A DNA stretch of 64,000 bases from a virus. The stretch covers positions 1 to 64,000 of the IMG/VR virus record IMGVR_UViG_3300002140_000159. One strand, written 5' to 3'. Positions 1 through 64,000 of this stretch are shown here, piece by piece. How positions within the stretch are numbered: position 1 is the first letter of the stretch; the number at the start of each line of letters is the position of its first letter. The position numbers and the translations under genes were made by a program. The notes beneath the pieces are model-generated. The model searched no databases, had not been told where the DNA came from, and saw only the letters and a list, made by a program, of their open reading frames with translations.

Positions 1-58
1 AATGTGTTGGACTCCTATGTGTAGGAAGTTACAAGCCACCCCGAAGGATGGCGTTGTA

Positions 59-250
59 TTAGGCTTGGCTAATGAGAGCTTGGACTTCACGCTCTTGAGC
101 GATGAGTTGCTTTTGACGATCGAGGCGAGCCTGATCTAGGAAGACGCCAGAGGTTTCCTCTGACCACTTGGTGATATTGCCGAATGCTAGGCAAAGGTAG
201 GTCATGCCATCAAGTAATGAAATGAACATGATGTTTAATGAACGGAACAT
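59..250 (-). CDS. hypothetical small protein
   Basis: ORF with an AGGAG RBS about 7 nt upstream of the ATG. A similar RBS at 12-19 suggests another leftward gene starting at the window edge. Confidence 0.4.
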   Translation of the reverse strand: MFRSLNIMFISLLDGMTYLCLAFGNITKWSEETSGVFLDQARLDRQKQLIAQEREVQALISQA

Positions 251-335
251 AGTGAACTCCTATAGGATTAATGAACTGGGGTACGTACCCACTGGATGGC
301 TGTAGGCCATGTGTAGGGGGGGGGTATTTGAGTTT

Positions 336-350
336 TAGTGCTCCGCACTA
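336..350. promoter_or_regulatory. 6-bp stem / 3-nt loop hairpin (loop GGA on minus strand), candidate vRNAP-type hairpin promoter
   Basis: TAGTGC-TCC-GCACTA is a perfect inverted repeat inside the 318-bp divergent intergenic region. Confidence 0.3.
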
Positions 351-487
351 ATAAGTCCTACCTCCATACCCATTTTTAAAATTATGTAAAAACCTGCGGT
401 CCTAAAATTTTGCATACTATTTCCACATAACTTTTGGCTTTGTATATACTGACCACTGGTTGATGGTGATTAGTAGTAGGATTTAAT

Positions 488-514
488 AAGGAGCTTCGGC
501 TCCTTCTTTTTTTG
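488..514 (+). terminator. rho-independent terminator with no upstream + strand CDS
   Basis: AAGGAGC-TTCG-GCTCCTT stem-loop followed by a run of T. Confidence 0.6.
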
Positions 515-568
515 GTTTATATATAATGCCGTACCATACACACCCGATACATTAACTATTGGATATAC

Positions 569-1264
569 ATGACGGCACTTACTATTGAACAATTCAAGCA
601 GGCTTTACCAGATAAGGTGAAGAAGTCTGTGAACCAAGAATTAATTGATTCAGTTAATAACACCTTGGCCGATCCTGAGATGTTTGAGGCTTACCGAGAC
701 AACCTGCTGAGTTACACACGGGTAATGGCTGATGGCCGATTTAAGGTGGGCGGCTATGTGGATGCAGTTCGGTATGTGAGCCATAAGCTCATGGGGTGCA
801 GCAACATTGAGGCTTACACCAAGTCATTCCCTGACAAGTACGCCAGGTTCGTGGCCCAAGGCGTGCAGGCTAAGGACATTGCTTCCTATGTCACTGCGTA
901 CAACAAAAGCAAGCTGGTTAACTTAATCTTTGAGCAGACGCTTATTCCAAGCTATGTGCTGAACCAAGATCTATATCAGCGAGCGTTGAATGTGCAGGCT
1001 GAACTCATGGTTCATGCCAAGAGTGAGAAGGTCAGGAGTGACGCTGCTAATTCATTGCTGACACAGCTGAAGATGCCTGAAACACAGAAAGTGGAGCTGG
1101 AGATTGGGATTAAGGAAGACTCTTCTATTGCCCAACTCAGGATGGCAACTATGGAGCTAGCCCGACAGCAGCGCTTGAGTATGGAGTCTGGGTCAATGAA
1201 TGCACAGCAGATTGCACATTCCAGAATTCAAGTTGTAGATGTTGAAGCCAAGGAAGTAATTTGA
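569..1264 (+). CDS. putative terminase small subunit
   Basis: First gene of the packaging operon, upstream of terL. Helical, and 231 aa is typical of TerS. The call is positional only. Confidence 0.35.
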   Translation: MTALTIEQFKQALPDKVKKSVNQELIDSVNNTLADPEMFEAYRDNLLSYTRVMADGRFKVGGYVDAVRYVSHKLMGCSNIEAYTKSFPDKYARFVAQGVQAKDIASYVTAYNKSKLVNLIFEQTLIPSYVLNQDLYQRALNVQAELMVHAKSEKVRSDAANSLLTQLKMPETQKVELEIGIKEDSSIAQLRMATMELARQQRLSMESGSMNAQQIAHSRIQVVDVEAKEVI

Positions 1265-1328
1265 TTGGTTAATAAATAGCTAACCGAATTACACTATAGG
1301 CATTGCGTTCAGACTAAAAAGGTTAACT

Positions 1329-2120
1329 ATGGCCACCGCTCAAAGAAAATCAAATGCCTTGTCATTACCAGATGATATGGTTGCTATTCTGGCCGCAGAA
1401 GATAAGCGTAAAGGCTTTCCCATGGGAACAATGCAGTCATTAATGACGCAAGAAGTGGGTGGGCAAATGGATAAGTATTTAAAAGACCCTACTGCTTATC
1501 ACTATGCACCAAATGCCAAAGGTAAAAGAATTGCTGGACATACTGGCAAAGTATCTACAGCGTTTGGTCCATTCGGTTTATTGGAATCTACAGCTAAAGA
1601 TCCAGGCTATGGTGTTAAACCATTGGCGGATAAGTCTTTTACAGAGCAGCTGCGGTTTGCAAGTGATTACTTGTCTGGCCGCAGCAAAAGTGCTGGCAGT
1701 TTAATTGGTGGGCTAGCTGGATATGGCGAAGGTGCTAAGTACGCTGCGCAAGTAGCAAGGCGCATTGGTCCTGCGAATGTCCCACCTGTACCAGGACTAA
1801 TGCTCGCTCAAGATGCACAAGCCCCGGCAGCTGTAGAAATAGCTGACGCTACGCCTGTACCTTCTGCCGTTTCTCCTGCGGTTTCTGCGCCTGTGCCTGT
1901 GCCTAGCCAAATGCCTGCGTTTGAGGTACCTGACGCATGGCAGGAGTTTCTGATTCGCAGCCGTGCTTCGGGGGTTGCTCCACCAATGGCTACACAAACT
2001 GCGGCGTACCAGCCTATGCCATTGAATGTCCCTGACTTTATGAGCATGGTTGGCTACATGAACAAGGACCGCACACCCACTGGCTTCCAAGCTTTTAACG
2101 GTATGGACGCTTCGACTTGA
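1329..2120 (+). CDS. lytic transglycosylase (SLT)-like protein with Pro/Ala-rich C-terminus
   Basis: STAFGPFGLLESTAKDPGYGV resembles the Slt70-family S-x-AGA-x-GLMQ motif. A candidate catalytic Glu sits in MTQEVGG. The stop overlaps the terL start. Confidence 0.5.
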   Translation: MATAQRKSNALSLPDDMVAILAAEDKRKGFPMGTMQSLMTQEVGGQMDKYLKDPTAYHYAPNAKGKRIAGHTGKVSTAFGPFGLLESTAKDPGYGVKPLADKSFTEQLRFASDYLSGRSKSAGSLIGGLAGYGEGAKYAAQVARRIGPANVPPVPGLMLAQDAQAPAAVEIADATPVPSAVSPAVSAPVPVPSQMPAFEVPDAWQEFLIRSRASGVAPPMATQTAAYQPMPLNVPDFMSMVGYMNKDRTPTGFQAFNGMDAST

Positions 2121-3730
2121 GCACCGATGCTGTCGCTGCAGCCTTAGCTCCTTGGAAAGTAGAGGAGTATCTCAACGCCACTAACTACGCGGTAGATCCC
2201 AAGTACGTTCCAAGTGAGTTTGCGCTGGAGTTTGTCACCTTTATCAAGCTGGTCAATGGCCAACAGGGCGAAGAGCACAAGACGCCATTGGTGCATTACC
2301 GGATGCTTGACACGTTGACCAATGGTGGGCGGCGGGTGGTGAACCTGTGCCACCGGGGGATTGCCAAGACTACTGTGATGGGTGAGTACTTGTTCCTGTA
2401 CATCGCTGTGTACGGCGAGATTCCTGGCTTTGGCCGGATTGATTTGGCGCTGTACGTGTCTGACTCCATTGAGAACGGTGTCAAAAACATGAGAAAGAAC
2501 TTGGAGTTTAGGCACGACAACTCTGAGTTCCTCAAGGAGTACATCCCGGTTATCCGCTTCACAGACATCCGCTGGGAGTTCAAAAACGCAGACGGCAAAG
2601 TATTTATTGTCAAAGGCTACGGCGCCAAGACTGGTGTGCGAGGAGCCAAGGAAATGGGTAAGCGCCCACAGCTGGCAGTGCTCGATGACTTGATCAGCGA
2701 TGAGGATGCTCGCTCTGCCACTGTGGTGTCTGCTGTGGAAGACACGGTCTACAAGGCTGTGAACTATGCGTTGCACCCAACCAAAAACATGATTATCTGG
2801 TCGGGCACACCGTTTAATGCAAAAGATCCTCTGTACAAAGCGGTGGAGTCTGGTGCTTGGATGGTCAATGTGTTCCCTGTGTGCGAGGCATACCCCTGCA
2901 CGCGGGAGGAATTCAAGGGTAGCTGGCCTGACCGGTTCACGTTTGACTATGTCAAAGAGCAGTACGACCTAGCAGTCAAGTCCGGCAAGGTGGAAACTTT
3001 TAACCAGGAATTAATGCTGCGAATTATGAGCGATGAGGATCGCATGATTCAAGACGGAGATATCGGCTGGTACAAACTAGACGCAGTTATCCGCAATAAG
3101 TCTCGCTTTAATTTCTATGTTACCACTGACTTTGCTACATCTGAGAAAGATAAAGCAGACTTCTCTGTTATTAGTGTCTGGGCCTACAACAATGTAGGTG
3201 ATTGGCTTTGGGTAGATGGTATTTGTAAACGCCAACTAATGGACAAGAACATTGATGACTTATTCCGTCTCGCACAAATATACAAACCCCAGTCTGTGGG
3301 GATTGAGGTTACTGGTCAGCAGGGTGGATTCATCCAATGGATCCAAGGACAAATGCTGGAACGCAATATTTACTTCCCTCTTGCTAGCGAAGGAAATGAT
3401 ACCAAGCCAGGAATCAGACCCAATACCAACAAGATGGTACGTTTTAATACCGTGGTGCCTTTGTTCAAAGCACGAAAGATATTTTTCCCAATAGAAAGGA
3501 AGACCGAAGCTACAATTGCAGAGGCGATAAATGAATTAAGCTTGGTATCTGTTTCTGGTTTCAGAAGCAAGCACGATGACTTTCTGGATACTGTATCTAT
3601 GTTGTCTTCACTGACACCATGGAAACCCTCTGAAGAAGCGCCGTTAATTTCCTCTGGTAAATCAAATGGTATGTGGGATCTCGATGTCCAGGAGGACACT
3701 GCGGATCGTATTGCCTCCTATATTGTTTAA
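2117..3730 (+). CDS. terL: terminase large subunit
   Basis: Walker A-like GIAKTT, Walker B LAVLDDLISDE, and the nuclease signature TTDFATSEKDKADFSVISVWA. Confidence 0.9.
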   Translation: MSTDAVAAALAPWKVEEYLNATNYAVDPKYVPSEFALEFVTFIKLVNGQQGEEHKTPLVHYRMLDTLTNGGRRVVNLCHRGIAKTTVMGEYLFLYIAVYGEIPGFGRIDLALYVSDSIENGVKNMRKNLEFRHDNSEFLKEYIPVIRFTDIRWEFKNADGKVFIVKGYGAKTGVRGAKEMGKRPQLAVLDDLISDEDARSATVVSAVEDTVYKAVNYALHPTKNMIIWSGTPFNAKDPLYKAVESGAWMVNVFPVCEAYPCTREEFKGSWPDRFTFDYVKEQYDLAVKSGKVETFNQELMLRIMSDEDRMIQDGDIGWYKLDAVIRNKSRFNFYVTTDFATSEKDKADFSVISVWAYNNVGDWLWVDGICKRQLMDKNIDDLFRLAQIYKPQSVGIEVTGQQGGFIQWIQGQMLERNIYFPLASEGNDTKPGIRPNTNKMVRFNTVVPLFKARKIFFPIERKTEATIAEAINELSLVSVSGFRSKHDDFLDTVSMLSSLTPWKPSEEAPLISSGKSNGMWDLDVQEDTADRIASYIV

Positions 3731-3739
3731 GGATTAGGT

Positions 3740-4480
3740 ATGACGCTTCAAGAAGTATTCGATCAATTAACTTATGGCGAACTGGCTCAGCTTAATATTG
3801 GCGGTGCCGGAACTGGAGTTATTAATGCAACTAATTACACCAGAGTTCTGTCGCATGTCAGTTTAGGTCTGACATCACTGTACAAACGGTTTGATTTAAA
3901 AGAAGGCCGCCTCACTGTGCAGCTGGATCCTTCGATCAGCACTTATTCGTTGAACCGTAAGTTTGCGACTGCTAACACTCGCTCACGAGAACCTATTAAG
4001 TACTTGATGGACTCTGCCGTGCAGCCGTTCCAGGACGATCTGCTCAAAGTAGAACAAGTCCTTACTGACTTGGGCGTTGAGATGGCTCTGAACGACAGGT
4101 CCAATCCACTTTCGGTCATGACTCCGGCTGCGACCACGCTGCGCGTGCCCTTGCCTGTGGTGCTACGCGCAAGAGATTTGCCGGAATGGCTTAAAACAGA
4201 GACGCTGGAAGTGGTGTACCGGGCCAACCATTTCAAGATTGCCACCGAAGACGTTGATCCTGAGATGGTCCTGCTGGAACTTCCTGACGCTTACCAAGAA
4301 GCACTCTTGTATTTTGTGGCCAGTCGGGTAAACAACCCCATTGGTATGAGCAACGAGTTCGACGCATCTAGCAACTACGCCGTCAAATACGAACAAACCT
4401 GTCAGCAGCTGGAGCTGCAGAACCTACAAGTAGATCAGGGCAGCGAAAACACCAGGTTCTCTTCGCGTGGCTGGGCATAA
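3740..4480 (+). CDS. hypothetical virion-module protein
   Basis: Tightly packed between terL and the portal gene. No recognisable domain. Confidence 0.5.
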   Translation: MTLQEVFDQLTYGELAQLNIGGAGTGVINATNYTRVLSHVSLGLTSLYKRFDLKEGRLTVQLDPSISTYSLNRKFATANTRSREPIKYLMDSAVQPFQDDLLKVEQVLTDLGVEMALNDRSNPLSVMTPAATTLRVPLPVVLRARDLPEWLKTETLEVVYRANHFKIATEDVDPEMVLLELPDAYQEALLYFVASRVNNPIGMSNEFDASSNYAVKYEQTCQQLELQNLQVDQGSENTRFSSRGWA

Positions 4481-4492
4481 AGGAAATACCCC

Positions 4493-6652
4493 ATGAATTT
4501 ACTAAAAACTTCCTCAGACGCAGCTAGCAAGCCACTCACCGACTGGAAAAAAGCTCCAACCGTCAAAGATCTAAAGCAAGATCTTCAAGACGCCAAGCCT
4601 ATCCACGACTCCCAGGTCATCAAGATCAATGAGTGGCTGGACAACTTGAACGTCACAGGCAAAGCGAAGATGCCGGTGGTCAAAGGCAGCTCCAGCATTG
4701 TGCCCAAGCTCATCCGCAAGCAAGCAGAGTGGCGCTACGCTTCACTCAGTGAGCCATTTCTGAGCACGGACGATGTGTATAACGTCAAGCCCGTGACCTT
4801 TGAAGACCGTAAAGCTGCACAGCAAAACCAACTGGTTTTAAACCACCAGATCAACAACCGCATCGACAAGACCAAGTTCATTGATGAGTACGTGCGTGCA
4901 GCCGTCGACGAAGGCACAGTCATTGTGCGAGTGGGCTGGCAGTTTGAGGAAGAAGAAATCGAAGTTACTGTGCCGGATGTGCAGTTCCAGGTTAACCCTG
5001 AGATGGGCCCACTGCACGATCAGTTGCATCAGTTAATGGAAAGCTCTCCTAGTGAGTACGCCACCAATGTGCCAGATGAGCTGAAAGAGGCGCATGACCT
5101 GACGATGGAGCAAGGTCAGCCGATTGAGCCAGTCATCATTGGGGAGAAGACAGTCAAGCAGATGAGGACGGTTAAGAACTTTCCTACTGTGGAAGTCTGC
5201 GATTACCGCAACGTGGTGATAGATCCGACCTGCAATGGAGATATCAGCAAGGCCAAGTTCCTGGTGTATAGCTTTGAGTCTTCGCTTGCTGAACTCAAGA
5301 AAGATTCCAAGTACAAGAATCTGGACCGGATTAATGTGGAGGCCAACTCTATTTTGGGCACCCCTGACCACACGGCAGCCGGTGACACCCAGTCGTTTAA
5401 CTTCACTGATGAGCCACGTAAGAAGTTTGTGGTTTATGAGTACTGGGGTTTCAGAGACATTGATGGCTCCGGGTTAATCAAGCCCATTGTGGCGGCTTGG
5501 GTAGGTGACACCATGGTTCGTCTGGAAGACAACCCATTCCCAGACAAAGAGATTCCATTTGTGATGGAGCAGTACTTGCCTGTGCGCAAGTCCAACTATG
5601 GTGAGCCAGATGGTGCGCTGCTGGAAGACAACCAGCGCGTGATCGGCGCTGTAACGCGGGGCATGATTGACATCATGGGTAAGTCGGCCAATGGCCAGAC
5701 GGGTATTCGCAAAGACATGCTCGACACCACCAACCGCAGGAAGTATGACAAAGGCTTGGACTATGAGTTCAATGCCAATGTCGATCCGCGCCAAGGGGTG
5801 TATATGCACACTTACCCAGAAATCCCACAGTCTGCACAGTTCATGCTGCAGCTCCAAAACATGGAAGCTGAGTCCCTAACTGGTGTGAAAGCTTATTCGC
5901 AAGGCGTCTCAGGCCAAGGTTTGGGGGATGTGGCGGTAGGTGTGCGCGGTGCATTAGATGCAGCTTCTAAGCGTGAGCTTGGGATCCTTCGCCGCTTGTC
6001 TAGTGGCTTCATCAAGATTGGTCGCAAGATCATCAGCATGAACGCAGAGTTCCTGTCGGATGAGGAAGTTGTCCGCGTGACCAATGAAGAGTTTGTCACT
6101 GTGCGCAAGGATGACCTTGCAGGCAAGTTTGACTTGCGCTTGTCTATTTCCACAGCGGAAGAGGACAACAACAAGGTTGAAGAGTTGGCTTTCATGTTGC
6201 AAACCATTGGCAACAACATGGATGGTGAACTGCGCAACATGATATTGGCGGATATTGTTCGCCTGAGAAAGATGCCAGACCTGGCCCATAAGATTGAATC
6301 CTACCAGCCCCAGCCTGATCCAATGGCGCAAAAGAAAGCTGAGCTGGAGATTGAATTACTTCAAGCCCAAATTGAGAATGCCCGTGCACAAGCAGGTGAG
6401 CGTCAATCAGGTGCCCAGTTAGATATGGCTAAAGCAGGTACTGAGCAGGTTAAACAACAATATATTAGTTCAGATACTGACTTAAAGAACTTGGAGTTTG
6501 TTGAACAGGAATCTGGCGTACAACAGGAACGGGCCAAGGAACTTCATGGTGAACAGGCTCGTAGCCAAGCCAAATTAAAGCTAATAGACCGTTCATTTGT
6601 TAATGAAGATCGTAATTCTGATTTACTAAAAGAATATCTTCGTGCGCGATGA
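4493..6652 (+). CDS. portal protein
   Basis: 719 aa, positioned between terL and the scaffold/capsid genes. It has a long charged coiled-coil C-terminus (AQKKAELEIELLQAQIENARAQ...). Confidence 0.8.
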   Translation: MNLLKTSSDAASKPLTDWKKAPTVKDLKQDLQDAKPIHDSQVIKINEWLDNLNVTGKAKMPVVKGSSSIVPKLIRKQAEWRYASLSEPFLSTDDVYNVKPVTFEDRKAAQQNQLVLNHQINNRIDKTKFIDEYVRAAVDEGTVIVRVGWQFEEEEIEVTVPDVQFQVNPEMGPLHDQLHQLMESSPSEYATNVPDELKEAHDLTMEQGQPIEPVIIGEKTVKQMRTVKNFPTVEVCDYRNVVIDPTCNGDISKAKFLVYSFESSLAELKKDSKYKNLDRINVEANSILGTPDHTAAGDTQSFNFTDEPRKKFVVYEYWGFRDIDGSGLIKPIVAAWVGDTMVRLEDNPFPDKEIPFVMEQYLPVRKSNYGEPDGALLEDNQRVIGAVTRGMIDIMGKSANGQTGIRKDMLDTTNRRKYDKGLDYEFNANVDPRQGVYMHTYPEIPQSAQFMLQLQNMEAESLTGVKAYSQGVSGQGLGDVAVGVRGALDAASKRELGILRRLSSGFIKIGRKIISMNAEFLSDEEVVRVTNEEFVTVRKDDLAGKFDLRLSISTAEEDNNKVEELAFMLQTIGNNMDGELRNMILADIVRLRKMPDLAHKIESYQPQPDPMAQKKAELEIELLQAQIENARAQAGERQSGAQLDMAKAGTEQVKQQYISSDTDLKNLEFVEQESGVQQERAKELHGEQARSQAKLKLIDRSFVNEDRNSDLLKEYLRAR

Positions 6653-6735
6653 TTTAAATTTGATATATAGTACAGGGCGTTTACTGTATTAATTCAGTAA
6701 ACTCCTCTATTAACTTCTATAGCACTGGTAGATCC

Positions 6736-7077
6736 ATGAGTAATGACACAATCCAAGAGATTGAGCGAAATATTAAACAAGCCAAGAGCTTGGTGGAAAA
6801 TGGCGATGCATTGGAGCGGTTAAAAAATAACAAGGACTTTAAAAAGATAATCCTTGATGGATTCTTTGAGAAAGAAGCCATTCGGTTGGTTCATCTAAAG
6901 GCAGATAGAAATATGCAAAGTGTGGACACACAGAAGTCCATCCTTACACAAATGGATGCGGTAGGCGCATTGCATCAGTATTTCAATGTCATATTTATTC
7001 AGGCTAATCAAGCCAGCAAATCTATTGCTGCCGATGAAGAAGCCCGTGATGAATTGCTTGCAGAGGAACTTGAATAA
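6736..7077 (+). CDS. hypothetical head-module protein
   Basis: ORF whose stop overlaps the start of the scaffold gene (TAATG). Confidence 0.55.
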   Translation: MSNDTIQEIERNIKQAKSLVENGDALERLKNNKDFKKIILDGFFEKEAIRLVHLKADRNMQSVDTQKSILTQMDAVGALHQYFNVIFIQANQASKSIAADEEARDELLAEELE

Positions 7078-8243
7078 TGTCAGATGCTGTTATTGATATC
7101 CCTGACGCAGAAACTGCTGCGCCTGATCAGACTAATTATCTGAGTATGTCGGACGCCGAGATGATGGCAGCAGGTGCCCCATCTGAGGAAGTTCCTGCTG
7201 CTCAAGCTAGTGAGGCAGCTGATGCTGAAGACCTAGAAGATGCTGAGGAAGAGGCCAAGACGCCTGAAGCTGAAGCTGAGGATGACGCAGACGAAGACGA
7301 CGAAGCAGCTGACGAAGGAGCCGATTCGGCGACGCCCGAAGCTGCACAGTCGGATGAGGTTACGCCAGAAGCTACGGCTCCTGAAGCTGACCAGGCTCCT
7401 GAAGACAAGGTGGACTACGAGGCTGAATATAAGCGCCTGATTGCGCCGTTCAAAGCCAATGGCCGTGAGATCCAAGTCAGGTCTGCAGAAGATGCAATTG
7501 CACTCATGCAAATGGGTGCAAACTACAACAAGAAGATGGCGGCTTTAAAGCCGAATCTTAAAATCATGAAGCTGTTGGAAAACAACGGCTTGATGAGTGA
7601 AGAAAAGCTCAGCTTTTTAATTGACCTGGATAAAAAGAATCCAGCCGCAATTAACAAGCTAGTTCAGGAAAGCGGAATGGATCCTATGGATCTTGACGCT
7701 ACAAAAGCAGGCGAGTACAGACCGAAAATTCACGCTGTTGACGACCGAGAGATTGATCTGGATACGGTTCTTGATGAAATTCAAGATACTCCGACGTATG
7801 CCCGGACGCTTGACGTAGTCAGTCAGAAGTGGGACGGTGCAAGCAAACAAGTTATTTCACAGACACCGCAACTGTTGAAGGTTATTAATGCCCACATGGA
7901 GTCGGGCATTTACGACTTGATCAGTAAAGAGGTGGAAAGTGAGCGCATGTTTGGTCGCTTAAATGGTTTGTCTGATATTGAGTCTTACCGGCACGTAGGT
8001 GATGCTATTCAGGCGCGAGGTGGGTTTAATCATTTGACCAATGGTCAAGAAAAACCACAACCTTTGCCTCCTGTAATTGTGGAACCTAAACCGAAGAAGG
8101 TTGAAGACGACAAGCTAAACGATAAAAGGCGAGCTGCAAGCTCCACTAAACCTGTTGCCCCAACGACGGCTATTAAGGATTTCAATCCATTGGCTTTGTC
8201 GGATGAGGAATTCAGCAAACTTGCTGATAACAGGTTCCGTTAA
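7077..8243 (+). CDS. scaffolding protein (acidic)
   Basis: The N-terminal third is extremely Ala/Glu/Asp-rich, the rest is helical, and the gene lies directly upstream of the capsid gene. Confidence 0.6.
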   Translation: MSDAVIDIPDAETAAPDQTNYLSMSDAEMMAAGAPSEEVPAAQASEAADAEDLEDAEEEAKTPEAEAEDDADEDDEAADEGADSATPEAAQSDEVTPEATAPEADQAPEDKVDYEAEYKRLIAPFKANGREIQVRSAEDAIALMQMGANYNKKMAALKPNLKIMKLLENNGLMSEEKLSFLIDLDKKNPAAINKLVQESGMDPMDLDATKAGEYRPKIHAVDDREIDLDTVLDEIQDTPTYARTLDVVSQKWDGASKQVISQTPQLLKVINAHMESGIYDLISKEVESERMFGRLNGLSDIESYRHVGDAIQARGGFNHLTNGQEKPQPLPPVIVEPKPKKVEDDKLNDKRRAASSTKPVAPTTAIKDFNPLALSDEEFSKLADNRFR

Positions 8244-8265
8244 TTAATTCATTAAGGAACTGACT

Positions 8266-9432
8266 ATGTCTATGCAATTTAATGCACCCCCAGCCACGGC
8301 TTCGACCGTTGGCTCGCAAATCACCAATGAGTTTTATCAGAAGAAAGCTCTGATCGAAGCTCAAAAAGAGCAGTACTTCAGCCAGCTGGCCGACGTAGTC
8401 TCAATGCCTAAGAACATGGGCAAGAAAATCAAGCGTTACCACTACTTGCCTTTGCTCGATGACGGCAACATCAACGATCAAGGTATCGACGCTGCAGGCG
8501 TAACCAGTGCTGGCGGTAATTTGTACGGTTCGTCCAAAGACATCGGCACCATCACTGGCAAATTGCCTGTGTTGTCTGAGTCTGGTGGCCGAGTCAACCG
8601 CGTGGGCTTCAAGCGTAAGGAAATTGAAGGTACTTTGGAGAAGTTTGGCTTCTTTGACGAATACACCCAGGAATCTCTGGACTTCGACACCGATGCAGAA
8701 CTCATGTCCCACATCAATCGCGAGATGATCATGGGCGCAAACGAGATCACCGAAGACTCGCTACAGATTGACTTGCTCAGCGCTGCTGGTGTGATCAAGT
8801 ACGCAGGTACTGCCACGTCAAATGCCGGTATGGGCGCAGATGATCTAGTGACTTACAAAGATCTGATGCAGTTGTCTATTGATTTGGACAACAACCGCAC
8901 GCCTAAGCACACCAAGGTGATCAATGGCTCGCGCATGGTTGATACCCGTGTCTTGCCATCAGCTCGTGTGGCTTATATCGGCACTGAGTTGCTGCCAACC
9001 TTCAAAGCCATGAAGGATTTGCATGACAACCCAGCATTTATCGCTGTTGAGAAGTACGCCGCTGGTGGTGAGACTCTGCGCGGTGAAGCCGGTGCTGTTG
9101 ACCAGTTCCGTTTGGTGGTTGTTCCTGAGATGGTCAAGTGGGCTGGCGCTGGTGCAGATGCTTCTGCCGATTCTGCCAACTACGAAACAGGTAATCAGTT
9201 CGACGTGTTCCCAATCTTGGTGGTGGGTGACGAGTCCTTCACGACTGTTGGTTTCCAAACCGATGGTAAGACCGTGAAGTTCAAGATCACTCACAAAGCG
9301 CCAGGTGAGGCTACTGCTGACCGCAATGATCCTTACGGTGAGACAGGCTTCATGAGCATCAAGTGGTACTACGGTTTCATGGCCTTGCGTCCTGAGCGTA
9401 TTGCCTTGATCAAGACTGTTGCCCGTCTGTAA
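8266..9432 (+). CDS. major capsid protein
   Basis: 388 aa, follows the scaffold gene and is followed by a strong terminator. Its N-terminal region resembles N4-type HK97-fold capsid proteins, recognised from memory. Confidence 0.8.
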
Positions 9433-9444
9433 GCAAGACTAAGA

Positions 9445-9477
9445 GGGGGCGGGCCACAAGCTCGCTCCCTTTTTTTA
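9445..9477 (+). terminator. rho-independent terminator after capsid gene
   Basis: GGGGGCG...CGCTCCC stem (extendable to about 10 bp) followed by T7. Confidence 0.7.
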
Positions 9478-9510
9478 AGTATCTTTTTATCTCCATATTG
9501 AGGAATCGCA

Positions 9511-10089
9511 ATGTCTGATATCGACAACGACAACGAGCAGCCACTTGTGCAAGACGAGCTGACCACCTTAAAGGCGCGAGCCGACATGCTAGGTGTGACA
9601 TACCACCCTGCTATTGGTTTAGAAAAACTCAAAACCAAGGTAGCCGCTGCTTTAAGCGACACCACTGAATCTCCAGCAGCTGAAGACAAAGTTGAAGCAG
9701 CTGCTTCTGAAGTTGAGACATTAAGTGCCAAACGCCTTCGTCTTAAACGTCAGGCCAATGAGTTGGTGCGGATCCGCGTGTCTTGCATGAACCCTGCTAA
9801 GTCGGAGTGGGAAGGCGAGATCTTCACCTGCGGTAACTCACTGATTGGCTCCGTCAAGAAGTTCGTACCTTTCAATGCCGAAGAAGGCTGGCATGTGCCA
9901 CGCATCATCTTTGAGCAAATGAAAGAGCGCCAGTGCCAGATCTTTGTGGCTGTGCGAGATGCACGCGGCAACACCACACGCAAAGGCAAGCTCATCAAAG
10001 AGTTTGCAATTGAAGTGATGGAGCCATTGACCAAAGATGAGTTGTATGACCTGGCTCAACGCCAAGCCATGAGCAAGTCCATCGCCTAA
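9511..10089 (+). CDS. hypothetical virion protein (N-terminal Rho_N/SAP-like helix-extended-helix)
   Basis: LKARADMLGVTYHPAIGLEKLKTKV motif; located in the head module. Confidence 0.5.
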   Translation: MSDIDNDNEQPLVQDELTTLKARADMLGVTYHPAIGLEKLKTKVAAALSDTTESPAAEDKVEAAASEVETLSAKRLRLKRQANELVRIRVSCMNPAKSEWEGEIFTCGNSLIGSVKKFVPFNAEEGWHVPRIIFEQMKERQCQIFVAVRDARGNTTRKGKLIKEFAIEVMEPLTKDELYDLAQRQAMSKSIA

Positions 10090-10114
10090 ACTTCCACCCT
10101 GCCCGGATAGACCT

Positions 10115-10783
10115 ATGACCACTATTTCTGTAAACGACCTGACTCAAGCCACTGTTGATGGGACAGGCATCTTTGATGTCTTGATGCGTGCCAATGCGGC
10201 GCACTTAGAGTCAGAGTTTGCCAAAGGTCGCATCAAAGGATCAGAGTACTCAACGGTCTATTTGGGGATGCTCACTCAGGTAATGCAGACTTCGTTGCAG
10301 TTGCTGTTGTCCAAGGAAAAAACAGACTTGGAAGCCCAAGTGCTGAGTGAGCAGATCTTGCAGTTGCAAGCGCAGACTGCGCTCGTCACCCAGCAAAAAG
10401 CCAATGCCATTTTGGAAGGTGCCGTGCTGGTAGCCCAAGAGTGCAAGCTGCGTGCAGAGTTTGATGTGCTGCAGAGCACCAACCTCAAGACTGTTCAAGA
10501 GACTAGCTTGTTGGCTCAAAAGACAGCTACTGAGCGTGCGCAGGTTACGACTTTGGGTGTTGATGACAACTCAGTAGTCGGTCGACAAAAGCAGCTGTAC
10601 TTGGCTCAAACCAGTGGCTTCACCAGAGACGCTGAGCAAAAAGCAGCCAAGGTCATGGTGGATACCTGGAATGTGCGCCGTACAACTGACCCTGATGCAG
10701 CGCCAGCAGATGGGGTCAACAACTTGAGTGACGCCTCTGTTGGACGAGCTGTAACTAAGTTGCTTGCTGGTGTCGGAGCTTAA
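10115..10783 (+). CDS. hypothetical coiled-coil virion protein
   Basis: Gln/Leu-rich heptad-like sequence; followed by a terminator. Confidence 0.55.
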   Translation: MTTISVNDLTQATVDGTGIFDVLMRANAAHLESEFAKGRIKGSEYSTVYLGMLTQVMQTSLQLLLSKEKTDLEAQVLSEQILQLQAQTALVTQQKANAILEGAVLVAQECKLRAEFDVLQSTNLKTVQETSLLAQKTATERAQVTTLGVDDNSVVGRQKQLYLAQTSGFTRDAEQKAAKVMVDTWNVRRTTDPDAAPADGVNNLSDASVGRAVTKLLAGVGA

Positions 10784-10804
10784 AGCGCAGCTAGCCAGTA
10801 CCAA

Positions 10805-10831
10805 GGGGAGCTTATCGCTCCCCTTTTTTTC
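10805..10831 (+). terminator. rho-independent terminator
   Basis: GGGGAGC-TTATC-GCTCCCC perfect 7-bp stem followed by T8. Confidence 0.75.
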
Positions 10832-10863
10832 TTCAGCTGTGCATCAGTAAGACAGGAGCGGTC

Positions 10864-13125
10864 ATGGGATGGAATCCATTTAAAAGCAAAAGAGTCACGA
10901 CTATCGACGTGGCTACAGTTGCGCAGCGTTTGATTGAAGACGATAACCTTCCAGACGCTATCAAGACCGGCGTGATCAAGGCAATCTTGCGCGAAGAAAA
11001 TGTGACCGATACCGTGATTGAAGACTTGATCGGTAGTTTGGGTGTGCGCGCTGAGCGTGCTTACGCTTACGCCGAAAAGCACTACACGCACGGATTACCT
11101 TCTGGGGAAATCTACTCATCGACCCAAGGATGGGCACAAGTAGAAGCAGTGATTGAGGCGGCTGAGGGACAGCAAGTTGTGACTGAGTACTCACGCCATG
11201 GGCCCGCCAATGCGTTGCATGTAGGCTGGGTCAAGCTAATTCAGGATCACGGTTACAGCCACACAACTAATCAGCTTGCAGGTCTGACTGCTACTAAAGG
11301 CACGCCCGTCTATCTCAAAGACATGGTAGTTGTAGTACCTGCCCATTTACAAAGCATTTATGAGCCAGATGTGTTGGCTCAGTGGGGTATCAGCGCTAAA
11401 GCAGGCTTCACGCCTGAGCGAACGTCTAATGGATCTATTGGTTTACAGAAGGTGGTGGAGTCATCGCCTGTGTTCATCAATGCTGCGGCTACAGAGTTGT
11501 ATGTCGCAGTCACTTATGTGTGGGAGTCTGGTAGTCATACTTATGAAGGCTCATTGAGCATTTCATTGAATGACTACTCCGCTGATCAAAACTACTTTCA
11601 AGCCAAGTATGTAGCCGACGACGTAGTCAAATACTTCATCTATGCGCAAGGCACAGGCACTCACCCAACGCTTGATGATGTGTTTGCAGAAAAGACAGTG
11701 GTCAATGGAACGTACTTCCCATTTGTCTACTTTCGTAACAACAAGCAGTCGGTCATTCAAGACAAGACTACGCCTGCGTACAAGACCAGCAGAACGCTGA
11801 CAAAGTACTTTGGGATGGATTTTGATACGGTAGCCAAAGGCATCGACAGTAATCCTGACATCGACGATGTTCAGCAAGCCATGATGATCATGGCCGTGCC
11901 AGCTGTAACTACTGATCCGGTGGAGTGCCGCTATCTGTTTGATTACTTTGAGGCCATGAACTACGCCATGGATGACGGCACGTCTTCCTACACAGCACTC
12001 AACCGCAGCGACTTGTCCGGTTTACAGCCCGACGCTGTTCAAGGCAAGCGAAGAGCTTTCTTGATTCAGGATAAGCAATTCAAGATGGTGCTGAGCATTG
12101 GAGGCATCACTAAGCGTTTAGTAGTGGGTTCTATTGGGAAATTAGGTACACATAGCAGCGCATACAGCACACGCTCAGTAAGCGAGACAGCCTATGACGT
12201 AGACCTTGGCGAGGATGTCACCAGTACTCGCTTGTTTAAAGAGCATGTGTACAAAAAACAAATCACATCTGTGCTGTATGAAGAAGTGACAGTGCTAGAC
12301 CTGAGCATGACTTATTTCGTCTCTGGTCAATACACCACAACAGGTGATGAAACAGACGAGATCTTGTTAATTCCCATTGATATGTCAATTAGCAGCCAGT
12401 GGACAATTCAAGAAAGGGAGACGCTTTACGCACGGTCGATGCACTTTATTTTTAATACGCTGGTAATTACTGTAACCAAAGTTAAGTGGTATCAGACTGG
12501 CGCGTTCAAGACCTTAATGTTAATTGTCGCTATCGTCATGATTGTTGTGGATGGTGGTGCCACCATGGGGGTTTACTTAGGACTCACTGGCACAGCCGCT
12601 ATAGTTGCGTCAATATTAATAACGCTCTATGTCATGCCAGCTGTATTTAAACTAATAGTGAAATTAGTAGGCGCAGATGTAGCGACAATACTGGCTATTG
12701 CATTAGTAGTTTATGCTGCGCATCACTTTGCCACATCGCCAGGTATGGCAGGTGTGCCTACAGCCAACCAGTTAGTTAGTTTTGCTACTGGATTAAACGG
12801 TGCTGTGATACAGGATATGTTCTCTGACTTGCTGCTGGAACAGCAAGGGTTTTTTCAATTCATGGAAGAACAAACTAAAACATTGGACGAAGCTAATAAA
12901 CTGTTAGAGTCAACTAGTTTTCTAAGTCCGTTCGTAATATTTGGGGAAAGCCCACAAGACTTTTATAATAGAACTGTTCACTCCGGCAATGTCGGAGTAT
13001 TAAGTATTAGCGCAATTTCCTCCTACGTGGATATCGCTCTCACTCTTCCGAAGTTAGACGAATCAATTGAAACAATAGGAGAAAGTAATAATGGGATATC
13101 CAACGGATTCAACGAATGGGCTTAA
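10864..13125 (+). CDS. virion protein with C-terminal multi-TM region (candidate ejection/channel protein)
   Basis: 753 aa. Three to four hydrophobic helices lie near residues 545-640 (FKTLMLIVAIVMIVV..., AAIVASILITLYVMPAVF..., ATILAIALVVYAA...). Confidence 0.55.
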   Translation: MGWNPFKSKRVTTIDVATVAQRLIEDDNLPDAIKTGVIKAILREENVTDTVIEDLIGSLGVRAERAYAYAEKHYTHGLPSGEIYSSTQGWAQVEAVIEAAEGQQVVTEYSRHGPANALHVGWVKLIQDHGYSHTTNQLAGLTATKGTPVYLKDMVVVVPAHLQSIYEPDVLAQWGISAKAGFTPERTSNGSIGLQKVVESSPVFINAAATELYVAVTYVWESGSHTYEGSLSISLNDYSADQNYFQAKYVADDVVKYFIYAQGTGTHPTLDDVFAEKTVVNGTYFPFVYFRNNKQSVIQDKTTPAYKTSRTLTKYFGMDFDTVAKGIDSNPDIDDVQQAMMIMAVPAVTTDPVECRYLFDYFEAMNYAMDDGTSSYTALNRSDLSGLQPDAVQGKRRAFLIQDKQFKMVLSIGGITKRLVVGSIGKLGTHSSAYSTRSVSETAYDVDLGEDVTSTRLFKEHVYKKQITSVLYEEVTVLDLSMTYFVSGQYTTTGDETDEILLIPIDMSISSQWTIQERETLYARSMHFIFNTLVITVTKVKWYQTGAFKTLMLIVAIVMIVVDGGATMGVYLGLTGTAAIVASILITLYVMPAVFKLIVKLVGADVATILAIALVVYAAHHFATSPGMAGVPTANQLVSFATGLNGAVIQDMFSDLLLEQQGFFQFMEEQTKTLDEANKLLESTSFLSPFVIFGESPQDFYNRTVHSGNVGVLSISAISSYVDIALTLPKLDESIETIGESNNGISNGFNEWA

Positions 13126-13660
13126 ATACAACTCAACTAGTGGGTTTGGTATAAAGCAACTTAATCCTGCTACTAACCTTCAAGCAATGCAAGGCTACAT
13201 GACGCCGCCTTTGGCTGCTAATGGCGCTAACGGTGCTTTTGGTCCACAAGATTACTCTGTGTATGGAGGAACTCAAGTGCCTCAGATGGGTGGCTTTAAC
13301 GTAAGTAACCTAGCAGCTGGTGCAGGTGGATACAACATGACCAACCCAATTGCTCCTGCTGGGGGAAGTGGGGCGGGTGGTGGTTTTTTTGACAACATGA
13401 TTGGCACTAGAGAAAATCCTGGCTGGGGTGGTCTAGCAGTGGGCGCAGCAACTGGTGCAGCAAATCTGTTTATGGGCTTAAAGCAATACGGCTTGGCCAA
13501 AGACATGTTCGCTGAGAACAAAAGCCAGTACGCACAGAACTTTGACGCACAGCGTGGCTTGACCAACTCTCGCTTAGAAGATCGCCAGACACGCCGCAAC
13601 ATTGAGCGTCCTGACTCCATGGCAGCAGCGGACTACATGTCCAAGTACGGAGTCAAATAA
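13091..13660 (+). CDS. Gly-rich hypothetical virion protein
   Basis: AGGAGA RBS 8 nt upstream of the ATG. The start overlaps the end of the previous gene by 35 nt. Confidence 0.55.
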   Translation: MGYPTDSTNGLKYNSTSGFGIKQLNPATNLQAMQGYMTPPLAANGANGAFGPQDYSVYGGTQVPQMGGFNVSNLAAGAGGYNMTNPIAPAGGSGAGGGFFDNMIGTRENPGWGGLAVGAATGAANLFMGLKQYGLAKDMFAENKSQYAQNFDAQRGLTNSRLEDRQTRRNIERPDSMAAADYMSKYGVK

Positions 13661-15171
13661 TGGCAACACCTATTACTTGGCAAAACGTAAACGCGCCATC
13701 TAATGATGCTGCCATGCGGGGCATGGAGTCTGCAGGACAAAATCTGACTGGGGGCTTAGATAAGTTCGCATCTATTTTGGCAAACAGAGAACAGGTCAAT
13801 CAAGGCGTGGCTGACCGTGGCAGACAAGCAAGCCAGGAAGAGTACCTGAACTTGGTTCAAAGCTACAAGACACCAGAGGAGTTGCAAGCAGCTCGTATGT
13901 CAGGTGTGTTGGATCAACGCTTGGCGTCACTAGACCCACGTAATCAAGCTGCAGTGCGTGGTGCCCAAGAGGCGCGTATTACCAGTTTGCAGACGCAAGC
14001 CACCGCAGGCAATACGTTTGCTACAGGTCAAAAGACGTTTGCTGATGCACCCATGATTGAGCAGCACAACCAATTGGTAGCCAACGGCGACACAGTAGGT
14101 GCAGCAGCGCTTCGCGCAGCTAATACTGGCGTTAATTGGGGCAACAGTGCTCAAGATGCTTGGGACGCTGGCCGCACCCGCAATAATCAGAACACTGCAG
14201 ATACGTTGGCTGCTGAAATTGACCCGGTTGCGTTAGAAAACGCTAAAGCAAATGCGCTATTGGCTCCTGGAGCACGCGCACAAGCAGTCCTTGAGCAAGA
14301 ACTAAAGGCCATTAACCTGGCAAATCAACAGCGAACCGCTGATCAAGAAGTAGAGGACCGCAAGATTGCAGAAAGTACTGCAAGATTTGCAACTATTAGT
14401 CAGCAGCGAACAGCTGCTGTTCGGACTGGGTATGGTGTCTTGGCTAAGGCCCGTGGATTTAATCTTGCCCCAGACGGCGGACCAGACCGCTCTCGTATGA
14501 CGGATTCTGAGATTGCAATTCTGACTGCTGCCGGTAAAGCTGCCGGTATGCCAGCATTTGACACCATGTTCAGTGGTAATACCCAGTCTGCTGCTGCGCT
14601 TAAGAAATCTCTAAAGGATCAAGGTTTCTCCGACAGAGCTATCACCAATGCAGGCGATTTGATAAATGGTGCAGCCGACACGTCAAGTGTTGGTGCACTG
14701 GTGGGTAACGATAGGGTACGAGCCGCCACAGCACAGGCCACTATGGACGTGATGCAGGAAGAAACTGACTCTAAAAACTGGTATGCCCCTGGAAGCCCCA
14801 ATGCTCGTAGTGACTACGAGACGCTGGCCAAAGACATTGAAGCAATGTTCAAAGGCACGAACATGATTGAGGATCTGCCAGACATCCAGAACCTACTTAA
14901 CAAGGCTGCCACCACAGGAATTGAAGTCAGTACAGGAGTGTTTTTGACACCATCCAAAAACGACATGATGGCTGCAGTACGTTCAGAGATGAACACCGAC
15001 AACTTTTTTGAAGACTCTCGTGCTGGCGATATTGAGGCTTTCTTAAAAAATAGTATGGACACCGAACGCGTCACAAAGTTGCAACAGCAAGCTGCACAAA
15101 GCGCAATACAAAACCGTGACCGTGCCATAAGAGCAGAGCTTCAAAAAGCGCTTTTCCCACCGAAGAAGTAA
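13660..15171 (+). CDS. hypothetical virion (internal/ejection?) protein
   Basis: 503 aa, Ala/Gln-rich, with a TAATG overlap with the previous gene. It lies immediately upstream of the vRNAP gene. Confidence 0.55.
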   Translation: MATPITWQNVNAPSNDAAMRGMESAGQNLTGGLDKFASILANREQVNQGVADRGRQASQEEYLNLVQSYKTPEELQAARMSGVLDQRLASLDPRNQAAVRGAQEARITSLQTQATAGNTFATGQKTFADAPMIEQHNQLVANGDTVGAAALRAANTGVNWGNSAQDAWDAGRTRNNQNTADTLAAEIDPVALENAKANALLAPGARAQAVLEQELKAINLANQQRTADQEVEDRKIAESTARFATISQQRTAAVRTGYGVLAKARGFNLAPDGGPDRSRMTDSEIAILTAAGKAAGMPAFDTMFSGNTQSAAALKKSLKDQGFSDRAITNAGDLINGAADTSSVGALVGNDRVRAATAQATMDVMQEETDSKNWYAPGSPNARSDYETLAKDIEAMFKGTNMIEDLPDIQNLLNKAATTGIEVSTGVFLTPSKNDMMAAVRSEMNTDNFFEDSRAGDIEAFLKNSMDTERVTKLQQQAAQSAIQNRDRAIRAELQKALFPPKK

Positions 15172-15176
15172 AACAA

Positions 15177-15198
15177 AAGTCCCTCAACAGAGGGACTT
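15177..15198 (+). promoter_or_regulatory. stem-loop between virion genes and vRNAP gene
   Basis: AAGTCCCTC-AACA-GAGGGACTT is a perfect 9-bp stem, but only a weak T tract follows. Confidence 0.4.
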
Positions 15199-15217
15199 CA
15201 TTTGAAAGCCTAATTAA

Positions 15218-18200
15218 ATGCAAGACTCTTTCGATGACACTATGTCACGCATTTCGCCTACGCCAATTACCCCTGAAGTTCGGCTCCCTACTGTGGGTGA
15301 GGTGGAGTCCAAATACAGATCTCTCCAGCAAGCCAGTAGAGACAAGATTAGCAGGTTAGAAGTCCGCAGACTTCAACAAGTAGCTCGTGAGAAAGCAGTT
15401 GCTGATTCCGTGGTGGGGCAGTTAGGACTTGACCCCAATGACACTTTTGGCGCTCTGGCTAATCGCGGTGTCGCTACCTACACCGGAGTTGCAACTGGTG
15501 CTGGTGCTTTGGCATCAGGTGCAGCCAATGAATTTGCTAGGTTTAACCGTGGCTTGGCAGACCCTCTTGTGCAGCAAGCCTACCAACGCCAGCAATGGGG
15601 GATAGCCAACGCGGATGACCTGAAGCTACTCAACGCCCCTACCGCAGATCGCACGTACTTGAGTGACTCAGATGCGGCTGAGCGCTTCGCCAATAAGATT
15701 GATGCTCGTCGTGCAGAGATTGCCACAATGGTGGCTCCTAACAAAGAGGGCATCCAACCAACTGGCTTACCCCAGATGGCGGTGGATGGTGGACTGAGTC
15801 TGCTCAAAGGCGCTATTGCTGTACCTGAAGCAGCAGTTGGTTTGGCCAGCATGGTTTCTGGTGGTGCAGCAGGCAAGTACTTAGAAGATGCTGGCTTTCG
15901 TCCTGGTGAAGCCAAAGACTTTATTGAGTCTCTGAAATCCGCAGAGATGCAAGCTGCAAGCCAAAGCGTCAATGGTGCAGAAGGCTTTTGGAACACTGTG
16001 GACCAAATGGCTGAAAACCCAAGCACAGTGCCGCACTTGTTGTTGGAATCACTATTCCCCATGCTGGCAGGTGGTGTGGCTGCGCGGGGTCTTCAAGCCT
16101 TGGGCGCAGGTGTCAAATTAGCGACAGCAGCAGGCGAAGGCGCTCTCATGGCTGGCTCTGCTGCAGAGCAAATTCGTGGGCAGACTGTAGACAAGCGCCT
16201 TTCCCTCAAGCAATCATTAGCTGCCGCCACCACAGGTGTGATGGGAGGTACTGTAGCTCGCTTGAGTGGTGGTGTATCAGGTCGTCTTGGTTTGGGTGAC
16301 ATTGATGAAGCCATCACCAAAGGTACGCTGGGCACATCTCAACGTGGGGTGCTCACCCGTACTGGTGGTGCCGCTGTGTTTGAAGGTGGTGAAGAAGCTT
16401 TGCAGTCCACGGGTGAAACTGTGCTGCAAAACTTTGCACTGGACAAAGCCTTAACCGAAGGTGTTGGTAATGCAGCTGCATTGGGTATGGTCACAGGTGC
16501 TGCTATGGGCGCACCTATGGGACTGGCCAAAGGAGTGGGCGAAGCACAGCAACGCTACCAGGACGCTACAAAGCTCCAGGACGAGGCGATTGCATCAGGT
16601 GATGTAACTGCATTGGCAGACCCAGCCGCACGCACCTACGCTCCTGAGAAGGCTATTGCCGCACTGACTGGCAATGCTCAGCTGGCTACAACTACTGAAG
16701 AAACCAAGCAAGCCCATCTGGCCAAGGCCGATGAGATTGTGGGTGTGCTGGATGAAAAGCGAGCAGCGCTAGCAGCAGACTTATCGAACAAAACACTCAA
16801 AGGTGTCACCGCCAAGATTGCTGAAATGCAAGCTCTCTTGGCCAATACAGACCCGGCTAAAGTCGACAAGGTCGCAGGCTACACAAGATACTTGGATAAC
16901 TTGCAAAAGGAGTTGCCTTTACTGCAAGAAGACAAGACTGACGGCAAGCGTACCAAGTCTTTGGAAAAAGAATTAGCTACGCTAGACACGCAGATAGAAG
17001 GTGTGAACACCGCCAAGACCCAGCTCAATCAGCTGGTAGAAGGCGGCACTGGTGTAGAGGCCATGCTGACATCATTGAGTACGCCGGTTGATCAAGCTGA
17101 CCCTGTAGCTGTAGAAGCTTCTGTGGCGACTGCAACTCGCGTAGTGAACTTGGCCATGTCTGCTCCTCAGCTGTTGGATCCTGTTCGTGCAGAGGAAGTA
17201 GCTGCAGACATGACCAATGCTTTGACAGCTCCACAGCGTTTGGTCTTGCGTGAGTTCTCAAAAGCACGGCTGGAGCAGAACCTACTGATTAGTGGCAGTG
17301 CTGTGTCACGCCAAATTTACGAAGGTGGCGGCGGTAATACAGGTATCAAAAATTACCAAGACCGCATGGCAGTAGCTGTGCGTACCGGCAATCAAAAACA
17401 AGCAGAAGAACAGCTTGATGGTCTGGGTAAATTTGAAGCGGACCACCGCAGCAAAGCGGAGGTGGCCGCTGCAGCAATGGCCAAAGGGCCAGGCATACAA
17501 ATCATTAAAGCCAATGGGCAATGGCAAATTGGCGATGGCTCGCTGTCACAAAGCAAGGCGCGTCCCAATGGTGCTTTAACAATTAATTCACCGAAATTGG
17601 TAAGCGACATTCAGCAAGAAGCTGCTGCACTGACTGCTTCGCTGAGCTATTTGACAAAGGCGTATGAGCTGAAGTTCAACGCACCTTCCGCTGATGCATC
17701 AACTTTGACTGGAGCTGAGAATGTCACGAACCAATCACAACAAGGACAGGGAGCGCAAGTTCAGTCCAAAACCCCTGCAACAAAAGATGCAGCGCCAACT
17801 GGAGGAACAGCGACTTCTTCCGAGGGAGTACCAGCAACCGTTGGAACCACTGGTGGTGTACAAGCCGCTGGAGTAACTGAGTCAGCTGTAGTAGAAGCTA
17901 AGTCAACTACAGTGAATGAAGAGACATCCGTCTCTTCTGTGAAGACTAAGAGTACTGGAGTAGATAAGAAGACTGAGATAACTCAGAAGACTCAGGAAGC
18001 TAAGAGTACTGAGATAACTGCAGACACTACAGTTGAAACACAGGCTAATTCAGAGAATAGCACAGTTGAGTCTGATACTGCCCAGACAATTGCCTCCGAT
18101 GGGAAACTTTCGGCACTTCAACAGACCTCCCCGGAGGGGACTCCCCACGATGAGAAAAAGCTAGGTGACTTTTTTACTCAGGAGTCTGGAAAAGACTCTG

Positions 18201-21200
18201 ATGGCTCAAAGCGTCCACTAGTAGAAGTCAAAAACTTCATGGCTGCAGTAGCTGCAGGTACAGTAAAAATAGGTCAGTACATCAAAGACCAGGACTTGGG
18301 CAAAGACTCAAAACTAGTAGCGTGGGCTAAGTTTGTTGAGAAAACTGCACAGTGGGCACCGATCATTGCTCGCAATCTGAAGGTTGGAGCCAACGCAAAA
18401 TTTAACTACGATGATCCAATACGTTATTTGATCCAAGCGATCAGCGTGAATGGGAAAAGCGGTATTGACGTTGAAGACAACGTGAAGACTGCCATGTCTG
18501 CTGCAGTGTTTGGGTACGTTGCTGATCTGGCCAGTCGAGCTGCTGCCAACAGTGATAAAGCAATCAACAGTACTCTGGGTCATCGCCCAGACTCGCCTAT
18601 CAGTGCAGATGCAAGAGCAGCGCTGACAGATGTTGGTGCGTACCAGTCCCAGGTAATTGACTCACTTGGCTCAGCTGTTATTGACGCACTGGGTTTTAAG
18701 ATTGACGTGAACGCACCTCAAGACATGCTGGCTAAATTGCGTGTGTCTCTTGGAGCCCACGCGTTTAAGCTGATGGAGGACCGAGGCTTATTGGTTCGTA
18801 CATCTTTCACCAATGGTGAAATCAACAATCTGCGTAACGAAGATCTGTTTGCAGACAATGAGGCTGAGAACTCAGGCGAAGAAACTACGCAAATTTCTGA
18901 CAAGGTAGTGGGACATCATTTTTACAAGCTCGCTCGTGACGAGGCAGGGCAGCCAAATGGCGAAGCCAAGGAAGTTGCAGATTCAATCAAAGGCTCTCAG
19001 AGCCTGATTCAAAACTTGTTTGGGATTGAGTCAGGTTTGTCGTTTCCAAGTCTCACGCCTATTGTTGGTGTGCAGAAACAATCAAACACTGGTATGGGAC
19101 TACCTGGCTTTGTTAAAAAGGTGTTCAAGCTCAATCAGACGCGACCATGGAAAGCCAACAAAGATCCGTTGAAGGTACTGAGTTTGTTCTCAGAAGAAGA
19201 AGGCATGGAGATGTCTGGCGTCGAGGCAGAGAGTGAGCACACTCACGTTCGCAACCGAAATAGCAAGCGCGCAAAAAACGATGGCCTGGCCCGTGAGTTT
19301 CGCAACTTCATGGGGTTTATGGGCGATCTGGCCATGGGCGAGAAAGGTATGGATCAAGAATTCTTCTTGAACCAAGATATGTGGAAGCAGCAACGCTCAG
19401 GCTACAAGAACAACACTGTGAACCCCAACACCAGCAAGATTGTTCGCTGGTTGATTGCTTCTGACAGTTGGAGCACAGTCATTGATCTGAGCAACGAAAC
19501 TCAGCTTCAGTCTTTCATGCTGCGTGCATCGGAAGGTTTTGGCATCAAGCCAGAAAAAGATGCCAGCCAGAGATCCGTTGATGCGCTTGATTCCATGATG
19601 CAAGACCCAGCGATGAAAGCTGCAGTCAAAGCACTTCAGGTAGTCCTGTTTACTGATAACGCTGTGCTGAGTGTGGAGCAACAAGCTGCAATTAAAGCAG
19701 CAGTTAAAACAGGCAACCAGAAACTCCATACGTTGGCTTCGCTGATCGCTTATGCCAAGTATCAGCAAGCTATTGACACAAAGGCGGATACATTTACGAC
19801 CAACCTGATGGGCGAGGTTGATGGTGTGTCCAATGGTTCTATCCTCAATGCAATCATGTATGGGGCTGCTGCTACTGCAGAGCAGTTGAACTTGCTGCTG
19901 GAGAAAGGCGGAATCTACGCTTTTGCACTTGGCACCCAAGAGCCTCGTTTCAAAGGGTACAACTTGTGGCGCGGTACACCAGGTCATCAGGACATTTACG
20001 AATCCAATGCCCAAGATTTACATTCCTATGTGAACTCAATGCCTGTTGAGAGTCGCGCAGTAACAGGTGCGATCTGGGCAACAGCTGGCTCTCCAATCAA
20101 TGCGGCATTAGAAGCGACCAAAGACGGACGAGATTTGCTCAAGGGGCCAATCAATCCGCTGAACTATGGTGGTGGCTTTACCAGCATCATTGGCAAGATG
20201 GCTTACGACTACGTGGATACCATGTACGAAAAGCTGGAAGGCTTCTCGCGCAAAGGCTCCGAACAATCTACTGTTGATGTGTTTGTGGGTAACGTCAACG
20301 TGCTGCTTCGTTCTGAGGGAGCTGCCCAGCTACCAGTTGGCAGGCCCATTTCGTACTACCTCAGCCGCTCGTTGTCAAAGTCACAGGAAGCCGCATTACG
20401 CAATGCGTATGCTGCAACGATTGGTGCAGCTACCAAAGAAGTAATTGGCACTAACTTTAAGCCATTCTTAAAGCGAAGCAAGCTGGTGACGCAGACGGTT
20501 GCCTTGTCCTACGGTTTGTACGAGGCTGTGTACACCGCTTCGCGTAACGCCATGATTGAGGAACTAGGCATCCCAACGACAAAGGCTGGGCCTATCCATG
20601 ATCTAAGCAAAGCACAAGAAGCAGAACTTGCAGAGCGTTTAAAAGACATCTTGCCTGTCATGCACACGGCAATGTCCAAAGACGAAGGCAATACCAGTAA
20701 TGGTATCTTGCTAGCCAAAAAAGGCCGCAAGCAAAACAACTCCTCAGCCTACAAAGTGCAAGTTTCTTTTGGCTCGAAGCTAAAAAATAATGCAAGCCAG
20801 CTAACTTCGGTTGGGCGTTCAGTGGTTCAAGAAGACCCAGGTGTGATTGCTATTTCTGGCACAACGCACGCACTAGACAGTGCTATTTCTCTTGATGCAC
20901 AAAACACAAACCATGTCGTAAACAACCATGATGCAGTAGGTGCAGGTATCAATACGTTGGCGGAGTCAGCGGATTCTTTGAACAAGAGCACTTGGTCAAG
21001 AACGCTCAACTACTCCCCATTGAATGAAGCTCACGACGCACTTATGCGCGTGGTTCGTGGCATTACGGAGATGGACCAGCGCGGCGAATTGACACCGGAA
21101 ATGCAAGCATCAATCAAAGAGATGCTGCAAAAGCTTGCCAAGAAGAACCGTGTCGACAAAGTTGAAACTCTTTTGGACACAACAGTGTTCAAAATTTTCA

Positions 21201-24200
21201 ATGAGGCTTTGGAAGCCAACAAAATTAAATTCGGTGCTATGTCTCAATGGGCGGTGGTTGACCAGTACGCCATGGACGGTGGCAGCCACACAGTGACTGA
21301 GGCAGATCGCAAAGAAGCCAGCGATAACCTTAATGCTCTAAGCCCTGTTCGTGCTGCAGCTGACTTACAAGCTTTGAATGATTTTGCTCTTACGATGTTT
21401 GGGGCAGGCGCTGTAAGCACTGTGCCAGATGCGCAGCCAGCAGTTGTTCCTAAAGAAGCAACACTCACGTCGGTGTTTGGCCCACTGGGCACACCTAAGA
21501 TTGCGCCTGATGCTGACTTGGTAGAGTTCTTTGAAGCCAACCCGGAAGCCAGCTTTAAGCGAGTGCTGCAGGGGTTGTTGCGCAAGGTGAGCACGGATGG
21601 CAGCATACCAAATCCGAAGTTCAACACTATGCTGATCAAGTCATTGGTCAAGTTGGTGGATCCAGAACTCCAGGTCAAGTACATCACCAAAGACTCGCCA
21701 GGAGACTTGCCTATCAATGGGCCAGTGATGGGTGCAAGGGGTTGGTTTGCCATGAATGGCACCAAGCAAGAGATCTATGTACTGAGTCCTGAGTTTGTGG
21801 ACTCTGGCTTGACCACAGAGCTGTTGATCCATGAGCTGGTTCATGCAGCTTTAAGCAACATTGTGCAGAGCACAGACAAAGCAGTGCAGCCTTTTATTGC
21901 AGAACTTAATGAGTTGCTTAAAGCTGCACAGACCACAGTTAATGGTGATGCCAAGCTCAAAGCCAAATTTGGAGATGCAGTTACTAGCTTAGATGAGTTA
22001 CTGGCTTGGGGCATGACCAACCAGGCATTCCAAACGGAAGTGCTTGCCAAGATCAATATGCAGTCCACCACACTGGGCAAGATGGCCAATCTTCTGCAAA
22101 TCTTTGTGGCTAACTTGGCTAACATGCTGGGCTTTAAAGATGTAGCTTCTGCTAATGGCTTGGGTGTGTTGATTGCTAATGTCTCTGCTTTGTTTGAACA
22201 AGTAGCTAAGACAGTGCCAGTAGAGCGCAAGCAAGACCCGGTTAACTTGGTCATGGCAACACCTGCTGCAGATCCATCGCTGCAAGCCAAGCTCAACACT
22301 TACAGCACGTTGGATTTACACGACGCACTGAAAGACGGCAAGCTAAGTGTGAACTTTGCCAATCAAGTGCGTGGCTTGCTTAGCAACATTGTTGAAAAGC
22401 TACATGGTCCATTCGGCTCCTTTAGTGCCAGCCTAATGGAAGAGCAAGCACTGTCGGCAGAAGATGTGTACCTCAAGGCGATCAACACGGGAGAAGTCCC
22501 ATTTGCTTCGCAAATACTAGGCTCTGGCTTTGTCGTTCCTGATCAAAGCATGTTCGCCATTGAGCAAATTGAAGCCACTGTGCGAGCCACACTGGAGAGC
22601 AAAGAAGCTTACAGCACGTCAGCCTACAGAGTTTTGTACGCCTTGTACACGGAGATCAAAAACAAGATCAAGGTAGAAGACTTCCATACCGGATCCCCAT
22701 GGAGCCAAGCCACGACTGCGGAGCAGGCGGCAGCGCAGGCGCTTCATGACTTTATCTTTAAGCTTGAAAGTAACAAAGGCCAGCGATCAGATTACCTGTC
22801 TCGCTTTGCTGCTATGGGTCTGGCTCATGAGGGCTTTAACAAGTTGCTGCAAGTGGCGACAGACCGCAGTCGCACAGTCGCCTCTACCAAGAGTTTTGCT
22901 GACCGATTGCAAGCAATCTTTGAGGGCATCTTGGCTTTCTGGAACACCAAGGTTACACACACGTACAAAGGCCAGCAAGCAGATCAAAAGCTGACTATGT
23001 TAGTTGGCCAGCTGGTAGACATTGAAGCCAAGCGTCGCTATAAGTTTGCACATCCACGGACAAGCCCAGTGCTTGATGCCATTGAAGATAAATCAAAAGC
23101 AGCCGCTGATGCACTGCGCAGCAAGATATCTAAGATGGCAGGTGCCCCTGCAGTGTCAGAAAACAAGTATGCCGTTGTACGAGCAGCGGGTGCTTTGGTT
23201 CAGACCGTTGCAGATAACCGGGTTGACTACTTCATGGACAACTTGCGCACCATGCGCAACTCTGCGTTCAAAGGCAAGCTGGGTGTAATTGCATCGACAC
23301 TTGGTGAACTGCAAGGACCAGCTAAAGCTTTGCAAGCCTTGCTGCGTGCGTCCAAGTGGATGGAAGGCCACCGCAAAGACGTGATTACCAACACCGCTAC
23401 GTTTGCGCGTGCTGGTTTTGCTAACCAAGGCAAAGGCATGAGTACGGCTGCCAAGGCGGCTGTCTCTCAAGTGTTCTTGCGTTCTGGCTTGCATCACTTG
23501 GTTGGCAAGTTCAGCATGGCTGAGATTGCTGGGTTAGTCAGCAACACCAGTGAGTTAAACAAAGCCGTGGCCACGTATGAAGCCAAGCTTAGTAGCTTTG
23601 GTAATGCCACCAAATACTTCATTGAGCAAGCCAATGCCCTTGGTATTCAAATTGCCACGGGGGGTGTACGCGGTGAGTTTGAAATGATGAACGCACACAA
23701 CATTGCTAACTTGTACGGCACGGCTTACCAAGGCAAGCTGACTGCAGCGCGTACAGCTGAAGCCAAAGAAGTCATTGAAGTTCTTGTGGCTTTGTATGCG
23801 CTAGGCTACACCGCCAGTGCTGCTCGCCTGGAAGCCTCTACATTGATTGCGATAGAGAACCAGCGTACTGATGGCAACGGTGTGGAGTCTGTACTCAAGC
23901 TGCACAAGCAACTGGAGAAAGAATCTCTGGAGCGTGTCTTTAAAGGTCTGCCTGAGCTAATGGTGCACGGCTACTTGCCTGAGATTTACGACCCCAACAT
24001 TGAAGTAAAAGTGGCTAACGTTGCAGATGGTAAAGACTTGATCAACCTTGGCTACACCAAAGGTGAGCAAGTGGTGTTGGACCGGGCTGATCCAGATCGT
24101 TCTATGCGCCACATGTACGTCCGCGATGGGGGCGGTATGGGTAGACGTGTGTCAGGCATCACGTCCACAAAAAGCTTGAACAGCAAGGGTACAGAAAATC

Positions 24201-25810
24201 ACAGTGGGTACACAAATACCAACACGTTCACTGGTGCACAAAACGCTGCAGCCAATGCGGACTTGATGGCTTCTCGCAAGCAAGCCATTGCTGACATGTT
24301 TACGCCAGGTCCACGCCGTGATCTGTCAAAAGTGAAGGCCAACCACATGGCACCTGTGCTTAATGAGCGGGGTGAGGTTGTGAAGTGGCGCTACATGATG
24401 GCAAACACCACCAAGGACAGCGTACTCAACCGGGACAACAGCTTTGACAAATTGCTGGGTGTTTTGGCTGGCGCTACTTATGACAAGGAAACTTCACGCG
24501 AGCAGAACAAAACAGCCTTCACTGCGCTCAAGGCACAGTATGACGCTGACTATGTCAAGAACCCAGAAGCGTATGTGCTGGTGGGTCAGGGTGCTCTCAC
24601 CAAAGAAATGAAAGAGATTTGGGATCTATTGCCTGCTGACAGCAAAGCTGATGCAAGAGCTATCTGGGGATACGACGGCATGATGGTCAAGAACGACGCT
24701 TTGGACATTATGTTTGGCTACCGCAAAGCGTCACTGGCTAATGCTTTTGCAAAAGATCCAGCGCTGCGCAGTGCACTTGAAAACATATTTGTTGATGTAA
24801 TGGAATGGTCACTGAGCCAACACGGTCGCGCGTTCCAAGGCATGGACCGAGACAAAGCACTGGCTTACGCAAAGATTGCCGCTATCAAGATCACGCGAGG
24901 AGAAAAAGTTTGGCAGGAACTGGTGGGTGAAGTCAAAGACATCTTGGTGGTCAAGACTGGCTTTGTGATGATGGGCAACATCTACTCCAACTTGTCATTG
25001 CTTTGGTTGAATGGTGTACCGATTAAGGATATTCTTAACCATCACTTGGTAGCTTTGAAAGGCGCTACAGCTTACAAACAGGACAGTGCTGAGCTGGCCC
25101 AACTTACGCTACTGCGCGACACTGGTTACATGCAAGGCAAAGATCTTGAAGTGAACCGGCGCATTGCTCGCTTGGAAGACAGCTTAGCAAACAATCCAGT
25201 CAAGGAACTTATTGATCTTGGCTTGATGCCAACCATCGTAGAAGACTTGGCCGCAGACGAAGATATTTACTCTTACAAGAGTGCTTTTGTCAGAATAGTG
25301 AGCAAGTTTACTGACAAGCTCAACCCAACCGTAGTCAAGGCAGCCAGAGTGGCGTACATGGCGCATGACACGCAGCTGTACCAAGGTCTGTCGCGTGTGA
25401 CGCAGTTGTCTGACTTTGTGGCTCGGTACACGCTTTACCAGCACAACATCAACAAGCGCAATCCCATGAGTAAGGAAGATGCTATTCAAGATGCCAGTGA
25501 TGCGTTCATCAACTACGACATTCCGATGCACCAGTCATTGCAGTACATGGATGACATGGGGCTGCTGCCGTTTACCAAGTACTTCCTGCGTATTCAGAAA
25601 GTCCTTGCTAAATTGTTTATGGACAATCCAGCACGGGTGTTGATGGCCATGTCTGTGGGACAGCTTATGGACTTGGGGCCCATCGTTCTGGAGAGTTCTA
25701 TGTTTGGTCGGATAGGCAACAATCCACTAGACGTTGGGCCTTTTAAGCTGCTTACGGTGCTAGATGACATTGCCACTATCAATGCTGCTTTGTCTATCGT
25801 GAAACAGTAA
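15218..25810 (+). CDS. N4-like virion-encapsidated single-subunit RNA polymerase (giant virion protein)
   Basis: 3,530 aa. Motif A is GEVDGVSNGS (D1535). Motif B is RDLLKGPINPLNYGG, matching R-x3-K-x7-YG (R1638, K1642, Y1650). Motif C is NNHDAVG (D1905). Upstream, FFLNQDMWKQQRSGY...NP resembles T7 FPYNMDWRGRVY...NP. Confidence 0.85.
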   Translation: MQDSFDDTMSRISPTPITPEVRLPTVGEVESKYRSLQQASRDKISRLEVRRLQQVAREKAVADSVVGQLGLDPNDTFGALANRGVATYTGVATGAGALASGAANEFARFNRGLADPLVQQAYQRQQWGIANADDLKLLNAPTADRTYLSDSDAAERFANKIDARRAEIATMVAPNKEGIQPTGLPQMAVDGGLSLLKGAIAVPEAAVGLASMVSGGAAGKYLEDAGFRPGEAKDFIESLKSAEMQAASQSVNGAEGFWNTVDQMAENPSTVPHLLLESLFPMLAGGVAARGLQALGAGVKLATAAGEGALMAGSAAEQIRGQTVDKRLSLKQSLAAATTGVMGGTVARLSGGVSGRLGLGDIDEAITKGTLGTSQRGVLTRTGGAAVFEGGEEALQSTGETVLQNFALDKALTEGVGNAAALGMVTGAAMGAPMGLAKGVGEAQQRYQDATKLQDEAIASGDVTALADPAARTYAPEKAIAALTGNAQLATTTEETKQAHLAKADEIVGVLDEKRAALAADLSNKTLKGVTAKIAEMQALLANTDPAKVDKVAGYTRYLDNLQKELPLLQEDKTDGKRTKSLEKELATLDTQIEGVNTAKTQLNQLVEGGTGVEAMLTSLSTPVDQADPVAVEASVATATRVVNLAMSAPQLLDPVRAEEVAADMTNALTAPQRLVLREFSKARLEQNLLISGSAVSRQIYEGGGGNTGIKNYQDRMAVAVRTGNQKQAEEQLDGLGKFEADHRSKAEVAAAAMAKGPGIQIIKANGQWQIGDGSLSQSKARPNGALTINSPKLVSDIQQEAAALTASLSYLTKAYELKFNAPSADASTLTGAENVTNQSQQGQGAQVQSKTPATKDAAPTGGTATSSEGVPATVGTTGGVQAAGVTESAVVEAKSTTVNEETSVSSVKTKSTGVDKKTEITQKTQEAKSTEITADTTVETQANSENSTVESDTAQTIASDGKLSALQQTSPEGTPHDEKKLGDFFTQESGKDSDGSKRPLVEVKNFMAAVAAGTVKIGQYIKDQDLGKDSKLVAWAKFVEKTAQWAPIIARNLKVGANAKFNYDDPIRYLIQAISVNGKSGIDVEDNVKTAMSAAVFGYVADLASRAAANSDKAINSTLGHRPDSPISADARAALTDVGAYQSQVIDSLGSAVIDALGFKIDVNAPQDMLAKLRVSLGAHAFKLMEDRGLLVRTSFTNGEINNLRNEDLFADNEAENSGEETTQISDKVVGHHFYKLARDEAGQPNGEAKEVADSIKGSQSLIQNLFGIESGLSFPSLTPIVGVQKQSNTGMGLPGFVKKVFKLNQTRPWKANKDPLKVLSLFSEEEGMEMSGVEAESEHTHVRNRNSKRAKNDGLAREFRNFMGFMGDLAMGEKGMDQEFFLNQDMWKQQRSGYKNNTVNPNTSKIVRWLIASDSWSTVIDLSNETQLQSFMLRASEGFGIKPEKDASQRSVDALDSMMQDPAMKAAVKALQVVLFTDNAVLSVEQQAAIKAAVKTGNQKLHTLASLIAYAKYQQAIDTKADTFTTNLMGEVDGVSNGSILNAIMYGAAATAEQLNLLLEKGGIYAFALGTQEPRFKGYNLWRGTPGHQDIYESNAQDLHSYVNSMPVESRAVTGAIWATAGSPINAALEATKDGRDLLKGPINPLNYGGGFTSIIGKMAYDYVDTMYEKLEGFSRKGSEQSTVDVFVGNVNVLLRSEGAAQLPVGRPISYYLSRSLSKSQEAALRNAYAATIGAATKEVIGTNFKPFLKRSKLVTQTVALSYGLYEAVYTASRNAMIEELGIPTTKAGPIHDLSKAQEAELAERLKDILPVMHTAMSKDEGNTSNGILLAKKGRKQNNSSAYKVQVSFGSKLKNNASQLTSVGRSVVQEDPGVIAISGTTHALDSAISLDAQNTNHVVNNHDAVGAGINTLAESADSLNKSTWSRTLNYSPLNEAHDALMRVVRGITEMDQRGELTPEMQASIKEMLQKLAKKNRVDKVETLLDTTVFKIFNEALEANKIKFGAMSQWAVVDQYAMDGGSHTVTEADRKEASDNLNALSPVRAAADLQALNDFALTMFGAGAVSTVPDAQPAVVPKEATLTSVFGPLGTPKIAPDADLVEFFEANPEASFKRVLQGLLRKVSTDGSIPNPKFNTMLIKSLVKLVDPELQVKYITKDSPGDLPINGPVMGARGWFAMNGTKQEIYVLSPEFVDSGLTTELLIHELVHAALSNIVQSTDKAVQPFIAELNELLKAAQTTVNGDAKLKAKFGDAVTSLDELLAWGMTNQAFQTEVLAKINMQSTTLGKMANLLQIFVANLANMLGFKDVASANGLGVLIANVSALFEQVAKTVPVERKQDPVNLVMATPAADPSLQAKLNTYSTLDLHDALKDGKLSVNFANQVRGLLSNIVEKLHGPFGSFSASLMEEQALSAEDVYLKAINTGEVPFASQILGSGFVVPDQSMFAIEQIEATVRATLESKEAYSTSAYRVLYALYTEIKNKIKVEDFHTGSPWSQATTAEQAAAQALHDFIFKLESNKGQRSDYLSRFAAMGLAHEGFNKLLQVATDRSRTVASTKSFADRLQAIFEGILAFWNTKVTHTYKGQQADQKLTMLVGQLVDIEAKRRYKFAHPRTSPVLDAIEDKSKAAADALRSKISKMAGAPAVSENKYAVVRAAGALVQTVADNRVDYFMDNLRTMRNSAFKGKLGVIASTLGELQGPAKALQALLRASKWMEGHRKDVITNTATFARAGFANQGKGMSTAAKAAVSQVFLRSGLHHLVGKFSMAEIAGLVSNTSELNKAVATYEAKLSSFGNATKYFIEQANALGIQIATGGVRGEFEMMNAHNIANLYGTAYQGKLTAARTAEAKEVIEVLVALYALGYTASAARLEASTLIAIENQRTDGNGVESVLKLHKQLEKESLERVFKGLPELMVHGYLPEIYDPNIEVKVANVADGKDLINLGYTKGEQVVLDRADPDRSMRHMYVRDGGGMGRRVSGITSTKSLNSKGTENHSGYTNTNTFTGAQNAAANADLMASRKQAIADMFTPGPRRDLSKVKANHMAPVLNERGEVVKWRYMMANTTKDSVLNRDNSFDKLLGVLAGATYDKETSREQNKTAFTALKAQYDADYVKNPEAYVLVGQGALTKEMKEIWDLLPADSKADARAIWGYDGMMVKNDALDIMFGYRKASLANAFAKDPALRSALENIFVDVMEWSLSQHGRAFQGMDRDKALAYAKIAAIKITRGEKVWQELVGEVKDILVVKTGFVMMGNIYSNLSLLWLNGVPIKDILNHHLVALKGATAYKQDSAELAQLTLLRDTGYMQGKDLEVNRRIARLEDSLANNPVKELIDLGLMPTIVEDLAADEDIYSYKSAFVRIVSKFTDKLNPTVVKAARVAYMAHDTQLYQGLSRVTQLSDFVARYTLYQHNINKRNPMSKEDAIQDASDAFINYDIPMHQSLQYMDDMGLLPFTKYFLRIQKVLAKLFMDNPARVLMAMSVGQLMDLGPIVLESSMFGRIGNNPLDVGPFKLLTVLDDIATINAALSIVKQ

Positions 25811-25863
25811 ATGCTGCTGGGCTACACAGTAAAACTGATTTAAGTCTTGCTGTGTAATTATCA

Positions 25864-26346
25864 TTACTTACTAAGCGACAGTCCGCTGGTTATCAAATAG
25901 TTAATGATTTCATTGAGAGACTTTCGGCCAAGATTAGGTATTTTAAGCAATCTCGCTTCTGTCCATGATAGGAGCGTGGCCAGGTCATTTATGTTTTCTG
26001 CTTGAAGGCAGAGTAGAGTCCGCCTATTCAACGGCAGATCTGCGACAAGAATATTGAGTTCAAGTGATGCCGTCTTGATTGGATAAGTCATCACTTGCCA
26101 ATACGCTCTCCATGCTACGTCACAACCGTTCTGGTGTCTGTTTATAAACTCAATAGACCACTGCTGGTCACGTCTCCATTCATTTAAAGAAAGTGGAATA
26201 GCGCGGTCAAGAAATCTTCCTTCTGGTTGTATTGCACTACCGTGCCTGATTTTGCTCGCTGCGCGTTTAAAAACAACAGGGTCAAATTTATCCCCCCGTA
26301 GAGCAGACATCATGGTTGCGTATTCGGTTGGGCCAAGGGGGCTCAT
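25864..26346 (-). CDS. RNA polymerase alpha-subunit C-terminal-domain (alpha-CTD)-like protein
   Basis: C-terminal LPLNRRTLLCLQAENINDLATLLSWTEARLLKIPNLGRKSLNEIINYLITSGLSL aligns by eye with E. coli RpoA [55 protein letters not shown]. Confidence 0.75.
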   Translation of the reverse strand: MSPLGPTEYATMMSALRGDKFDPVVFKRAASKIRHGSAIQPEGRFLDRAIPLSLNEWRRDQQWSIEFINRHQNGCDVAWRAYWQVMTYPIKTASLELNILVADLPLNRRTLLCLQAENINDLATLLSWTEARLLKIPNLGRKSLNEIINYLITSGLSLSK

Positions 26347-26702
26347 GTGTGTATCCTTGTTGTGAGGGTTTGTTGTCTATAACAATCAGTTTGCTACTAT
26401 AAGAGCTGCTGGGCAGCAGCTGGTAATAGGCTTGTGCGTGCTCCTTGCCCAAGGGATAGCAGCCTATTATCAAAAAAGTGCTGTCTCTCCAGCTGTCATA
26501 CGAGACATGTTGCACTGTCGCTCGCAGAGCCTTGGACCTTTGTGAGGCGTGGGGATGCTCATGCTGGCAGATCGTATATTGCCGCTGCTTGGTAGTCTGA
26601 TAAGTTGATGGATCTACAGGTAGCTCAAATCAGCTTTTTAGATCATAAGGAGGAGCAATGTCACTTGCTGCAAAGAGGATGCCCTTTGCTCTGTAGAACC
26701 AT

Positions 26703-26737
26703 CAGATAAGCGGACTAACATCTAGTCTGCTTATCTG
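26703..26737. repeat. 15-bp-arm inverted repeat (one G-T pair) with 5-nt spacer
   Basis: CAGATAAGCGGACTA-ACATC-TAGTCTGCTTATCTG, in a 430-bp noncoding region. Confidence 0.7.
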
Positions 26738-26776
26738 AGGGCCCCAGTCTTTCCTGGGTGTCAGACTTTTGGTAGC

Positions 26777-26980
26777 TTAGTCTTTGCTTTTGCTTTTAGA
26801 AAAGTCGCCTTCAAAGAACGCCCGTAGTCCTGATGCTGTAAACAAGACAATGGATGTAAGTGAAAACAAAAGCCCTATGGCCACACCAACTGCAAGGAAA
26901 AGGATGCCTCCGCTTGCAAGTACAGTCAGTATGGCAATTGCTGCTATCAAGTAGCCAATTCCTTTTAGTACGCTAACCAC
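26777..26980 (-). CDS. small membrane protein (2 TM)
   Basis: 67 aa with two hydrophobic helices. Confidence 0.55.
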   Translation of the reverse strand: MVSVLKGIGYLIAAIAILTVLASGGILFLAVGVAIGLLFSLTSIVLFTASGLRAFFEGDFSKSKSKD

Positions 26981-26989
26981 TGTAAAAAC

Positions 26990-27319
26990 TTAACTAAACA
27001 AGCTGCTAGTTTTTACGGGCTCTACTGACTTAGTCGCTTCTGCTTCAGTTGTGGGTTCTGTCTTACCCTGCTGCAAGGCAGGGGTCGATGAAACCATACT
27101 CAAGACAGCTGCTTTGGGAGCAGTTGCTTCGTCATCGTCAGCTCCTGCAAAGTCAGGTAATGCGTTTTCTTCGATGTCTATCTCTGCAGAGATGCCGCTT
27201 TCCTTGCGGCCAGCGGTGAAGGTGACAGTTACTTCCTTGCCCCACAAGTCGATGCCTTGCGAGGTGATGAACTGTTTAAGTGCAGCGATGATTTCGGTTT
27301 GCTTTAGTTGAATCTGCAT
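26990..27319 (-). CDS. hypothetical protein
   Basis: 109-aa ORF in the operon. Structured N-terminal half and an acidic, disordered C-terminal half. Confidence 0.55.
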   Translation of the reverse strand: MQIQLKQTEIIAALKQFITSQGIDLWGKEVTVTFTAGRKESGISAEIDIEENALPDFAGADDDEATAPKAAVLSMVSSTPALQQGKTEPTTEAEATKSVEPVKTSSLFS

Positions 27320-27328
27320 TGTTTTCCT

Positions 27329-27913
27329 TTAAGTGGCGGCCATAAATGGCAGCATTTGTTTGAACGAATTACAGGTCATACCTGCGTAAATTGTGGCTAC
27401 GGCATCGGCTTGGTGCTCCGCTTTCGCTTCGCTTACCAAGCTCTTGCCGTTTTGTTTATAAGTTGGCCAGTTGGCTTCAGGATGCTTAGACATAGCCCAG
27501 GCAATCATTTCTTGCTTGGTAGCCGTCTTGCTGCCAGCCCCAGCGAGTTTGACTTCGCTAGGGGTGACTTCAAAGAACGGAATGCCATTGGCCCTCAATG
27601 CTCCCAGGACGCCAACACAGATGCCGTAGGAGGCCATAGCGCGAGCAGACTGACTGCCCACAGGAACTTCTACGAAAACTGCATCAGCGCCCCTTACGGC
27701 GGCTATGGCACCTTCGTACAGCTGACTGGCAGACGCTAGGTCCAGCGAGTTCTGGCGCACCTGCTTGCCTTTGGGAAGGTCAGGGCAGGTGAGCGCCAGC
27801 TCGTTGACAGTTAGCTTCTGGGTCGCGGTATCAAAGGTAGCCACTGCCAAGCCCCAGTTTCTAAGGCTGGGGTCGCAGCCAACAAACTTCAGCTTACGAC
27901 TGGGTTTGACCAT
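27329..27913 (-). CDS. RuvC-like Holliday junction resolvase
   Basis: Acidic residues in RuvC-like order: FVGCDPS (D), VFVEVP (E), EHQADAVA (D). Confidence 0.55.
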   Translation of the reverse strand: MVKPSRKLKFVGCDPSLRNWGLAVATFDTATQKLTVNELALTCPDLPKGKQVRQNSLDLASASQLYEGAIAAVRGADAVFVEVPVGSQSARAMASYGICVGVLGALRANGIPFFEVTPSEVKLAGAGSKTATKQEMIAWAMSKHPEANWPTYKQNGKSLVSEAKAEHQADAVATIYAGMTCNSFKQMLPFMAAT

Positions 27914-28196
27914 GCGCTTGTACGTCTGAAGGTGCTTCCATTTCAGCTACAAAAGGTAGCTTGCCCAACTCACCTAGAGCTACGTTCAAGCCAAAGATAA
28001 AGCCCTTGTGGTACTCGCCCACCAATGGTGTATCTTGGCCTTCCAGCTCAATCTCGACGCCGGTATCAGGAATTGTTAGCAGGTGCTGGAGCACCTTAAC
28101 GCGTTCCTGATGCCAGCCGGTGAGGTGGTGGACGAACTGATCCAGGTCTTCGATCTGGACGGTATCGGGTTTGTTGGTTTCTGCTGTTGCAGTCAT
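27894..28196 (-). CDS. hypothetical protein
   Basis: 100-aa ORF translationally coupled on both sides. Confidence 0.5.
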   Translation of the reverse strand: MTATAETNKPDTVQIEDLDQFVHHLTGWHQERVKVLQHLLTIPDTGVEIELEGQDTPLVGEYHKGFIFGLNVALGELGKLPFVAEMEAPSDVQAHGQTQS

Positions 28197-28702
28197 TCCA
28201 CGATCCTCCAGTCTTCGGCCAGTATGTCGCTCTGACTGGCAAGCCAGCCTGGCAGCATGGCGCGGCGACCTTCAGCGTTCACCGTCCACATGTCAATGTG
28301 GGGAAGGATCTCGCATTCGTCCTTGCCAGGCAACGCTTTAGCGTAGGCTGAGCCATCGCTCAAAGTTGCCGAAGGTGTGCCTGCAATGAGAATCAGCCAC
28401 ATGCCTTTGCCATTCCAGCCGGAACGGGCTACCTTTTGGCCCATCTTCAAAGCTTCGATTGCAAGCCCAAAAGTCATGTCTTCGATCGGGCGGTAAGCAC
28501 GATCAAATACCTCTTTTGGGCTCCAGCTGATGTAGCCTTTGTGGCCAGAGTGGTTGCCCACACCGCCGTCCAGGTACTCGACCAGGTAGCCTTCGTCACC
28601 TCCAAATTCATTGTCCGGCAGTTTCCAGCCGCGATAGCTGTTGTAAGCCTCGCGTGTCATGCCCAATGCGCTTATCAGTTTGGTGCCGATGAATTTTTTC
28701 AT
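28193..28702 (-). CDS. DUF2829 (Tad2-like) domain protein with N-terminal phage domain
   Basis: MTFGLAIEALKMGQKVARSGWNGKGMWLIL ... GWLASQSDILAEDWRIVE matches the DUF2829 signature as I remember it. Confidence 0.7.
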   Translation of the reverse strand: MKKFIGTKLISALGMTREAYNSYRGWKLPDNEFGGDEGYLVEYLDGGVGNHSGHKGYISWSPKEVFDRAYRPIEDMTFGLAIEALKMGQKVARSGWNGKGMWLILIAGTPSATLSDGSAYAKALPGKDECEILPHIDMWTVNAEGRRAMLPGWLASQSDILAEDWRIVE

Positions 28703-28716
28703 TTTGGTGCCTGCGC

Positions 28717-29451
28717 TTATGCAAACAAACTAGTGGCTGGTTTTTTCATAGCCGTGCCGCCACCAAAAGCTCCTTTGGGAGCACCTGCTGTGCCGGTAGC
28801 TTTAGCCTTCATGCGCACAATGCCTGAGAATTTGCTTTCCCAAGTGGCGTAGAACGCTGGCTCATTGGCTGCGGCACGGATCTCAGCAGTAGTCATCTTG
28901 TCGGCTGCGCGAAAGAACTTGTCGATCTCGTTCTCATCACGAGTCTCACCAGTCGGCTCATAAGCACCTGTGGTTTCGTTCTTGGCATTTTTGTCAACAG
29001 TCTGCTTGATCAAGCCAATGATGATTTCTTTCCCCATTAGATCGACTGGCACGTCAACTTTAGTTGGGACTTCAGCTTTGGCTTCGTAGCTGTAGACGTT
29101 GACAACTTTTGTCTCAGTGTCTAGCTCAGAGATTTCCTTGCCTGTTGCTAGCAATGCCAATGCATTTGCTGCGATGAAGCCTGGCAAGTAGTTCTTCTGA
29201 CCGTCTTTCTCGTAGTAGTTCTTGGCGCCTTTGGCGGTGCCTGAAGTCATCCACAAGGTCTGACGGATGTCACGGCCCATGCTGGTTTTGGCGTGCAAGA
29301 CTAAGCCTGTGGCGCCTCCTGCTGATTTGGTGACGTAAGCCAAAGTGACAGTGGCTGGGTACAGACCAGACTCCAGTACGCCGCCTCCGCCTACGGAGTC
29401 TTTTTCATTGGCAATGGTGGCGTCGGAAGTGAGGTTTTTAAGTGCTGACAT
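28717..29451 (-). CDS. putative ssDNA-binding protein
   Basis: Sits between the nuclease/Sak4-like ATPase and the resolvase genes. 244 aa with a Gly-rich N-terminus and acidic tail region. No motif-level proof. Confidence 0.4.
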   Translation of the reverse strand: MSALKNLTSDATIANEKDSVGGGGVLESGLYPATVTLAYVTKSAGGATGLVLHAKTSMGRDIRQTLWMTSGTAKGAKNYYEKDGQKNYLPGFIAANALALLATGKEISELDTETKVVNVYSYEAKAEVPTKVDVPVDLMGKEIIIGLIKQTVDKNAKNETTGAYEPTGETRDENEIDKFFRAADKMTTAEIRAAANEPAFYATWESKFSGIVRMKAKATGTAGAPKGAFGGGTAMKKPATSLFA

Positions 29452-29511
29452 GGTGGGGTTCTTTCTTGGGTTTAAATTAAATTGCGGTTGGTTAAGAAAA
29501 GGATTTCTCTG

Positions 29512-30240
29512 TTACGCGTAATACGCTTGCAGACGGTTGACGACTAACTGAAGGTTGTTATCGATAAAGGTTTCCTTTGTTTCAAACAATCCCAATGGAC
29601 CACGTAGACGCTCATTGACCGTCTCCTTGGTGATCTTGGTTTGGAAGACATACTTGAAGCCAAGTGCCTCTTCCTCCGGGGTGATGACTAGCAGCTTGGA
29701 GCCGTAGTCTTTAAGCGCTTTCAGTGCCACCTTCTTGGAAGTGATGACGACGCTGAAATAGCTTTCTATGCCGTTGTTTTTCAAGCTGCCTTTGACTGGC
29801 ACCTTGGTTTCCATCAGCATCTCACTCTCGTTAAGTGTGTCCATGGTGTGAGCTGTGAAGATCACGTTCTTGCTGGACTTGGCCACGTTTTGTTGCATCA
29901 GTGTTTTGAAGAACTGAGCAAAGTCGCCCCAGGCTTTCATGCCATTGGCTGAGCCATTGACGTACACACTCTCATACATGTCCAGCAAGTAGGTCAAGCT
30001 GTCGACGACGATGGTGTGCACCTCTGGCATAGTCTCGGCTGCGTCAAACGCTTCCATGACTTGCAGCGGGTCAGTGATGACATACTGTTTGAACTTGGAT
30101 TTGAATGGGAGCTTCTTGCCTGCTTCGCAGTTGAGGTAAATCACGCCTTCTGGCTTGTCCAGTTGCATGAGTGAGGCGGACTTGCCGGTGGCTGATTTGC
30201 CACACAGCAAGACTAGGTTGTCGTTGTAGTGTTGGGTCAT
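29512..30240 (-). CDS. Sak4-like / AAA_24 RecA-fold ATPase
   Basis: Walker A LLCGKSATGKSA, Walker B-like IVVDSL, and about 240 aa. Confidence 0.6.
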   Translation of the reverse strand: MTQHYNDNLVLLCGKSATGKSASLMQLDKPEGVIYLNCEAGKKLPFKSKFKQYVITDPLQVMEAFDAAETMPEVHTIVVDSLTYLLDMYESVYVNGSANGMKAWGDFAQFFKTLMQQNVAKSSKNVIFTAHTMDTLNESEMLMETKVPVKGSLKNNGIESYFSVVITSKKVALKALKDYGSKLLVITPEEEALGFKYVFQTKITKETVNERLRGPLGLFETKETFIDNNLQLVVNRLQAYYA

Positions 30241-30282
30241 GGTTTCCTTATTGATTCGCAGTAGTGCCGGGAAGGCACTTGC

Positions 30283-30684
30283 TTACTTGAAAATTGGATC
30301 GTTGCTGCTTGGGGTCTGCTCTTCTTGTCGAAGCTCAAGCTCCAAGGAGGCCAGGAGGTTCCAAGCCATCTGCGCTTTGTGGCGCCTACCTGTGCCTCCT
30401 GGCCCGTCGTCAAACACCTTGCCTTCGCCTAGATCTAGCATGTGTCTGGCAAACGCTTCCATGTACCTGTCTGCTCCATTGGGCACAGTTGCCCACCCGT
30501 TAGGGGTGTACTTCTTTGCACCAGCGGTGGTGACTTCGGACACTTCACGGAAAGCTCTGGAAAAGCCAGACAAACAAAGCCATGGCAATACCTTCCCGGA
30601 ATCAAGCTTGGCTCCGGGTTGGTTAGGACTGATGCCATGTGGATCGACTTCTTTTTGCTTGATAGCTAAAGGTGTGATTTTCAT
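30283..30684 (-). CDS. dATP/dGTP pyrophosphohydrolase-like (DUF5664-like) protein
   Basis: KLDSGKVLPWL...AGAKKYTPNGW...RYMEAFARH pattern, recognised from memory. Confidence 0.45.
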   Translation of the reverse strand: MKITPLAIKQKEVDPHGISPNQPGAKLDSGKVLPWLCLSGFSRAFREVSEVTTAGAKKYTPNGWATVPNGADRYMEAFARHMLDLGEGKVFDDGPGGTGRRHKAQMAWNLLASLELELRQEEQTPSSNDPIFK

Positions 30685-32822
30685 GGTCGTTTGGCCAGTG
30701 CTTTCATCACAGTCACCATGACAGTGCCCATGATCTCTTGCTCTTCTAGCTTGTCCGCAATCTTCTCGTTCAGGCTCATGACGCGAGAGCGGATGCCCTC
30801 AAATTCAAAGCCTGCATCGAGCAAAATCATGGAGTAGCGCAGCAGCATGTTGTTGCGGTTGCCGTCACCAATGTTGTTGATGACCCATCGCTCCAAGTTG
30901 TCCATGGACTGCTGTGAGTCCACCAAAGCTTTGCGCTCTTCGTTCTTGCTGGTCTTCGGTATGAAGGGCAAGGCGTCAAGCAACTCACCGTCGTTGTACT
31001 CAAAGTGACCGTCATGAGAGAGCCACTTGCGTGCTCGCTGATTAGTCGCTTTGTCTACGTCGAAAGGCAACCACTCGTAGATGCTGGCCATGAACTCTTT
31101 GTAGTCTCTGGCTTCCATCTTCAACTCATAGTTGATAGGCAAGATGATGCGGAAACGGTTTTCATCTACCGTGTGTCGCTTCGTGGTGTACAGCAAGAAC
31201 TTGTAGTTCTTGAGCAGCAGCTTGGCAGTAGAGATATTTACGCCACCATCTACATCAATGACAACTAAGTTAAAGCCAGGAATGGCGTTCTCTTCGTTGC
31301 GATAGCCGCCCATTAAGTGATGCGCCACCCAGTGCAGGCCAGAGGCTTGCGTGAGTTTGTGGAGCATGTCAAACGGTGCTATTTCATTGCGGTAGTCAGT
31401 AGTGATGTCACTGGAGTAAGAGATAACCATCTTGGTGATGTCAGTCTCTTTTAGTGTCTCGCCTCGCAAGAACTCTATGCCATCAGAAAATGCTTTCTTG
31501 ATGATGATGTTGTTCTTGTAGCCGTAAGCTGTGGCCAAGGTCAGCAGTTCGTTCTTGTAAGCGGTACCGCCTTTGTAAAAAGGAAGATCCTCTGCCAGAT
31601 CGGCTTGCGTAACGTCTTGACCTACGGCTGCGATGTACTTGGCCAGCTTGACCCAAGGTTTGTCACGCGCCAACATCATAGTAAATGCTTCACCTGAGTC
31701 TTCCGCCAGTTTGATGGCGTTGTACACATGGCCAGCTGTCACTTCTGGAGATACATCAATGAAGGCGTAAGCACCAGCAAGCTTGAGTACCTTGAAGTAG
31801 CGCTCAGAGAGTTCTCGCTTTTGAATCTCCTGGTGATTAGGCAGATGTTCAGCACGACCTTCACAGTGAAGCTGGTACTCATTCAACAAGATGCATGTCT
31901 CTTTGTTGATGACCAGTTTCTTGTTGGCATTGATGATGTCTGCCAAGTTCTCCATGTGGTCTGCCAACGCTTCAATAGCAGAGACGTTGGCTTGACTGGT
32001 TCGGTCTTGATACATCTGCTCAGGTGTGCGCACAGGACGACTGGCTTTTCTGACATAGGCAAAGAAGCAGCGACGTGCATAGCCTGTAGCAAGCATGTCC
32101 ATCAATTCTTCTTCAACCTTGGCACCATCAAATAGTTTTTGCGGTACACCGAACATCAACAGATTGGCTGGTGTTTTACCTACGATCTCTTCGCTACGCA
32201 CGTTCTCAGTGGTGCTCTTGATCAGCTTAGTTTTGACCAAGCCTTTGTCGTACAGCTCAATGAAGGTGTCAAACGCTTCCTTGTTTGGAATCAAGTTGTT
32301 GCCAACCTCATCCATGATCAAGTTGAGTGAACCTGCATTAGCCAACAACAAGTGATGACGCAGCTGCTTGACGGCAGGACTGGTGGCTGAGTCAAAAGAA
32401 AATAGTGGATCGCCTAAACGATCTGCTTCTTTCTTGAGACGGGCCAGCTCGTCATCTGGATCTGAACCTTTGCGGGTAGCCCGCTTGACAGCTAGCTTAG
32501 GCAAGTTGTCTTCCATCAAGATGGGAAATGTCTCTTGCTGAAAGCGATGGCGGAACTGCCCCAAGATCTGTTCTTCCAGCAAGTTCATGGATTGCGTTTT
32601 GCCGTAGCCTGATGGGGCTAGGTTCAACGTGTACATGTTCACTGGAATCTCACCTTTGTCAGGGGTGTCGATGTTGCAGCGCATCTGAGCTGCCACCAAG
32701 CAGAAGTAGTAGCCGACCAAAATACGAAAAAACAAGGAGTCATCACGCTGTGTGTGATCACGCAAAATGCCCACCACGCGCTCGCTGGTAGCGTGATAGT
32801 CCATTTGATTGAAAGGTTTCAT
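30681..32822 (-). CDS. DNA primase/helicase (P-loop NTPase N-terminal, prim-pol-like C-terminal)
   Basis: Walker A APSGYGKTQS and Walker B LIMDEV. The C-terminal part has a VVIDVDGG (DxD) motif and YTTKRHT, typical of primase-polymerase domains. Confidence 0.65.
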   Translation of the reverse strand: MKPFNQMDYHATSERVVGILRDHTQRDDSLFFRILVGYYFCLVAAQMRCNIDTPDKGEIPVNMYTLNLAPSGYGKTQSMNLLEEQILGQFRHRFQQETFPILMEDNLPKLAVKRATRKGSDPDDELARLKKEADRLGDPLFSFDSATSPAVKQLRHHLLLANAGSLNLIMDEVGNNLIPNKEAFDTFIELYDKGLVKTKLIKSTTENVRSEEIVGKTPANLLMFGVPQKLFDGAKVEEELMDMLATGYARRCFFAYVRKASRPVRTPEQMYQDRTSQANVSAIEALADHMENLADIINANKKLVINKETCILLNEYQLHCEGRAEHLPNHQEIQKRELSERYFKVLKLAGAYAFIDVSPEVTAGHVYNAIKLAEDSGEAFTMMLARDKPWVKLAKYIAAVGQDVTQADLAEDLPFYKGGTAYKNELLTLATAYGYKNNIIIKKAFSDGIEFLRGETLKETDITKMVISYSSDITTDYRNEIAPFDMLHKLTQASGLHWVAHHLMGGYRNEENAIPGFNLVVIDVDGGVNISTAKLLLKNYKFLLYTTKRHTVDENRFRIILPINYELKMEARDYKEFMASIYEWLPFDVDKATNQRARKWLSHDGHFEYNDGELLDALPFIPKTSKNEERKALVDSQQSMDNLERWVINNIGDGNRNNMLLRYSMILLDAGFEFEGIRSRVMSLNEKIADKLEEQEIMGTVMVTVMKALAKRP

Positions 32823-32838
32823 AGATTCTTTTTTGAAG

Positions 32839-33822
32839 TTAAGCCATGATCAGATCGCCGCTGGCAATGAGAGCGTCTTTCTGGCTGCAGATGGGAAACG
32901 CCTGGCAGTATTTGCAGGCAGTGGCTTGGCCAGGAACTTCTTTCACAATGCCGACGCTGCCGTCCTCAATAAGACGAAGGCGAGCGTCGTGCAAGGTGTC
33001 AAAGTTTTTGGTGCTGCGCTTGGTAGAAGCCGGGTTCTTGTAGTACTTGAACTGCGGCTCTGAGCGCCAAAGATCTTCTGCGCTGCACTCAGGGATCTCA
33101 TCTTCAGGAGCATCCCAGTACTGCTCAATTTGCTGCAACTTGCGGCGGATAAAGCCATCTGTTTCAGCCAATGAGAGCAGTGGGAAAGTTTGCTTCTTGA
33201 AGCGCTGGCTTGGATACTTTGGGTCGGTCTTAACCATCCCTGCTTTCCAGTCCATGAAGATGTGGTGTATGTCCATCTCGTCTTCGGTGATCAGCTTAGG
33301 ATCCAGCCAGCGGTAGATGCTGCCCTGTTGTGTTTGCTTGGTGGCGTTGACCTGGTTCATGTACGACCACACGGAGGCGGTCTTAAAGTCCTGAACACGA
33401 CCATCACCGACAAAGTCAAACTTGCCTGTGACCGTCCACTTGCCAACTTTCTTGCTTAGGCGCTGCTCCAAGTAAATTGGAATGATGCCGTCAATCAAGT
33501 CTTCTGGTTTAGGGTTAACCCGCACACGATCAATGACCTTGGGTGGGTAGCCGAGTGCTGTCATAGCACCTTGATGGTTGGTGAGCCAAGCGCGCTCAAT
33601 CCCGTCATGCACCGCTGCACCCAGACGATTGCTCATCATGTCCGGCAACGATGCCATACCATCTTCCAATGAAATGCGCGAAGGCAAAATGATCTGGCGA
33701 ATTGGTTTGAGCAGCGTTGTGGCACTGATGGTTTGAGCGTCAGAGTTGTAGTCGTAGTAGTCGCTGGCCAGAAATACGGCCAGTGCTAAAGGAACGTCAG
33801 AGACATTGGTAAAGCGTTGCAT
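32839..33822 (-). CDS. PD-(D/E)XK (Cas4/RecB-like) nuclease
   Basis: FDFVGDG...VQDFKT core and a C-terminal Cys cluster, CSAE...CKYCQAFPIC. Confidence 0.6.
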   Translation of the reverse strand: MQRFTNVSDVPLALAVFLASDYYDYNSDAQTISATTLLKPIRQIILPSRISLEDGMASLPDMMSNRLGAAVHDGIERAWLTNHQGAMTALGYPPKVIDRVRVNPKPEDLIDGIIPIYLEQRLSKKVGKWTVTGKFDFVGDGRVQDFKTASVWSYMNQVNATKQTQQGSIYRWLDPKLITEDEMDIHHIFMDWKAGMVKTDPKYPSQRFKKQTFPLLSLAETDGFIRRKLQQIEQYWDAPEDEIPECSAEDLWRSEPQFKYYKNPASTKRSTKNFDTLHDARLRLIEDGSVGIVKEVPGQATACKYCQAFPICSQKDALIASGDLIMA

Positions 33823-33877
33823 GAGGAGATACCTTCTTTGTTAGTTTTCGGGCAAGCGCCCGGAAGGCGCTTAGTGA

Positions 33878-34255
33878 TTAATGGACAGAGTCGTTGAGTT
33901 CAAGCCAGCGGTTCAAGATGTCGCGTGCGTCAGTGATGTCTTGCACGAGGGGCTTGCAAGTGAGGTTGTCGCTAGACAGCAATAGCTTGGTACTGGCTTG
34001 TTGAAGGCAGCCAGAGCAGTCATTGATTTCAAAGAGTTGGTGGATGGCAAAGACATCTATGTCTTTTCCATCATTGATGGAGTTAAATTGACGGATGCGT
34101 TGTAGAGTGACTGCTTCAGCGTCATCCTCATCGTCTTCAAAGTTAAAAGCCTCTTGCTTAGGTTCTGAGGAGTTCAGAACAAAGCAGTCAGCACAGAAAT
34201 CTGTTCCTATAGGTATAAGCACAGAGCAACCAATAGACATGCAGTTATGGGTCAT
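33878..34255 (-). CDS. hypothetical protein with N-terminal Cys-rich (zinc-ribbon-like) segment
   Basis: C-x4-C...C-x2-C arrangement. The start is taken at the internal Met (MTHNCMSIGC); the longer ORF runs to 34285. Confidence 0.45.
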   Translation of the reverse strand: MTHNCMSIGCSVLIPIGTDFCADCFVLNSSEPKQEAFNFEDDEDDAEAVTLQRIRQFNSINDGKDIDVFAIHQLFEINDCSGCLQQASTKLLLSSDNLTCKPLVQDITDARDILNRWLELNDSVH

Positions 34256-34315
34256 AAAAAAGCCTTTAGTAAAAGGAAAGCACACCGATATGGGCTTGGT
34301 GTGACAAAAAATGTG

Positions 34316-34354
34316 TCAATAAAAAGAAGTCTGCTTGTGAATGCAGACTTCTTT
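34316..34354 (-). terminator. rho-independent terminator after nrdA (bidirectional shape)
   Basis: AAAGAAGTCTGC-(8 nt)-GCAGACTTCTTT perfect 12-bp stem, flanked by A and T runs. Confidence 0.7.
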
Positions 34355-34367
34355 TACTGGCCGCTTT

Positions 34368-36116
34368 TTACGCTGAGCAAGCGATGCATTCGTCTTTGAT
34401 GACGACACCACTTCGGCTGTAGATGTAGTACTGACTTAAACAATCTGGGTGCACAAGCACTTCGGTCATGAGGTCAGCCACTAGGTTTTCAGAGCCGTCT
34501 TCTGGAACATAGAAGTTCAAAGACTGACCTTGGCATGTGTACTTTTGCCGCTGGGTAGCGTGGCGCAATATGATCCGCTGGTCCATCTCAAAAGCGTTGA
34601 GGAAGACCAGTTTCTCAGCTGCATTGAGCCAGCTAACGTGCTGCACAGAGCCCAGGTTTTCAATGATGTCTTGAATCGTGTCGTCGTTGTAGACGCCTTT
34701 TTTCTTCATCACTTCATAGATCACTGGGGTAATCCGGCGAAGCTCGCCTACGCTGGTGCCTGCATCAAAGACTGCACCTGGATCTGGAAACCAAGACTCA
34801 CTGACACCGCCCATAAGTAGTGCAGTTGTCTTGGTAGGGGCATAGGCTGTACGGTGTGTATTTCTCACTCCGTAACCTTTGCACCAGTCAGGCTCACCGT
34901 ACTCAACAGCTAACCACTGGCTTGCGCGCAGTGACTCGTCATGCAAGTGCTTGGCAATCTCTCCTGAGAGAAACTGTGCTTCCAGACCGATGTACGGGAT
35001 GTTCTTGCTTTGCAAGTACGTGTGAAAACCCATAATTCCAAGACCAATGGCTCGGCCTTTGCGGGTGAACTCACGTACCTTTTCCATGCCTGGAATACCT
35101 TCGCTGGCTTCAATAAACTCTGAGCACAAGCAATCCAGAAACACAGTAGCAATGAATGCTGAGTCACTATGCTTGATCCGATCCCAGTGAGCCAAGTTCA
35201 ATGAGGACAAGATACAAGAGTAGGTGTAGTCGTTACTAGAGTGCAGCATGATCTCACTGCACAAGTTGGACGCCACGACGTCTAGACCATGGTCTTTGTA
35301 CATCTGTGGACGATGACGATTGGCTTTGTCTACACAAAAAATGTAGCCTTTGCCTGTCGTCAGCTTGGTGTACAGCGCCTTGATCCAGCGGCGTGATGCA
35401 TCTTCCTCACCTGCAACCAGGCGAGCTACAAAGGTGTCTTTAATGATCCAGCCGTAGTTCTTGCCATTGGGATCTGCAGCGAGTTGATCGCACGCTTCGT
35501 CCCAGTCTGGGTGCTCAATATTGAGGTAAGCGCCTACTGAGCCACGGCGATTGCCACCTTGGCTGATCTTGCCTGCCGTCGTGAAGAAGTCGTTGATGAC
35601 CTCCACAGGACCACTGGCTTTACCGCCGCTCTTGATGGGTGTGCCGCGAGCACGGATCGTTGAGAAGTCAGCGCTGGTGCCAAAGCCTTGCTTAGACAGC
35701 AATGCGGTTTCGCGCATGTTGTCGTAGAAAGACTCTACTGAGTCGCCTACTTGCTGACCTGAGCAAGACACCATCATTCCGCGTGGAGTGCCGGTGTTGG
35801 ACAGTGCAGGGGATGCTGGTGACAGCACCCCATCCCACAGTTCATTGAAGAACTTGGCTTCCCATTCCAGCTCCCGACCTTTCAGGTGCCTGGCCAATGT
35901 CTTGGCAATTTGCTTGTGCCTGCCAAGCACTGCGTCTTCACCAGGGTAGGCGTACTTTTCTTTGAACATCTGCCAGCCTGGAGTGGTGTACCAGTCTGGG
36001 AGGTGTCCTTTGTCTTGTAACGCTTTACGCTCAAGGCTCAGGCGCTCATACTTTTGCAGGTTCTCAACCGCAGGCGGTGAAGTCTGCTCAGCAGTGTCAA
36101 TGGGGTTAGAGTGCAT
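34368..36116 (-). CDS. nrdA: ribonucleotide reductase large subunit (no ATP-cone)
   Basis: SNLCSEI active-site motif and GGNRRGS. The start is set at MHSNPIDT; the ORF-track start at 36188 would overlap nrdB by 83 nt. Confidence 0.85.
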   Translation of the reverse strand: MHSNPIDTAEQTSPPAVENLQKYERLSLERKALQDKGHLPDWYTTPGWQMFKEKYAYPGEDAVLGRHKQIAKTLARHLKGRELEWEAKFFNELWDGVLSPASPALSNTGTPRGMMVSCSGQQVGDSVESFYDNMRETALLSKQGFGTSADFSTIRARGTPIKSGGKASGPVEVINDFFTTAGKISQGGNRRGSVGAYLNIEHPDWDEACDQLAADPNGKNYGWIIKDTFVARLVAGEEDASRRWIKALYTKLTTGKGYIFCVDKANRHRPQMYKDHGLDVVASNLCSEIMLHSSNDYTYSCILSSLNLAHWDRIKHSDSAFIATVFLDCLCSEFIEASEGIPGMEKVREFTRKGRAIGLGIMGFHTYLQSKNIPYIGLEAQFLSGEIAKHLHDESLRASQWLAVEYGEPDWCKGYGVRNTHRTAYAPTKTTALLMGGVSESWFPDPGAVFDAGTSVGELRRITPVIYEVMKKKGVYNDDTIQDIIENLGSVQHVSWLNAAEKLVFLNAFEMDQRIILRHATQRQKYTCQGQSLNFYVPEDGSENLVADLMTEVLVHPDCLSQYYIYSRSGVVIKDECIACSA

Positions 36117-37218
36117 CAGCAAGATCCTTGTTAAAAGCCAGCTTGTGCTTGGCCCAGTTGCGGGTGTATTGCAGCTGGGTGGCTGCAAAGAAATCAGGGA
36201 CTTTGACGGTAGACAGTTGCTGGTAAAACCACATTGAGATCACGCCTTTGTCAAAGCCGAACATGGCGGGCATCTCTAAGCGGTTCAGCACTACGTCAAT
36301 GCGGTCTTCTAAGAAGCGGTTTAACTCTGTCTGAGTGACTACACGGTTGCCAGGAATGGCAAACAGCATGTCGTTGATGCGTCGCTCGTGGTCGGCTACT
36401 TTCTGAGCGATATCAATGATCTTTGCGGACAGAGCAGCGTGCTGCTCTAAGCTGTGGTTGCCAGCCTTGATACGTTCTGCTTTGCATTCACGGAACAGGC
36501 GGGCTGAAGCAATGGAGTGAAAGTTTTCATCCTTAGCTGAGCCATCAATGCCGGATACAAAGTGAGGAATCAAGTTGTAGCCGCGTGAGTTGAAGCCTTT
36601 GAAGTAGCCAAAAGCAGTGAACAACACTGCGCCTTCAAGGAAGGCTAGAGCTGCTGTGACTTCTAAGGCGTCTTCCGACGCTGTACATGCGTTGATAAAA
36701 GCAATGCGCTCAGCAAGTATGGGATCTGATTTCCAACGGGAATAAAACTCGTCATTGGAATTACCCATGACTTTGTTTCCAATGTCATAGAACGGTGCAT
36801 GAGAGCCCAGCTCAACATTGGCAAAGCAAGCAGCCATGCGCTGAATCTCAGGGCGTGGGAATAAGCGACTTATCTTTCCTCCCCAGAGTTCTTCGCCGCC
36901 AATCATTAACTCATACTGAGTCAATATTGATTGTGCGGTTAGTAATCCATGGCGCTCTGCGTCATTTAAACCAACGCGAAAGTCTTGTTCGTCTTCTTCG
37001 ACACCTAGTTCTTCTGCAGGCCAGAATATAGATTGCTGCTCAATACTCATTTCTGTAGCCCATGGATACCGAGCTACATAAGATCCGGTTGGGGTTTCAA
37101 TCTGGCTTAGATATGTTTTTTCTGTCATGGAATCTTTGTTTTTAGGGTTAAAAAAACCAATACTTTCCTGGGCAGGAAAGTATTGGTGTGTATCTAGACT
37201 TAGTTTGTCAGTAGTCAT
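36106..37218 (-). CDS. nrdB: ribonucleotide reductase small subunit
   Basis: Di-iron ligand pattern: FANVELGSHAPFY, EGAVLFTAFGYF, KDENFHSIA. Confidence 0.85.
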   Translation of the reverse strand: MTTDKLSLDTHQYFPAQESIGFFNPKNKDSMTEKTYLSQIETPTGSYVARYPWATEMSIEQQSIFWPAEELGVEEDEQDFRVGLNDAERHGLLTAQSILTQYELMIGGEELWGGKISRLFPRPEIQRMAACFANVELGSHAPFYDIGNKVMGNSNDEFYSRWKSDPILAERIAFINACTASEDALEVTAALAFLEGAVLFTAFGYFKGFNSRGYNLIPHFVSGIDGSAKDENFHSIASARLFRECKAERIKAGNHSLEQHAALSAKIIDIAQKVADHERRINDMLFAIPGNRVVTQTELNRFLEDRIDVVLNRLEMPAMFGFDKGVISMWFYQQLSTVKVPDFFAATQLQYTRNWAKHKLAFNKDLADAL

Positions 37219-37283
37219 ACAGGGGCCAGGAAGCCCCTGGATAATCTAAACTAAGTTAATGTGGAATGCGAGTTTACTGTATA

Positions 37284-38021
37284 TTAATACTTACCTGCAG
37301 TTAATGCTTGCCAAGAAATAGGATATAAGGGGGCAATAATGCCCCCAATCTGATTGGCCAATTCTTGTATTTCAAGCTGAGCATGAGAATCTGTTCGCAA
37401 GTTGTAGAAGTTGGCAAAAGCGTAGAGTGATCCTGTCCATAACCAGTTAACTTCACATCCTTGTGGGAGGATAAAGCGAGCCTGTTCAGGGCAAATACCT
37501 TGTTTAACCATTTCTTCATACGAGTTAATGGCAGAAACACCAGCGCTTTTGTACACTGACTGCCAATAACTAGAGTCAATGTGTGCTCCAGCAGAGCCCT
37601 GTTTAACAGATGCAGCTGCTTGTCTAAATACGTCAGGAACGTACAATTCAGGACGGCTGGAGATATACCGTCTGGATTCTTCTGATTCAATAAAACCAAT
37701 CTTGTGTTTAAACGCCTGGCGTGCAATTGGCACAGGTGCTTGCATTCGGATGGAGATATGTGGATGACCAAATGGAACCCAGTGCTCTGGGATATTTCTG
37801 CAGTAAGTGGCAAGCTCCTTAGCTTTCTCCATGCTCAAGCAGTTGGTGAATTCCACCAGGAGTTTTTCCCAATCACCAGAAGCCATGCCTCTGGCTAAGA
37901 ATCTGATCAGATTATTATTCTGAGCTTCAGTGAACTGATCTGCTAGTGTGGCAAAGGATTGTCTAGCATAATTAGCCACATCTTTATCGGTGAGATAATG
38001 GTTTTCGTAAATTGCTTTCAA
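37284..38021 (-). CDS. thyX: flavin-dependent thymidylate synthase (ThyX-like)
   Basis: KHKIGFIESEESRRY resembles the ThyX RHR-x7-S-x-RY motif. The C-terminal TDSHAQLEIQELA also fits. Confidence 0.7.
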   Translation of the reverse strand: MKAIYENHYLTDKDVANYARQSFATLADQFTEAQNNNLIRFLARGMASGDWEKLLVEFTNCLSMEKAKELATYCRNIPEHWVPFGHPHISIRMQAPVPIARQAFKHKIGFIESEESRRYISSRPELYVPDVFRQAAASVKQGSAGAHIDSSYWQSVYKSAGVSAINSYEEMVKQGICPEQARFILPQGCEVNWLWTGSLYAFANFYNLRTDSHAQLEIQELANQIGGIIAPLYPISWQALTAGKY

Positions 38022-38065
38022 AGTTTTCTTTCTAGAGTGGAGGATTCTTTTACAAGAGCGCAGAA

Positions 38066-38080
38066 ATTACCGGAGGTAAT
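38066..38080. promoter_or_regulatory. 6-bp stem / 3-nt loop hairpin (loop GGA on + strand), candidate vRNAP-type hairpin promoter for leftward operon
   Basis: ATTACC-GGA-GGTAAT, in the 79-bp divergent region between thyX and the tail genes. Confidence 0.3.
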
Positions 38081-38100
38081 CTATCTTATGGGCACATCAC

Positions 38101-39171
38101 ATGACTAATGTTTGCGGTACAGGCGATTGGAATGGTCCCAAGCCAGGTGATCCTGATAACAACTCAATACTTTCCGCTTCTCCTGCATTCGGCGGGATTG
38201 ATGTGTCTTGGACTTTACCTACAGTCAATGGCTTTGCTGTAGCCCATGTAATTGTTTACAGAGGATTGCTTGAAACCTTTGATGCTGCTATTCAAATTGC
38301 TGTAGCAGGTGGAGATAGCTACTACGACAAGCTGGATGGTAACTACACCTATTACTACTGGATTAGAATTGTTTCTATCAATGGCACTAACGGTGAATTA
38401 ATTGGGCCTGCTTCAGCAGTAGCACGTCCAACTATTGAGCAGACTATTGAGCAGCTCACAGGTAAAATTAATGAGGGGATCTTGTCCCAGTCTTTGAAAG
38501 CAGAGCTGGATAAGATCAGTATCTTGCGAGCTGATCTACTCAGTGAGATCACAGCGCGTGAGAACAGCAGCATTACGCTGGCTCAAGCATTGGCTGATGT
38601 AGATGCAGGTGTTGCTGTAGCGCTGTCGTTTGTAGGGCAGGAGATCAGCACTCGTACAACCAACGATGCAGCCCTGGCTGAAACCCTGAACTTAACTGCT
38701 GTCACCTTGGGCGACAACATAGCTGCAGCAACAACTGCGCTGCAGACCATCATCACAACAGTGGATGGCAAGGTCACTGACATCGGAGCCTTGTACACAG
38801 CTCAAGTCACAGTCAATGGCTTGGTAGGTGGCTTTGGGGTTTACAACGATGGTGTTTTGGTTGAAGCCGGTTTTGATGTTGATCGTTTTTGGGTAGGTAG
38901 ATCAGAAGGCGATAAGCGCAAGCCATTCATCATTGAAAACGATGAAGTCTTTATCAACCAAGCAGTGATTCAGGACGCTTCGATTGATACAGCCAAAATC
39001 AAAGATGCTGCTATTACCTCAGCCAAGATTGGCTCGCTGGCTTTGGTTGGCTCTGGTAACTTTGCTGTGAAGTCCAGCTTGACTGGCGCACGCATGGAGA
39101 TGGACAACGAAACCATCCAAGTGTTTGATGTAAATGGCACGCTGCGAGTCAAGATTGGAAAACTGGAGTGA
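38101..39171 (+). CDS. tail fibre/tip protein with FN3-like domain and lambda-J-C-terminal-like repeats
   Basis: FN3-like segment GGIDVSWTLP...YYYWIRIVSINGTNGE. C-terminal VNGLVGGFGVYNDG...FDVDRFWVG...IDTAKIKDAAITSAKIGSL. Confidence 0.65.
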   Translation: MTNVCGTGDWNGPKPGDPDNNSILSASPAFGGIDVSWTLPTVNGFAVAHVIVYRGLLETFDAAIQIAVAGGDSYYDKLDGNYTYYYWIRIVSINGTNGELIGPASAVARPTIEQTIEQLTGKINEGILSQSLKAELDKISILRADLLSEITARENSSITLAQALADVDAGVAVALSFVGQEISTRTTNDAALAETLNLTAVTLGDNIAAATTALQTIITTVDGKVTDIGALYTAQVTVNGLVGGFGVYNDGVLVEAGFDVDRFWVGRSEGDKRKPFIIENDEVFINQAVIQDASIDTAKIKDAAITSAKIGSLALVGSGNFAVKSSLTGARMEMDNETIQVFDVNGTLRVKIGKLE

Positions 39172-39452
39172 GCTTAGGCATACAACTGTTTACCGATAGT
39201 GGGCGACTGTACTTCGATACAGCCACTCAAACGTGGAACTACATTGGGTCATTCATTGCGCCTGCAAATGAAAGCGCAGTTGTAAACATGCCAGTTTTGT
39301 CGGTGATGAGTGAAGTGCTCATCCAACGGTCTGGTGTTGACGTTTCTCCTACCAGTCAGGAAGGATTAATCCACGCAGCCTCTAGTAGTGGGACAACCGT
39401 GTCTGCTTCGGGCGGAAATATCCGCACGTTGATAACAGTATTGGGGCGATAG
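39168..39452 (+). CDS. hypothetical tail-module protein
   Basis: GTG start overlapping the previous stop (GTGA). Confidence 0.45.
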   Translation: MSLGIQLFTDSGRLYFDTATQTWNYIGSFIAPANESAVVNMPVLSVMSEVLIQRSGVDVSPTSQEGLIHAASSSGTTVSASGGNIRTLITVLGR

Positions 39453-40394
39453 ATGTACGGTATTTCTGTCAAAAACACCAGTGGGCACATCCTCATTTCT
39501 AGTGAAGTGAACTCACTACACTTTGGCGGCAACGCTACTTTTCAGTCGACGTTGATCAGCGGGCTAACCGACTTTCCAAGCTACTCTGGGGATGATGGCG
39601 GTAACACCCTGTCTGGTAGGCATGTGCATCGTTATGCCTTTGCAAGCCAAGACCCTCCTGTATTTTTCATACAGCCAAGCAACTATGCTTTTAACCACGG
39701 GGTGCTACAACAATTCCAATCAGGAGTTTATTGGTTTGTTGATGTCATCCAAAGCGGCGACTACTCAGCACCCCCAACAGTCAAAGCATTTGTGCCACCA
39801 GCAAACCTTGCGACACCACTACCTGGTGTTGGTGTAGCAGCTTATGACAGCTTGGGCCAAGCAACATTTGACTCTCGTCTGCGGCCTTTGGCTATATCAG
39901 CTGCTGTAACAGTGTTACCTCCTACGCTTCCATGTGATGGAGGTCGTCCCACTAATCAAAGTGGTTACGCCTGGAACGACTCCAATTTAGATTTTAATTT
40001 TAGGTGTAACACCACGTCCAACAGTTACGCGTTACCTGGGCAAGTTACACAAAGTAATCTTATGTTTTCTGGCCCAGCTATTGCGCAAGCTGTTTACATA
40101 CGGCAAAAGAATGGCTACAAAAGTTCCAGCGGTAACTACAGCAGCCAAGACCACTGGTCTACAGCTTTATGGTGGGCCATGTACAACGCAGCTTATCGGG
40201 TAACAGCTACTACTTTGCACGCAGGATGGTCAGTCTATTCAGCTGGCTTTTACTTTTCCTCGACATACGAGGGCGGTGGTTTTGGCGGGGGAGGTGGGGG
40301 TGGTTCAGCTTACGGCAGTCGTCCATTCGACGATAAAACAATTAACTTGTCGAGCAATACAGTTATTGTTGCAGACGCATCGGTATATATCTAA
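39453..40394 (+). CDS. hypothetical tail-module protein (Gly-run near C-terminus)
   Basis: 313-aa ORF containing EGGGFGGGGGGGS. Confidence 0.5.
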   Translation: MYGISVKNTSGHILISSEVNSLHFGGNATFQSTLISGLTDFPSYSGDDGGNTLSGRHVHRYAFASQDPPVFFIQPSNYAFNHGVLQQFQSGVYWFVDVIQSGDYSAPPTVKAFVPPANLATPLPGVGVAAYDSLGQATFDSRLRPLAISAAVTVLPPTLPCDGGRPTNQSGYAWNDSNLDFNFRCNTTSNSYALPGQVTQSNLMFSGPAIAQAVYIRQKNGYKSSSGNYSSQDHWSTALWWAMYNAAYRVTATTLHAGWSVYSAGFYFSSTYEGGGFGGGGGGGSAYGSRPFDDKTINLSSNTVIVADASVYI

Positions 40395-41596
40395 TGAGTC
40401 ACGCTTCTAAAGAAATTGTGTATGTTAATAGCGGTGCTATATATAAAGCTCCGTCTCATAGCGAGTTACAGAATAACTATAGACCAAGCAATAAAGCAGA
40501 TCCCATTTTTCAATTCGAAAAATCAGATGGAAAGAAGTATCTATTTACCTCAGAATTTAAAAGATTTTTTAGTGATACAGATACTGACGGCACATCTTTA
40601 CTGGGCATTGATTTATGCCCTGCTGTTAATTTATGGATTTGCTTAGGAGCTGTTACCTCTAATGAGCGAAGCAACTATGATATTTTCTTTGCTGCAGAGT
40701 CTACGGAGCAACTAAGAAAGGTAGCTGAGTATTACGGTCTGCCATACCCTATATCTACGGAAATTGGTGAGCAGCTTAATGCCGCACCGGAAACAATGTG
40801 CTTTTGGAACGCTGGTGGTTTACCTGTAGTACCTGGGGGTATTAAGTTTATTGACGGTAAGCCCGCGTTGCTCAAGTTGTACACCTATCCCAAAGTCAAT
40901 GGCAGCTGGGATGTGTACATGTATGGAGCAGCCTATTACGCACAGGGTAAGTGCTATGAACGTGGCGCAGTGTATGAGATGTGTACAGGTGGTAAAGACC
41001 TTGATCTGCCTAATGTCCAGATGCGGGGTAGTTTAAGTTACCGCAAAGCTGAAATGATCCAAAGTGAGCGTTTTGATGGCGCTATCACTCACTACAGCTA
41101 CACGCGTAACACCGATCCTGCGATGTTTTGGCAGGGTAATGAGCTGAGCGCTGATGGACTTACACAGCGCACTAAACAGTTTGAAACCAGTATGTGGTTG
41201 CAAATAGCAATTGCCAAACAAAAAAGAGGGGTAGATCTTTCTGATCGGAACCTATGCCCAGATGTGAAATTCTGGCTTGGTCGGTCCTGGTATGAAGGTG
41301 AGGACGGGGAAGAACTGCTATTTGCAGTAACTGGTGGCACAGCAATGCTTGAGGCTGTGGCAGCGTATTACGCTTTACCTGTACCTTACAACAAAGAACA
41401 GGCCCACATTTTAGATACTAAACCTGAGCTTTACCGAGCACGGCATTACGATTTACTTGGCCAAGGGCTTGGTGAATACATTAATGTTGTGGTGGCTAGC
41501 GTCATATTTAAGTGTGGAAAGCCGGAAAAGCTTATCCTGTACACATTTCTCCGTCAATGGGAGTTTGACGAAGAAATCAATTTGCCTATGTTTTAG
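40394..41596 (+). CDS. hypothetical protein with internal two-fold duplication
   Basis: DLCPAVNLW...IFFAAESTEQLRKVAEYYGLPYP...APE repeats as NLCPDVKFW...LLFAVTGGTAMLEAVAAYYALPVPY...KPE. The 5' end is AT-rich. Confidence 0.55.
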   Translation: MSHASKEIVYVNSGAIYKAPSHSELQNNYRPSNKADPIFQFEKSDGKKYLFTSEFKRFFSDTDTDGTSLLGIDLCPAVNLWICLGAVTSNERSNYDIFFAAESTEQLRKVAEYYGLPYPISTEIGEQLNAAPETMCFWNAGGLPVVPGGIKFIDGKPALLKLYTYPKVNGSWDVYMYGAAYYAQGKCYERGAVYEMCTGGKDLDLPNVQMRGSLSYRKAEMIQSERFDGAITHYSYTRNTDPAMFWQGNELSADGLTQRTKQFETSMWLQIAIAKQKRGVDLSDRNLCPDVKFWLGRSWYEGEDGEELLFAVTGGTAMLEAVAAYYALPVPYNKEQAHILDTKPELYRARHYDLLGQGLGEYINVVVASVIFKCGKPEKLILYTFLRQWEFDEEINLPMF

Positions 41597-41718
41597 TTTA
41601 ATAGGATATGTAATAATGCCAATAGTCTTCGGATGACTGACTTTTGCAGGAACCTCCGATCTGATTGCCTTCTGACCTTTAATTGCAAAGGTTAACAAGT
41701 TACTCGGAGTTCCTGCGC

Positions 41719-42048
41719 ATGGCTGAAAAAATTAAACTGGTTCAAGGCGACACACGCCCATATATTAATGTCACTCTGCGCGATGCAGACGGGACTGCTA
41801 TAGACGTGTCTGAAGCAACAGTTAACTTTAAATTCCGTCAAAGCGGATCCGACATTACTCTGTTCACTGTTATCTGTCTGCAACCAGATGGCGGTACAGA
41901 CGGCAAGATTATTTTTAATTTCCCCGAAGGTGGTTTGAACGTGGATTCTGGCAACTATGAGGGCGAGATTGAAATCGTCTTCGCGCCTGACGATATACAG
42001 ACCGTTTATGAGCACCTAAAGTTTTATGTGCGCGAACAATTCAACTAA
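41719..42048 (+). CDS. small Ig-like (BppU_N-like) tail-associated protein
   Basis: MAEKIKLVQGDTRPYINVTLRDADGTAIDVSEATV. The start is moved to the ATG with a GGAG RBS; the ORF-track start is 41683. Confidence 0.5.
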   Translation: MAEKIKLVQGDTRPYINVTLRDADGTAIDVSEATVNFKFRQSGSDITLFTVICLQPDGGTDGKIIFNFPEGGLNVDSGNYEGEIEIVFAPDDIQTVYEHLKFYVREQFN

Positions 42049-42064
42049 ATGCTAGGAGTTCTTT

Positions 42065-42502
42065 ATGGCTGCAATGTCTAACTATCTTGAGAATGAAATC
42101 ATCGACCAGGTATTTCGTGGGCAGGCTTACGCCTTCCCCGCAACGCTACACGTTGGCCTGTTCTCTGCTGCTCCCAGTGAAGTGGGTGGCGGCACAGAGC
42201 TGTCAGGAAACAACTACTCACGTACTCCAGTAGCTGCTTCGCTTCCTAACTGGGCTGGCACGCAAGCTGCAGCTAGTTCAACAACATCCACGGGCACCAC
42301 AGGAACTACGTCTAACAACGTGGCAATTACCTTCCCAACGCCCTCGGCTTTCTGGGGCCAGGTCAATGCGTTTGGTATTTTTGATTCAGCCTCTGGTGGC
42401 AACTTGATGTTCTACGGTGTTTTATCAATCGCCAAGACGATCAACCAAGGCGACACCGTGACGTTCCCTGCTGCTTCCCTGTCGATTCAAATCGACAACT
42501 AA
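42065..42502 (+). CDS. hypothetical tail protein
   Basis: 145-aa ORF in the tail operon. Confidence 0.5.
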   Translation: MAAMSNYLENEIIDQVFRGQAYAFPATLHVGLFSAAPSEVGGGTELSGNNYSRTPVAASLPNWAGTQAAASSTTSTGTTGTTSNNVAITFPTPSAFWGQVNAFGIFDSASGGNLMFYGVLSIAKTINQGDTVTFPAASLSIQIDN

Positions 42503-42505
42503 GCC

Positions 42506-43720
42506 ATGGCGTCTAGCTCTGCCATTGGAGGGATGACGCTTAATGCTTCGCCGCTTAATGAAAAAGCGCCGAGCATTAGCTCCCTTGGGGCAGCGCTACA
42601 TGTTGCCTCTGTTAGCACAGCGACACTGGCTACAAGCTACATTCTTGAAGCCAGTATTCAAAGTACTTCTGTTGCTCAAGGCAGCGTAGACAAAACTTCT
42701 CCGCTTGCTGTTAACGCTGCAGCTCAGAGCAAGTCCACCGCTGGTATCAATGTTGATTACATAGTTGCAAGCGATGTGCAAAGCAATGTTATTGCTACTT
42801 CTAATCTTGCTCGTATTGTTATTCTGCAGTCCGGCTGGTCTACAGCCGCAGTTAACACAAGTCCATTAGGTAGCGCAACGCTTCATAGTGGTGATGCTGG
42901 TGTTGTCAGTGCCGATTCCACAGCTAACGCCACACTAAGTGTTTGGAACGCTTTAGAAGCTTTTGCAAAAGTAGAGTCTTGGGCTTTTGGCGCGTTGTTC
43001 AGCACAATACCTTTAGCAGATCTGGCTGGAACAAGTGCAATCAGCAATGTTGTTGCTGCCAATCTGGCTATTGAGGCTCCACTAGCAGGCCAGGTTGATG
43101 TAATTGCTGTCAGCACAGCAAGTACTTCAGTTATCTTCAGGCTGGGTGCTGTCGCTTTGGTAGATAGCCAATCAAGCGGTACCGTCGTACTGCAATCCCC
43201 ATTGCAAGGTCAGCTGACTACACAGTCTGAGCTGGCAGGCAACATCACGCTGGTGTCTCCTATCGGTAGCGAAATTGTGGTGACTTCAGCGTCTTCTGCT
43301 GGCTTGGTGAACACCATCCCAATGGATGCGGTGATTCACACAATCAGCCGCAGTAACGGCGCAGTAAAGGTGGACTACGTTGTCTCAGGCAATGTCGTCA
43401 CCTTGGTGTCTATGGGAGGAGGTTTAACAAACACTATTCCTATTGACGGTGTACCAGGCACAGGAACAGTCGCAAGTAGTGAGGGTGGCATTGTGCTGCG
43501 CATACCTTTTGATGCTGCTGCGCAAGGCGTTGTAAGCACCGCAGCCAAAGTCCGGAAATTTCACACCAATCCTTTTGACACTATCCGACCTACAGGCGCT
43601 GATGTGCTGCCTTATAGGATTGCCGCCGAGTTAAGTACAACAACCGGCGTCTACGTGAATAGGGCGATAACTGCAGAAGTCACATTAATCCAACCAACTT
43701 TGTATAAACGCGTCGCATAA
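42506..43720 (+). CDS. Ser/Ala/Thr/Val-rich fibre- or spike-like structural protein
   Basis: 404 aa of repetitive beta-rich composition with repeated ...LVNTIPMD.../...LTNTIPID... segments. Confidence 0.5.
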   Translation: MASSSAIGGMTLNASPLNEKAPSISSLGAALHVASVSTATLATSYILEASIQSTSVAQGSVDKTSPLAVNAAAQSKSTAGINVDYIVASDVQSNVIATSNLARIVILQSGWSTAAVNTSPLGSATLHSGDAGVVSADSTANATLSVWNALEAFAKVESWAFGALFSTIPLADLAGTSAISNVVAANLAIEAPLAGQVDVIAVSTASTSVIFRLGAVALVDSQSSGTVVLQSPLQGQLTTQSELAGNITLVSPIGSEIVVTSASSAGLVNTIPMDAVIHTISRSNGAVKVDYVVSGNVVTLVSMGGGLTNTIPIDGVPGTGTVASSEGGIVLRIPFDAAAQGVVSTAAKVRKFHTNPFDTIRPTGADVLPYRIAAELSTTTGVYVNRAITAEVTLIQPTLYKRVA

Positions 43721-43729
43721 GGAGAAACC

Positions 43730-44755
43730 ATGAGCATTAAATTTAGCAACAACGCATCCGCCACGCTGGCAGCTGGGGTAGCCGCATCGGCAGTGTCTTT
43801 GACGTTGACCTCTGGTCAGGGGTCTTTGTTTCCAGCTCTGGCTGCAGGAGATATTTCTTACGCTACGTTAGCCAACACAGCTAACCAGTTGGAGATTGTC
43901 AGAGTAACTGCCCGATCAGGCGATGTTTTGACGGTTGTGCGTGCGCAAGAAAACACCTTGGCTATTGCATTTACCGCTGGCGATAAAGTTGAACTGCGGG
44001 TCACTGCTGCAGGACTGAAAACAATTCAGGACGAGGCTGCTGCTGCAGACTCGGCATTAAAAACAACTGTAGATTCGCGCAATGTTTCTACTGGAACAGG
44101 TCTGCAAGGTGGGGGAAACCTTTCTGCAAACCGCACATTGAGTATTGCAAATACAGCAGTGACTGCAGGTGCTTTTGGCTCAGCCTCAGCGATACCCACT
44201 TTCACTGTGAACCAGCAAGGTCAGTTGACTGCAGCAGGGACTGTGGCTTTGGACTTGTCTGTCAAAGTTAGCAAATCCGGTGACTCAATGAGCGGCAACT
44301 TGACCATGACTGATGGTGCGAACGTTGTATCTTCACAAGGTGGGGACAACGCCAGAAGCACTGGCTTCAAGATGGCAGACGGCCAGGACCTCGGTGAGAT
44401 GAACCGGAGCAACCAATACATTGATAACCGAGTGAACAACTGCAATGGGTACATCAACGCAGGCAACTGCGCAGGCGACTTGCAGTACGCGCCGCCTAAC
44501 GGCAACTGGTGGGAGTGGTATTCGGGCAAGTCGCCTCAAGGTGCATGGGCCAACAGTGGCTCATACGACGGTGCTGGCGGCACAACGTACTCATACAACG
44601 CTGTAAGCGTCGGCTTGAACTACGCGGCTTATGGCTTGAGTGCTGATGAAATTGGCGGCTCTGAGTACACAAGGACGTACACCAACTGCAACTGCGGTGC
44701 ATTCAACTGTCGTACCAATTGCAACTGTAATTGCAACTGCAACTGCGGCAAATAA
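43730..44755 (+). CDS. tail fibre protein ending in an (Asn-Cys)n peptide
   Basis: Common phage-fibre N-terminal domain (SGQGSLFP...YATLANTANQLEIVRVTARSGDVLTVVRAQENT). C-terminus is TNCNCGAFNCRTNCNCNCNCNCGK. Confidence 0.7.
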   Translation: MSIKFSNNASATLAAGVAASAVSLTLTSGQGSLFPALAAGDISYATLANTANQLEIVRVTARSGDVLTVVRAQENTLAIAFTAGDKVELRVTAAGLKTIQDEAAAADSALKTTVDSRNVSTGTGLQGGGNLSANRTLSIANTAVTAGAFGSASAIPTFTVNQQGQLTAAGTVALDLSVKVSKSGDSMSGNLTMTDGANVVSSQGGDNARSTGFKMADGQDLGEMNRSNQYIDNRVNNCNGYINAGNCAGDLQYAPPNGNWWEWYSGKSPQGAWANSGSYDGAGGTTYSYNAVSVGLNYAAYGLSADEIGGSEYTRTYTNCNCGAFNCRTNCNCNCNCNCGK

Positions 44756-44766
44756 AAGGACTTTCA

Positions 44767-45666
44767 ATGAAAAAAATCAAATTTACTGCCGCTGTCTTTG
44801 CACATACAGGTCCGATACCAGCAAATCATGTGGTTCGTTTAGAAGTTATCAACGAAGTTTTGGTGGCTCGCTACTTTTGCGCACAGCCAGCCGAGTTACA
44901 TGATGGTCTTGATGTCCATCTAAGTCTGCCTGCCTTTGACCCAATGACAACGCCTTTGTTGCGCCAGATCATAAAAAATGGGCCTTACATTGCAGGCGAG
45001 GCGGTAACTAACGAACCAACACTTCAAGGTCGCGTGTTTCGTGAGACAGGAAGGCACATTTTTCGCGCTCCGCTGCGCGCTAATACAGTGTTGGGTCATT
45101 GGGAGCGCCAAGACTTTTCCGCTTTTGCTTTTCCGTTTGATGCGGCATTGAATGTCTCTGAGCCTTACAACCATTTTGTAGATAGCGTGTCTGTCAAAGG
45201 CGAAATTGGGCGCAACAGTAAACTGCGTAACGCGCAGACGTTGTTCCTAATGTACGTTGATGAAGCCGATGCTTCTATTAACCAGTGGACGCTGTGTTAC
45301 ATTACTTCGCCCATGTTTTTGCTAGAAGACACCACGCAAGGAGAGTGGGAAGTTGCACCGGCTGGCCTTAACTACTCCGCCTTGCTGCCTCAAGTAAGTT
45401 TGAGCGCGCCAGCCAATGTAGCTCCAGATGGCTGGGCTACAGTCAACGTAACACTAAACCGCGATAACACGCCACTGGCTTACGATGGTGAGATGGTAAT
45501 TGAAGCGGTCAGTGGCTACTTGCCTAAGCAGCGCTTACAAGTGCACAACGGCACAGCGTCTTTTAGAGCTATGGCGTTGGGTCTTCAAAGTGGCGACGCT
45601 TTACGAGTCAAAGTAGGCACTCGCCTGATTTCAGGGATGGCTTCGGTATCTATTGAAGTGGCGTGA
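44767..45666 (+). CDS. hypothetical protein with C-terminal Ig-like (Big-like) domain
   Basis: ATG at 44767 with an AAAGGA RBS. The ORF-track start at 44731 is a TTG inside the fibre gene. The C-terminus has a beta-sandwich-like pattern. Confidence 0.5.
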   Translation: MKKIKFTAAVFAHTGPIPANHVVRLEVINEVLVARYFCAQPAELHDGLDVHLSLPAFDPMTTPLLRQIIKNGPYIAGEAVTNEPTLQGRVFRETGRHIFRAPLRANTVLGHWERQDFSAFAFPFDAALNVSEPYNHFVDSVSVKGEIGRNSKLRNAQTLFLMYVDEADASINQWTLCYITSPMFLLEDTTQGEWEVAPAGLNYSALLPQVSLSAPANVAPDGWATVNVTLNRDNTPLAYDGEMVIEAVSGYLPKQRLQVHNGTASFRAMALGLQSGDALRVKVGTRLISGMASVSIEVA

Positions 45667-46511
45667 ACTTGATGCGCTTTACTGAACTGAGTCGGCAGTT
45701 TGATTTGGAGCGTGCCGCTTTGCAGGTGCGCTCCCCAATTGAGCCAGGAGACGTTGTTCGGGTAGTACTTCCTGTTAGCAGCCAAGCACTAGCTGATGCA
45801 GCTACAGCAGCGCAAGCTGCTTACCCGCTGGGTCAGTTTGCTTCTGTGAGTGGGCAACAAAGCCGTGCTTATTATGAAAGCATCTCTTTGGCGTTCAACC
45901 CCGACTCAGCTATTGAACCTTTGCACAGCACGTTGGGTTCTGCTGCGTTAACTCCAGCAGAGCATTACTACGCTACGCCCGCTACCTTGGTAAAAATAGG
46001 GTCGTTGCGCGATTCCTACTACGACACCTACGGGTTTCGTTTGCCTACTACAGCAGCAAGTAAGGAGTTAGCGTTGCTGACTTCAAAGCTTAAACGCAGT
46101 TTGGTGCGCTCGCGCATGTCGGTGATGCGTGCAGGCAGTGCTACAACTTCCGGGTTGTATTGGGGTTGGCACAAAGATGAGAGCGTGTTTGAAAACCTGC
46201 GAATCAACATTCATGTGACAGACTCGCCTGATCACCGGATACAGGTTATGCGGGAAGACCGCAAGCCAGCGTCTATGGATGACCCTGCTTTGACTGACCA
46301 CCGCTTTGAAGTGGGTTATGGCTATTCATGGGATACCCATTTACCGCACAGAGCTTGTTCTGTTGGTGTGCCAAAGCAAGACCGCACTGCCATTGTTCTG
46401 GGGGTTTCTCCTTGGTTTGACTACGACGCCCAAGCTGATGCTTGGACGCCTAATGAATTTTTTGGACGTAAGCATCCATTTGCAATGCTGCGCGATGGAG
46501 ATGTGCTGTGA
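45663..46511 (+). CDS. cupin / 2OG-Fe(II) oxygenase-like protein
   Basis: WHKDES...LRINIHV ... LPHRACS ... DRTAIVL gives an HxD...H facial-triad arrangement. The start overlaps the previous stop (GTGA). Confidence 0.5.
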   Translation: MNLMRFTELSRQFDLERAALQVRSPIEPGDVVRVVLPVSSQALADAATAAQAAYPLGQFASVSGQQSRAYYESISLAFNPDSAIEPLHSTLGSAALTPAEHYYATPATLVKIGSLRDSYYDTYGFRLPTTAASKELALLTSKLKRSLVRSRMSVMRAGSATTSGLYWGWHKDESVFENLRINIHVTDSPDHRIQVMREDRKPASMDDPALTDHRFEVGYGYSWDTHLPHRACSVGVPKQDRTAIVLGVSPWFDYDAQADAWTPNEFFGRKHPFAMLRDGDVL

Positions 46512-47236
46512 ACGAGTGGCCTTTGCAACTTGCTAAACATCAAGGTCGGTTTGACGACTTGATTTTTTCGCCTCTTGATTTACCTGCTCCTCCTGAAATA
46601 GACGCAGGGCGTTTTGTGCAGTGGATGCAGCTAGGTCAACAGCCTGAGACTTCTTTGCCGCGTGTGGCGTTTGAAAACTTAACTGGGCAGAGCTACCCTT
46701 GGCTGCTGCGTTCCTTAATCGGAGATTTGTCCGCTTTGGCTGAGGCTTTTCCTGAAGTACACCGTTATTTGTTGTGCTTTCCGTTCAAGCAAGTAAAGTC
46801 GCTGACTTTCTTGGCACAGCATGGGACGCAGGAGGTGTTTACACACACAGACTCTGATGACTTGTACGGAATGCGGTTTTATTTGACTGTCAAGAATTCA
46901 GAAGGTCTGCATTTTTTCAAAGCCAAAGAACGCTACGACCATTTTCCTACCTATGCACGCAGTGCAGAAGGGGTGCTTCAGCGAGCGGATTGGGACAAGC
47001 ACTTCTGGATGAGCCAGCCAATGTACGCCACACTTCCTGCAGGATGTCGCACCTTTGTTTTGAATAACTCTAGAGCGGCGCACGCGGTAGCTGCCAATAC
47101 TTGTGTGCTGGGTGAACGCATTGCCGTGTTGGTACGCGGCGAATTTGATACGCAAGCCCGTGATGCGCTGTTAGCCCGGTCTGTGGCAAAACACGCAGCC
47201 CATGCTTTGTGGTTTGACCAGCCGGTGGGGGATTAA
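46508..47236 (+). CDS. Asp/Asn beta-hydroxylase-like cupin oxygenase, paralogue 1
   Basis: VFTHTDSDDLYGMRFYLTV ... FVLNNSRAAHAV ... ERIAVLV. Confidence 0.55.
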   Translation: MNEWPLQLAKHQGRFDDLIFSPLDLPAPPEIDAGRFVQWMQLGQQPETSLPRVAFENLTGQSYPWLLRSLIGDLSALAEAFPEVHRYLLCFPFKQVKSLTFLAQHGTQEVFTHTDSDDLYGMRFYLTVKNSEGLHFFKAKERYDHFPTYARSAEGVLQRADWDKHFWMSQPMYATLPAGCRTFVLNNSRAAHAVAANTCVLGERIAVLVRGEFDTQARDALLARSVAKHAAHALWFDQPVGD

Positions 47237-47241
47237 ATCTT

Positions 47242-47964
47242 ATGACTGAATGGCCTTACAAGTTGGCTCAGCACGCAGGTCGCTACGACGATTTGATCTA
47301 TTGCCCGCTGGACCTGCCTTTGCCACCAACAGTAGACGTGCCGCAGTTTTTGGAGTGGATGGCAAGCGTGCAAGACCCGCAAATGCTGACTACCAAAAAT
47401 TCCTACGAGCAGGCAAAAAAACTTCCGTACCCATGGCTATCGCGTTTTTTGAAAGACGCAATGCAACTTAAAGAAGCTTTTCCTGAGCTTTACGACTATC
47501 TGTTGTTGTATCCGTTTGATGCCCTGACATCTCTGATGTTTTTGGCGCAGAAAGGACACCAGGATGTTTTTACGCACTGTGATCCTGATGGTCTGTACTG
47601 TATGCGGCTGTACTTGACAGTCAAAAATTGCGAAGGGCTGCACTTTTTTAAAGCTCGCCAGCCTTTTGATCACTTTTCGACTTACTCGCGTAACGAAGCA
47701 GGCGACATTGTCAGTGCTGACTGGGATAAGTACTTTAAAACAGATGAGCCGACATACGCCCATCTGCCTAAGCCGACACGAGCATACGTACTTAATAGCG
47801 CCAGGGCTGCACATGCTGTGGACCGCAACACTTGCGAGTTGGGTGAGCGTATTTGTGTGCTTGTTTTTGGAACAGCCAACGTCCAGCGACGGGACGCTTT
47901 GATTGAGCGCTCGCTCAAGCTTTACAGCAAAAACGCTATTTGGTACGACAAGGATCTGTCATGA
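47242..47964 (+). CDS. Asp/Asn beta-hydroxylase-like cupin oxygenase, paralogue 2
   Basis: VFTHCDPDGLYCMRLYLTV ... YVLNSARAAHAV ... ERICVLV. It is clearly alignable with the previous ORF along its whole length. Confidence 0.55.
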   Translation: MTEWPYKLAQHAGRYDDLIYCPLDLPLPPTVDVPQFLEWMASVQDPQMLTTKNSYEQAKKLPYPWLSRFLKDAMQLKEAFPELYDYLLLYPFDALTSLMFLAQKGHQDVFTHCDPDGLYCMRLYLTVKNCEGLHFFKARQPFDHFSTYSRNEAGDIVSADWDKYFKTDEPTYAHLPKPTRAYVLNSARAAHAVDRNTCELGERICVLVFGTANVQRRDALIERSLKLYSKNAIWYDKDLS

Positions 47965-48716
47965 AGCTAACTGTTTGCTTGAAAATGTTTGTGGCTGTAC
48001 CACTGCTGCCGTTCTTTATTGTGTGGGCGCTGTGGGGCGTTTCTGAGTGGCCATTGGTAGTTGCAGCAGGCATCTTGTTGTACTACCCAATACAGCAACT
48101 TGGACAGGCTAATGGTTATCACAAGCTGTTTGCGCACAGAGCATTTATTGCAAGGTCTTGGTATCCGTATGTGGCTTGTTTTTTTAGCTCAATTGCTTTT
48201 TATGGTGATCCATTAAGTGCAGCCATGATTCACAGAATCCACCACAGGTACGCAGACACTAGCAAAGACCCGCACTCACCATCACACGGTCGTTTACACG
48301 CCTACATTGGATGGATGGCTTCATACAAGCCAAACACTTCTGACGCAAGGTGCATTACTGACTTGCTGCGGGACTACCCCTGGATGATTACGTTTCGCAG
48401 GTATGAGTGGATGTTGCCTTGGGTTTTCCACGCGTCGCTGTTTGCCGTTTCACCACTTGTAAGCTGCGCGGTGTTGATTGGCTGCTTGCTGTCTATCCAC
48501 AACGCTTTAATAGTTAATGCGTTTTCACACAACCCAAGCCTTGGTAGCGAAGACAAGGCGGTTAATTCTTTGTGGATGGCACGTTGGGTAAACCCAACCT
48601 TTTTGCATAAGCACCATCACACACATGGCAGCGCTGTTGATTATTCGGCTCAAGGTGTCACGGACTACTGGGCCAAGTTTATAAATCGTTTTATTGCCTT
48701 ACCTAGTACTAAATAA
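47961..48716 (+). CDS. membrane His-box di-iron enzyme, delta-9 acyl desaturase-like
   Basis: GYHKLFAHRAF, HRIHHRYADTSKDPHSP and HKHHHTHG boxes with hydrophobic helices. The ATG at 47961 overlaps the previous stop (ATGA). Confidence 0.7.
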   Translation: MKLTVCLKMFVAVPLLPFFIVWALWGVSEWPLVVAAGILLYYPIQQLGQANGYHKLFAHRAFIARSWYPYVACFFSSIAFYGDPLSAAMIHRIHHRYADTSKDPHSPSHGRLHAYIGWMASYKPNTSDARCITDLLRDYPWMITFRRYEWMLPWVFHASLFAVSPLVSCAVLIGCLLSIHNALIVNAFSHNPSLGSEDKAVNSLWMARWVNPTFLHKHHHTHGSAVDYSAQGVTDYWAKFINRFIALPSTK

Positions 48717-48728
48717 AGTGGTTTCACC

Positions 48729-49460
48729 ATGATGCTTAATTTCAATCTCCGAATGGACAACAAACGAACCACAGCGCTGTACTACGTTGGGCTTGTTGGT
48801 GCTTTGTTTGCTGTCTCTGACGCTAGCCTTGGTTTGGCTTTAACCGCCTTGTGCGTCCATGTGGTTGTCATCTCATTGTTCTCTGCTGTTGTTCACCGCT
48901 ACTTTTGCCACAGGGCGTATGAAGCTAATCCAACACTGATGTGGCTTGTTGCGTTTCTACCAGTTGCCTATGGCTATTCAACACCTGCTGGCTGGGCGGC
49001 ATTGCACTCAGCACACCATGCGTTTGCCGACACAGACAAAGACACCCACCTGAAAGGATGGGCTGGCTTGTTTACTGCTAACTACCGTTTGCCACCATTC
49101 AAGTTTGCTCTTGCTGGCAAGTGGTTTCACAGCACTCGACATGCTTTCCTGCACAGTAATGCGCTTGGGGTTGTGCTTGTTTGGCACTTGCTCTTGCTGT
49201 TTATATCTGTCGATGTTTTCCTGTGGGTCGGCATGATGCCGCTGTTTACACTTCATTTTTGCAATGGACTGCACCGTGTGTTTAGTCACAAAGGAGCACA
49301 AGCTCACAACCGTTGGTACTTAGAGTACGTATGCCCAATGGGTGGCGAGTGGATACATGACGAGCATCACGACACTGCTAAAAAGCCAGTCTTCTCAAAT
49401 CGTTGGTACGAGGTAGACACTGGTTCAATATTTGTACGACTGTTTAGGACTGCGTCATGA
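48729..49460 (+). CDS. second His-box di-iron desaturase/hydroxylase-like membrane protein
   Basis: HRYFCHRAY, HSAHHAFADTDKDTH and IHDEHHD boxes with several TM helices. Confidence 0.65.
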   Translation: MMLNFNLRMDNKRTTALYYVGLVGALFAVSDASLGLALTALCVHVVVISLFSAVVHRYFCHRAYEANPTLMWLVAFLPVAYGYSTPAGWAALHSAHHAFADTDKDTHLKGWAGLFTANYRLPPFKFALAGKWFHSTRHAFLHSNALGVVLVWHLLLLFISVDVFLWVGMMPLFTLHFCNGLHRVFSHKGAQAHNRWYLEYVCPMGGEWIHDEHHDTAKKPVFSNRWYEVDTGSIFVRLFRTAS

Positions 49461-50149
49461 TTCGAGCAGAAGTTGCAGGAGTAGACACAGCCAACTACAT
49501 TTTTGACACTGGTCTAACGTTTGGCGTGGACTTGGGCCATGAAGTGCTTGAACTGGCCATGACCAAGATTGACTTGTTTCCAAAGCGACACAATTACAAC
49601 CGTGGGGACAGTCCAAAAGAGTTGATAAAAATGATTGGCGCAAACAAAGCGCGAGAACTCTACAGGCGTACAGCTCAGATGAAAGCGCTTTGCGGTAGTG
49701 AACTCATTACATTTGACCAGCACTTTTTCCCAGATGCACTTAGCCAACAACTTATTGAGTCTGCACCGCAGTGGTTGCAAGACCTCTCTGTTGGCGACCC
49801 GTCCACGATGCTACAGGTATCAAGCAATGGCAACTACCTTGGCACCCACAAAGGACATAAGCGCAGAGCATCTATGTTTATGTTGCTGCAAGGCGGTGGG
49901 CAAGAAACTAGGTGGTATCGGAATAGAGAAGAGTTTGAGGTCATTGACCCATTGCGAATTCCAGATCACGACAAAATTGAACACGTTGTGACTGCAATCA
50001 TGGAGCCGTGGCGCTGGTATGTATTTAACCATTTTGAATGGCATTCAGTACATAACTTTGCTGCTCAAAGCATTCGTGTCAACATGGGGCTTGATTTCAA
50101 CAATGTAACAGCCGCCGACATTGTTAAGCAGTTAGTTAAACGAGGTTAA
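49457..50149 (+). CDS. Asp/Asn beta-hydroxylase-like cupin protein (H-x-G variant)
   Basis: LGTHKGHKRRASMFMLLQG ... WYVFNHFEWHSVHN ... IRVNMGL. The start overlaps the previous stop. Confidence 0.45.
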   Translation: MIRAEVAGVDTANYIFDTGLTFGVDLGHEVLELAMTKIDLFPKRHNYNRGDSPKELIKMIGANKARELYRRTAQMKALCGSELITFDQHFFPDALSQQLIESAPQWLQDLSVGDPSTMLQVSSNGNYLGTHKGHKRRASMFMLLQGGGQETRWYRNREEFEVIDPLRIPDHDKIEHVVTAIMEPWRWYVFNHFEWHSVHNFAAQSIRVNMGLDFNNVTAADIVKQLVKRG

Positions 50150-50731
50150 TTTATTGCGTTCAACAGCTTGATTTAATGATACGTCGAATGGTAAAACAGC
50201 CAGCATCAATAAAACCTCGGTTCTTACAGGCTGCTGTCCCAGTACACGTTGGTTAATTAATGTGTAACGAGATAAGCAATGTTGAGGAATTATTTCAGGC
50301 ACGCTAACTTGGTATAGGTTGAATCTGCCTAAGCGAGCTTGAACAATATGGTTTTTCCAGCGAGGGTTATTAGCCCGGACAGAATAAAAACCAGTATATC
50401 CAAGAGATTCCATGTAAGTTACAGCTGCATCAAAAGCTGGCCCTAGCCCGGATAGCCTACCTGAAAAAACACTTCCGGTGGGGCGATTACAGATCATAAC
50501 TAAGGTGGATAACGGAGCATCCGGCCAAGGCCAGAAAGTAACAAAAGCAACAAGTGTGTCTTTATTGTCAAAAGCACCAAAGCAAATACAGCCAGTATTA
50601 AGGTTTTGAGAAAAAGCCTGCGCATACGGAATAGCGTCAGGAAGTTTAGGAGATAACATTATTAAAGGCTGAGAATCAAATACTGATTGCACAGCTATAG
50701 CGTCATTTAATGTCAAGAGGCGTGTTTTCAT
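50132..50731 (-). CDS. GNAT-like acyl/acetyltransferase
   Basis: An R-x-x-G-x-G motif (GRLSGLG) in a roughly 200-aa alpha/beta ORF. It is AT-rich, on the opposite strand, and its end overlaps the previous gene by 18 nt. Confidence 0.4.
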   Translation of the reverse strand: MKTRLLTLNDAIAVQSVFDSQPLIMLSPKLPDAIPYAQAFSQNLNTGCICFGAFDNKDTLVAFVTFWPWPDAPLSTLVMICNRPTGSVFSGRLSGLGPAFDAAVTYMESLGYTGFYSVRANNPRWKNHIVQARLGRFNLYQVSVPEIIPQHCLSRYTLINQRVLGQQPVRTEVLLMLAVLPFDVSLNQAVERNKLTSFN

Positions 50732-50779
50732 ACGTTATTATTTTATATGCAATAGAATATTGGTATTGCTTATAAAATA

Positions 50780-52159
50780 ATGCAATATTTTAAACATAGG
50801 CAATTAATGACTCAATTTAGAATTAAAACTCAAGCGCCAGATGGTACTGAGCCAATATTGCTATACGACAATCAGACTAGTAGCCTGACTTGGGAAAATG
50901 GACAGTCTGTTATTCCTGTACAGCCGCGTGAATATAAAACTGCAACTGCGGTATCGGCTGATGCGCCTGGATTAAAGAGTGTCATCAAAACACTCAAAGT
51001 CAGCTTGGGATTGTCTTGCAACTACGAATGCAACTATTGCTCGCAGCGCTTTGTGCCTCACGCTGATTCCAGCAACCCTGGAGACATTGAGCCTTTTGTA
51101 GCGCAGCTTACAGGGGCGTTGTCCCAAGCGCCAGACTGCATCGAGTTCTGGGGCGGTGAGCCATTTGTTTACTGGAAAACACTAAAACCTCTGGCTGAAC
51201 GCTTGCGCAAGATGTACCCAGAGACAATCTTTAGCGTCATCACTAACGGCACACTGCTTGATAAAGAAAAAAACCAGTGGCTTGATGATCTTGGTTTTGC
51301 TGTCGGTATTAGTCATGACGGACCTGGCTACCATGCACGCGGTCTTGATCCAATGGATGACCCAGAAAAACGCGCTGCCATCATGGATTTATACGACCGT
51401 CTAAAGCCAAAAGGACGCATCAGCATTAACGCCATGATGCACAGAGACAATCCAAGTCGCGCTGCAGTACAGGACTGGCTGCAGGAGCGCTTTGGCGACG
51501 ATGTGATGATTGGCGAGGGGGCGTTTATTGACCCGTATGACGAGGGTGGCTTGGCAGCAACGCTGAAGACCCAAGCTGAGCAGATTGGCTACCGCGCTAC
51601 TGCCTTTGATGAAATACGTACTGGCAAGATTGGTAATTTCGATATTGCACATCAGAAAATCAAGGGCTTTTTAGATTCAGTAAAGACCGCACGCCCCGCA
51701 AGCAACCTTGGCCAAAAGTGCGGCATGGACAAGGAAGACAACATGGCCGTAGACCTGCATGGCAATGTCATTACTTGTCAAAACGTGAGCGCCGCCTCAA
51801 CTGGGCCCAACGGTGAAAGTCATTTGATTGGCAAGCTTGATGACCTGGCTGGCGTAAAGATGAAGACCGCTACCCACTGGAGCAAGCGCGACGAATGTAC
51901 GAGTTGTCCAGTGCTGCAACTTTGTCACGGTTCCTGCATGTTCTTGCACGGTCCATTGTGGGACGCTGGCTGTGACGCTAGCTACTCAGACAACATCCCA
52001 TTCTTTGCTGCTGGCCTGGAGTATTTGACGGGCTGTAAGCCGATCTATATCGAAGGTGAATTCAGAGAGTCTCGCAAAGACATCTTTGGTCTGGTCAATG
52101 GAATACCGGAAGCGCCTCCCAAAAAGAAGCCTTTCCCAATTCCGGTTGTATCAATCTAA
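50780..52159 (+). CDS. radical SAM / SPASM-domain maturase
   Basis: CNYECNYC is the CxxxCxxC cluster (C80, C84, C87). The full SPASM pattern is C-x13-G-x4-C (KCGMDKEDNMAVDLHGNVITC) plus C-x2-C-x5-C-x3-C (CTSCPVLQLCHGSC). The start may be 50807. Confidence 0.85.
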   Translation: MQYFKHRQLMTQFRIKTQAPDGTEPILLYDNQTSSLTWENGQSVIPVQPREYKTATAVSADAPGLKSVIKTLKVSLGLSCNYECNYCSQRFVPHADSSNPGDIEPFVAQLTGALSQAPDCIEFWGGEPFVYWKTLKPLAERLRKMYPETIFSVITNGTLLDKEKNQWLDDLGFAVGISHDGPGYHARGLDPMDDPEKRAAIMDLYDRLKPKGRISINAMMHRDNPSRAAVQDWLQERFGDDVMIGEGAFIDPYDEGGLAATLKTQAEQIGYRATAFDEIRTGKIGNFDIAHQKIKGFLDSVKTARPASNLGQKCGMDKEDNMAVDLHGNVITCQNVSAASTGPNGESHLIGKLDDLAGVKMKTATHWSKRDECTSCPVLQLCHGSCMFLHGPLWDAGCDASYSDNIPFFAAGLEYLTGCKPIYIEGEFRESRKDIFGLVNGIPEAPPKKKPFPIPVVSI

Positions 52160-52189
52160 GTCAACTCACTTTTTATAGCTAGGGCCATC

Positions 52190-52588
52190 ATGGACAGCTT
52201 TTTTATGTCTGCATTGGTTTTTATTCACTTGATGATGCCTATGGCAGCGCAAGCACAAGTTGTTATGAAAACCCCGCTGAGCTACTCACTAACTGAGTAT
52301 GGGGTGGTCTTAGCTACTGCTCTGTTGGGGGGGCTAGCGAATTGGTACACCAAAGCCAAGAATGATCCGACTGGTAGTTACAGCGCTGCTGCACTAATTG
52401 GTGAGCTATGCGTGTCCGCCTTTGCAGGCGTCATTGCATTTTGGCTGTGTGAGTACTTTGAAATGCAACCTTTATTGACTGCAGCTGCGGTTGGTATGGC
52501 GGGTCACGCTGGCGCTAGGGGCTTGGATTGGCTTGAGCGGTATTTGCGCAAATCTGCTGAACAGAAACTAGGCTTAACCAAGGAGTAA
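52190..52588 (+). CDS. putative holin
   Basis: Multi-TM small protein directly upstream of the endolysin gene. The start codon is uncertain. Confidence 0.5.
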   Translation: MDSFFMSALVFIHLMMPMAAQAQVVMKTPLSYSLTEYGVVLATALLGGLANWYTKAKNDPTGSYSAAALIGELCVSAFAGVIAFWLCEYFEMQPLLTAAAVGMAGHAGARGLDWLERYLRKSAEQKLGLTKE

Positions 52589-52592
52589 CTTA

Positions 52593-53018
52593 ATGAACCT
52601 TGAACTTACCAAACAACTGCGTCGTGATGAAGACGACGTGTTGTCTGCGTACACAGACTCACTGGGCTACTTAACTATTGGTGTGGGGCGTTTGATTGAC
52701 AAGCGCAAAGGTGGTGGCATCTCTGCGGAAGAGTCTGCTTATTTGTTGGCTAACGATATACGCAACAAAACAGCAGCAGTCATTAAGGCATTGCCTTGGG
52801 CTGAGCATTTAGATCCAGCTCGCTTAGGCGTACTGGTGAACATGGCCTTCCAGCTAGGCATTACTGGTTTGCTTGGGTTTAAAACGACTTTAGCTCTAGT
52901 ACAAGGTGGAAATTACGACCGCGCTGCTGAGGCCATGGATGATTCATTGTGGTCCAGGCAAACACCAGCACGCTGTGCTCGCTTACAAAAGCAGATGCGA
53001 ACTGGGGTGTGGCAATGA
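52593..53018 (+). CDS. endolysin, GH24 (T4-lysozyme-like)
   Basis: RRDEDDVLSAYTDSLGYLTIGVGR contains the E...D...T catalytic arrangement. Confidence 0.85.
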   Translation: MNLELTKQLRRDEDDVLSAYTDSLGYLTIGVGRLIDKRKGGGISAEESAYLLANDIRNKTAAVIKALPWAEHLDPARLGVLVNMAFQLGITGLLGFKTTLALVQGGNYDRAAEAMDDSLWSRQTPARCARLQKQMRTGVWQ

Positions 53019-53482
53019 TGGCGTTGCTGGCTTATTGGCGAGTTGGCTTTGTTGCTGTCTTGATTGCAGCAGCAGGTGTCTGGCACTTGGCTGACAAGTC
53101 CAAGAGCATTGACGATGCAGTGGAACTTGTCAGAGCTGAGTACATCAATGCAGCGCTTGCTGCCAGTGAAGCGGCACGCTCTCGTGAGCTTCAATTAATC
53201 GCAACAAACCAGAAAGTTGTAAATGACTTCCAGACTCAAAAGAATCGCAATGCCGCTGCTGTTGTCATTAGTGCTGGTAAGTTGCGCGACCTCGAAGCCG
53301 CCATTGCCAGTGCTGATACCGCCAACAGCTATACCGCAAGCCCCAGCGGAATTGATGCTCCCTTTGCCACCATCGCCAGTGAATGTGGACGCGCTCTTGC
53401 AGAGATGGAAGGACATGCTACAGCGATGGCAAGCACAGCGAAGGCTTTGCAACAGTACGCCACTAGCTTGCGCGTGAAATGA
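53015..53482 (+). CDS. Rz: i-spanin (Rz-like)
   Basis: N-terminal TM (MMALLAYWRVGFVAVLIAAAGVW) followed by coiled coil. ATGA overlap with the endolysin stop. Confidence 0.7.
   Translation: MMALLAYWRVGFVAVLIAAAGVWHLADKSKSIDDAVELVRAEYINAALAASEAARSRELQLIATNQKVVNDFQTQKNRNAAAVVISAGKLRDLEAAIASADTANSYTASPSGIDAPFATIASECGRALAEMEGHATAMASTAKALQQYATSLRVK
53223..53477 (+). CDS. Rz1: o-spanin (Rz1-like lipoprotein), embedded in Rz in an alternate frame
   Basis: Lipobox LLSLVLVSC followed by a Pro-rich mature part. The gene lies entirely within the Rz gene. Confidence 0.7.
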   Translation: MTSRLKRIAMPLLLSLVLVSCATSKPPLPVLIPPTAIPQAPAELMLPLPPSPVNVDALLQRWKDMLQRWQAQRRLCNSTPLACA

Positions 53483-53850
53483 CCAGAGCATCTAGGAACC
53501 CAGTCAGGGAGCCAGATGCACTTATCTTTGACGCCTTTGTCCGTAAGTGGGCAAGGCTGCTAAACCTGCAGAACTGGCGACTTGAGCGCGGTTCAAAAGC
53601 AGCAAAGAATGCCATGGCTTCGGTCGAGTTTGATTTGCCAGCTCGCTTGGCAGTCTACCGACTAGGGGACTTTGGCTCCGAGGCGATAACTTCAAGATCG
53701 CTTGAAGACACCGCTATTCACGAACTTCTTCATGTCCTGCTGCTTGACTTGATCCTTATTGCCAGTGGTAAGCCCACGGATGAGGAACTTGAGGCAGCAG
53801 AACATGCAGTGATCAATGTTTTAGAAAAACTACTGAAAGAGCTTGCATGA
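53479..53850 (+). CDS. small HExxH-motif protein (possible minimal zincin)
   Basis: DTAIHELLHVLL with a downstream EAAEH. Confidence 0.45.
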   Translation: MTRASRNPVREPDALIFDAFVRKWARLLNLQNWRLERGSKAAKNAMASVEFDLPARLAVYRLGDFGSEAITSRSLEDTAIHELLHVLLLDLILIASGKPTDEELEAAEHAVINVLEKLLKELA

Positions 53851-55007
53851 TTGATGCCCAACTTTTGAGCTACGCATCAGTGCGTCAAATTGAATATCTT
53901 GAAGCGATTGAAGCCACTGGCAATATGCGCCAGGCAGCATTGAAGCTAAATGTTCACCACACTGTGGTGACTAGAGCCATGCAAGCATTGCGTCTAAAAG
54001 CTGCAATGCATGGACATGCCCCAACCCATGACATGACCAGGACTGTGCCAATTGGTTTCAAGGTGAAAGGTATTTCAACCTTGTACAACACCAAAGGTGA
54101 AGTAGCCAGCCAATGGGTTAAGAGCACTGCTGATGACCAGGCGATGGAAACAGCCATGGAGGAGTTTGCTGCGAACTTGGCTGAAGGTGTGAAAGGACTG
54201 AGCGGTATTACGCCAGCCCCTGAGCACTGTGATGATGATTTGATGTGCGTGATCCCCATAGGGGATCCGCACTTTGGTTTGAGAGTTTGGGCACAAGAGG
54301 GCGGTGACAACTTTGACTTGGACATGGCTGAGAAGTTAACCTGTAGTGCGTTAGACCGACTCATTGCCAGTGCACCGCCTGCTAAGACAGCCATGCTGTT
54401 GAATCTGGGGGATCACTTCCATAGCGATAACCAATCCAACACGACAACAGCAGGTACTGTGGTTGACGTGGATGGTCGTTGGGCCAAGATCCAGCAGATT
54501 GGTTTGAGATCGATGCTGTACTGCATTCGCCGTTTGCTTGAGAAGCATGAGACGGTGATTTTTAGGATCAACCGAGGCAACCACGACAAGCACAGCTCTT
54601 ACGCGCTGGCTTTGATGATCAGTTGCTACTTTCACGATGAGCCAAGAGTCCAAGTGGACTTGTCTCCGGCAGCAGCGTACTACTACCAGTTTGGCCGGAA
54701 CTTGATTGCCTCAACCCATGGAGACACCATGAAAGGTCCAGCCATGATGGGTGTGATGGCGGCAGATCAGCCCAAGATGTGGGGTGACACCAAGCATCGT
54801 TATTGGTACGTTGGGCATGTGCACCACGTTGACAAGAAAGAGTACCCAGGTGGCATCGTGGAGTACTTCAGGACTTTGGCTGCAGGAGATGCCTGGCATA
54901 ACGGTCAGGGATACAGGTCAGGTCGGGATATGTGCTTGATTGTTTTGCACAAGGAGCACGGTGAAGTGGAACGGCACCGATGCGACGTGGGCATGATTTC
55001 AGCCTGA
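53847..55007 (+). CDS. HTH domain fused to calcineurin-like metallophosphoesterase
   Basis: N-terminal MRQAALKLNVHHTVVTRAMQAL HTH. The metallophosphoesterase motifs are GDPHFG, LGDHFHSDN, RGNHD, THGD and GHVHH. Confidence 0.7.
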   Translation: MIDAQLLSYASVRQIEYLEAIEATGNMRQAALKLNVHHTVVTRAMQALRLKAAMHGHAPTHDMTRTVPIGFKVKGISTLYNTKGEVASQWVKSTADDQAMETAMEEFAANLAEGVKGLSGITPAPEHCDDDLMCVIPIGDPHFGLRVWAQEGGDNFDLDMAEKLTCSALDRLIASAPPAKTAMLLNLGDHFHSDNQSNTTTAGTVVDVDGRWAKIQQIGLRSMLYCIRRLLEKHETVIFRINRGNHDKHSSYALALMISCYFHDEPRVQVDLSPAAAYYYQFGRNLIASTHGDTMKGPAMMGVMAADQPKMWGDTKHRYWYVGHVHHVDKKEYPGGIVEYFRTLAAGDAWHNGQGYRSGRDMCLIVLHKEHGEVERHRCDVGMISA

Positions 55008-55016
55008 TTCTGAGCA

Positions 55017-55052
55017 GGATATTAGGCAATGCCTAATATTTGCCTAATATCC
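55017..55052. repeat. cluster of three TGCCTAATAT motifs (one inverted, two direct), candidate integrase arm-type sites
   Basis: GGATATTAGGCA-A-TGCCTAATAT-T-TGCCTAATATCC. Further copies lie at 55220-55228 (direct) and 55307-55315 (inverted), on the other side of the att core. Confidence 0.5.
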
Positions 55053-55065
55053 TGCCAAGCGGACA

Positions 55066-55098
55066 ATAAAAAAAGGAGCTACGTTTGCACGTAACTCC
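55066..55098 (-). terminator. rho-independent terminator on int strand, located across attP from int
   Basis: On the minus strand, GGAGTTACGT-GCAA-ACGTAGCTCC (one mismatch) is followed by T7. Confidence 0.55.
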
Positions 55099-55119
55099 TT
55101 GATTTAACTATCAAAATAG

Positions 55120-55167
55120 TGGCTCCTCGAACTGGGCTCGAACCAGTGACCTACGGATTAACAGTCC
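55120..55167 (-). other. attP core: 3' 48 nt of tRNA-Asn(GUU)
   Basis: The reverse complement GGACTGTTAATCCGTAGGTCACTGGTTCGAGCCCAGTTCGAGGAGCCA covers the anticodon loop CUGUUAA, the T-arm, the 3' acceptor strand and CCA. No D-arm or 5' acceptor strand lies upstream. Confidence 0.8.
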
Positions 55168-55318
55168 TGTAACCGTATGCCCCGCTAAGCCGCATGGTTG
55201 CTGGGTTCTTCAATAAAATTGCCTAATAAAAACTTATGCAAGATAGTTGTATAGCCTGCACGTAAGTACTTAATTCTGTTGGAATATTAGATGCCAACAG
55301 AATCCGTATTAGGCAGAT

Positions 55319-56386
55319 TTAACCTAGCATTTCCACACGATTTGGCTCAGCTGTTTCACGCCATCTGGCCTTGATGTATTTCTCAGTTGTGTTCTTTGTA
55401 GCATGGCCACAAAGCAGCTGGATTCGCTCAATCGGAATGCCAGCAAGCCACATGTCTGTAGCTCCTTTTCCTTTCAGATCTCTGAAGCCAAATGAAGCCA
55501 TGTCAGCCAGCTCTGGGACGGTTTCCCGCACCTTCACCTGCGCTCGGCGCAGCATAGATGAAATGCCATCGTATGTGTAGCCAGTACCATCACGGGCGTG
55601 GATCAATGGCTGATGAATCATTGGGATTTGACCGATGGATTTTCGGATCATTACTTCCAATGTTTCAGTCAAGCCAACGTCCACAAGTCTGCCGGTCTTG
55701 TACTGCCTGAAGCTCAGGACACGAACTCCATCTTTGTTCTTGAGGACTGAGGGAGTCCACAAGATGATGTCGCTCTCTGGTCGTTGCAAGGTACGGAATG
55801 TCATCTCCATGAGCAGTCGCACCTGGAAAGGTGCAGCAGCGAACACAGCTTTGTATTCCTGGTTCGTGACATAGCGTTCACGTTGCTTTTCAGCATTGCG
55901 AACAACACCACTGGCCCTCATACAAGGGTTGATGGTGATGTCGCCTTGGTTAGACCGGATCATCCAAGACATACAACTAGACAGGCAAGCCCTCTCTCGA
56001 TTTGCACGCACGCCTCGGTTCATCTTTGCGCCCATATCCAAGTATTCAGATACGTGGTGGGGCTTGACCTCGGATGGTGTCATTGAGCCAAACCCTGCGC
56101 GAAGAAATGAGGAGGCGTTGATGTAGTCTTCCAGCGTCCTTGCAGACAGGTCTTTGACTTTGACCCTTGCAGCACAGTCCAAAAGAAACTGATCCAAGTA
56201 CCAAGACATGGTTCCCCAGATACCAGATGGGTCGTTGTAGTGGTCTGCACGTTTCTTTGCAAGGCTCAGGTCTTTGCCTAAGTTCTCCCACTTGTTAGTG
56301 TCTGGATGGACGTAGAAGAACACACCGTGGTTTAGATAAGTTCGGCGTGGCAAGCCTTGGCTGGCATCTTTGCGTTTACGGCCCAT
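55319..56386 (-). CDS. int: tyrosine integrase, lambda-Int-like with N-terminal arm-binding domain
   Basis: N-terminus MGRKRKDASQGLPRRTYLNHGVFFYVHPDTNKWENLG compares with lambda MGRRRSHERRDLPPNLYIRNNGYYCYRDPRTGKEFGLG. The C-terminus has LCGHATKNTTEKY. Confidence 0.9.
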   Translation of the reverse strand: MGRKRKDASQGLPRRTYLNHGVFFYVHPDTNKWENLGKDLSLAKKRADHYNDPSGIWGTMSWYLDQFLLDCAARVKVKDLSARTLEDYINASSFLRAGFGSMTPSEVKPHHVSEYLDMGAKMNRGVRANRERACLSSCMSWMIRSNQGDITINPCMRASGVVRNAEKQRERYVTNQEYKAVFAAAPFQVRLLMEMTFRTLQRPESDIILWTPSVLKNKDGVRVLSFRQYKTGRLVDVGLTETLEVMIRKSIGQIPMIHQPLIHARDGTGYTYDGISSMLRRAQVKVRETVPELADMASFGFRDLKGKGATDMWLAGIPIERIQLLCGHATKNTTEKYIKARWRETAEPNRVEMLG

Positions 56387-56627
56387 GACGTTTTCCTTGG
56401 AAAAGATGCATTAGTGCTGTCGTGTTTAAACCTTTGGCAGAGTTTGCTAAGTCTGGTCTGTTACCTACCAGCACACGCTCAAATTCAGACCTGGCTACGA
56501 GTGCTTTACCGTTTGGTTTACGGTTGACAAGCATACCCAGCTTCTTAAAGTAGCGTATTTGTGCTGATGGAGCAATCAAAGGCTCACAGATAGCAGCGAT
56601 CTCAGTGTCTGTGAGATAGGGTGTCAT
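56376..56627 (-). CDS. DUF4224-like small DNA-binding protein (candidate excisionase)
   Basis: MTPYLTDTEIAAICEP...QIRYFKKLGMLVNRKPNGKALV, with its end overlapping the int start. The start is moved to 56627 because the longer ORF would run through a terminator. Confidence 0.5.
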   Translation of the reverse strand: MTPYLTDTEIAAICEPLIAPSAQIRYFKKLGMLVNRKPNGKALVARSEFERVLVGNRPDLANSAKGLNTTALMHLFQGKRHGP

Positions 56628-56647
56628 ATTTTGGTTCCGAATAGGCG

Positions 56648-56671
56648 TAAAAAAACCCACTCATTGGTGGG
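56648..56671 (-). terminator. rho-independent terminator ending the leftward early operon
   Basis: On the minus strand, CCCAC-CAATGA-GTGGG followed by T7. Confidence 0.5.
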
Positions 56672-56691
56672 CTTGTGTTGGGTGGGGTTGT

Positions 56692-56913
56692 TTACCCGTC
56701 GTTCTTTCCCTTCAGTATGGCTTCGGCGGCTCGTATCATGTCGTGCGTACTTGGTTCAACGTAGAAAGGGGATAATGCGTTTATCTCATTACCCATCAGC
56801 CCTACCCACGGGCGCTTTGGTGTACATAACTCATCCAGCGCCACCGAGTATTCTTTGTAGTCGTCATCGTCCAAGTTGTTTCGCAAGAATCTGTCAATCA
56901 GGTCGTAGCTCAT
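56692..56913 (-). CDS. hypothetical protein
   Basis: 73-aa ORF coupled to the upstream gene. Confidence 0.5.
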   Translation of the reverse strand: MSYDLIDRFLRNNLDDDDYKEYSVALDELCTPKRPWVGLMGNEINALSPFYVEPSTHDMIRAAEAILKGKNDG

Positions 56914-57284
56914 GTCTTATCTCCTATGCCGTGGGCGGCTTCGATTGGTGGCGGAGGCAGTGGCATCCAATGGGTTGGCGCTGTTTCAAGGATGGTGTAC
57001 CCACGTCCGCTTGGCCCGATTGGAGTTTGCCAATGCCCGCCATGGTCGCCCTCATACGCGATAGCCCACCACGCCTCACAAACAGGCTTCCGCCCGCTTC
57101 TTGGGCAGTAAATCAATATGCTTGATGAGTTCTTTGGTGCAGTTTCAATCGGATTCCACGCTACATGCTCTTGCACTGGCTGTGCCAAGGCCGCTTTGAG
57201 CTTCTTAACAACTGGATTTCTTTCCGGAAAATCCAAATACGCACACAACTCATCAAGCGCCTGCTGCATTACTTCGCGGCTCAT
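56910..57284 (-). CDS. DUF551-like protein
   Basis: WNPIETAPKN...THWMPLPPPP. The start is set at the ATGA overlap (57284). Confidence 0.5.
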   Translation of the reverse strand: MSREVMQQALDELCAYLDFPERNPVVKKLKAALAQPVQEHVAWNPIETAPKNSSSILIYCPRSGRKPVCEAWWAIAYEGDHGGHWQTPIGPSGRGYTILETAPTHWMPLPPPPIEAAHGIGDKT

Positions 57285-57505
57285 GATTGGTTCCTTATTG
57301 CTTCGGCGCATTCTTTCGGGCCACTGTTATCGCCCATGCGCCAAGGCCAGTGCAGGTTGTCACACAGCGATGCACAAGCCTCACGCTCACGTGCTGCTGC
57401 AAAGTTGGCAAAGGCTTTAAGAGCCTCAGCATAATAACCACCTCTGTTTTCCTTGGTTATTAGCTGGAACATTACAGCCATTCCGATAATGTCGTCTCTA
57501 GTCAT
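57281..57505 (-). CDS. hypothetical protein
   Basis: 74-aa ORF coupled within the operon. Confidence 0.5.
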   Translation of the reverse strand: MTRDDIIGMAVMFQLITKENRGGYYAEALKAFANFAAAREREACASLCDNLHWPWRMGDNSGPKECAEAIRNQS

Positions 57506-57690
57506 GTGTTTTTCTCCTTGGCCAAGGCTGTTTCCAGCTTGGCTATGGCGTAGCTAATGTCAGTGGCATCGTCTTGGTTGCACTGATAACCTCCAAAGTC
57601 GTTCTGATACAAGAAATCCATAGTCTCCAACAGGTTTCTTGCTGCTTGCTCAATAGTCATAGCTATGTCCTTAGTTACAGGTTTAGGCAT
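57502..57690 (-). CDS. hypothetical protein
   Basis: 62-aa ORF coupled within the operon. Confidence 0.45.
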   Translation of the reverse strand: MPKPVTKDIAMTIEQAARNLLETMDFLYQNDFGGYQCNQDDATDISYAIAKLETALAKEKNT

Positions 57691-57907
57691 TTACTAACCC
57701 CCAGATAAACCCAGCCGCGAGCATGGACAAGACCATGACGGCTAGGATCAGGTACAGCTTGATAAGTAGCTCCTGCCATACCCACTCGAAGTCGTCGTCT
57801 AGCTCGCGGCTCCAGTCGATTGGCTCAACATCTTCTGGTATCTCATTGGCACGGACTCGCCGCACTAGTCGGCTGGTCTTAGTCATTTCCCGATCTATGT
57901 AGTTCAT
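57683..57907 (-). CDS. small membrane protein (1 TM)
   Basis: C-terminal LILAVMVLSMLAAGFIWGLV. Confidence 0.5.
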   Translation of the reverse strand: MNYIDREMTKTSRLVRRVRANEIPEDVEPIDWSRELDDDFEWVWQELLIKLYLILAVMVLSMLAAGFIWGLVNA

Positions 57908-57927
57908 AACAGTACCTCTATGGGTTG

Positions 57928-58101
57928 TTAATGCACTGGCTCGTCTGCAAGCAGACGCTCCAGTAGCTTGATGTTGTCAAACGCAGCTTGACGCTGCAGC
58001 TTGCTGTCTGTGCCTGCGTACTTGCCTACGTCGTGGTCGTAGATGGTTTCCCAAATTTGCATCAGGGCGAGGCGACATACGGTCTTTTCATTAGTGCTCA
58101 T
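57928..58101 (-). CDS. hypothetical 57-aa protein (below ORF-track cutoff)
   Basis: Hand translation gives MSTNEKTVCRLALMQIWETIYDHDVGKYAGTDSKLQRQAAFDNIKLLERLLADEPVH. It fills the gap between coupled genes. Confidence 0.4.
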   Translation of the reverse strand: MSTNEKTVCRLALMQIWETIYDHDVGKYAGTDSKLQRQAAFDNIKLLERLLADEPVH

Positions 58102-58104
58102 GAC

Positions 58105-58473
58105 TCACCCCACTCTCAAGGCTTCGACAGAGTTCTCTGACACGGTTGTCATGAAAGCGCCTTTGCCGTAAAGCTGAGAGCCTTGTGACGAAGCTGCGGA
58201 GCGAAACGCTTCTCCACGTTCACGAGACTCCACTTCCCAAGACAGCACGTCACCTATTTGCATGGCTTGAATTTTTTGGATGTACCCAGGCATTTCAAGA
58301 CACCAGTTGTTAACTTTGCGACGGCGTGTTTTAGTCAGCACCACCAAGTCACCGACGAAAGATCCGTCTGGCATCTGCACAGCAAACGCTGCTTTGGCAG
58401 CAGTTAGAAATTTGATGGCTTTTTCAATAGCAACTTGTTGGATGGACGGTGAAGCAGTAGTAGTAGTAGTCAT
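58105..58473 (-). CDS. hypothetical protein
   Basis: 122-aa ORF. Confidence 0.55.
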   Translation of the reverse strand: MTTTTTASPSIQQVAIEKAIKFLTAAKAAFAVQMPDGSFVGDLVVLTKTRRRKVNNWCLEMPGYIQKIQAMQIGDVLSWEVESRERGEAFRSAASSQGSQLYGKGAFMTTVSENSVEALRVG

Positions 58474-58489
58474 AGTTTTCTTTCAGACG

Positions 58490-58514
58490 TAAAAAAGCCC
58501 GGACAATGCCGGGC
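58490..58514 (-). terminator. rho-independent terminator after DNA polymerase gene
   Basis: On the minus strand, GCCCGG-CATTGT-CCGGGC followed by T6. Confidence 0.65.
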
Positions 58515-58541
58515 AGGTGAGGGACAGATTAATTTTTTAAG

Positions 58542-61151
58542 CTACACCAAAGCGTGCTTTTCTTTTGTTGCATTACACATTGCTACTAAGGTAGGCAAGT
58601 CTGTGTCGTTAGGGATGGTCGTGACATGTGCCCAGTTGGGCCAAAAGATATCCAGTGCAGCACCTAACTTCACAGTAGGGTGCTGGATCTCTGTCAGGTC
58701 TTGCCACTGCATTGACTTGATCAGTTCTTGGTTGGCCCACAGAACGGTTTCTGCATCATCTTTGATGATGATGTAGATGGCGTCATGGATTAATGCCACT
58801 GGCTTGATGGAGTAACGGTACTTTGATACCCAGACCTTCTTCATGAAGTCCACAGCAGCTCTGTTGTTGAGCAAACCATAAGACTGACCCATGGCATTGC
58901 CTGCAGTACGACCTTCTGCAGCAGCTTCGTAAGGCATCTTGGAAGAGCCAAACATCACTTGCTTTAAAAGTGGAGTACGTACACGCAAGCCAAAGGCAAC
59001 TTCAACATATCCATCCTTGGCCGCTTGGTGCAAGCGATCTTGGATGTACTGGTCTGAGACTTGGTAAAGGTCGTGGTAGCTTGTCTCAATGGCCTGTGAC
59101 TTCTCTTTTTCCCAGCCTAGATTACTCATCATGCCGTGGTACGTGCCGCCATAGGTCAGAAGAAAGGTTGGTGCCTTTGATTCTTGCCTAAGCGGATGGT
59201 CCAGTGCTTTTAGCGTATTGACTGAATTGGGATCTGTTGGATCAATGTGTGCCAGCTCTTCTGGAAAGTACGACACTGCACGCAGCGCATGTCCGTCAAA
59301 GCCATCGGTGTAAACCTTGAGCTTGTTTGGATCTTTGGTTGTTAGCGCACTGATCATGTCTTCCAACGAGTTGAAGTCAGCCCCACAAAACAACCACCCA
59401 GGAGGCGCTTGGAAACACTCTTTGATGAGTTTTCCATAGGACGACTTGGCTGGAATGTTCTGCATATTTGGCTCACTTGAACTCAATCGCCCTGAGACAG
59501 TGCCGCCCAAGTTAAACGAGCCATGCAGCCAAGCTATGCCGTCTCCTTTGTCCAATGCTTTTTCAAACGATGGGATGAAGGTGGACAGTATCTTGCTGAC
59601 CTTGCCGTGACCGATCAACGCTGCTAATAGCTCCTTGTGGGTGCTGTCCTTAGTGTGGTTGATTAGCTTCTCAATCGTGTCTGCCCCAGTTGATGGCTGA
59701 CCTGTGTCGGTGGTATCCAACACAGGCAGGTCCATCCGGCCATACAGCAGCTTTTGGAGCTGTGGACCAGAGTTGGGGTTGAACATGACATCATCAAATT
59801 TCTCCAGCGGATGCTGTTTAACTTTGAGCTTGGCATTGGCAGCCTCCTGTGCATCACTGCGCAGTACTGCGTTGAGTTGCTGAACAACTGAGTTGTTAGT
59901 GATGACTGACAGATGGTCGGCTTGAATAGCTTCCAGCTTTGCTTTAACTTCCTGAACTTTGTGTGGGTTTAAGGGCATCCCTGTCATCTCAACTTGAATA
60001 ATCATCTTGAGTGAGGGCAGCATTAGCTCTTTGTAAAGAGCTTCTTGCTGGTCTGCTTGCATTAGCGGGTAGTACTTGGCTTTGACGTAGTGTGTGCACA
60101 GCGCGTCAACCAAGTTGTACTGCAGCAGTTCTGGCAAAGGAATACGGCGGATGTCTTTGATGTCTTCTTGGGCCCAGTTGCCAGCAAACTCATGTGCCAG
60201 GCTTTTTAAGCCCAGTACGTTGCCTGCTGTGGAGTTGACGGCCAAGTACGCAATCACTTTGGTGTCGTGAAAGCGAGTAGTCATCAGATCCAAGCCACTC
60301 AGCATCATGGGCGTGTCTAACAAGTCCTTCATCCACAGTGCGCAGATGATGGCTTTAAGGTCATACGCTGCGTTGTGAAAGGTCAGCTCACCTTTGTAGG
60401 AGAGAAAGAAGTTCAGCAGCAGGGCACGCACTTCTTTGTTTTTTTGGTAGATCCCATGTGTTCCATTTTCTGGAACAAGTGGTTGGTAATCACAAGCAAA
60501 TGCAATCCCTTCGTGCTGGTTCCAAGCAAAGGCAATGGTGCCTATGCCAGCCTTATCAAACGCCAGTGAGAAGCCCTCAATGTCGCAGCTAAGGTCTGTG
60601 TAGCCCAGAAGCTTTTGCAGAGCTTCAGCGATGTCCTGGAGGCTCTCTGGGTACTGTGCTGAATGGATAATGCCAGTGCCTGGAGCTGTGTATCCACCCA
60701 CCATGCTAGAGGTCAGCGCAGTCAAGCTTGAATTGAGCTTTGGTTGCAGGTCTGGATTAAAAATCAGCTGGCGGTAGTTCAAGCCAAGGACTACGCTCAG
60801 GTGCTCAAAGCCTTTGATCTTGCACGGCAGCACGTAACCTATGTGAGGATCCGCTTTGGCTTGGCCAGCAAGCACTTTGAAGTACGCTGCATCAGCCACG
60901 TACAGGTGCTTAACGCCCAAGGAAACCAAAGCAGGTAGTAGCTTAGTCAAATACTCTTTGCAGTGCGCTGCAGGAGCTTTGTCGTTGTCGTTGTAGCTCA
61001 GAGTGAATGCGATGACATCCTTGATGTATATGCCTTGCTCATTAAGTGGCGTGACATAGTTATTGATCAGCTCTTGCTTAATAAAACTACTGCCTTTAAT
61101 CAACACAGCAATGGGATAACTGTTGGATTCTTCAAAGATGTGGTGACGCAT
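58542..61151 (-). CDS. polA: family A DNA polymerase with 3'-5' exonuclease domain
   Basis: Exo I CDIEGFS, motif A CGADFNSLEDM, motif B RQESKAPTFLLTYGG, motif C ALIHDAI. Confidence 0.9.
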   Translation of the reverse strand: MRHHIFEESNSYPIAVLIKGSSFIKQELINNYVTPLNEQGIYIKDVIAFTLSYNDNDKAPAAHCKEYLTKLLPALVSLGVKHLYVADAAYFKVLAGQAKADPHIGYVLPCKIKGFEHLSVVLGLNYRQLIFNPDLQPKLNSSLTALTSSMVGGYTAPGTGIIHSAQYPESLQDIAEALQKLLGYTDLSCDIEGFSLAFDKAGIGTIAFAWNQHEGIAFACDYQPLVPENGTHGIYQKNKEVRALLLNFFLSYKGELTFHNAAYDLKAIICALWMKDLLDTPMMLSGLDLMTTRFHDTKVIAYLAVNSTAGNVLGLKSLAHEFAGNWAQEDIKDIRRIPLPELLQYNLVDALCTHYVKAKYYPLMQADQQEALYKELMLPSLKMIIQVEMTGMPLNPHKVQEVKAKLEAIQADHLSVITNNSVVQQLNAVLRSDAQEAANAKLKVKQHPLEKFDDVMFNPNSGPQLQKLLYGRMDLPVLDTTDTGQPSTGADTIEKLINHTKDSTHKELLAALIGHGKVSKILSTFIPSFEKALDKGDGIAWLHGSFNLGGTVSGRLSSSEPNMQNIPAKSSYGKLIKECFQAPPGWLFCGADFNSLEDMISALTTKDPNKLKVYTDGFDGHALRAVSYFPEELAHIDPTDPNSVNTLKALDHPLRQESKAPTFLLTYGGTYHGMMSNLGWEKEKSQAIETSYHDLYQVSDQYIQDRLHQAAKDGYVEVAFGLRVRTPLLKQVMFGSSKMPYEAAAEGRTAGNAMGQSYGLLNNRAAVDFMKKVWVSKYRYSIKPVALIHDAIYIIIKDDAETVLWANQELIKSMQWQDLTEIQHPTVKLGAALDIFWPNWAHVTTIPNDTDLPTLVAMCNATKEKHALV

Positions 61152-61162
61152 GCTGTTTCCTT

Positions 61163-61681
61163 TTAAATAAGCAGGTTGTTAACCATGCGTTGTTTCATTA
61201 ATTGAATAGACAATTGGTTTTTTTGATTAAGTAAATTAACAGTTTCGTCTGAAAGCTTTTTACCCCTGCAAGGGCATGTGTCAATAAGGCTTTGAACGGG
61301 ATGATGGACAGATTGCGGTAACATTCGAAGATAGTCATGTAATTCATTAGATGAGTTAAGCACTTGAGTGATAAAGCCAATTACATAAGGCACTTCTTTT
61401 TCATTAAGTTGCTTAGCTTCTTTGAGATACTCATTCATGACAGGATGTAGTTGCGCGTGTAAACGATTTAGTTTCCGTGGTAGAGCAGTAGTGTCACAGT
61501 TATAAACCACATTCTTGTATATAAAAGATATGTGGGTATGCCCACTTAACGATGCATTTTTAATTGCAATTTGTTGAAGACGGGCTTTAAACTGTTTATC
61601 CAAAGGCGCATAAAGGTGCTCGTAGAGCACATCTTTAATTTGCTGTTTGGTACGTGGGTCGTGTTGCAATAGTTCTGTCAT
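61163..61681 (-). CDS. hypothetical protein
   Basis: 172-aa AT-rich ORF. Confidence 0.55.
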   Translation of the reverse strand: MTELLQHDPRTKQQIKDVLYEHLYAPLDKQFKARLQQIAIKNASLSGHTHISFIYKNVVYNCDTTALPRKLNRLHAQLHPVMNEYLKEAKQLNEKEVPYVIGFITQVLNSSNELHDYLRMLPQSVHHPVQSLIDTCPCRGKKLSDETVNLLNQKNQLSIQLMKQRMVNNLLI

Positions 61682-61705
61682 GAATATTCTCAGAGGTTTG
61701 GTTTA

Positions 61706-62959
61706 TTAAGCCAAATCCCCAGTAAGAGTTACATGGTTTCTGGCACGGGAGACTGCGACATAAAGCATCCTTGCTATTTGATCTCCGCTGTTACAGCGGC
61801 TGATATCGTCCAAGTCAATAAAGACCTGGTCAAACGTGGATCCTTGAGCTTTGTTGATCGTGCAGGCATAGACAGCCCTTAGATCAATCCAACGCTCCTC
61901 CATCTGGGTGACCCAGTGCATCTCATTTGCTGCACGGGCTTGCTTGATGCGAGCATTTTTGGACTCAAGCGTCTTGGGCATAAAGGCAACAAAGTCGTTG
62001 TTGACGCTGAAGTTGTTGCCCAAAACACCTAAGTTCTCAAGGTCTGGGGAGATGCCTGTGATCTGAACCAGCTGCTCTGTTTTCAAGGACTTTTTGCCTT
62101 GGTTAAAGAAGCTGTTACACACGGCGTAATCACCTACTTGAAAGTTTGGATCACCCTTGACATGGGTGCTGACAAACTGGTTGTAACCAATCACGCACTT
62201 GTTGGTCCAGCCCAAGATCTTGGAGTCAGAGTAGCTCCAATCAGATCGGCTGAACTCCGTTGCAATCGCTTGGTTAAACGCATCCCGCTCTAGGTACTTG
62301 ACGTGGTGGCCATCAGGTTTGAACTTGAAGAATTCACCTGAGTTCACGGTGTCTCTGAACTTGGTAGACAAGTCCACGATGGGGTTGCCCTCAGCTTGAC
62401 GTACCACGCTGGTGAGTGCCGCCCCAGGGAACATGACGTTGAATGCGGGGGTGCCGGTAGACTTGACAGGGGTGAGCTGCGCAGGATCCCCGACAAAGAC
62501 AATCTTGCAGTGCTTGGTGCGCTGAAAGATGAAACCCAACAGCTGAGAGTCAATGTAGCTGGCCTCGTCAATGAACAAGATAAAACCTGTTTTGACATCT
62601 GAGTTGCGTGGAATCAAACGTGAGACGTTGGTCTTGTAGTCTGTCTCTACTCGCAAACCTAAAAAAGCGTGGATGGTGCCAGCATCTTGGCCAGTGATTT
62701 GGCTCAGGTTCTCAGCAGCTTTGTTGGTAGTAGCGGTCAGCTCTACTTCGTACTCACACTGCTCTGCGTTAAGCAAGCTGGCGCTTTTAAGGTAGCCAGG
62801 GATCTTGTCGACCATGGTGCTAACTAAGGTTGACTTGCCGCAGCCTGAGTAGCCTGAGAGCACAAACACTGTTTCTGTGGGATCCAGTAGGAAGCGGTGA
62901 AAGGCTCGCAAAGCATTCAGTTGGTCAGTAGTGAGGGTGATTTCAGCAGTAGCGTTCAT
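61706..62959 (-). CDS. SF1 Dda/RecD-like DNA helicase
   Basis: Walker A GYSGCGKST, Walker B FIDEASYI, plus VGDPAQLTPV, TINKAQGSTF and YVAVSRARN. Confidence 0.8.
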   Translation of the reverse strand: MNATAEITLTTDQLNALRAFHRFLLDPTETVFVLSGYSGCGKSTLVSTMVDKIPGYLKSASLLNAEQCEYEVELTATTNKAAENLSQITGQDAGTIHAFLGLRVETDYKTNVSRLIPRNSDVKTGFILFIDEASYIDSQLLGFIFQRTKHCKIVFVGDPAQLTPVKSTGTPAFNVMFPGAALTSVVRQAEGNPIVDLSTKFRDTVNSGEFFKFKPDGHHVKYLERDAFNQAIATEFSRSDWSYSDSKILGWTNKCVIGYNQFVSTHVKGDPNFQVGDYAVCNSFFNQGKKSLKTEQLVQITGISPDLENLGVLGNNFSVNNDFVAFMPKTLESKNARIKQARAANEMHWVTQMEERWIDLRAVYACTINKAQGSTFDQVFIDLDDISRCNSGDQIARMLYVAVSRARNHVTLTGDLA

Positions 62960-63270
62960 GTGGCGGTTTCTGTAAGAGTAGGCGCAAGCAGCTCATCTGG
63001 CTTAACTCCCAAGAGAGCTGCAACTTTGATGCGTACATACTCAGCGTGGGACAAGATACTGACTTCAATAGAACTTCGTCGAAATTCCGTAATAGTGTGT
63101 TGCTCGTGATATGTCTCACAAAGCACTTCAGCATTAGATAAGCCATTTATAAAAGCTACACCTGCTTTAAATGGCAAAACTAGTTTGGTGTCGTAATTAA
63201 TTTTAAGCACCATCCAGTTATCTTTAGTCTCTTGAGAAGTGATTGTTTTCAGTGCTTCTGCATAGTTCAT
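62956..63270 (-). CDS. hypothetical protein
   Basis: 104-aa ORF coupled on both sides. Confidence 0.5.
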   Translation of the reverse strand: MNYAEALKTITSQETKDNWMVLKINYDTKLVLPFKAGVAFINGLSNAEVLCETYHEQHTITEFRRSSIEVSILSHAEYVRIKVAALLGVKPDELLAPTLTETAT

Positions 63271-64000
63271 TTAATTCTCCATTGAGTAATGAATAACTTT
63301 GCCAAATGGCGCAGTAAATTCTTTGTGGTCGTGGATAAGCCAAAGTGTTTTGACTTTAGTATCTAGGTTGTAAAAATGAAAATAGCCGTCAGTGAATACC
63401 AGTAATAGCTGTGGTTTATTTTCATTAGCCCATTCAAGCACAGGATTAATATGTGTACCGCCACGGCCTATAAAATCAATATCCATCAGATCACGTACAT
63501 TACGTACTTTAGAGACAGATTTAATTTCAGTATCAAATTGCACCAGTGTTATCTTTTCTGGCTTCATCATTTTCATGATGTTTTGTGTTTCACTGACAAA
63601 TCGTAGAAAGTCTTCGTCGGTAACTGAGCCAGATATATCTACAGCAATTGCTATATCAATTAATTGGTTGCTGAACAAACTAGGTAAGTGATACTGCGGA
63701 AAGAATCTCCTGTTTGGTTTGCGGAATGTGTAATCATTCTTTGCAAACGCCAACAGATACTTTTGCAGAATACGATGCCAAGGCAGTCTAGGTTCCAGTA
63801 ACCTGTTTAGGAATATCTGAATCTCGCCTGGAATAGCACCTGGCTTTTCATTAGCCATTTGAGACTTTAATGCTGCACGCATTAATATGTCTTGTATTTC
63901 TCGCTCAACTAATTCAGAAGGCTCATCACAATCTTGCAAGTCACCATCCATGGGTTGTGGAGGAGGCTTGGGTAATTGGATGAGTATCTTGTAGATATCT
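63271..64000 (-). CDS. VWA-like (DUF2201-type) domain protein, N-terminus cut by window edge
   Basis: IAIAVDISGSV (MIDAS-like DxSxS), LVQFDTEI, GGTHINP, LVFTDGYF. The reading frame stays open upstream of the first Met to position 64000. Confidence 0.7.
   Translation of the reverse strand, partial: DIYKILIQLPKPPPQPMDGDLQDCDEPSELVEREIQDILMRAALKSQMANEKPGAIPGEIQIFLNRLLEPRLPWHRILQKYLLAFAKNDYTFRKPNRRFFPQYHLPSLFSNQLIDIAIAVDISGSVTDEDFLRFVSETQNIMKMMKPEKITLVQFDTEIKSVSKVRNVRDLMDIDFIGRGGTHINPVLEWANENKPQLLLVFTDGYFHFYNLDTKVKTLWLIHDHKEFTAPFGKVIHYSMEN

Follow-up and report, generated by a model that had tools for sequence, protein, structure and literature searches.

A 3,530-Residue Open Reading Frame of an Uncultured N4-Like Phage Very Probably Encodes a Virion RNA Polymerase

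Introduction

The window analyzed here, a 64,000-nucleotide stretch of viral DNA (positions 1 to 64,000 of IMG/VR record IMGVR_UViG_3300002140_000159), contains a 10.6-kb open reading frame (ORF). A first-pass annotation had claimed that its product is an N4-type virion RNA polymerase (vRNAP), its polymerase occupying the middle third of the protein. The locus raises the question of whether the ORF encodes such an enzyme, whether its polymerase has been kept intact, and whether it would be carried into the host by the virion.

Results

The gene itself is listed first.

15218..25810, + strand: vRNAP gene (N4 gp50 homolog), 3,530 aa, from the ORF, PHROG 2206, and phmmer

The ORF list and translation gave a single, uninterrupted frame of 3530 aa with an ATG start. 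The PHROG 2206 profile ("virion RNA polymerase") matched the product with E = 0 and 1757 bits, residues 242-3520 aligning to profile positions 196-3398 of 3406, and the N4 vRNAP PDB chains 11fw, 11gp, and 9pnr were matched by phmmer with E values of 2.7e-38 to 6e-34. An exhaustive search of representative proteins returned 771 homologs (479 at E < 1e-30; best identity, 62%), nearly all of them giants of 3,300-4,000 aa, and 306-474 phage records annotated with a vRNAP were matched by tblastn. Identity was at most 35% to any cultured phage and 62% to the nearest metagenomic cluster. No nucleotide relatives of the gene were found by megablast or blastn against 50,697 phage records, and its relatives are therefore visible to protein-level searches only. 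The closest IMG/VR relative found, IMGVR_UViG_3300032607_000379 (L027), showed 77% identity across the C-terminal 300 aa. When a 150-aa C-terminal query was used in a word-index search, all sequences recovered were fragments, none longer than 259 aa.

Pfam had no significant match, whether the protein was scanned in full or in thirds; with the models PF21894, PF21769, PF21867, and PF21624, the window protein reached at best 14.2 bits (cut-off, 27), compared to 79-328 bits for N4. This miss appears to be a limit of narrow, N4-built models and not a defining biological feature. With 3,530 aa, the product has the size of a Schitoviridae vRNAP (about 2,800-3,800 aa), and a length range of 2,842-3,820 aa has been used, together with the motif ExDGxxxG, as a screen for such proteins (PMC10654107).

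A frame of this length might also be an artifact of assembly or gene calling in which separate genes were fused, given that split vRNAP calls are found in a few published genomes (PMC10654107) and that the exact 3,530-aa product is absent from the gene-position index. The protein is, however, collinear with PHROG 2206 from end to end and with the vRNAP of phage YH30 across residues 251-3527, and L027 holds an intact 3,623-aa vRNAP ORF with the downstream genes of the window behind it. Such relatives are the sole independent confirmation of the intact frame. As the frame is also without an internal stop and even in composition along its whole length, the probability of a fusion artifact is vanishingly small.

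The polymerase module and its motifs map as follows.

18215..21418, + strand: T7-like single-subunit RNAP domain (about aa 1000-2067), the predicted equivalent of N4 mini-vRNAP, from AF2 and Foldseek
19382..19447, + strand: T/DxxGR equivalent (WKQQR, R1393) and NPNTSKIVR (N1402, K1407, R1410), from alignment
19811..19840, + strand: motif A, GEVDGVSNGS (E1533, catalytic D1535), from alignment
20129..20173, + strand: motif B, RDLLKGPINPLNYGG (R1638, K1642, Y1650, G1651), from alignment
20921..20941, + strand: motif C, NNHDAVG (catalytic D1905), from alignment

String searches located all four motifs exactly at the residues that the first-pass annotation had given, within the one 3,530-aa ORF: FFLNQDMWKQQRSGY at residues 1382-1396, with NP further on at 1402-1403; GEVDGVSNGS at 1532-1541, with D1535 inside it; RDLLKGPINPLNYGG at 1638-1652, where R1638, K1642, and Y1650 keep the exact R-x3-K-x7-YG spacing; and NNHDAVG at 1902-1908, with D1905 inside it. 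The annotation had also stated that the motifs of N4 stand at very similar absolute positions. This was borne out, as the equivalents in N4 gp50 (3,500 aa) are R1421, D1556, R1663, K1667, Y1675, and D1948, which lie 21-43 residues from the window positions. In the alignment, N4 TRVGR (R1421) and NPQSAKLVR corresponded to WKQQR and NPNTSKIVR in the window, N4 EADGVTNG (D1556, which is D559 of mini-vRNAP) to motif A, N4 RGIAKNPLTITIYGS to motif B, and N4 KIFDGMN (D1948) to motif C. Motif A of the window also fits the ExDGxxxG screen motif (PMC10654107), and K1407 and R1410 are the counterparts of K437 and R440 of N4 mini-vRNAP (PMC4496689).

To count conservation, 150 relatives from the database were aligned by MAFFT with N4 and YH30, all counts being out of 153. 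D1535, D1905, R1638, K1642, and R1410 were found in 153/153 sequences, as were G1536 and G1540. R1393 and K1407 were each present in 152, G1651 in 151, H1904 of motif C in 150, and E1533 in 147. Position 1650 of motif B was Y in 25 sequences and F in 128. The conservation of Asp, Lys, and Tyr had been proposed as a check on the first reading; Asp and Lys, as well as Arg, were invariant among the 153, while the motif-B Tyr was either Tyr or Phe. Since the motifs are conserved across 150 relatives, N4, and YH30, they are more than chance look-alikes. The protein has every active-site residue of the polymerase, with D1535 and D1905 as metal ligands, R1638, K1642, and Y1650 on the O-helix, and R1393, K1407, and R1410 in addition.

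An AlphaFold (AF2) model of aa 1000-2110, for which the alignment input was 26 sequences, had a pLDDT of 87.6 and a pTM of 0.84. With this model, Foldseek retrieved N4 vRNAP structures (3c2p, 3c3l, 2po4, and 9pnq; E about 1e-31 to 2e-29, TM 0.70-0.73, ~1,100 columns), at a sequence identity of only 14-15% in the superposition. T7 RNAP (1cez and 8dh0) and the yeast and human mitochondrial RNAPs were also matched by the model (E 2e-11 to 1e-8, probability 1.00, TM 0.35-0.55), with E values of 2e-11 to 1e-10 for the yeast enzyme and T7 RNAP. A T7-like fold, the other check proposed at the outset, was thus recovered, with N4 mini-vRNAP found first and the T7 and mitochondrial enzymes after it. As modeled, the polymerase domain has the right-hand palm, fingers, and thumb fold, with two catalytic Asp and the R/K/Y of the O-helix. 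PF00940 (RNA_pol) matched neither the window protein nor N4 mini-vRNAP, and a PDB profile search, which was circular in that the profile included N4, found N4 only, T7 RNAP being out of reach by sequence. The fold match and the PF00940 miss together make the protein a structural relative of the T7-like RNAPs that does not belong to them at the sequence level, and N4 vRNAP is likewise their structural, not sequence-level, kin (PMC4496689).

Could the protein instead be mainly an ejectosome or structural component, with its polymerase module a decayed relic? The entire 1,100-residue fold is kept in the model, at TM 0.70-0.73, and all tested catalytic residues are present and invariant in 153 relatives at 28-62% identity, which argues for purifying selection on catalysis. 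Decay would agree with the 14-15% identity to N4 in the superposition, with the N4 vRNAP models of Pfam staying below threshold, and with the degenerate T/DxxGR motif (WKQQR), which is down to its single Arg in the window and likewise retains the Arg alone in most relatives. On balance, we consider a relic extremely improbable. Homology, fold, and catalytic residues all agree with the N4-type vRNAP first claimed, including the polymerase in the central third, and we conclude, with a probability of roughly 0.93, that the ORF encodes the virion RNA polymerase (N4 gp50 homolog) of an uncultured Schitoviridae phage. Because a giant vRNAP defines the Schitoviridae, the window is thereby identified as an N4-like phage genome, and its transcription strategy is explained.

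The remainder of the protein was divided as follows.

15218..17677, + strand: N-terminal domain (NTD; aa 1-820), a presumed membrane-interacting ejection domain, from composition and Kyte-Doolittle hydropathy
17678..18142, + strand: low-complexity Thr/Ser/Ala-rich linker from NTD to polymerase (about aa 821-975; T 19%, A 13%, S 12%)
21515..25807, + strand: C-terminal domain (CTD; about aa 2100-3530), homologous to N4 CTD C1+C2, from phmmer and tblastn
21830..21844, + strand: HExxH motif (H2205-E2206-L-V-H2209) in CTD subdomain C1, from alignment

The NTD was rich in Ala and Gly; the Kyte-Doolittle analysis showed it to be hydrophobic around aa 192-219, 271-293, and 419-438, and PHROG 30335 matched it at 155-467; in the first ~240 residues, similarity to N4 or PHROG 2206 was undetectable. 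In N4, membrane helices are predicted at 224-278 of the NTD, which is able to insert into nanodiscs, and the linker of N4 vRNAP (residues 907-1006) is matched by that of the window (PMC13434306). The N4 CTD was matched by phmmer at residues 2764-3482 (i-E 7.6e-28), and tblastn showed 34-35% identity of the CTD to LUZ7 and Litunavirus vRNAPs across 1,428 aa. The final ~200 residues were the most conserved part of the protein, and 5-mer sharing peaked at aa 3331-3480 in 145/150 relatives. LIHELVHA is identical in N4 and the window, N4 having HELVH at 2228-2232, within the C1 subdomain for which HExxH has been reported (PMC13434306), and the H, E, and H of the motif were at least 90% conserved in a 51-sequence alignment. 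No cysteine was found among the 3530 residues, compared to 0.98% in the other window proteins. The vRNAPs of N4, YH30, and 139 of 150 relatives also had none, and the cysteine-free vRNAP has been noted before (PMC3715699). The window sequence confirms the catalytic core, the cysteine-free composition, HExxH, and the extreme C-terminus as the constrained parts of vRNAP.

Two further proteins precede the vRNAP gene.

13091..13660, + strand: gp52-like ejection protein, 189 aa, 0 Cys, two genes 5' of vRNAP, from PHROG 2646 (E 2e-18)
13660..15171, + strand: gp51-position ejection protein, 503 aa, 0 Cys, adjoining the vRNAP gene upstream, from PHROG 6467 (E 7e-14)

PHROG 2646 is common to the gp52-like protein, N4 gp52, and YH30_34. 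PHROG 6467 is common to the gp51-position protein and YH30_35, whereas N4 gp51 belongs to PHROG 6126, and the equivalence to N4 gp51 is therefore positional. The order gp53-like, gp52-like, gp51-position, vRNAP was the same in N4, YH30, and three relatives (L017, L019, and L023), and the N4 order gp69-68-67-...-59-58-57-56-55-54-53-52-51-50 was followed gene by gene. The window operon lacks the gp66-gp60 tail/lysis block and has a + strand tail/lysis module within the replication genes instead. The first-pass annotation had held that the gene order differs from that of N4; N4 itself, however, has its vRNAP gene at the end of the head/ejection operon, and what stands of the claim is that the tail block has moved. 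Its remark that the tail genes are 12 kb away was accurate, the tail-fiber gene starting at 38101, 12.3 kb past the vRNAP stop. A tail/lysis module inside the replication genes is the known layout of Pseudomonas phages LIT1, PEV2, and LUZ7 (PMC3715699), and YH30 shows it as well. The annotation's divergent lineage is thus upheld by sequence (at most 35% identity to cultured vRNAPs) but not by gene order, which is the LIT1/LUZ7 layout; judged from its sequences, the lineage is divergent, and not by a novel gene order.

Convergent genes encode a RuvC-like resolvase, an SSB (28717-29451, PHROG 743), Sak4, a primase, and an exonuclease, and the genome also has RNR, thymidylate synthase, and radical-SAM genes. 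A contig that is 100% identical to the window along 11,264 nt (L013) encodes the RNAPII subunits, of 304 aa (PHROG 2166) and 412 aa (PHROG 2051, PF00940). Both further components of the three-polymerase scheme, the heterodimeric RNAPII and the N4-type SSB, are therefore present in the window and L013 taken together. The portal was 61% identical to those of the enterobacterial phages Pylas and FSL SP-058, and the capsid 74-76% identical to Burkholderiales-associated contigs. Neither rIIA nor rIIB was found in the stretch covered, a tRNA scan gave no tRNA, and a scan for sigma-70 promoters and terminators around the vRNAP gene gave no signal above shuffled background.

Five conserved putative hairpins were found, all in the early region and each upstream of an early ORF. 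The first four small early ORFs are preceded by one each, and the fifth lies ahead of the YAcAr gene, with which the RNAPII cluster begins. Only one of the five copies lies inside the window, just past a poly-C run and 5' of the first early ORF.

296..310, - strand: Pe1, putative early promoter hairpin for vRNAP (early coding strand, ATGGC-CTACA-GCCAT), from motif and DNA fold

The motif GGCCTAC(G/A)GCC had 4 matches in L013, all in the early region, compared to 0.12 expected. In DNA folds, four of the hairpins had stems of 5-6 bp and loops of 3 nt, and Pe1 had a stem of 5 bp and a loop of 5 nt. The Pe2 stem carried a compensatory G:C to A:T change. The consensus was tGGCC-TAC-GGCCa (template strand, ATGGCC-GTA-GGCCAT), with TGG conserved at +12 to +14 downstream, and this spacing agrees with the rule found for LUZ7, in which transcription starts at a G 13-14 bp from the hairpin center (PMC9163698). 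The relative L017 had three AGCGC-GGA-GCGCT hairpins (template strand) in the same position and with the same TGG spacing. The template loop of the window is GTA, with a central pyrimidine, whereas in N4 the middle base of the loop has to be a purine (GGA or GAA), and the promoter assignment thus goes by position and architecture only. The five hairpins are most likely vRNAP early promoters, with their use by vRNAP deduced from these features.

Two other candidates were rejected. The GGCCTACGGCC-like site at 51745-51755 has one mismatch and lies inside the radical-SAM ORF, and two such matches in 64 kb were ascribed to chance. A hairpin at 336-350 (AGTGC-GGA-GCACT), considered as an N4-like early promoter, carries its GGA loop on one strand, while the early genes, which run leftward, would need it on the other.

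The loop bears on a further alternative, namely, that the gp50 homolog is active but not, or not only, delivered by the virion, with another polymerase, for example, host RNAP during induction of a prophage in an integrase-bearing lineage, transcribing the early genes and the hairpins serving as RNAPII or regulatory sites. A tyrosine integrase gene is indeed present (55319-56386), and relatives of the capsid occur within bacterial assemblies, including a 914-kb Xenophilus contig. Furthermore, the loop is without the central purine needed by N4 vRNAP, and the middle (RNAPII) promoters of LUZ7 are likewise GC-rich hairpins (PMC9163698). However, the hairpins stand ahead of the earliest genes of all, at the end of the genome, and ahead of the RNAPII cluster itself, and must therefore act before RNAPII exists, and no sigma-70-like promoters were found upstream of the early ORFs. 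The conserved CTD, the absence of Cys, and the position after the gp52-like and gp51-like genes are, moreover, traits of a packaged and ejected protein. This alternative is, in our judgment, very improbable. By analogy, we infer virion packaging and ejection of the vRNAP, for which zero Cys, the conserved CTD, and the ejection-operon position are indirect signs.

Discussion

If the window phage behaves as N4, DEV, and LUZ7 do, its vRNAP gene, the final one in the head/ejection operon, would be expressed late, and a few copies of the product would be packaged into the capsid via the C-terminal domain. Upon infection, the gp52-like and gp51-like ejection proteins would pass through the tail first, and the vRNAP would be threaded after them, unfolded and cysteine-free. 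Initiation is predicted at a GG that is conserved 13-14 nt downstream from the center of the loop, and the early products would include the N4-type heterodimeric RNAPII, which would then take over middle transcription.

Current understanding is unchanged by this locus, which holds a genuine but ordinary vRNAP, adding another divergent sequence to a family for which hundreds of metagenomic members are already known. By-products of the analysis are five candidate early promoters with a non-N4 loop, a motif-B Tyr that is Phe in most relatives, and the integrase. It could be speculated that the window derives from an integrase-bearing, possibly temperate schitovirus lineage with a shifted vRNAP promoter specificity (loop 5'-GTA-3', compared to a central purine in N4 and at least one relative, L017), which we hold to be unlikely. 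Were both points true, the recognition of hairpin loops by vRNAPs could be mapped with the lineage as part of a natural pair, and the lineage would sharpen the question of how a prophage that needs a virion-delivered polymerase restarts transcription upon induction.

Among known systems, the T7 and mitochondrial RNAPs share with the window the R-x3-K-x7-YG of motif B and the Asp of motifs A and C. Unlike in these enzymes, the window polymerase is embedded in a four-fold larger protein, and unlike T7 RNAP, which uses duplex promoters, it would be expected, by analogy, to act on single-stranded hairpin promoters. N4 gp50 (2PO4 and 3C2P; full-length 9PNQ and 9PNR) has the same layout of NTD, linker, RNAP, and CTD and is likewise the last late-operon gene, following gp52 and gp51, with about 25-27% identity in alignable stretches and an NTD beyond BLAST alignment.

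The closest cultured vRNAPs are those of the Pseudomonas Migulavirinae (LIT1/PEV2/YH30/DEV gp71 and LUZ7), with 30% identity in the polymerase domain and 34-35% in the CTD. These phages and the window have in common a reversed tail/lysis module that is surrounded by replication genes and separated from the vRNAP gene by about 10-12 kb, and hairpin promoters, putative in the window, whose start is a G at 13-14 nt from the center of the loop. The motif-B aromatic residue is Tyr in the window and N4 but Phe in the Migulavirinae. Compared to the latter, the window genome adds RNR, thymidylate synthase, radical-SAM, and integrase genes, is without rIIA/rIIB in the stretch covered, and has a portal and capsid nearer to other lineages. 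The uncultured N4-like set of Zheng et al. 2023 includes genomes and proviruses with integrases, and the window vRNAP has both the length and the ExDGxxxG motif by which that set was screened (PMC10654107).

An N4-type virion RNA polymerase

The uninterrupted + strand ORF at 15218-25810 encodes 3,530 aa (ORF listing and translation), and was proposed in the first-pass annotation to be a virion RNA polymerase (vRNAP) homologous to gp50 of Escherichia phage N4. String searches agreed in every detail with the residues claimed for its four motif segments.

Motif segments of the window vRNAP
aa 1382-1396: T/DxxGR-equivalent segment FFLNQDMWKQQRSGY, then NP at 1402-1403
aa 1532-1541: motif A, GEVDGVSNGS, with D1535
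aa 1638-1652: motif B, RDLLKGPINPLNYGG, with R1638, K1642, and Y1650
aa 1902-1908: motif C, NNHDAVG, with D1905

N4 gp50 has 3,500 aa, and its equivalents (R1421, D1556, R1663, K1667, Y1675, and D1948) all lie 21 to 43 residues from the window positions. When the protein was aligned with 150 homologues, N4, and the Pseudomonas N4-like phage YH30, D1535, D1905, R1638, K1642, R1410, G1536, and G1540 were kept in 153/153 sequences, R1393 and K1407 in 152/153, and E1533 in 147/153. A smaller alignment including six cultured-phage vRNAPs gave the same conservation picture and paired the window motifs with N4 TRVGR, EADGVTNG, RGIAKNPLTITIYGS, and KIFDGMN; T/DxxGR is down to WKQQR in the window vRNAP, with constraint on the Arg only. 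The catalytic residues, whose variability among homologues was to count against the proposal, thus proved conserved, with invariant Asp and Lys and either Tyr or Phe at position 1650. With the active site intact, decay of the polymerase module is very improbable.

Position 1650 of motif B (window 20165-20167) is Tyr here and in N4 (25 of 153 sequences) and Phe in the other 128, Litunavirus vRNAPs included. Y1650 is the counterpart of T7 Y639 and N4 Y678, which control discrimination between rNTPs and dNTPs.

Homology extends over most of the protein. PHROG 2206 ("virion RNA polymerase") matched collinearly over residues 242-3520 (E=0, 1,757 bits), and a PDB sequence search returned full-length and truncated N4 vRNAP chains (11fw, 11gp, and 9pnr; E 2.7e-38 to 6e-34) in two blocks, the motif A/B region (1401-1681) and the C-terminal domain (2764-3482). 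The polymerase domain retrieved 306 phage records by tblastn, essentially all labelled N4-like vRNAP, the best being Pseudomonas Litunavirus phages at ~30% identity, and the C-terminal 1,431 residues were 34-35% identical to LUZ7 and Litunavirus vRNAPs. No nucleotide-level match to the gene was found among deposited phages. An exhaustive HMMER search with aa 1000-2110 against 1.84 billion cluster representatives yielded 771 homologues (479 at <1e-30), nearly all of 3,300-4,000 aa, with a best identity of 62%.

An AlphaFold2 model of aa 1000-2110 (26-sequence alignment; mean pLDDT 87.6, pTM 0.84) was compared with the PDB by Foldseek. The top matches (3c2p, 3c3l, 3c46, 2po4, and 9pnq; E 1.5e-31 to 2e-29) were the N4 mini-vRNAP and the 2025 cryo-EM RNAP domain, at TM 0.70-0.73 over ~1,100 columns, followed by yeast mitochondrial and T7 RNAPs (E 2e-11 to 1e-10, TM 0.35-0.55). 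The T7-like palm and fingers, for which lack of a significant match had been named as the other ground for rejection, were therefore recovered.

The N4-derived Pfam families PF21894, PF21769, PF21867, and PF21624 gave sub-threshold scores on the window vRNAP (≤14 bits, vs 79-328 on N4), and PF00940 matched neither protein in the Pfam scan. The low scores measure divergence and are no evidence against homology; an annotation relying on Pfam would show nothing for this 3,530-aa protein. That the ORF is an assembly artefact is the least probable explanation of all, as L027, its nearest relative in IMG/VR, encodes an unbroken 3,623-aa ORF with the same genes downstream of it. The window vRNAP behaves as a family member in every respect that could be tested. 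Its identification is correct and well supported, and such a gene is what one would expect as the hallmark of this well-known family.

Regions outside the polymerase domain

The vRNAP contains no cysteine, against ~35 predicted from the 0.98% frequency in the remaining window proteins. N4, YH30, 139/150 relatives, and both upstream ejection proteins are likewise cysteine-free, a property tied in Pseudomonas phages to passage through tail and periplasm (Ceyssens et al., PMC3715699). The N-terminal part is rich in Ala and Gly and contains hydrophobic stretches at ~192-219, 271-293, and 419-438, and a Thr/Ser/Ala-rich low-complexity linker spans residues ~821-975; the N4 N-terminal domain inserts in membranes, and N4 has a comparable linker at 907-1006 (PMC13434306). 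HELVH at 2205-2209 corresponds to the conserved HExxH of N4 C-terminal subdomain C1 (at least 90% conserved in the family), and conservation is strongest at the extreme C-terminus (aa 3331-3480).

The vRNAP ATG is separated from the gp51-position gene by 46 nt, a gap filled by a hairpin with a 10-bp stem, AAGTCCCTC-AACA-GAGGGACTT (15176-15199), and the sole Shine-Dalgarno-like sequence before this ATG is a weak GAAAG. Together, these could keep vRNAP expression below that of the more abundant ejection proteins.

Early region and proposed transcription program

Contig L013 from JGI matches window 1-11264 at 100% identity and reaches 5 kb further left; it carries small - strand early ORFs and both RNAPII subunits. 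Each of the first five transcription units is preceded by one copy of the hairpin tGGCC-TAC-GGCCa.

Early-region features
L013, 304 aa: RNAPII subunit, PHROG 2166 ("N4-like RNA polymerase")
L013, 412 aa: RNAPII subunit, PHROG 2051 and PF00940
L013 3498-5336, - strand: five hairpin copies (putative early promoters Pe1-Pe5), upstream of early ORFs
Window 296-310, - strand: Pe1, sole copy in the window, just after a poly-C run

The motif matched four times in L013, all in the early region, vs 0.12 expected; Pe2, the remaining copy, carries a compensatory stem change from G:C to A:T. Single-stranded DNA folding gave four copies a 5-6 bp stem and 3-nt loop, and Pe1 a 5-bp stem and 5-nt loop. A TGG is conserved downstream, 12 to 14 nt past the loop centre; in LUZ7, transcription from early promoters begins at a G located 13-14 bp from the centre of the hairpin (PMC9163698). 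N4 P1 likewise follows a poly-C run at the left genome end. In L017, a relative from a Larsenimonas assembly, three template-strand AGCGC-GGA-GCGCT hairpins occupy the same position, and the TGG spacing is the same. The promoter scan found no sigma-70-like promoters upstream of the early ORFs, which are followed by strong hairpin/T-run terminators. The template-strand loop here is GTA, with a central T, whereas N4, which requires a central purine, has GGA or GAA, and L017 has GGA. The promoter assignment therefore rests on architecture and position, and the loop implies that recognition would have diverged from that of N4.

At window 318-350, nine consecutive G (poly-C on the - strand) adjoin a perfect hairpin, AGTGC-GGA-GCACT in - strand reading, which lies on the opposite strand from the one that the leftward early genes would require. 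The left end of N4 also has a poly-C run (N4 33-42), and the physical end of the genome, or its terminal repeat, may be located near 318-350. A strong terminator, GGAGC-TTCG-GCTCC plus T-run, occupies window 490-515.

We put at about 93% the probability that this is an N4-type vRNAP, delivered by the virion, with early transcription from hairpins and then by RNAPII. By analogy with N4, DEV, and LUZ7, it would be expressed late, packaged in few copies through its C-terminal domain, ejected via the tail behind the gp52- and gp51-like proteins, and refolded at the inner membrane; it would then transcribe the early genes off extruded hairpins until RNAPII takes over. Homology, fold, complete active site, domain layout, and ejection-operon context are observed, as are RNAPII and SSB genes and the repeated hairpins. 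It is improbable that the vRNAP is active but not delivered by the virion, the hairpins then being used by a different polymerase.

Placement, integrase, and accessory genes

The portal protein is nearest, among cultured phages, to Klebsiella phage Pylas and Salmonella phage FSL SP-058 (61%), and the vRNAP to Pseudomonas phages (30-35%), so the nearest cultured relatives differ gene by gene. Capsid relatives (69-76%) lie on contigs binned or assembled with a Burkholderiaceae MAG, Xenophilus, Larsenimonas, and Marinobacterium, one of them inside a 914-kb Xenophilus contig (L019), a bacterial assembly. The window comes from an uncultured, sequence-divergent schitovirus, whose host is probably beta- or gammaproteobacterial.

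Other window genes
34368-38021, - strand: RNR large (606 aa) and small (370 aa) subunits, overlapping by 83 nt, then thymidylate synthase (245 aa)
39453-50149, + strand: twelve consecutive ORFs (121-404 aa), after the first tail-fibre gene and upstream of the radical-SAM gene and lysis cassette
50780-52159, + strand: radical-SAM protein, 459 aa (PF04055, PHROG 1802)
52190-52588: holin, just downstream of the radical-SAM gene
52593-53018: lysozyme, then probable spanin genes
55319-56386, - strand: tyrosine recombinase/integrase, 355 aa (PHROG_1, E 2e-31)

The integrase scored just below the Pfam PF00589 cut-off (24.2 bits). Its best phage relatives are temperate (Ralstonia phage YO103_6, 47%; lambdoid and P2-like integrases, ~30%), with no schitovirus among the best 15 matches listed. 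N4-like genomes with integrase/lysogeny genes have been described (Zheng et al. 2023, PMC10654107). A temperate lineage with altered hairpin-loop specificity is a tentative and rather unlikely reading.

Ten of the twelve consecutive ORFs were scanned; none had a Pfam match and most had no PHROG match, the exception being 43730-44755, whose N-terminus matches tail-fibre PHROGs. The array includes two paralogue pairs (46508/47242, 53% identity; 47940/48729) and may comprise receptor-binding or tail-accessory genes.

Gene order compared with N4 and YH30

Gene order was established from PHROG scans and tblastn against N4 and YH30. The + strand carries, in order, gp69-like, a 263-aa ORF, large terminase, gp67-like, portal, gp58-like, gp57-like, major capsid protein, gp55-, gp54-, gp53-, and gp52-like genes, the gp51-position gene, and vRNAP, followed by convergent - strand genes for a RuvC-like resolvase, SSB, Sak4, primase, and exonuclease. 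The 189-aa protein belongs to PHROG 2646 with N4 gp52, and the 503-aa protein to PHROG 6467 with YH30_35, a Litunavirus protein in the gp51 position; in N4 and DEV, proteins at these two positions form the ejection operon with vRNAP (PMC13434306). The 263-aa ORF weakly matched a PHROG "virion structural protein" and had no N4 or YH30 counterpart by tblastn.

RNR and thymidylate synthase genes are absent from N4 and YH30 at the equivalent position, and L027, the nearest relative in IMG/VR, also has the RNR. The first-pass annotation had described the gene order as unlike that of N4, which is only partly right. The head and ejection genes follow N4 gene for gene, the 263-aa ORF aside; what differs is that the N4 gp66-gp60 tail/lysis block is missing, and that tail fibre, holin, and lysozyme genes, with the radical-SAM gene in between and a DNA-repair exonuclease at the end, form a + strand block (38101-55007) within the replication genes. 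YH30 has the same arrangement, and this displacement of the tail/lysis genes is thus already known.

Follow-up and report, generated by a model that had tools for sequence, protein, structure and literature searches.

An RNA polymerase alpha-CTD detached from the polymerase and fused to an orphan helical domain in an accessory cassette of an N4-like phage

The alpha subunit's C-terminal domain (alpha-CTD) is the hub by which bacterial RNA polymerase recognises UP elements and takes input from activators. It is a known target of phages: Staphylococcus aureus phage G1 gp67 and the ADP-ribosylation of alpha R265 by T4 both disable the contact between the alpha-CTD and UP elements (PMC3694059). 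In phage N4, phage polymerases transcribe the early and middle genes, and transcription of the late genes falls to the host sigma-70 RNA polymerase (RNAP), which is activated via the N4 SSB (PMC4496689). In a full-text search of the literature we found no functional study of alpha-CTD proteins that stand alone. Here, we describe one such protein, of 160 residues (P0001), encoded by an uncultured N4-like phage and found in a window of 64,000 nucleotides (positions 1 to 64,000 of the IMG/VR record IMGVR_UViG_3300002140_000159). It consists of an orphan helical N-terminal domain (N-domain) and an alpha-CTD, with no alpha-NTD.

The closest described system is the alpha-CTD of Escherichia coli RpoA itself (residues 249-329; PF03118; structures 1COO, 1LB2, 3K4G and 3N97), which shares with P0001 the fold, the helix-hairpin-helix (HhH) motif PNLG(R/K)KS and the tethering by a flexible linker. 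The RpoA domain is part of a 36-kDa subunit, whereas P0001 is encoded by a phage on a mobile cassette and is basic, with a pI of 9.46 over its full length and of 8.25 in the CTD. The likeness to G1 gp67 and to the T4 system would be one of proposed function only, namely interference with UP elements: P0001 has no sequence or structural relation to them, and it would compete by mimicry, whereas these factors bind sigma or modify alpha. Like N4 SSB (gp45), P0001 is a product of the middle region of an N4-type genome that could act on transcription by the host RNAP (PMC4496689). The two proteins are unrelated, however, and N4 SSB is conserved, essential and contacts beta-prime, whereas the alpha-CTD gene is an accessory insertion. 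The features of the locus are collected in Table 1.

Table 1. Features of the alpha-CTD locus and its surroundings, in positions of the window.
Feature	Position	Strand	Basis
N4-type virion RNA polymerase (vRNAP) gene, 3,530 aa	15218..25810	+	ORF; stop 25808-25810
Accessory cassette, ~0.9 kb (terminator-like hairpin, gene, upstream region)	25811..26709		Absence from L010, low divergence, GC3
Hairpin between the convergent stops, 14-nt arms, 6-nt loop	25823..25856		Inverted repeat I3; inside the low-divergence block
Gene of the alpha-CTD protein (P0001, 160 aa)	25864..26346	-	ORF list and translation; ATG at 26346, stop 25864-25866
RpoA alpha-CTD domain, residues 101-160	25867..26046	-	PF03118 match; Foldseek
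Flexible linker, residues ~91-100 (about 10-12 residues)	26047..26076	-	Low pLDDT
N-terminal domain, residues 1-90, four helices	26077..26346	-	AF2 model and stand-alone homologues
Non-coding upstream part of the cassette; stem-loops 26405-26422 and 26421-26472	26347..26709	-	Spurious short ORFs only
Shine-Dalgarno-like AAGGA	26354..26358	-	Direct sequence reading; 7 nt before the ATG (occupying 8-12 nt upstream)
Hairpins that follow the replication operon's last conserved gene: 19-nt arms 26699-26741, CCCAG/CTGGG 26743-26758	26699..26758		Inverted repeat I2
Gene of a 67-aa membrane protein; last conserved one in the replication/middle block	26777..26980	-	Homologue in L010 adjoins the vRNAP gene

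An earlier note on this DNA, made from the sequence by eye, had pointed to an alpha-CTD-like domain in this reading frame. The frame lies where it was placed, on the minus strand, and the sequence details given there are all correct. Its start codon is backed by the N-terminal alignment with homologues (MSPLGPTEY / MTSLGTSEY).

The likeness of the C-terminal part to alpha-CTDs is far above chance. The Pfam model RNA_pol_A_CTD (PF03118) matches residues 96-151 (positions 25894-26061) with 50.7 bits, against a gathering threshold of 23.8 (E 1.4e-13), and a six-frame search of the genome gave PF03118 at the same place with 52.4 bits. A phmmer search against all PDB sequences returned exclusively RNA polymerase alpha subunits (E 1e-10 to 1e-8), the best being Francisella alpha-1 (E 1e-10), with the E. 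coli alpha-CTD fragments at ~2e-9. The HMMER alignment pairs residues 101-159 with E. coli 257-315 without gaps and reproduces the match of NRRTLLCL with VRSANCL that had been drawn by eye, with R109 at the place of E. coli R265 and PNLGRKSL opposite PNLGKKSL. By the Pfam and NCBIfam profiles, the sequence is RpoA-like specifically, not RuvA- or ComEA-like. The NCBIfam rpoA models TIGR02027 and NF003513 score it at 52.8 and 48.7 bits, far under their respective cut-offs of 302 and 227.8; the rpoA models of both collections cover only the last ~65 residues, and no alpha-NTD family of Pfam matches the protein. The N-terminal part is therefore unrelated to the alpha-NTD, as had been claimed.

The predicted structure is that of an alpha-CTD. 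The AlphaFold2 (AF2) model, built on an alignment that combined relatives of the N-domain with small alpha-CTD proteins, has a mean pLDDT of 92.6 and a pTM of 0.63, with pLDDT values of 93-98 in the alpha-CTD (residues 101-160), 59 over residues 91-100 of the linker and less than 50 for residues 91-94. Since the pTM is 0.63 despite the high mean pLDDT, the two domains are not fixed relative to each other. When the C-terminal domain was compared with the PDB using Foldseek, it superposed on solved alpha-CTDs (3GFK, 1Z3E, 1LB2, 3K4G, 3N97 and 9ZUM, of which 1LB2, 3N97 and 9ZUM are bound to DNA) with TM-scores by target of 0.8-0.92 and an rmsd of 0.8-1.3 A over 63-66 residues. Residues ~96-160 are a true RpoA alpha-CTD, i.e., a double helix-hairpin-helix, detached from the polymerase. 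The protein as a whole is not an RNA polymerase alpha subunit (RpoA), because it lacks the alpha-NTD dimerisation and assembly domain and scores below the full-length equivalog cut-offs.

The surfaces of the domain were mapped in E. coli numbering via the HMMER alignment, using the definitions of the 265, 261 and 287 determinants in PMC1874639, in which the 261 determinant is the contact with sigma region 4 and the 287 determinant the contact with CAP AR1. Most of the DNA-contact residues are kept: R265 (R109), C269 (C113), N294 (N138), G296 (G140), K298 (K142), S299 (S143) and E302 (E146). V264 is replaced by Arg, and N268, itself a DNA-contact residue, by Leu (L112), a change that may weaken or alter DNA binding. 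The two docking patches, which characterise the function of E. coli alpha and not membership of the Pfam domain, are altered (D258A and E261P in the 261 determinant; V287A and E288R in the 287 determinant), although T285, E286 and D259 are retained. The chain stops one residue past the equivalent of G315, and the tail beyond this point is missing. The same pattern emerges from 22 small single-alpha-CTD proteins, which are 50%-identity cluster representatives picked by likeness to the query and hence not an unbiased count: R265, N294, G296 and K298 are present in all of them, C269 in 21, S299 and E302 in 20 and N268 in 17, whereas positions 258, 261, 287 and 288 vary freely. We read this contrast between the surfaces as a sign of selection for contact with DNA, not for the docking of activators.

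The earlier note had suggested that a free alpha-CTD could compete either for UP elements or for the activators that dock on the domain. Because the 261 and 287 determinants are substituted and variable and the DNA-contact residues nearly invariant, competition for activators appears less likely than competition for DNA. The same evidence bears on a wider version of the idea, in which the protein would be a decoy that soaks up alpha-CTD-docking factors rather than binding DNA; its targets could be activators, sigma region 4, the C-terminal domain of NusA, ADP-ribosyltransferases made by rival phages or a defence sensor of the host. In favour of a decoy, P0001 is a close copy of solved alpha-CTDs in its fold, its sequence is 48-52% identical over ~59 residues to the domains of E. 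coli and Francisella, and it retains T285, E286 and D259; moreover, other phages modify or block the alpha-CTD. Yet the 261 and 287 determinants have changed in P0001, along with the loss of the tail, and their positions are left free to vary in its small relatives. We regard the decoy as rather unlikely.

Alpha-CTDs are found in many proteins other than RpoA. HMMER, run exhaustively with P0001 against 1.84 billion representatives, gave 1,407 proteins at E <= 0.001. In a ranking by the alpha-CTD only, the top of the list was occupied by 21 proteins, 95-213 aa long, each with a single alpha-CTD at the C-terminus, differing N-termini and up to 62% identity to the query, all of them outscoring the RpoA-length proteins of the same list. 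The best match that is probably a fragment of RpoA, as judged by length and domain position (P0149), stands at ~54%. Where the contigs are long enough, the neighbourhoods of the small proteins are phage-like: one includes DnaB and primase genes, another ERF and a P22-family gene, and further ones an HNH-type endonuclease and runs of small overlapping genes. The small proteins (e.g., P0047, P0056, P0070, P0081 and P0114, of 95-215 aa) resemble P0001 in size, phage-like neighbourhood and conservation of the DNA contacts, but P0001 has a different N-terminal module. P0001 is a member of this class of small phage proteins with a single alpha-CTD (less than ~215 aa, an unrelated short N-terminal module and a phage context), and represents a new architectural variant in a recurrent class that forms many sequence clusters on phage-like DNA. 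The PHROG collection holds almost nothing comparable, with weak matches to a PmgS-like family only.

Many of the longer proteins contain 2-10 alpha-CTD repeats in tandem, often together with a sigma-70 region 4 domain. Six metagenome representatives (P0004, P0008, P0012, P0016, P0026 and P0031) are long proteins with 3-10 such repeats, to which several add a sigma-70 region 4 domain and one adds Sel1 repeats. Such proteins employ two promoter-reading modules away from RNA polymerase, in what is apparently an uncharacterised role. Two of the small proteins (P0047 and P0056) have weak matches to a segment of the BREX kinase PglW (~785-855 of the models), which suggests that an alpha-CTD-like HhH segment is present in PglW.

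In the AF2 model, the four helices of the N-terminal domain span residues 6-17, 23-37, 54-59 and 61-87, and the domain modelled alone has a pLDDT of 92 and a pTM of 0.81. About a dozen stand-alone proteins, 90-126 aa long, align with residues 1-88 (E 2e-25 to 3e-9, 30-62% identity; E 2e-34 in a profile search), with invariant P41, H71, Y82 and W83 and the motif EWRxDxxWS...HQxAC..AW..YW. The full-length alignment and these conserved residues and motifs make this part of P0001 a member of a rare family of ~90-aa proteins of temperate phages (among them P0002, P0003, P0005, P0007, P0009 and P0018), which share residues 1-88 of P0001 along their whole length. Unlike P0001, the members of this family end after the domain or carry other modules, and they belong to temperate, not N4-like, phages. 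Their contigs are phage-like: the gene lies among small genes just before a small terminase subunit in one case, beside a P22-family gene in another, and, in two temperate phages that are unrelated to each other, ~1 kb downstream of the integrase. A few members have other C-terminal extensions (P0035, P0082 and P0153), and a search for longer fused forms gave P0082 only. The fusion with an alpha-CTD was found, among the searched collections, solely in the query's own 90% cluster (2 sequences). A scan of IMG/VR with the N-domain profile gave one temperate-phage locus and a scan with the whole of P0001 no match; the species genomes of GTDB gave no match.

The family had no match in Pfam, PHROG, PADLOC or NCBIfam, and comparisons of structure were hardly more telling. 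The best Foldseek hit of the domain in the PDB had an E of 1.7, with nothing convincing; VIA-align against 48,161 chains reached a best Z of 4.8, under the stated noise level for helical domains; the ESM Atlas gave TM-scores of up to 0.57 to a cluster of hypothetical proteins, which is not informative; and the best E in BFVD was 0.76. A LuxR/NarL-type helix-turn-helix identity was considered and rejected, as the Z of 3.4-4.2 over ~50 residues is too weak. The prediction of a two-copy complex of the domain scored 0.38, against a mark of 0.42.

These data are relevant to the possibility that the N-domain is the effector of the protein (acting, e.g., in superinfection exclusion, anti-defence or the inhibition of a host protein), with the alpha-CTD serving solely to bring it to the nucleoid or to phage DNA. 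The autonomy of the domain in temperate phages, its accessory positions downstream of integrases or before the terminase, its fusion to different C-terminal modules and the presence of the P0001 gene on a mobile cassette are all in line with such a role. However, no family, fold or defence-related match was found for the domain and nothing points to a target; we hold this explanation to be unlikely.

Two observations were made along the way at the loci of N-domain homologues. The contig of the closest homologue (L005) was considered as a possible split-gene precursor of P0001, which was rejected because the gene downstream does not encode an alpha-CTD. On the same contig, a DUF551-like module (WQPI...W.PLP) is encoded at positions 80-283, just upstream of the N-domain homologue, and in P0082 a DUF551-like module is fused to the C-terminus of the N-domain, as judged by eye; Pfam gave no match to P0082.

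The explanation that we favour, with a probability of about 45%, is that P0001 is a free DNA-binding alpha-CTD that acts on A/T-rich, UP-like DNA, with the N-domain as its partner module. The protein would not be built into RNA polymerase, and its alpha-CTD would bind, on its own, minor-groove DNA of the A/T-rich UP-element kind. From there, it could keep the host alpha-CTD off UP-dependent promoters, which would amount to host shut-off, or the N-domain could bring a partner to A/T-rich DNA. It is also conceivable, but decidedly unlikely, that the N-domain docks on the host RNA polymerase or on sigma. P0001 would then provide an extra alpha-CTD in trans and retarget the host polymerase to phage promoters with A/T-rich upstream DNA, and the small phage alpha-CTD proteins more broadly would represent an unrecognised and widespread hijack of promoters by mimicry of an RNAP domain. 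If the favoured reading of P0001 as a free DNA-binding alpha-CTD is true, mimicry would be a third route to disable the host domain, beside the chemical route of T4 and the steric one of G1 gp67, and the orphan N-domain family would gain its first possible role, as the partner of a DNA-tethering module. The locus offers a clean test case, with a complete phage genome, a defined cassette, a natural relative that lacks the cassette, a strain with a deletion in the putative leader and confident models for both domains.

The position of the gene in the genome indicates how it relates to the phage's own programme. The virus record (71,726 bp) is complete, with direct terminal repeats, and is N4-like (Schitoviridae). 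On its plus strand are the genes of terminase, portal, major capsid and further N4-type virion proteins (N4-like PHROG matches), followed by the vRNAP. The minus strand encodes exonuclease, primase, Sak4-like, SSB, Gam-like and RuvC-like genes (PHROG), of which the RuvC-like, Gam-like, SSB, Sak4 and primase genes lie upstream of the 67-aa gene; the SSB is ~52% identical to those of enterobacterial N4-like phages, and its gene is 2.4 kb from the alpha-CTD gene. The alpha-CTD gene is the last of the minus strand and, as the earlier note had it, convergent with the vRNAP gene, the two stops being separated by 53 bp that include a hairpin.

The closest relative in IMG/VR (L010/G001) is a complete genome of 69,382 bp with direct terminal repeats, in which the C-terminus of the vRNAP is 76% identical. 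There, a 63-aa gene, homologous to the 67-aa gene of the window, follows the vRNAP stop after 90 bp, and PF03118 was not found anywhere in the genome. A tblastn search of 50,697 phage records gave no alpha-CTD protein in N4-like phages, which leaves P0001 as the only case found in such a phage, and near and distant searches of the same records with the DNA of the cassette gave no match. Salmonella phage FSL SP-058 has unrelated small hypothetical genes in the same position. The alpha-CTD gene is outside the conserved middle/replication set of N4-like phages (Schitoviridae), given its absence from L010 and from the N4-like phages of the searched records. This also weakens the earlier suggestion that the protein is linked to the switch between phage and host polymerases.

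A variant of the strain from aquatic libraries (L018-L020) does carry the gene, and its protein (P0154) is identical at 159/160 positions, the one codon changed in the dN/dS comparison being that of I136T. Between the window and L018, the interval 25811-26709 differs by 2 substitutions (0.26%), a 127-nt deletion (26475-26601) and a 2-nt indel, whereas the flanks (the vRNAP gene and the 67-aa gene) diverge by ~5-6% on average. The low-divergence block starts at the stop codon of the vRNAP gene and ends within the hairpin at 26699-26741, and is essentially the block that is missing from L010. The GC3 of the alpha-CTD gene is 0.41-0.44, compared with 0.50-0.68 in core genes. The absence from L010, the low divergence, the low GC3 and the variable slot together indicate that the gene and its ~360-bp upstream region are a recently gained or exchanged unit. 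The moron-like cassette occupies a variable slot where two transcription units converge, and is dispensable for an N4-type cycle.

This organisation also bears on whether P0001 could be a generic HhH DNA-binding helper of the adjoining recombination and replication genes (RuvC-like, Gam-like, Sak4 and SSB), unrelated to transcription. The gene does close the replication/recombination block, other small alpha-CTD proteins are encoded beside DnaB/primase or ERF genes, and the alpha-CTD repeats of many non-RpoA proteins are apparent DNA-binding arrays. Nevertheless, the cassette is an insertion cut off from the operon by terminator-like hairpins, L010 has the same recombination genes and lacks it, and the likeness is specifically to RpoA. 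We consider a helper role improbable.

Upstream of the gene, the earlier note had described a structured leader of 430 bp. The ORF-free gap (26347-26776) is real, and its sense strand of 441 nt is more stably folded than shuffled sequences (z -3.47), but the 141 nt next to the start codon do not differ from shuffles in this way (z -0.21). An inverted-repeat search placed larger hairpins near 26590-26741, and the CCCAG/CTGGG hairpin is kept in L010, as seen in the alignment. The 127-nt deletion is a polymorphism of non-coding DNA in an otherwise near-identical cassette, found in contigs of three libraries and in L018; part of the upstream region is thus dispensable. A scan of 25700-27100 for sigma-70 consensus promoters gave none (shuffled sequences give 1.8), and Rfam gave only chance-level matches in the same interval. 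The cassette is present in four aquatic metatranscriptome libraries, in contigs of up to 36 kb that run across the convergent genes; DNA carry-over is possible in these contigs, and they give neither ends nor strand.

P0001 might then be a recently captured fragment that is carried along unexpressed or without a role. The empty promoter scan and the absence of the cassette from the closest relative would fit such a passenger, and the divergence between strains (one substitution) is too small for a test of selection. But the frame is intact and preceded by a ribosome-binding site, both domains are modelled with pLDDT >90, the functional residues are conserved and two strains with 5-6% divergence elsewhere both retain the cassette. 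A non-functional passenger is, on these grounds, highly improbable.

The surroundings of the cassette show some further features. A 15-nt direct repeat (TAAATGCTGCTGGGC at 25808-25822 and TAAGAGCTGCTGGGC at 26400-26414, 592 bp apart) brackets the ORF. We rejected it as a target-site duplication because the right edge of the block is at ~26709-26740, not at 26400; the second copy, which is half of the hairpin AGCTGCTGGGCAGCAGCT, lies off this edge. Further along the minus strand, another accessory gene, of DUF2829 type (28193-28702; 169 aa; PHROG 872), is missing from L010, which has the Gam-like and SSB genes directly side by side; in its place, the strain variant carries 84 different letters (contig joint 28118->28717). 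On the same strand, a protein of 133 aa (30283-30684) matches both PHROG 5033 ('endolysin; inhibits RNA polymerase', E 1e-33) and PHROG 801 (dATP/dGTP pyrophosphohydrolase), two annotations that conflict. Within the vRNAP gene (24700-24900, plus strand), the two strains diverge by 20-36% at the nucleotide level, compared with ~5% around, with no change in length, and other 100-nt bins of this region are identical. The C-terminal region of the vRNAP is thus a mosaic, with a hypervariable patch beside identical stretches.

Follow-up and report, generated by a model that had tools for sequence, protein, structure and literature searches.

NxxcB, a SPASM enzyme and ranthipeptide maturase, links Cys to the side-chain carbons of Asn in repeated short motifs. 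The SPASM enzyme PapB, another ranthipeptide maturase, links Cys to the side-chain carbons of Asp or Glu, also in repeated short motifs (PMC9413430), and the radical-SAM/SPASM enzyme QhpD installs thioether cross-links from Cys to Asp or Glu within a protein subunit rather than in a released peptide (PMC8172795). Clusters of several unrelated 2OG oxygenases were described in phages by Iyer et al. in 2010, including tandem arrays in cyanophages, which were read as secondary-metabolite synthesis, together with bacterial operons that combine a β-hydroxylase with a tail-collar-like or collagen-like protein and for which peptide or protein modification was predicted (PMC2938197). The locus studied here has two components that are absent from the account of Iyer et al. 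(PMC2938197), an Asn-Cys (NC) tail on a fibre protein and a SPASM enzyme (here rSAM). It lies in the window, i.e., the whole stretch of 64,000 nucleotides that was analyzed, and has the following features:

43730..44755 (+): tail-fibre protein of 341 aa that bears the NC tail; proposed substrate (ORF and PHROG match)
44681..44752 (+): C-terminal Asn-Cys repeat tail TNCNCGAFNCRTNCNCNCNCNCGK, last residue Lys; proposed core peptide
44767..45666 (+): P2, module-specific partner, 299 aa, start ATG 44767 (family comparison)
45663..46511 (+): P3, predicted Fe(II)/2OG oxygenase, DSBH fold, uncurated family (AF2, Foldseek, invariant ligands)
46508..47236 (+): P4, predicted Fe(II)/2OG oxygenase, tandem paralogue 1 (AF2, Foldseek, invariant ligands)
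47242..47964 (+): P5, predicted Fe(II)/2OG oxygenase, tandem paralogue 2 (alignment with P4)
47961..48716 (+): P6, membrane di-iron His-box protein, SCD/desaturase-like (His boxes, NCBIfam; start from the JGI gene call)
48729..49460 (+): P7, membrane di-iron His-box protein, SCD/desaturase-like (His boxes, NCBIfam)
49457..50149 (+): P8, possible 2OG oxygenase (weak profile match)
50132..50731 (-): P9, 199 aa, reversed gene (ORF, locus comparison)
50780..52159 (+): radical-SAM/SPASM enzyme (459 aa), proposed maturase, conserved in the module (Pfam, TIGR04085)
52190..53018 (+): holin and endolysin, downstream boundary of the cassette, context (PHROG)

All ten ORFs were found at the coordinates given in the initial annotation, and the tight coupling it described for the seven plus-strand genes after the fibre gene was borne out: there are 4-nt overlaps at 45663, 46508, 47961, and 49457, an 11-nt gap between fibre and P2 (whose true start is ATG 44767, preceded by AAGGA), and gaps of 5 and 12 nt at the other junctions. 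The end of P9 overlaps that of P8 on the opposite strand by 18 nt. The lysis genes follow the rSAM gene, first the holin at 52190 (phrog_785; 7e-21) and then the endolysin at 52593 (phrog_7; 2.9e-19).

The radical-SAM enzyme and its curated relatives

The assignment of the last enzyme as a radical SAM protein with a seven-Cys SPASM domain stands, since both profile scores exceed their cut-offs (Pfam Radical_SAM, 36.4 against 29.5; TIGR04085 SPASM, 32.9 against 27). The CX3CX2C motif (C80, C84, C87) and the seven SPASM cysteines are invariant in 12 homologues. The protein matches phrog_1802 (2e-58), and its family comprises >2,300 clusters, none of them named. Its nearest curated or solved relatives, PapB, QhpD, anSME, CteB, and 8vpo, are all peptide or protein maturases, the closest solved structures being the RiPP/protein maturases 8vpo, CteB, and anSME. 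Among NCBIfam profiles, PapB matches best, over almost the full length (residues 70-387; 3.2e-16), TIGR03906 (QhpD) is also among the matches (7e-11), and the PDB profile of anSME, a radical-SAM/SPASM enzyme that acts on a Cys of a full-length folded protein, aligns with residues 71-380, a stretch that takes in the SPASM domain (8e-9). However, the rSAM falls far under every curated equivalog cut-off (59.5 versus 340 for PapB; 41 versus 453 for QhpD, of which it is hence a nonmember; 43 versus 349 for TIGR03942 of anSME), so that any reaction type assigned to it is a guess.

The proposed substrate differs as well. The dipeptide NC spacing contrasts with CxxxD or NxxC in PapB and NxxcB, and the repeat is fused to the extreme C terminus of a structural protein, with no leader detected and no RiPP recognition element (RRE) found by Pfam in the rSAM N terminus. 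Unlike in QhpD/QhpC, which mature quinohemoprotein amine dehydrogenase, the setting is a phage virion protein that ends in (NC)n, outside any quinone cofactor context and partnered by P2 and 2OG oxygenases. The sulfatase motif C/SxPxR of anSME targets is absent here.

Near-obligate co-occurrence of the Asn-Cys tail and the enzyme

The fibre terminus given in the initial annotation was recovered unchanged from the ORF at 43730-44755, of which residues 1-202 are covered by PHROG tail-fibre families (phrog_8469, 3.8e-31). An NC tail also terminates the homologous fibres of L003 (85%), L020 (68%), and L236 (57%). The window tail is written in mixed codons (AAC/AAT, TGC/TGT), so the DNA itself is not purely repetitive. 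A set of 96 unique tails has a median of 5.5 Cys, and the residue before Cys is Asn in 70%. The acceptor position of the repeat is Asn in 70% and Asp in 8%, residue types used by known thioether-forming enzymes, which join Cys to Asp/Glu (PapB, QhpD) or to Asn (NxxcB) (PMC9413430, PMC8172795). A sub-motif, NCNCG(A/G/V)xNCxxNCNCNC, is kept among phages on contigs taxonomically assigned to beta- and alphaproteobacteria.

At least five carrier bodies, unrelated to each other by BLAST, bear the tail. In other phages it is borne by small proteins of ~100 aa, with three precursor-like genes in tandem in L021, and in some loci the NC repeat is followed by a self-cleaving Hint domain, whose autocleavage would put the repeat at the C terminus. 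Proteins with an NC tail, and above all those of ~100 aa, could be read as precursors of released RiPPs of phages and prophages (such as bacteriocins or signalling peptides), with the N-terminal part as leader; this would suit the three tandem small ORFs of L021 and L025 and the P3-like genes of L114, which lie in a YcaO cluster adjoining a type I secretion gene and a 46-aa ORF that ends in GCSCCGGK. We consider this very improbable, given that at most loci the tail ends a 200- to 690-aa protein whose N terminus is homologous to tail fibres and whose gene lies inside the tail gene block, and that the module has no conserved protease or exporter.

Tail and enzyme co-vary near-obligately in both directions across many unrelated backbones, a check that the initial annotation had named. 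Among loci of this rSAM family with at least 3 kb of upstream sequence, 70 of 76 have, within 7.5 kb upstream and on the same strand, a tail ORF, meaning one that terminates in (xC)≥3 or in an NC repeat with a self-cleaving Hint domain after it. The same definition picks out just 8 of ~8,000 other ORFs, all spuriously. In an enlarged locus set the count is 117 of 123, and all these counts are phylogenetically non-independent because related phages of freshwater Burkholderiales contribute many of the loci (120 of the 146 NC proteins are unique). In the reverse direction, the rSAM lies downstream of 54 of the 66 genuine C-terminal (NC)≥4 ORFs located by DNA pattern, at a median distance of 987 nt, and of the 12 ORFs without it, 10 lie in truncated loci that extend <2.7 kb downstream. 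The pairing is found on N4-like (window), siphovirus JWF, lambda-like, GpJ-type, SU10-like, and Ackermannviridae RSP15 backbones.

The P2 family occurs in 73 of 107 loci and, where the upstream sequence is long enough, in 89 of 123; its place is invariably after the NC-tail gene and before the enzymes. It has a conserved C-terminal motif (G..GD.v.vK.G.k..sG) and no conserved Cys, and at some loci another family stands in for it while the association of rSAM and tail is kept. Profile searches returned no Pfam or PDB match for P2, leaving its earlier label of "Ig-like" unsupported.

Co-occurrence alone does not distinguish a substrate from a co-functioning partner. The tail might be a structural metal or Fe-S site at the trimer axis, comparable to the HxH iron sites at the tip of T4 gp37, with the enzymes acting elsewhere (on P2, a small molecule, or a host target) and accompanying the fibre only as parts of a mobile host-range module. 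Such modules are swapped as blocks, an alternating x-Cys pattern would put all thiols on one face of a β-strand, as suits metal ladders, and Pfam detected no RRE in the rSAM. Nevertheless, the association outlasts the swap of carrier to unrelated bodies and ~100-aa tail proteins as well as the swap of P2 for another family, P2 lacks conserved Cys, and the close rSAM relatives all modify peptides or proteins, so that we find a purely metal-binding tail decidedly unlikely.

Proposed maturation of the fibre tip

We consider it probable that the cassette is a maturation system for a virion protein, the tail of the fibre. The substrate would be the extreme C-terminal (Asn-Cys)n tail or, in other phages, the small ~100-aa tip protein that bears it. 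The rSAM would be the core enzyme, most likely forming S-to-C thioether bonds from the Cys thiol to a nearby Asn or Asp side chain, within or between the three fibre chains; for thioether chemistry specifically, we would put the chance at somewhat below even. The Fe(II)/2OG oxygenases would act as tailoring enzymes, probably hydroxylating the tail, and P2 could be a chaperone or adaptor presenting it, or else a component of the distal tip. Once matured, the tip would be rigid and would withstand redox change and proteases.

RiPP-like maturation of the fibre tip had been suggested in the initial annotation; the co-occurrence and the 2OG genes in between agree with it. Of the labels that came with it, AspH did not hold, and GNAT and Ig found no support. 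At the genomic level, this proposal is well supported: sequence comparison shows the gene content, the enzyme superfamilies, and the association in both directions, and from these we infer the enzyme-substrate relationship. A literature search on maturation of NC-tailed fibres by an rSAM found nothing. If true, the proposal would describe a new chemical maturation of a virion protein in the style of peptide antibiotics.

Oxygenases and the extended island

Genes for 2OG oxygenases (PF13759, PF13640, or P3) lie between the tail gene and the rSAM in about two-thirds of the modules; a recognised oxygenase is absent from the remaining ~1/3, and hydroxylation therefore cannot be essential. Predicted folds and an invariant HxD...H...R identify P3 and P4/P5 as 2OG oxygenases. 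In P3, the invariant residues are H170, D172, H229, and R241, the AF2 model has a pLDDT of 92.8, and the top Foldseek matches in the PDB are Fe/2OG hydroxylases (7v4f, SnoN, proline hydroxylases, ABH2); none of the 183 clusters of its family carries a Pfam domain. P4 (23 clusters; invariant H113, D115, H192, R204; pLDDT 88.4) matches 3bvc, 2rg4, PHD2, and the P. putida prolyl hydroxylase and is found in all seven extended islands. The description of two of the cupins as tandem paralogues proved right, P5 being 53% identical to P4 with the HxD...H...R positions shared in the alignment, and L003 has one copy of this type, nearer P5 (87%). P8, with orthologues in L235-L237 at 65-70% identity, is a possible 2OG oxygenase: it matches Pfam 2OG-FeII_Oxy_5 at E = 0.07 (13.9 bits; cut-off, 27) and, weakly, the Oxy_5 profile of the module in hhalign (E = 0.17), with H131, H196, and R207 aligned. 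Of the earlier view of four 2OG-type cupins of AspH/LpxO kin, the oxygenase assignment thus stands for P3 and P4/P5 and is weakly echoed by P8. AspH/LpxO membership was rejected, as the window cupins had no match to PF05118 (AspH) and the best Foldseek matches are other 2OG oxygenases.

The three His boxes reported for two membrane proteins were confirmed by alignment. HX4H, HXXHH, and HXXHH are invariant between P6 and homologues carrying PF00487, and the boxes of P7 are likewise invariant; both proteins match the NCBIfam DesA family (E = 0.006 for P6 and 1.5e-11 for P7), and P7 has orthologues of 55-75% identity in L108 and L235-L238. P9, for which a library of 1.84 billion proteins yielded only 12 representatives, had no Pfam, NCBIfam, or PDB-profile match, leaving its "GNAT-like" label unsupported. 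It is present and reversed, as in the window, in L003, L108, and L235-L238, i.e., in every extended island.

A simpler module is far more widespread, and the window island is a rare extension of it that adds the oxygenases P4/P5 and possibly P8, the SCD-like P6/P7, and the reversed P9. All seven extended islands have a Lys-terminated tail, versus 2-3 of ~110 simple modules. Because the extended set co-varies with this terminus, it would probably carry out further modification centred on the terminal Lys. To our knowledge, SCD-like His-box enzymes act only on lipids or other hydrophobic compounds, a record that fits poorly with a pure protein-tailoring model.

P3-P9, and above all the His-box pair, might instead remodel host envelope lipids by desaturating or hydroxylating acyl chains, with no chemical link to the fibre and a cassette merely placed in the late operon. 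P6/P7 are members of the membrane fatty-acid desaturase/hydroxylase superfamily, the known substrates of which are lipids; homologues of P3, P4, and FA_desaturase occur together without an NC tail in the 18.7 kb of L112, and L110, a cellular locus, has a desaturase and a homologue of P3 next to acyl-activating enzymes and acyltransferases. In phages, however, the extended set was seen only in the interval between P2 and rSAM of NC-tail modules, in seven loci on at least four backbones and always with a Lys-terminated tail, which argues for a link to the fibre over a free-riding AMG. The gene junctions are, moreover, translationally coupled to the fibre operon, and the P3 family is also found in simple NC modules (RSP15, L122, L167, L212), where P3 can be the only oxygenase. 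We therefore regard lipid remodelling as unlikely and fibre maturation as the preferred reading.

L112 may be a link between the NC module and the cyanophage-type 2OG clusters. The L110 locus recalls the activation of RTX toxins by HlyC-type lysine acyltransferases, as its P3 homologue and SCD-like desaturase adjoin two HlyC acyltransferases, two acyl-AMP ligases, and a giant protein, and the Lys that ends the tail in every extended phage island adds to the likeness. By this analogy one might speculate about fibre acylation; P9, however, showed no detectable similarity to HlyC, and its RxxGxG-like stretch (RLSGLG) is unconserved among P9 homologues.

Gene layout and phage type

All ten genes that the initial annotation had placed in the island are real open reading frames (ORFs), laid out as follows.

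43730-44755, + strand: tail fibre ending in an Asn-Cys repeat (NC tail)
44767-45666, + strand: P2
45663-46511, + strand: P3, predicted 2OG-Fe(II) oxygenase
46508-47236, + strand: P4, predicted 2OG-Fe(II) oxygenase
47242-47964, + strand: P5, predicted 2OG-Fe(II) oxygenase of the P4 family
47961-48716, + strand: P6, membrane protein with three His boxes
48729-49460, + strand: P7, membrane protein with three His boxes
49457-50149, + strand: P8, candidate oxygenase
50132-50731, - strand: P9
50780-52159, + strand: rSAM, radical-SAM enzyme with a SPASM domain

The fibre protein shows tail-fibre homology over its first ~200 residues and ends in TNCNCGAFNCRTNCNCNCNCNCGK, a repeat encoded by mixed codons (AAC/AAT and TGC/TGT). 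The seven + strand genes on its 3' side are joined by 4-nt overlaps or 5- to 12-nt gaps and are followed by the opposite-strand P9 (199 amino acids), rSAM (459 amino acids) and the lysis genes. Scanning 41.5-53.5 kb for promoters and terminators returned sites no more numerous than in shuffled sequence, so operon boundaries could not be set in this way. With the entire island as query, megablast gave no match among 50,697 phage records.

The assignment of the window to a phage with a virion RNA polymerase was confirmed by a 3,530-amino-acid ORF (15218-25810, + strand) that matches phrog_2206, "virion RNA polymerase" (E = 0, 1757 bits). The window is an N4-like element that also encodes an integrase, a holin and an endolysin. 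N4-like phages are usually held to be strictly lytic. The tyrosine integrase (55319-56386, - strand; phrog_1, 2.3e-31) lies on the same element as the virion RNA polymerase, suggesting an N4-like phage able to integrate; no tRNA gene was found near the integrase or elsewhere within the window. Additionally, the table of genes for L111, a JGI contig identical to the window, lists a ribonucleotide reductase small subunit and ThyX (Thy1) at 36106-38021 (- strand), immediately upstream of the tail block, so that nucleotide-metabolism genes adjoin the structural module.

Linkage of NC tails to a SPASM enzyme family

The rSAM protein belongs to the radical SAM superfamily (PF04055, 36.4 bits versus a cut-off of 29.5) and, as had been read from the sequence, carries a seven-Cys SPASM domain (TIGR04085, 32.9 versus a cut-off of 27). 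Both the CX3CX2C cysteines (C80, C84 and C87) and those of the SPASM domain (C314, C333, C373, C376, C382, C386 and C398) are invariant among 12 homologues of 49-84% identity. The protein scores far below the equivalog cut-offs for PapB (NF047865, 59.5 versus 340), QhpD (TIGR03906, 41.4 versus 453) and anSME (TIGR03942, 43.2 versus 349), and since it comes nowhere near any of these thresholds, we regard it as the member of a new, uncurated family. This family comprises more than 2,300 clusters, the best-scoring 120 of which are all unnamed or labeled "uncharacterized protein." No RRE or PqqD-type domain was found by Pfam in residues 1-65.

Close homologues (~50% identity) occur in cultured phages of unrelated types, namely, the siphovirus JWF, the Ackermannviridae member RSP15 and Achromobacter phage 2-1. 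In JWF and RSP15, the two whose flanks were inspected, the gene lies directly 3' of tail-fibre genes, and RSP15 ORF048 ends in ...NTNCQCGN, with P2 and P3 homologues coming next. We used rSAM to fetch 25 loci from IMG/VR and 80 from genomes, the genome scan having given 195 matches, mostly from freshwater Burkholderiales (e.g., Limnohabitans, Polaromonas, Rhodoferax and Polynucleobacter) and in a minority from Burkholderia, Paraburkholderia and alphaproteobacteria. Loci used for comparison carry L numbers here (JWF is L001).

A tail ORF, defined as a same-strand ORF within 7.5 kb that ends in at least three x-Cys dipeptides or carries an NC repeat plus a Hint domain, is present in 70 of the 76 rSAM loci whose upstream sequence spans 3 kb or more; only 8 of ~8,000 other ORFs from these loci qualify, all of them short or antisense. 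The six exceptions are RSP15, with a shorter tail (...NCQCGN), L087, where the NC repeat is set back from the stop, the rearranged L004 and L073, L093, which has a chaperone-type fibre end without an NC tail, and L065, which may carry a Hint variant. In the reverse direction, IMG/VR was scanned for the DNA pattern of NCNCNCNC in ORFs of at least 90 amino acids, with the repeat no more than 12 residues from the stop, which yielded at least 66 genuine ORFs. Among the matches listed, 54 of 66 have a same-strand rSAM gene downstream, at a median of 987 nt, and for 10 of the other 12 the available downstream sequence is shorter than 2.7 kb. When all loci are pooled, many of them from related phage populations, the tail is present in 117 of 123. 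The survey of NC-repeat tails against SPASM genes that the initial annotation had called for thus finds a linkage that is near-obligate both ways and independent of the phage backbone.

The NC tail is found on at least five carrier bodies unrelated by BLAST. The 96 unique tails have a median of 5.5 Cys (range, 3 to 15), and the residue preceding Cys is Asn (70%), Cys (10%), Asp (8%) or Ala (6%). That the tail is a mere slippage-prone DNA repeat is ruled out by the mixed codons together with the conservation of the motif across contigs of 34-68% GC. In L021/L025, three tandem genes of ~95-110 amino acids (7644-8556), each with a C-terminal NCNCNCNC or NCNCACNC, sit upstream of P2, an oxygenase of the Oxy_5 type and rSAM, an arrangement reminiscent of RiPP clusters with several precursor genes.

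Another arrangement is that of JWF gp028, which reads ...NCNCDCNCNCSC and then continues into a Hint autoprocessing domain. This intein/Hedgehog-type domain directly follows the NC repeat (...NCNCSC, then FPAGT...) in L001 (7844-9295, the JWF gene), L024 (5811-7499) and L083 (7778-9307). Hint autocleavage would leave the repeat as a new C terminus, possibly as a reactive thioester. In these three loci the gp029 family of JWF replaces P2, and no 2OG oxygenase was recognized. The usual place of the oxygenase is taken in L024 by a 513-amino-acid protein (8463-10004), directly upstream of rSAM, with an N-terminal GGGxAG FAD-binding motif like that of flavin halogenases or monooxygenases.

Companion genes and proposed modification of the tail

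Between the tail gene and rSAM, a P2 family member is present in 89 of the 123 loci, while the gp029 family holds this position in Hint-type and some other loci. P2 was previously described as Ig-like; neither the single sequence nor a 10-member profile gave a Pfam or PDB match, and the family has no conserved Cys. The same interval usually holds one to three 2OG-Fe(II) oxygenases (PF13759/PF13640, several above the gathering score), and about two-thirds of the modules have a recognized one.

For the window proteins, Pfam, NCBIfam and PHROGs returned nothing usable on P2 to P5 and P9, and PDB profile searches with P3, P9 and P2 gave no meaningful match. Of the earlier view of P3, P4, P5 and P8 as cupin oxygenases related to AspH/LpxO, the first part stands, as a prediction, for P3, P4 and P5, which combine a predicted double-stranded β-helix (DSBH) fold with an HxD...H facial triad and a basic residue of the 2OG-binding kind. 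In P3 (183 clusters, none with a Pfam domain), H170, D172, H229 and R241 are invariant, and the predicted structure (pLDDT 92.8) matches Fe/2OG hydroxylases with a Foldseek probability of 1.0. In the P4/P5 family (23 clusters), H113, D115, H192 and R204 are invariant, and the predicted fold (pLDDT 88.4) matches PHD2 and P4H as well as the structural-genomics proteins 3bvc and 2rg4. The AspH/LpxO affiliation was not upheld: P3, P4, P5 and P8 have no match to PF05118 (Asp_Arg_Hydrox) at E <= 0.1, and the best Foldseek matches are non-AspH proteins (7v4f, SnoN and proline hydroxylases for P3; PHD2 and 2rg4 for P4). P8 shows a sub-threshold PF13759 match (13.9 bits versus 27, E = 0.07) and aligns with the Oxy_5 profile of the modules at E = 0.17 by hhalign. 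As profile-profile comparisons of P3, P4 and P8 with one another and with the Oxy_5 and Oxy_3 profiles of the modules were all nonsignificant, the four proteins cannot be called one family by sequence. P3 is also the sole or second oxygenase in several simple modules, those lacking the extended gene set described below. Within the 50,697 phage records it is found in RSP15 and RsoM2USA only, and tblastn with P4 gave no match.

Given the near-obligate, two-way and backbone-independent linkage, the NC tail is the most likely substrate of the SPASM enzyme. All curated and solved relatives of rSAM, namely, PapB, QhpD, anSME, CteB and the cyclopropyl synthase 8vpo, are modifiers of peptides or proteins. 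PapB and QhpD join Cys to Asp/Glu, and NxxcB joins Cys to Asn (PMC9413430, PMC8172795); in the tail, it is Asn and Asp that alternate with Cys. Together, these relatives and the alternation favor thioether stapling: rSAM would staple the tail by thioethers, possibly between the chains of the trimer, and the oxygenases would hydroxylate it. This agrees with the earlier suggestion of RiPP-like chemistry on the fibre tip. By formal definition a RiPP pathway has a precursor made of leader and core, an RRE in its maturase and a demonstrated modification; the cassette shows a core-like repeat and dedicated enzymes, and the Pfam search of rSAM residues 1-65 found no RRE.

To our knowledge, covalent posttranslational chemistry on phage structural proteins is almost unheard of save in a few cases, such as capsid cross-linking, and radical-SAM/SPASM maturases have been studied almost solely as makers of small secreted peptides. 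Full-text literature searches turned up no paper linking rSAM/SPASM enzymes, NC repeats and phage fibres. The nearest earlier idea dates from 2010, when dioxygenase arrays linked to phages and hydroxylase operons containing tail-collar proteins were predicted to modify peptides (PMC2938197). The classes of enzyme involved have been described before; what is new is the substrate class, its setting on a virion receptor-binding protein and an extended variant linked to a terminal Lys. A large uncurated SPASM family is here tied almost one-to-one to a simple motif on receptor-binding fibres, in phages whose hosts are abundant freshwater Burkholderiales, Ralstonia and Achromobacter. If the proposal is true, the simple module alone would provide the first radical-SAM-matured virion protein, and RiPP enzymology would gain a new substrate class, probably with a new cross-link topology. 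It would also reveal a new route by which phages build or stabilize host-recognition tips, account in part for the long-standing puzzle of the many phage 2OG oxygenases beside tail genes, and offer enzymes for protein stapling via a short, genetically encodable tag. The cultured phages RSP15, JWF and Achromobacter phage 2-1 make the system directly testable.

Extended islands and the terminal Lys

Seven loci with different backbones share a larger set consisting of P4, a P7-type protein and a reversed P9, joined in most cases by P8 and P6. In each of the seven, Lys is the last residue of the NC tail.

C-terminal residues of the NC tail in the seven extended loci
Window: GK
L003: SK
L108: CK
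L235: ...NCNCK
L236: ...NCNCNCK
L237: ...VCTCK
L238: ...NCACK

Among simple modules, a terminal Lys is seen in only 2 or 3 of ~110 (Fisher p ~8e-10 versus the extended loci, with loci treated as independent), suggesting that the extended set is linked to the Lys and adds a further modification. The Lys is not exclusive to extended islands, as the Lys-terminated simple modules L084 and L121/L135 demonstrate.

P6 and P7 were rightly recognized as carrying the three His boxes (HX3-4H, HX2-3HH and HX2-3HH) of the membrane fatty-acid desaturase/hydroxylase superfamily: an alignment with PF00487-containing homologues shows H54/H59, H91/H94/H95 and H216/H219/H220 to be invariant, in the pattern of SCD-type membrane desaturases. 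Pfam gave no match on P6 or P7 themselves, and the NCBIfam hit of P7 to a DesA family (E = 1.5e-11, 44 bits versus a cut-off of 400) indicates superfamily membership only. It is possible that P6 and P7 remodel host lipids, the envelope-directed alternative raised in the initial annotation. P9, previously termed GNAT-like, has 12 representatives among 1.84 billion proteins and matched no Pfam, NCBIfam or PDB profile, GNAT included; the window protein contains RLSGLG (compare GNAT Q/RxxGxG/A), which the family does not conserve. Acylation of the extended-island tail with a tailored lipid is an attractive idea, weakly supported because P9 shows no similarity to HlyC-type acyltransferases by hhalign. 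We consider it unlikely that the tip is both cross-linked and lipidated, with P9 acylating the C-terminal Lys and the His-box enzymes and extra 2OG oxygenases desaturating or hydroxylating the chain; were this so, the receptor-binding tip would bear a covalent tailored lipid anchor on an rSAM-stapled (NC)n needle.

The extended islands L235 and L237 have one further gene between P8 and the reversed P9 (at 10687-10914 and 11402-11611, respectively), for a small DUF2061 membrane protein of 69-75 amino acids that the window lacks.

P3 and P4 homologues are also found outside phages. On a 3.16-Mb chromosome (L110, 6686-20951; ENA ERZ25039594), a P3 homologue of 37% identity adjoins two AMP-binding enzymes (acyl-AMP ligases). 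Also in this neighborhood are an SCD-like desaturase, two HlyC-type acyltransferases and a protein exceeding 4,030 amino acids, which suggests that the giant protein is acylated with a tailored fatty acid. In L114 (1-7735; NCBI GCA_034668045.1), a P3 homologue is flanked by a HemolysinCabind protein and an ATP-grasp-like gene, followed by a fused YcaO-nitroreductase, a 46-amino-acid ORF ending in GCSCCGGK and an HlyD gene of type I secretion; the locus has the look of a Cys-rich, RiPP-like cluster in which the P3 family is likewise employed. Finally, L112 (1-18711; ENA ERZ23486678 scaffold_24, 34% GC), in which no NC tail was found over these positions, is a dense array of P3 and P4 homologues (two or three copies), three FA_desaturase, three radical-SAM and two TauD genes, PhyH, ATP-grasp, a nitroreductase and many small probable oxygenases, and it may have a connection to the dioxygenase arrays of cyanophages (PMC2938197).
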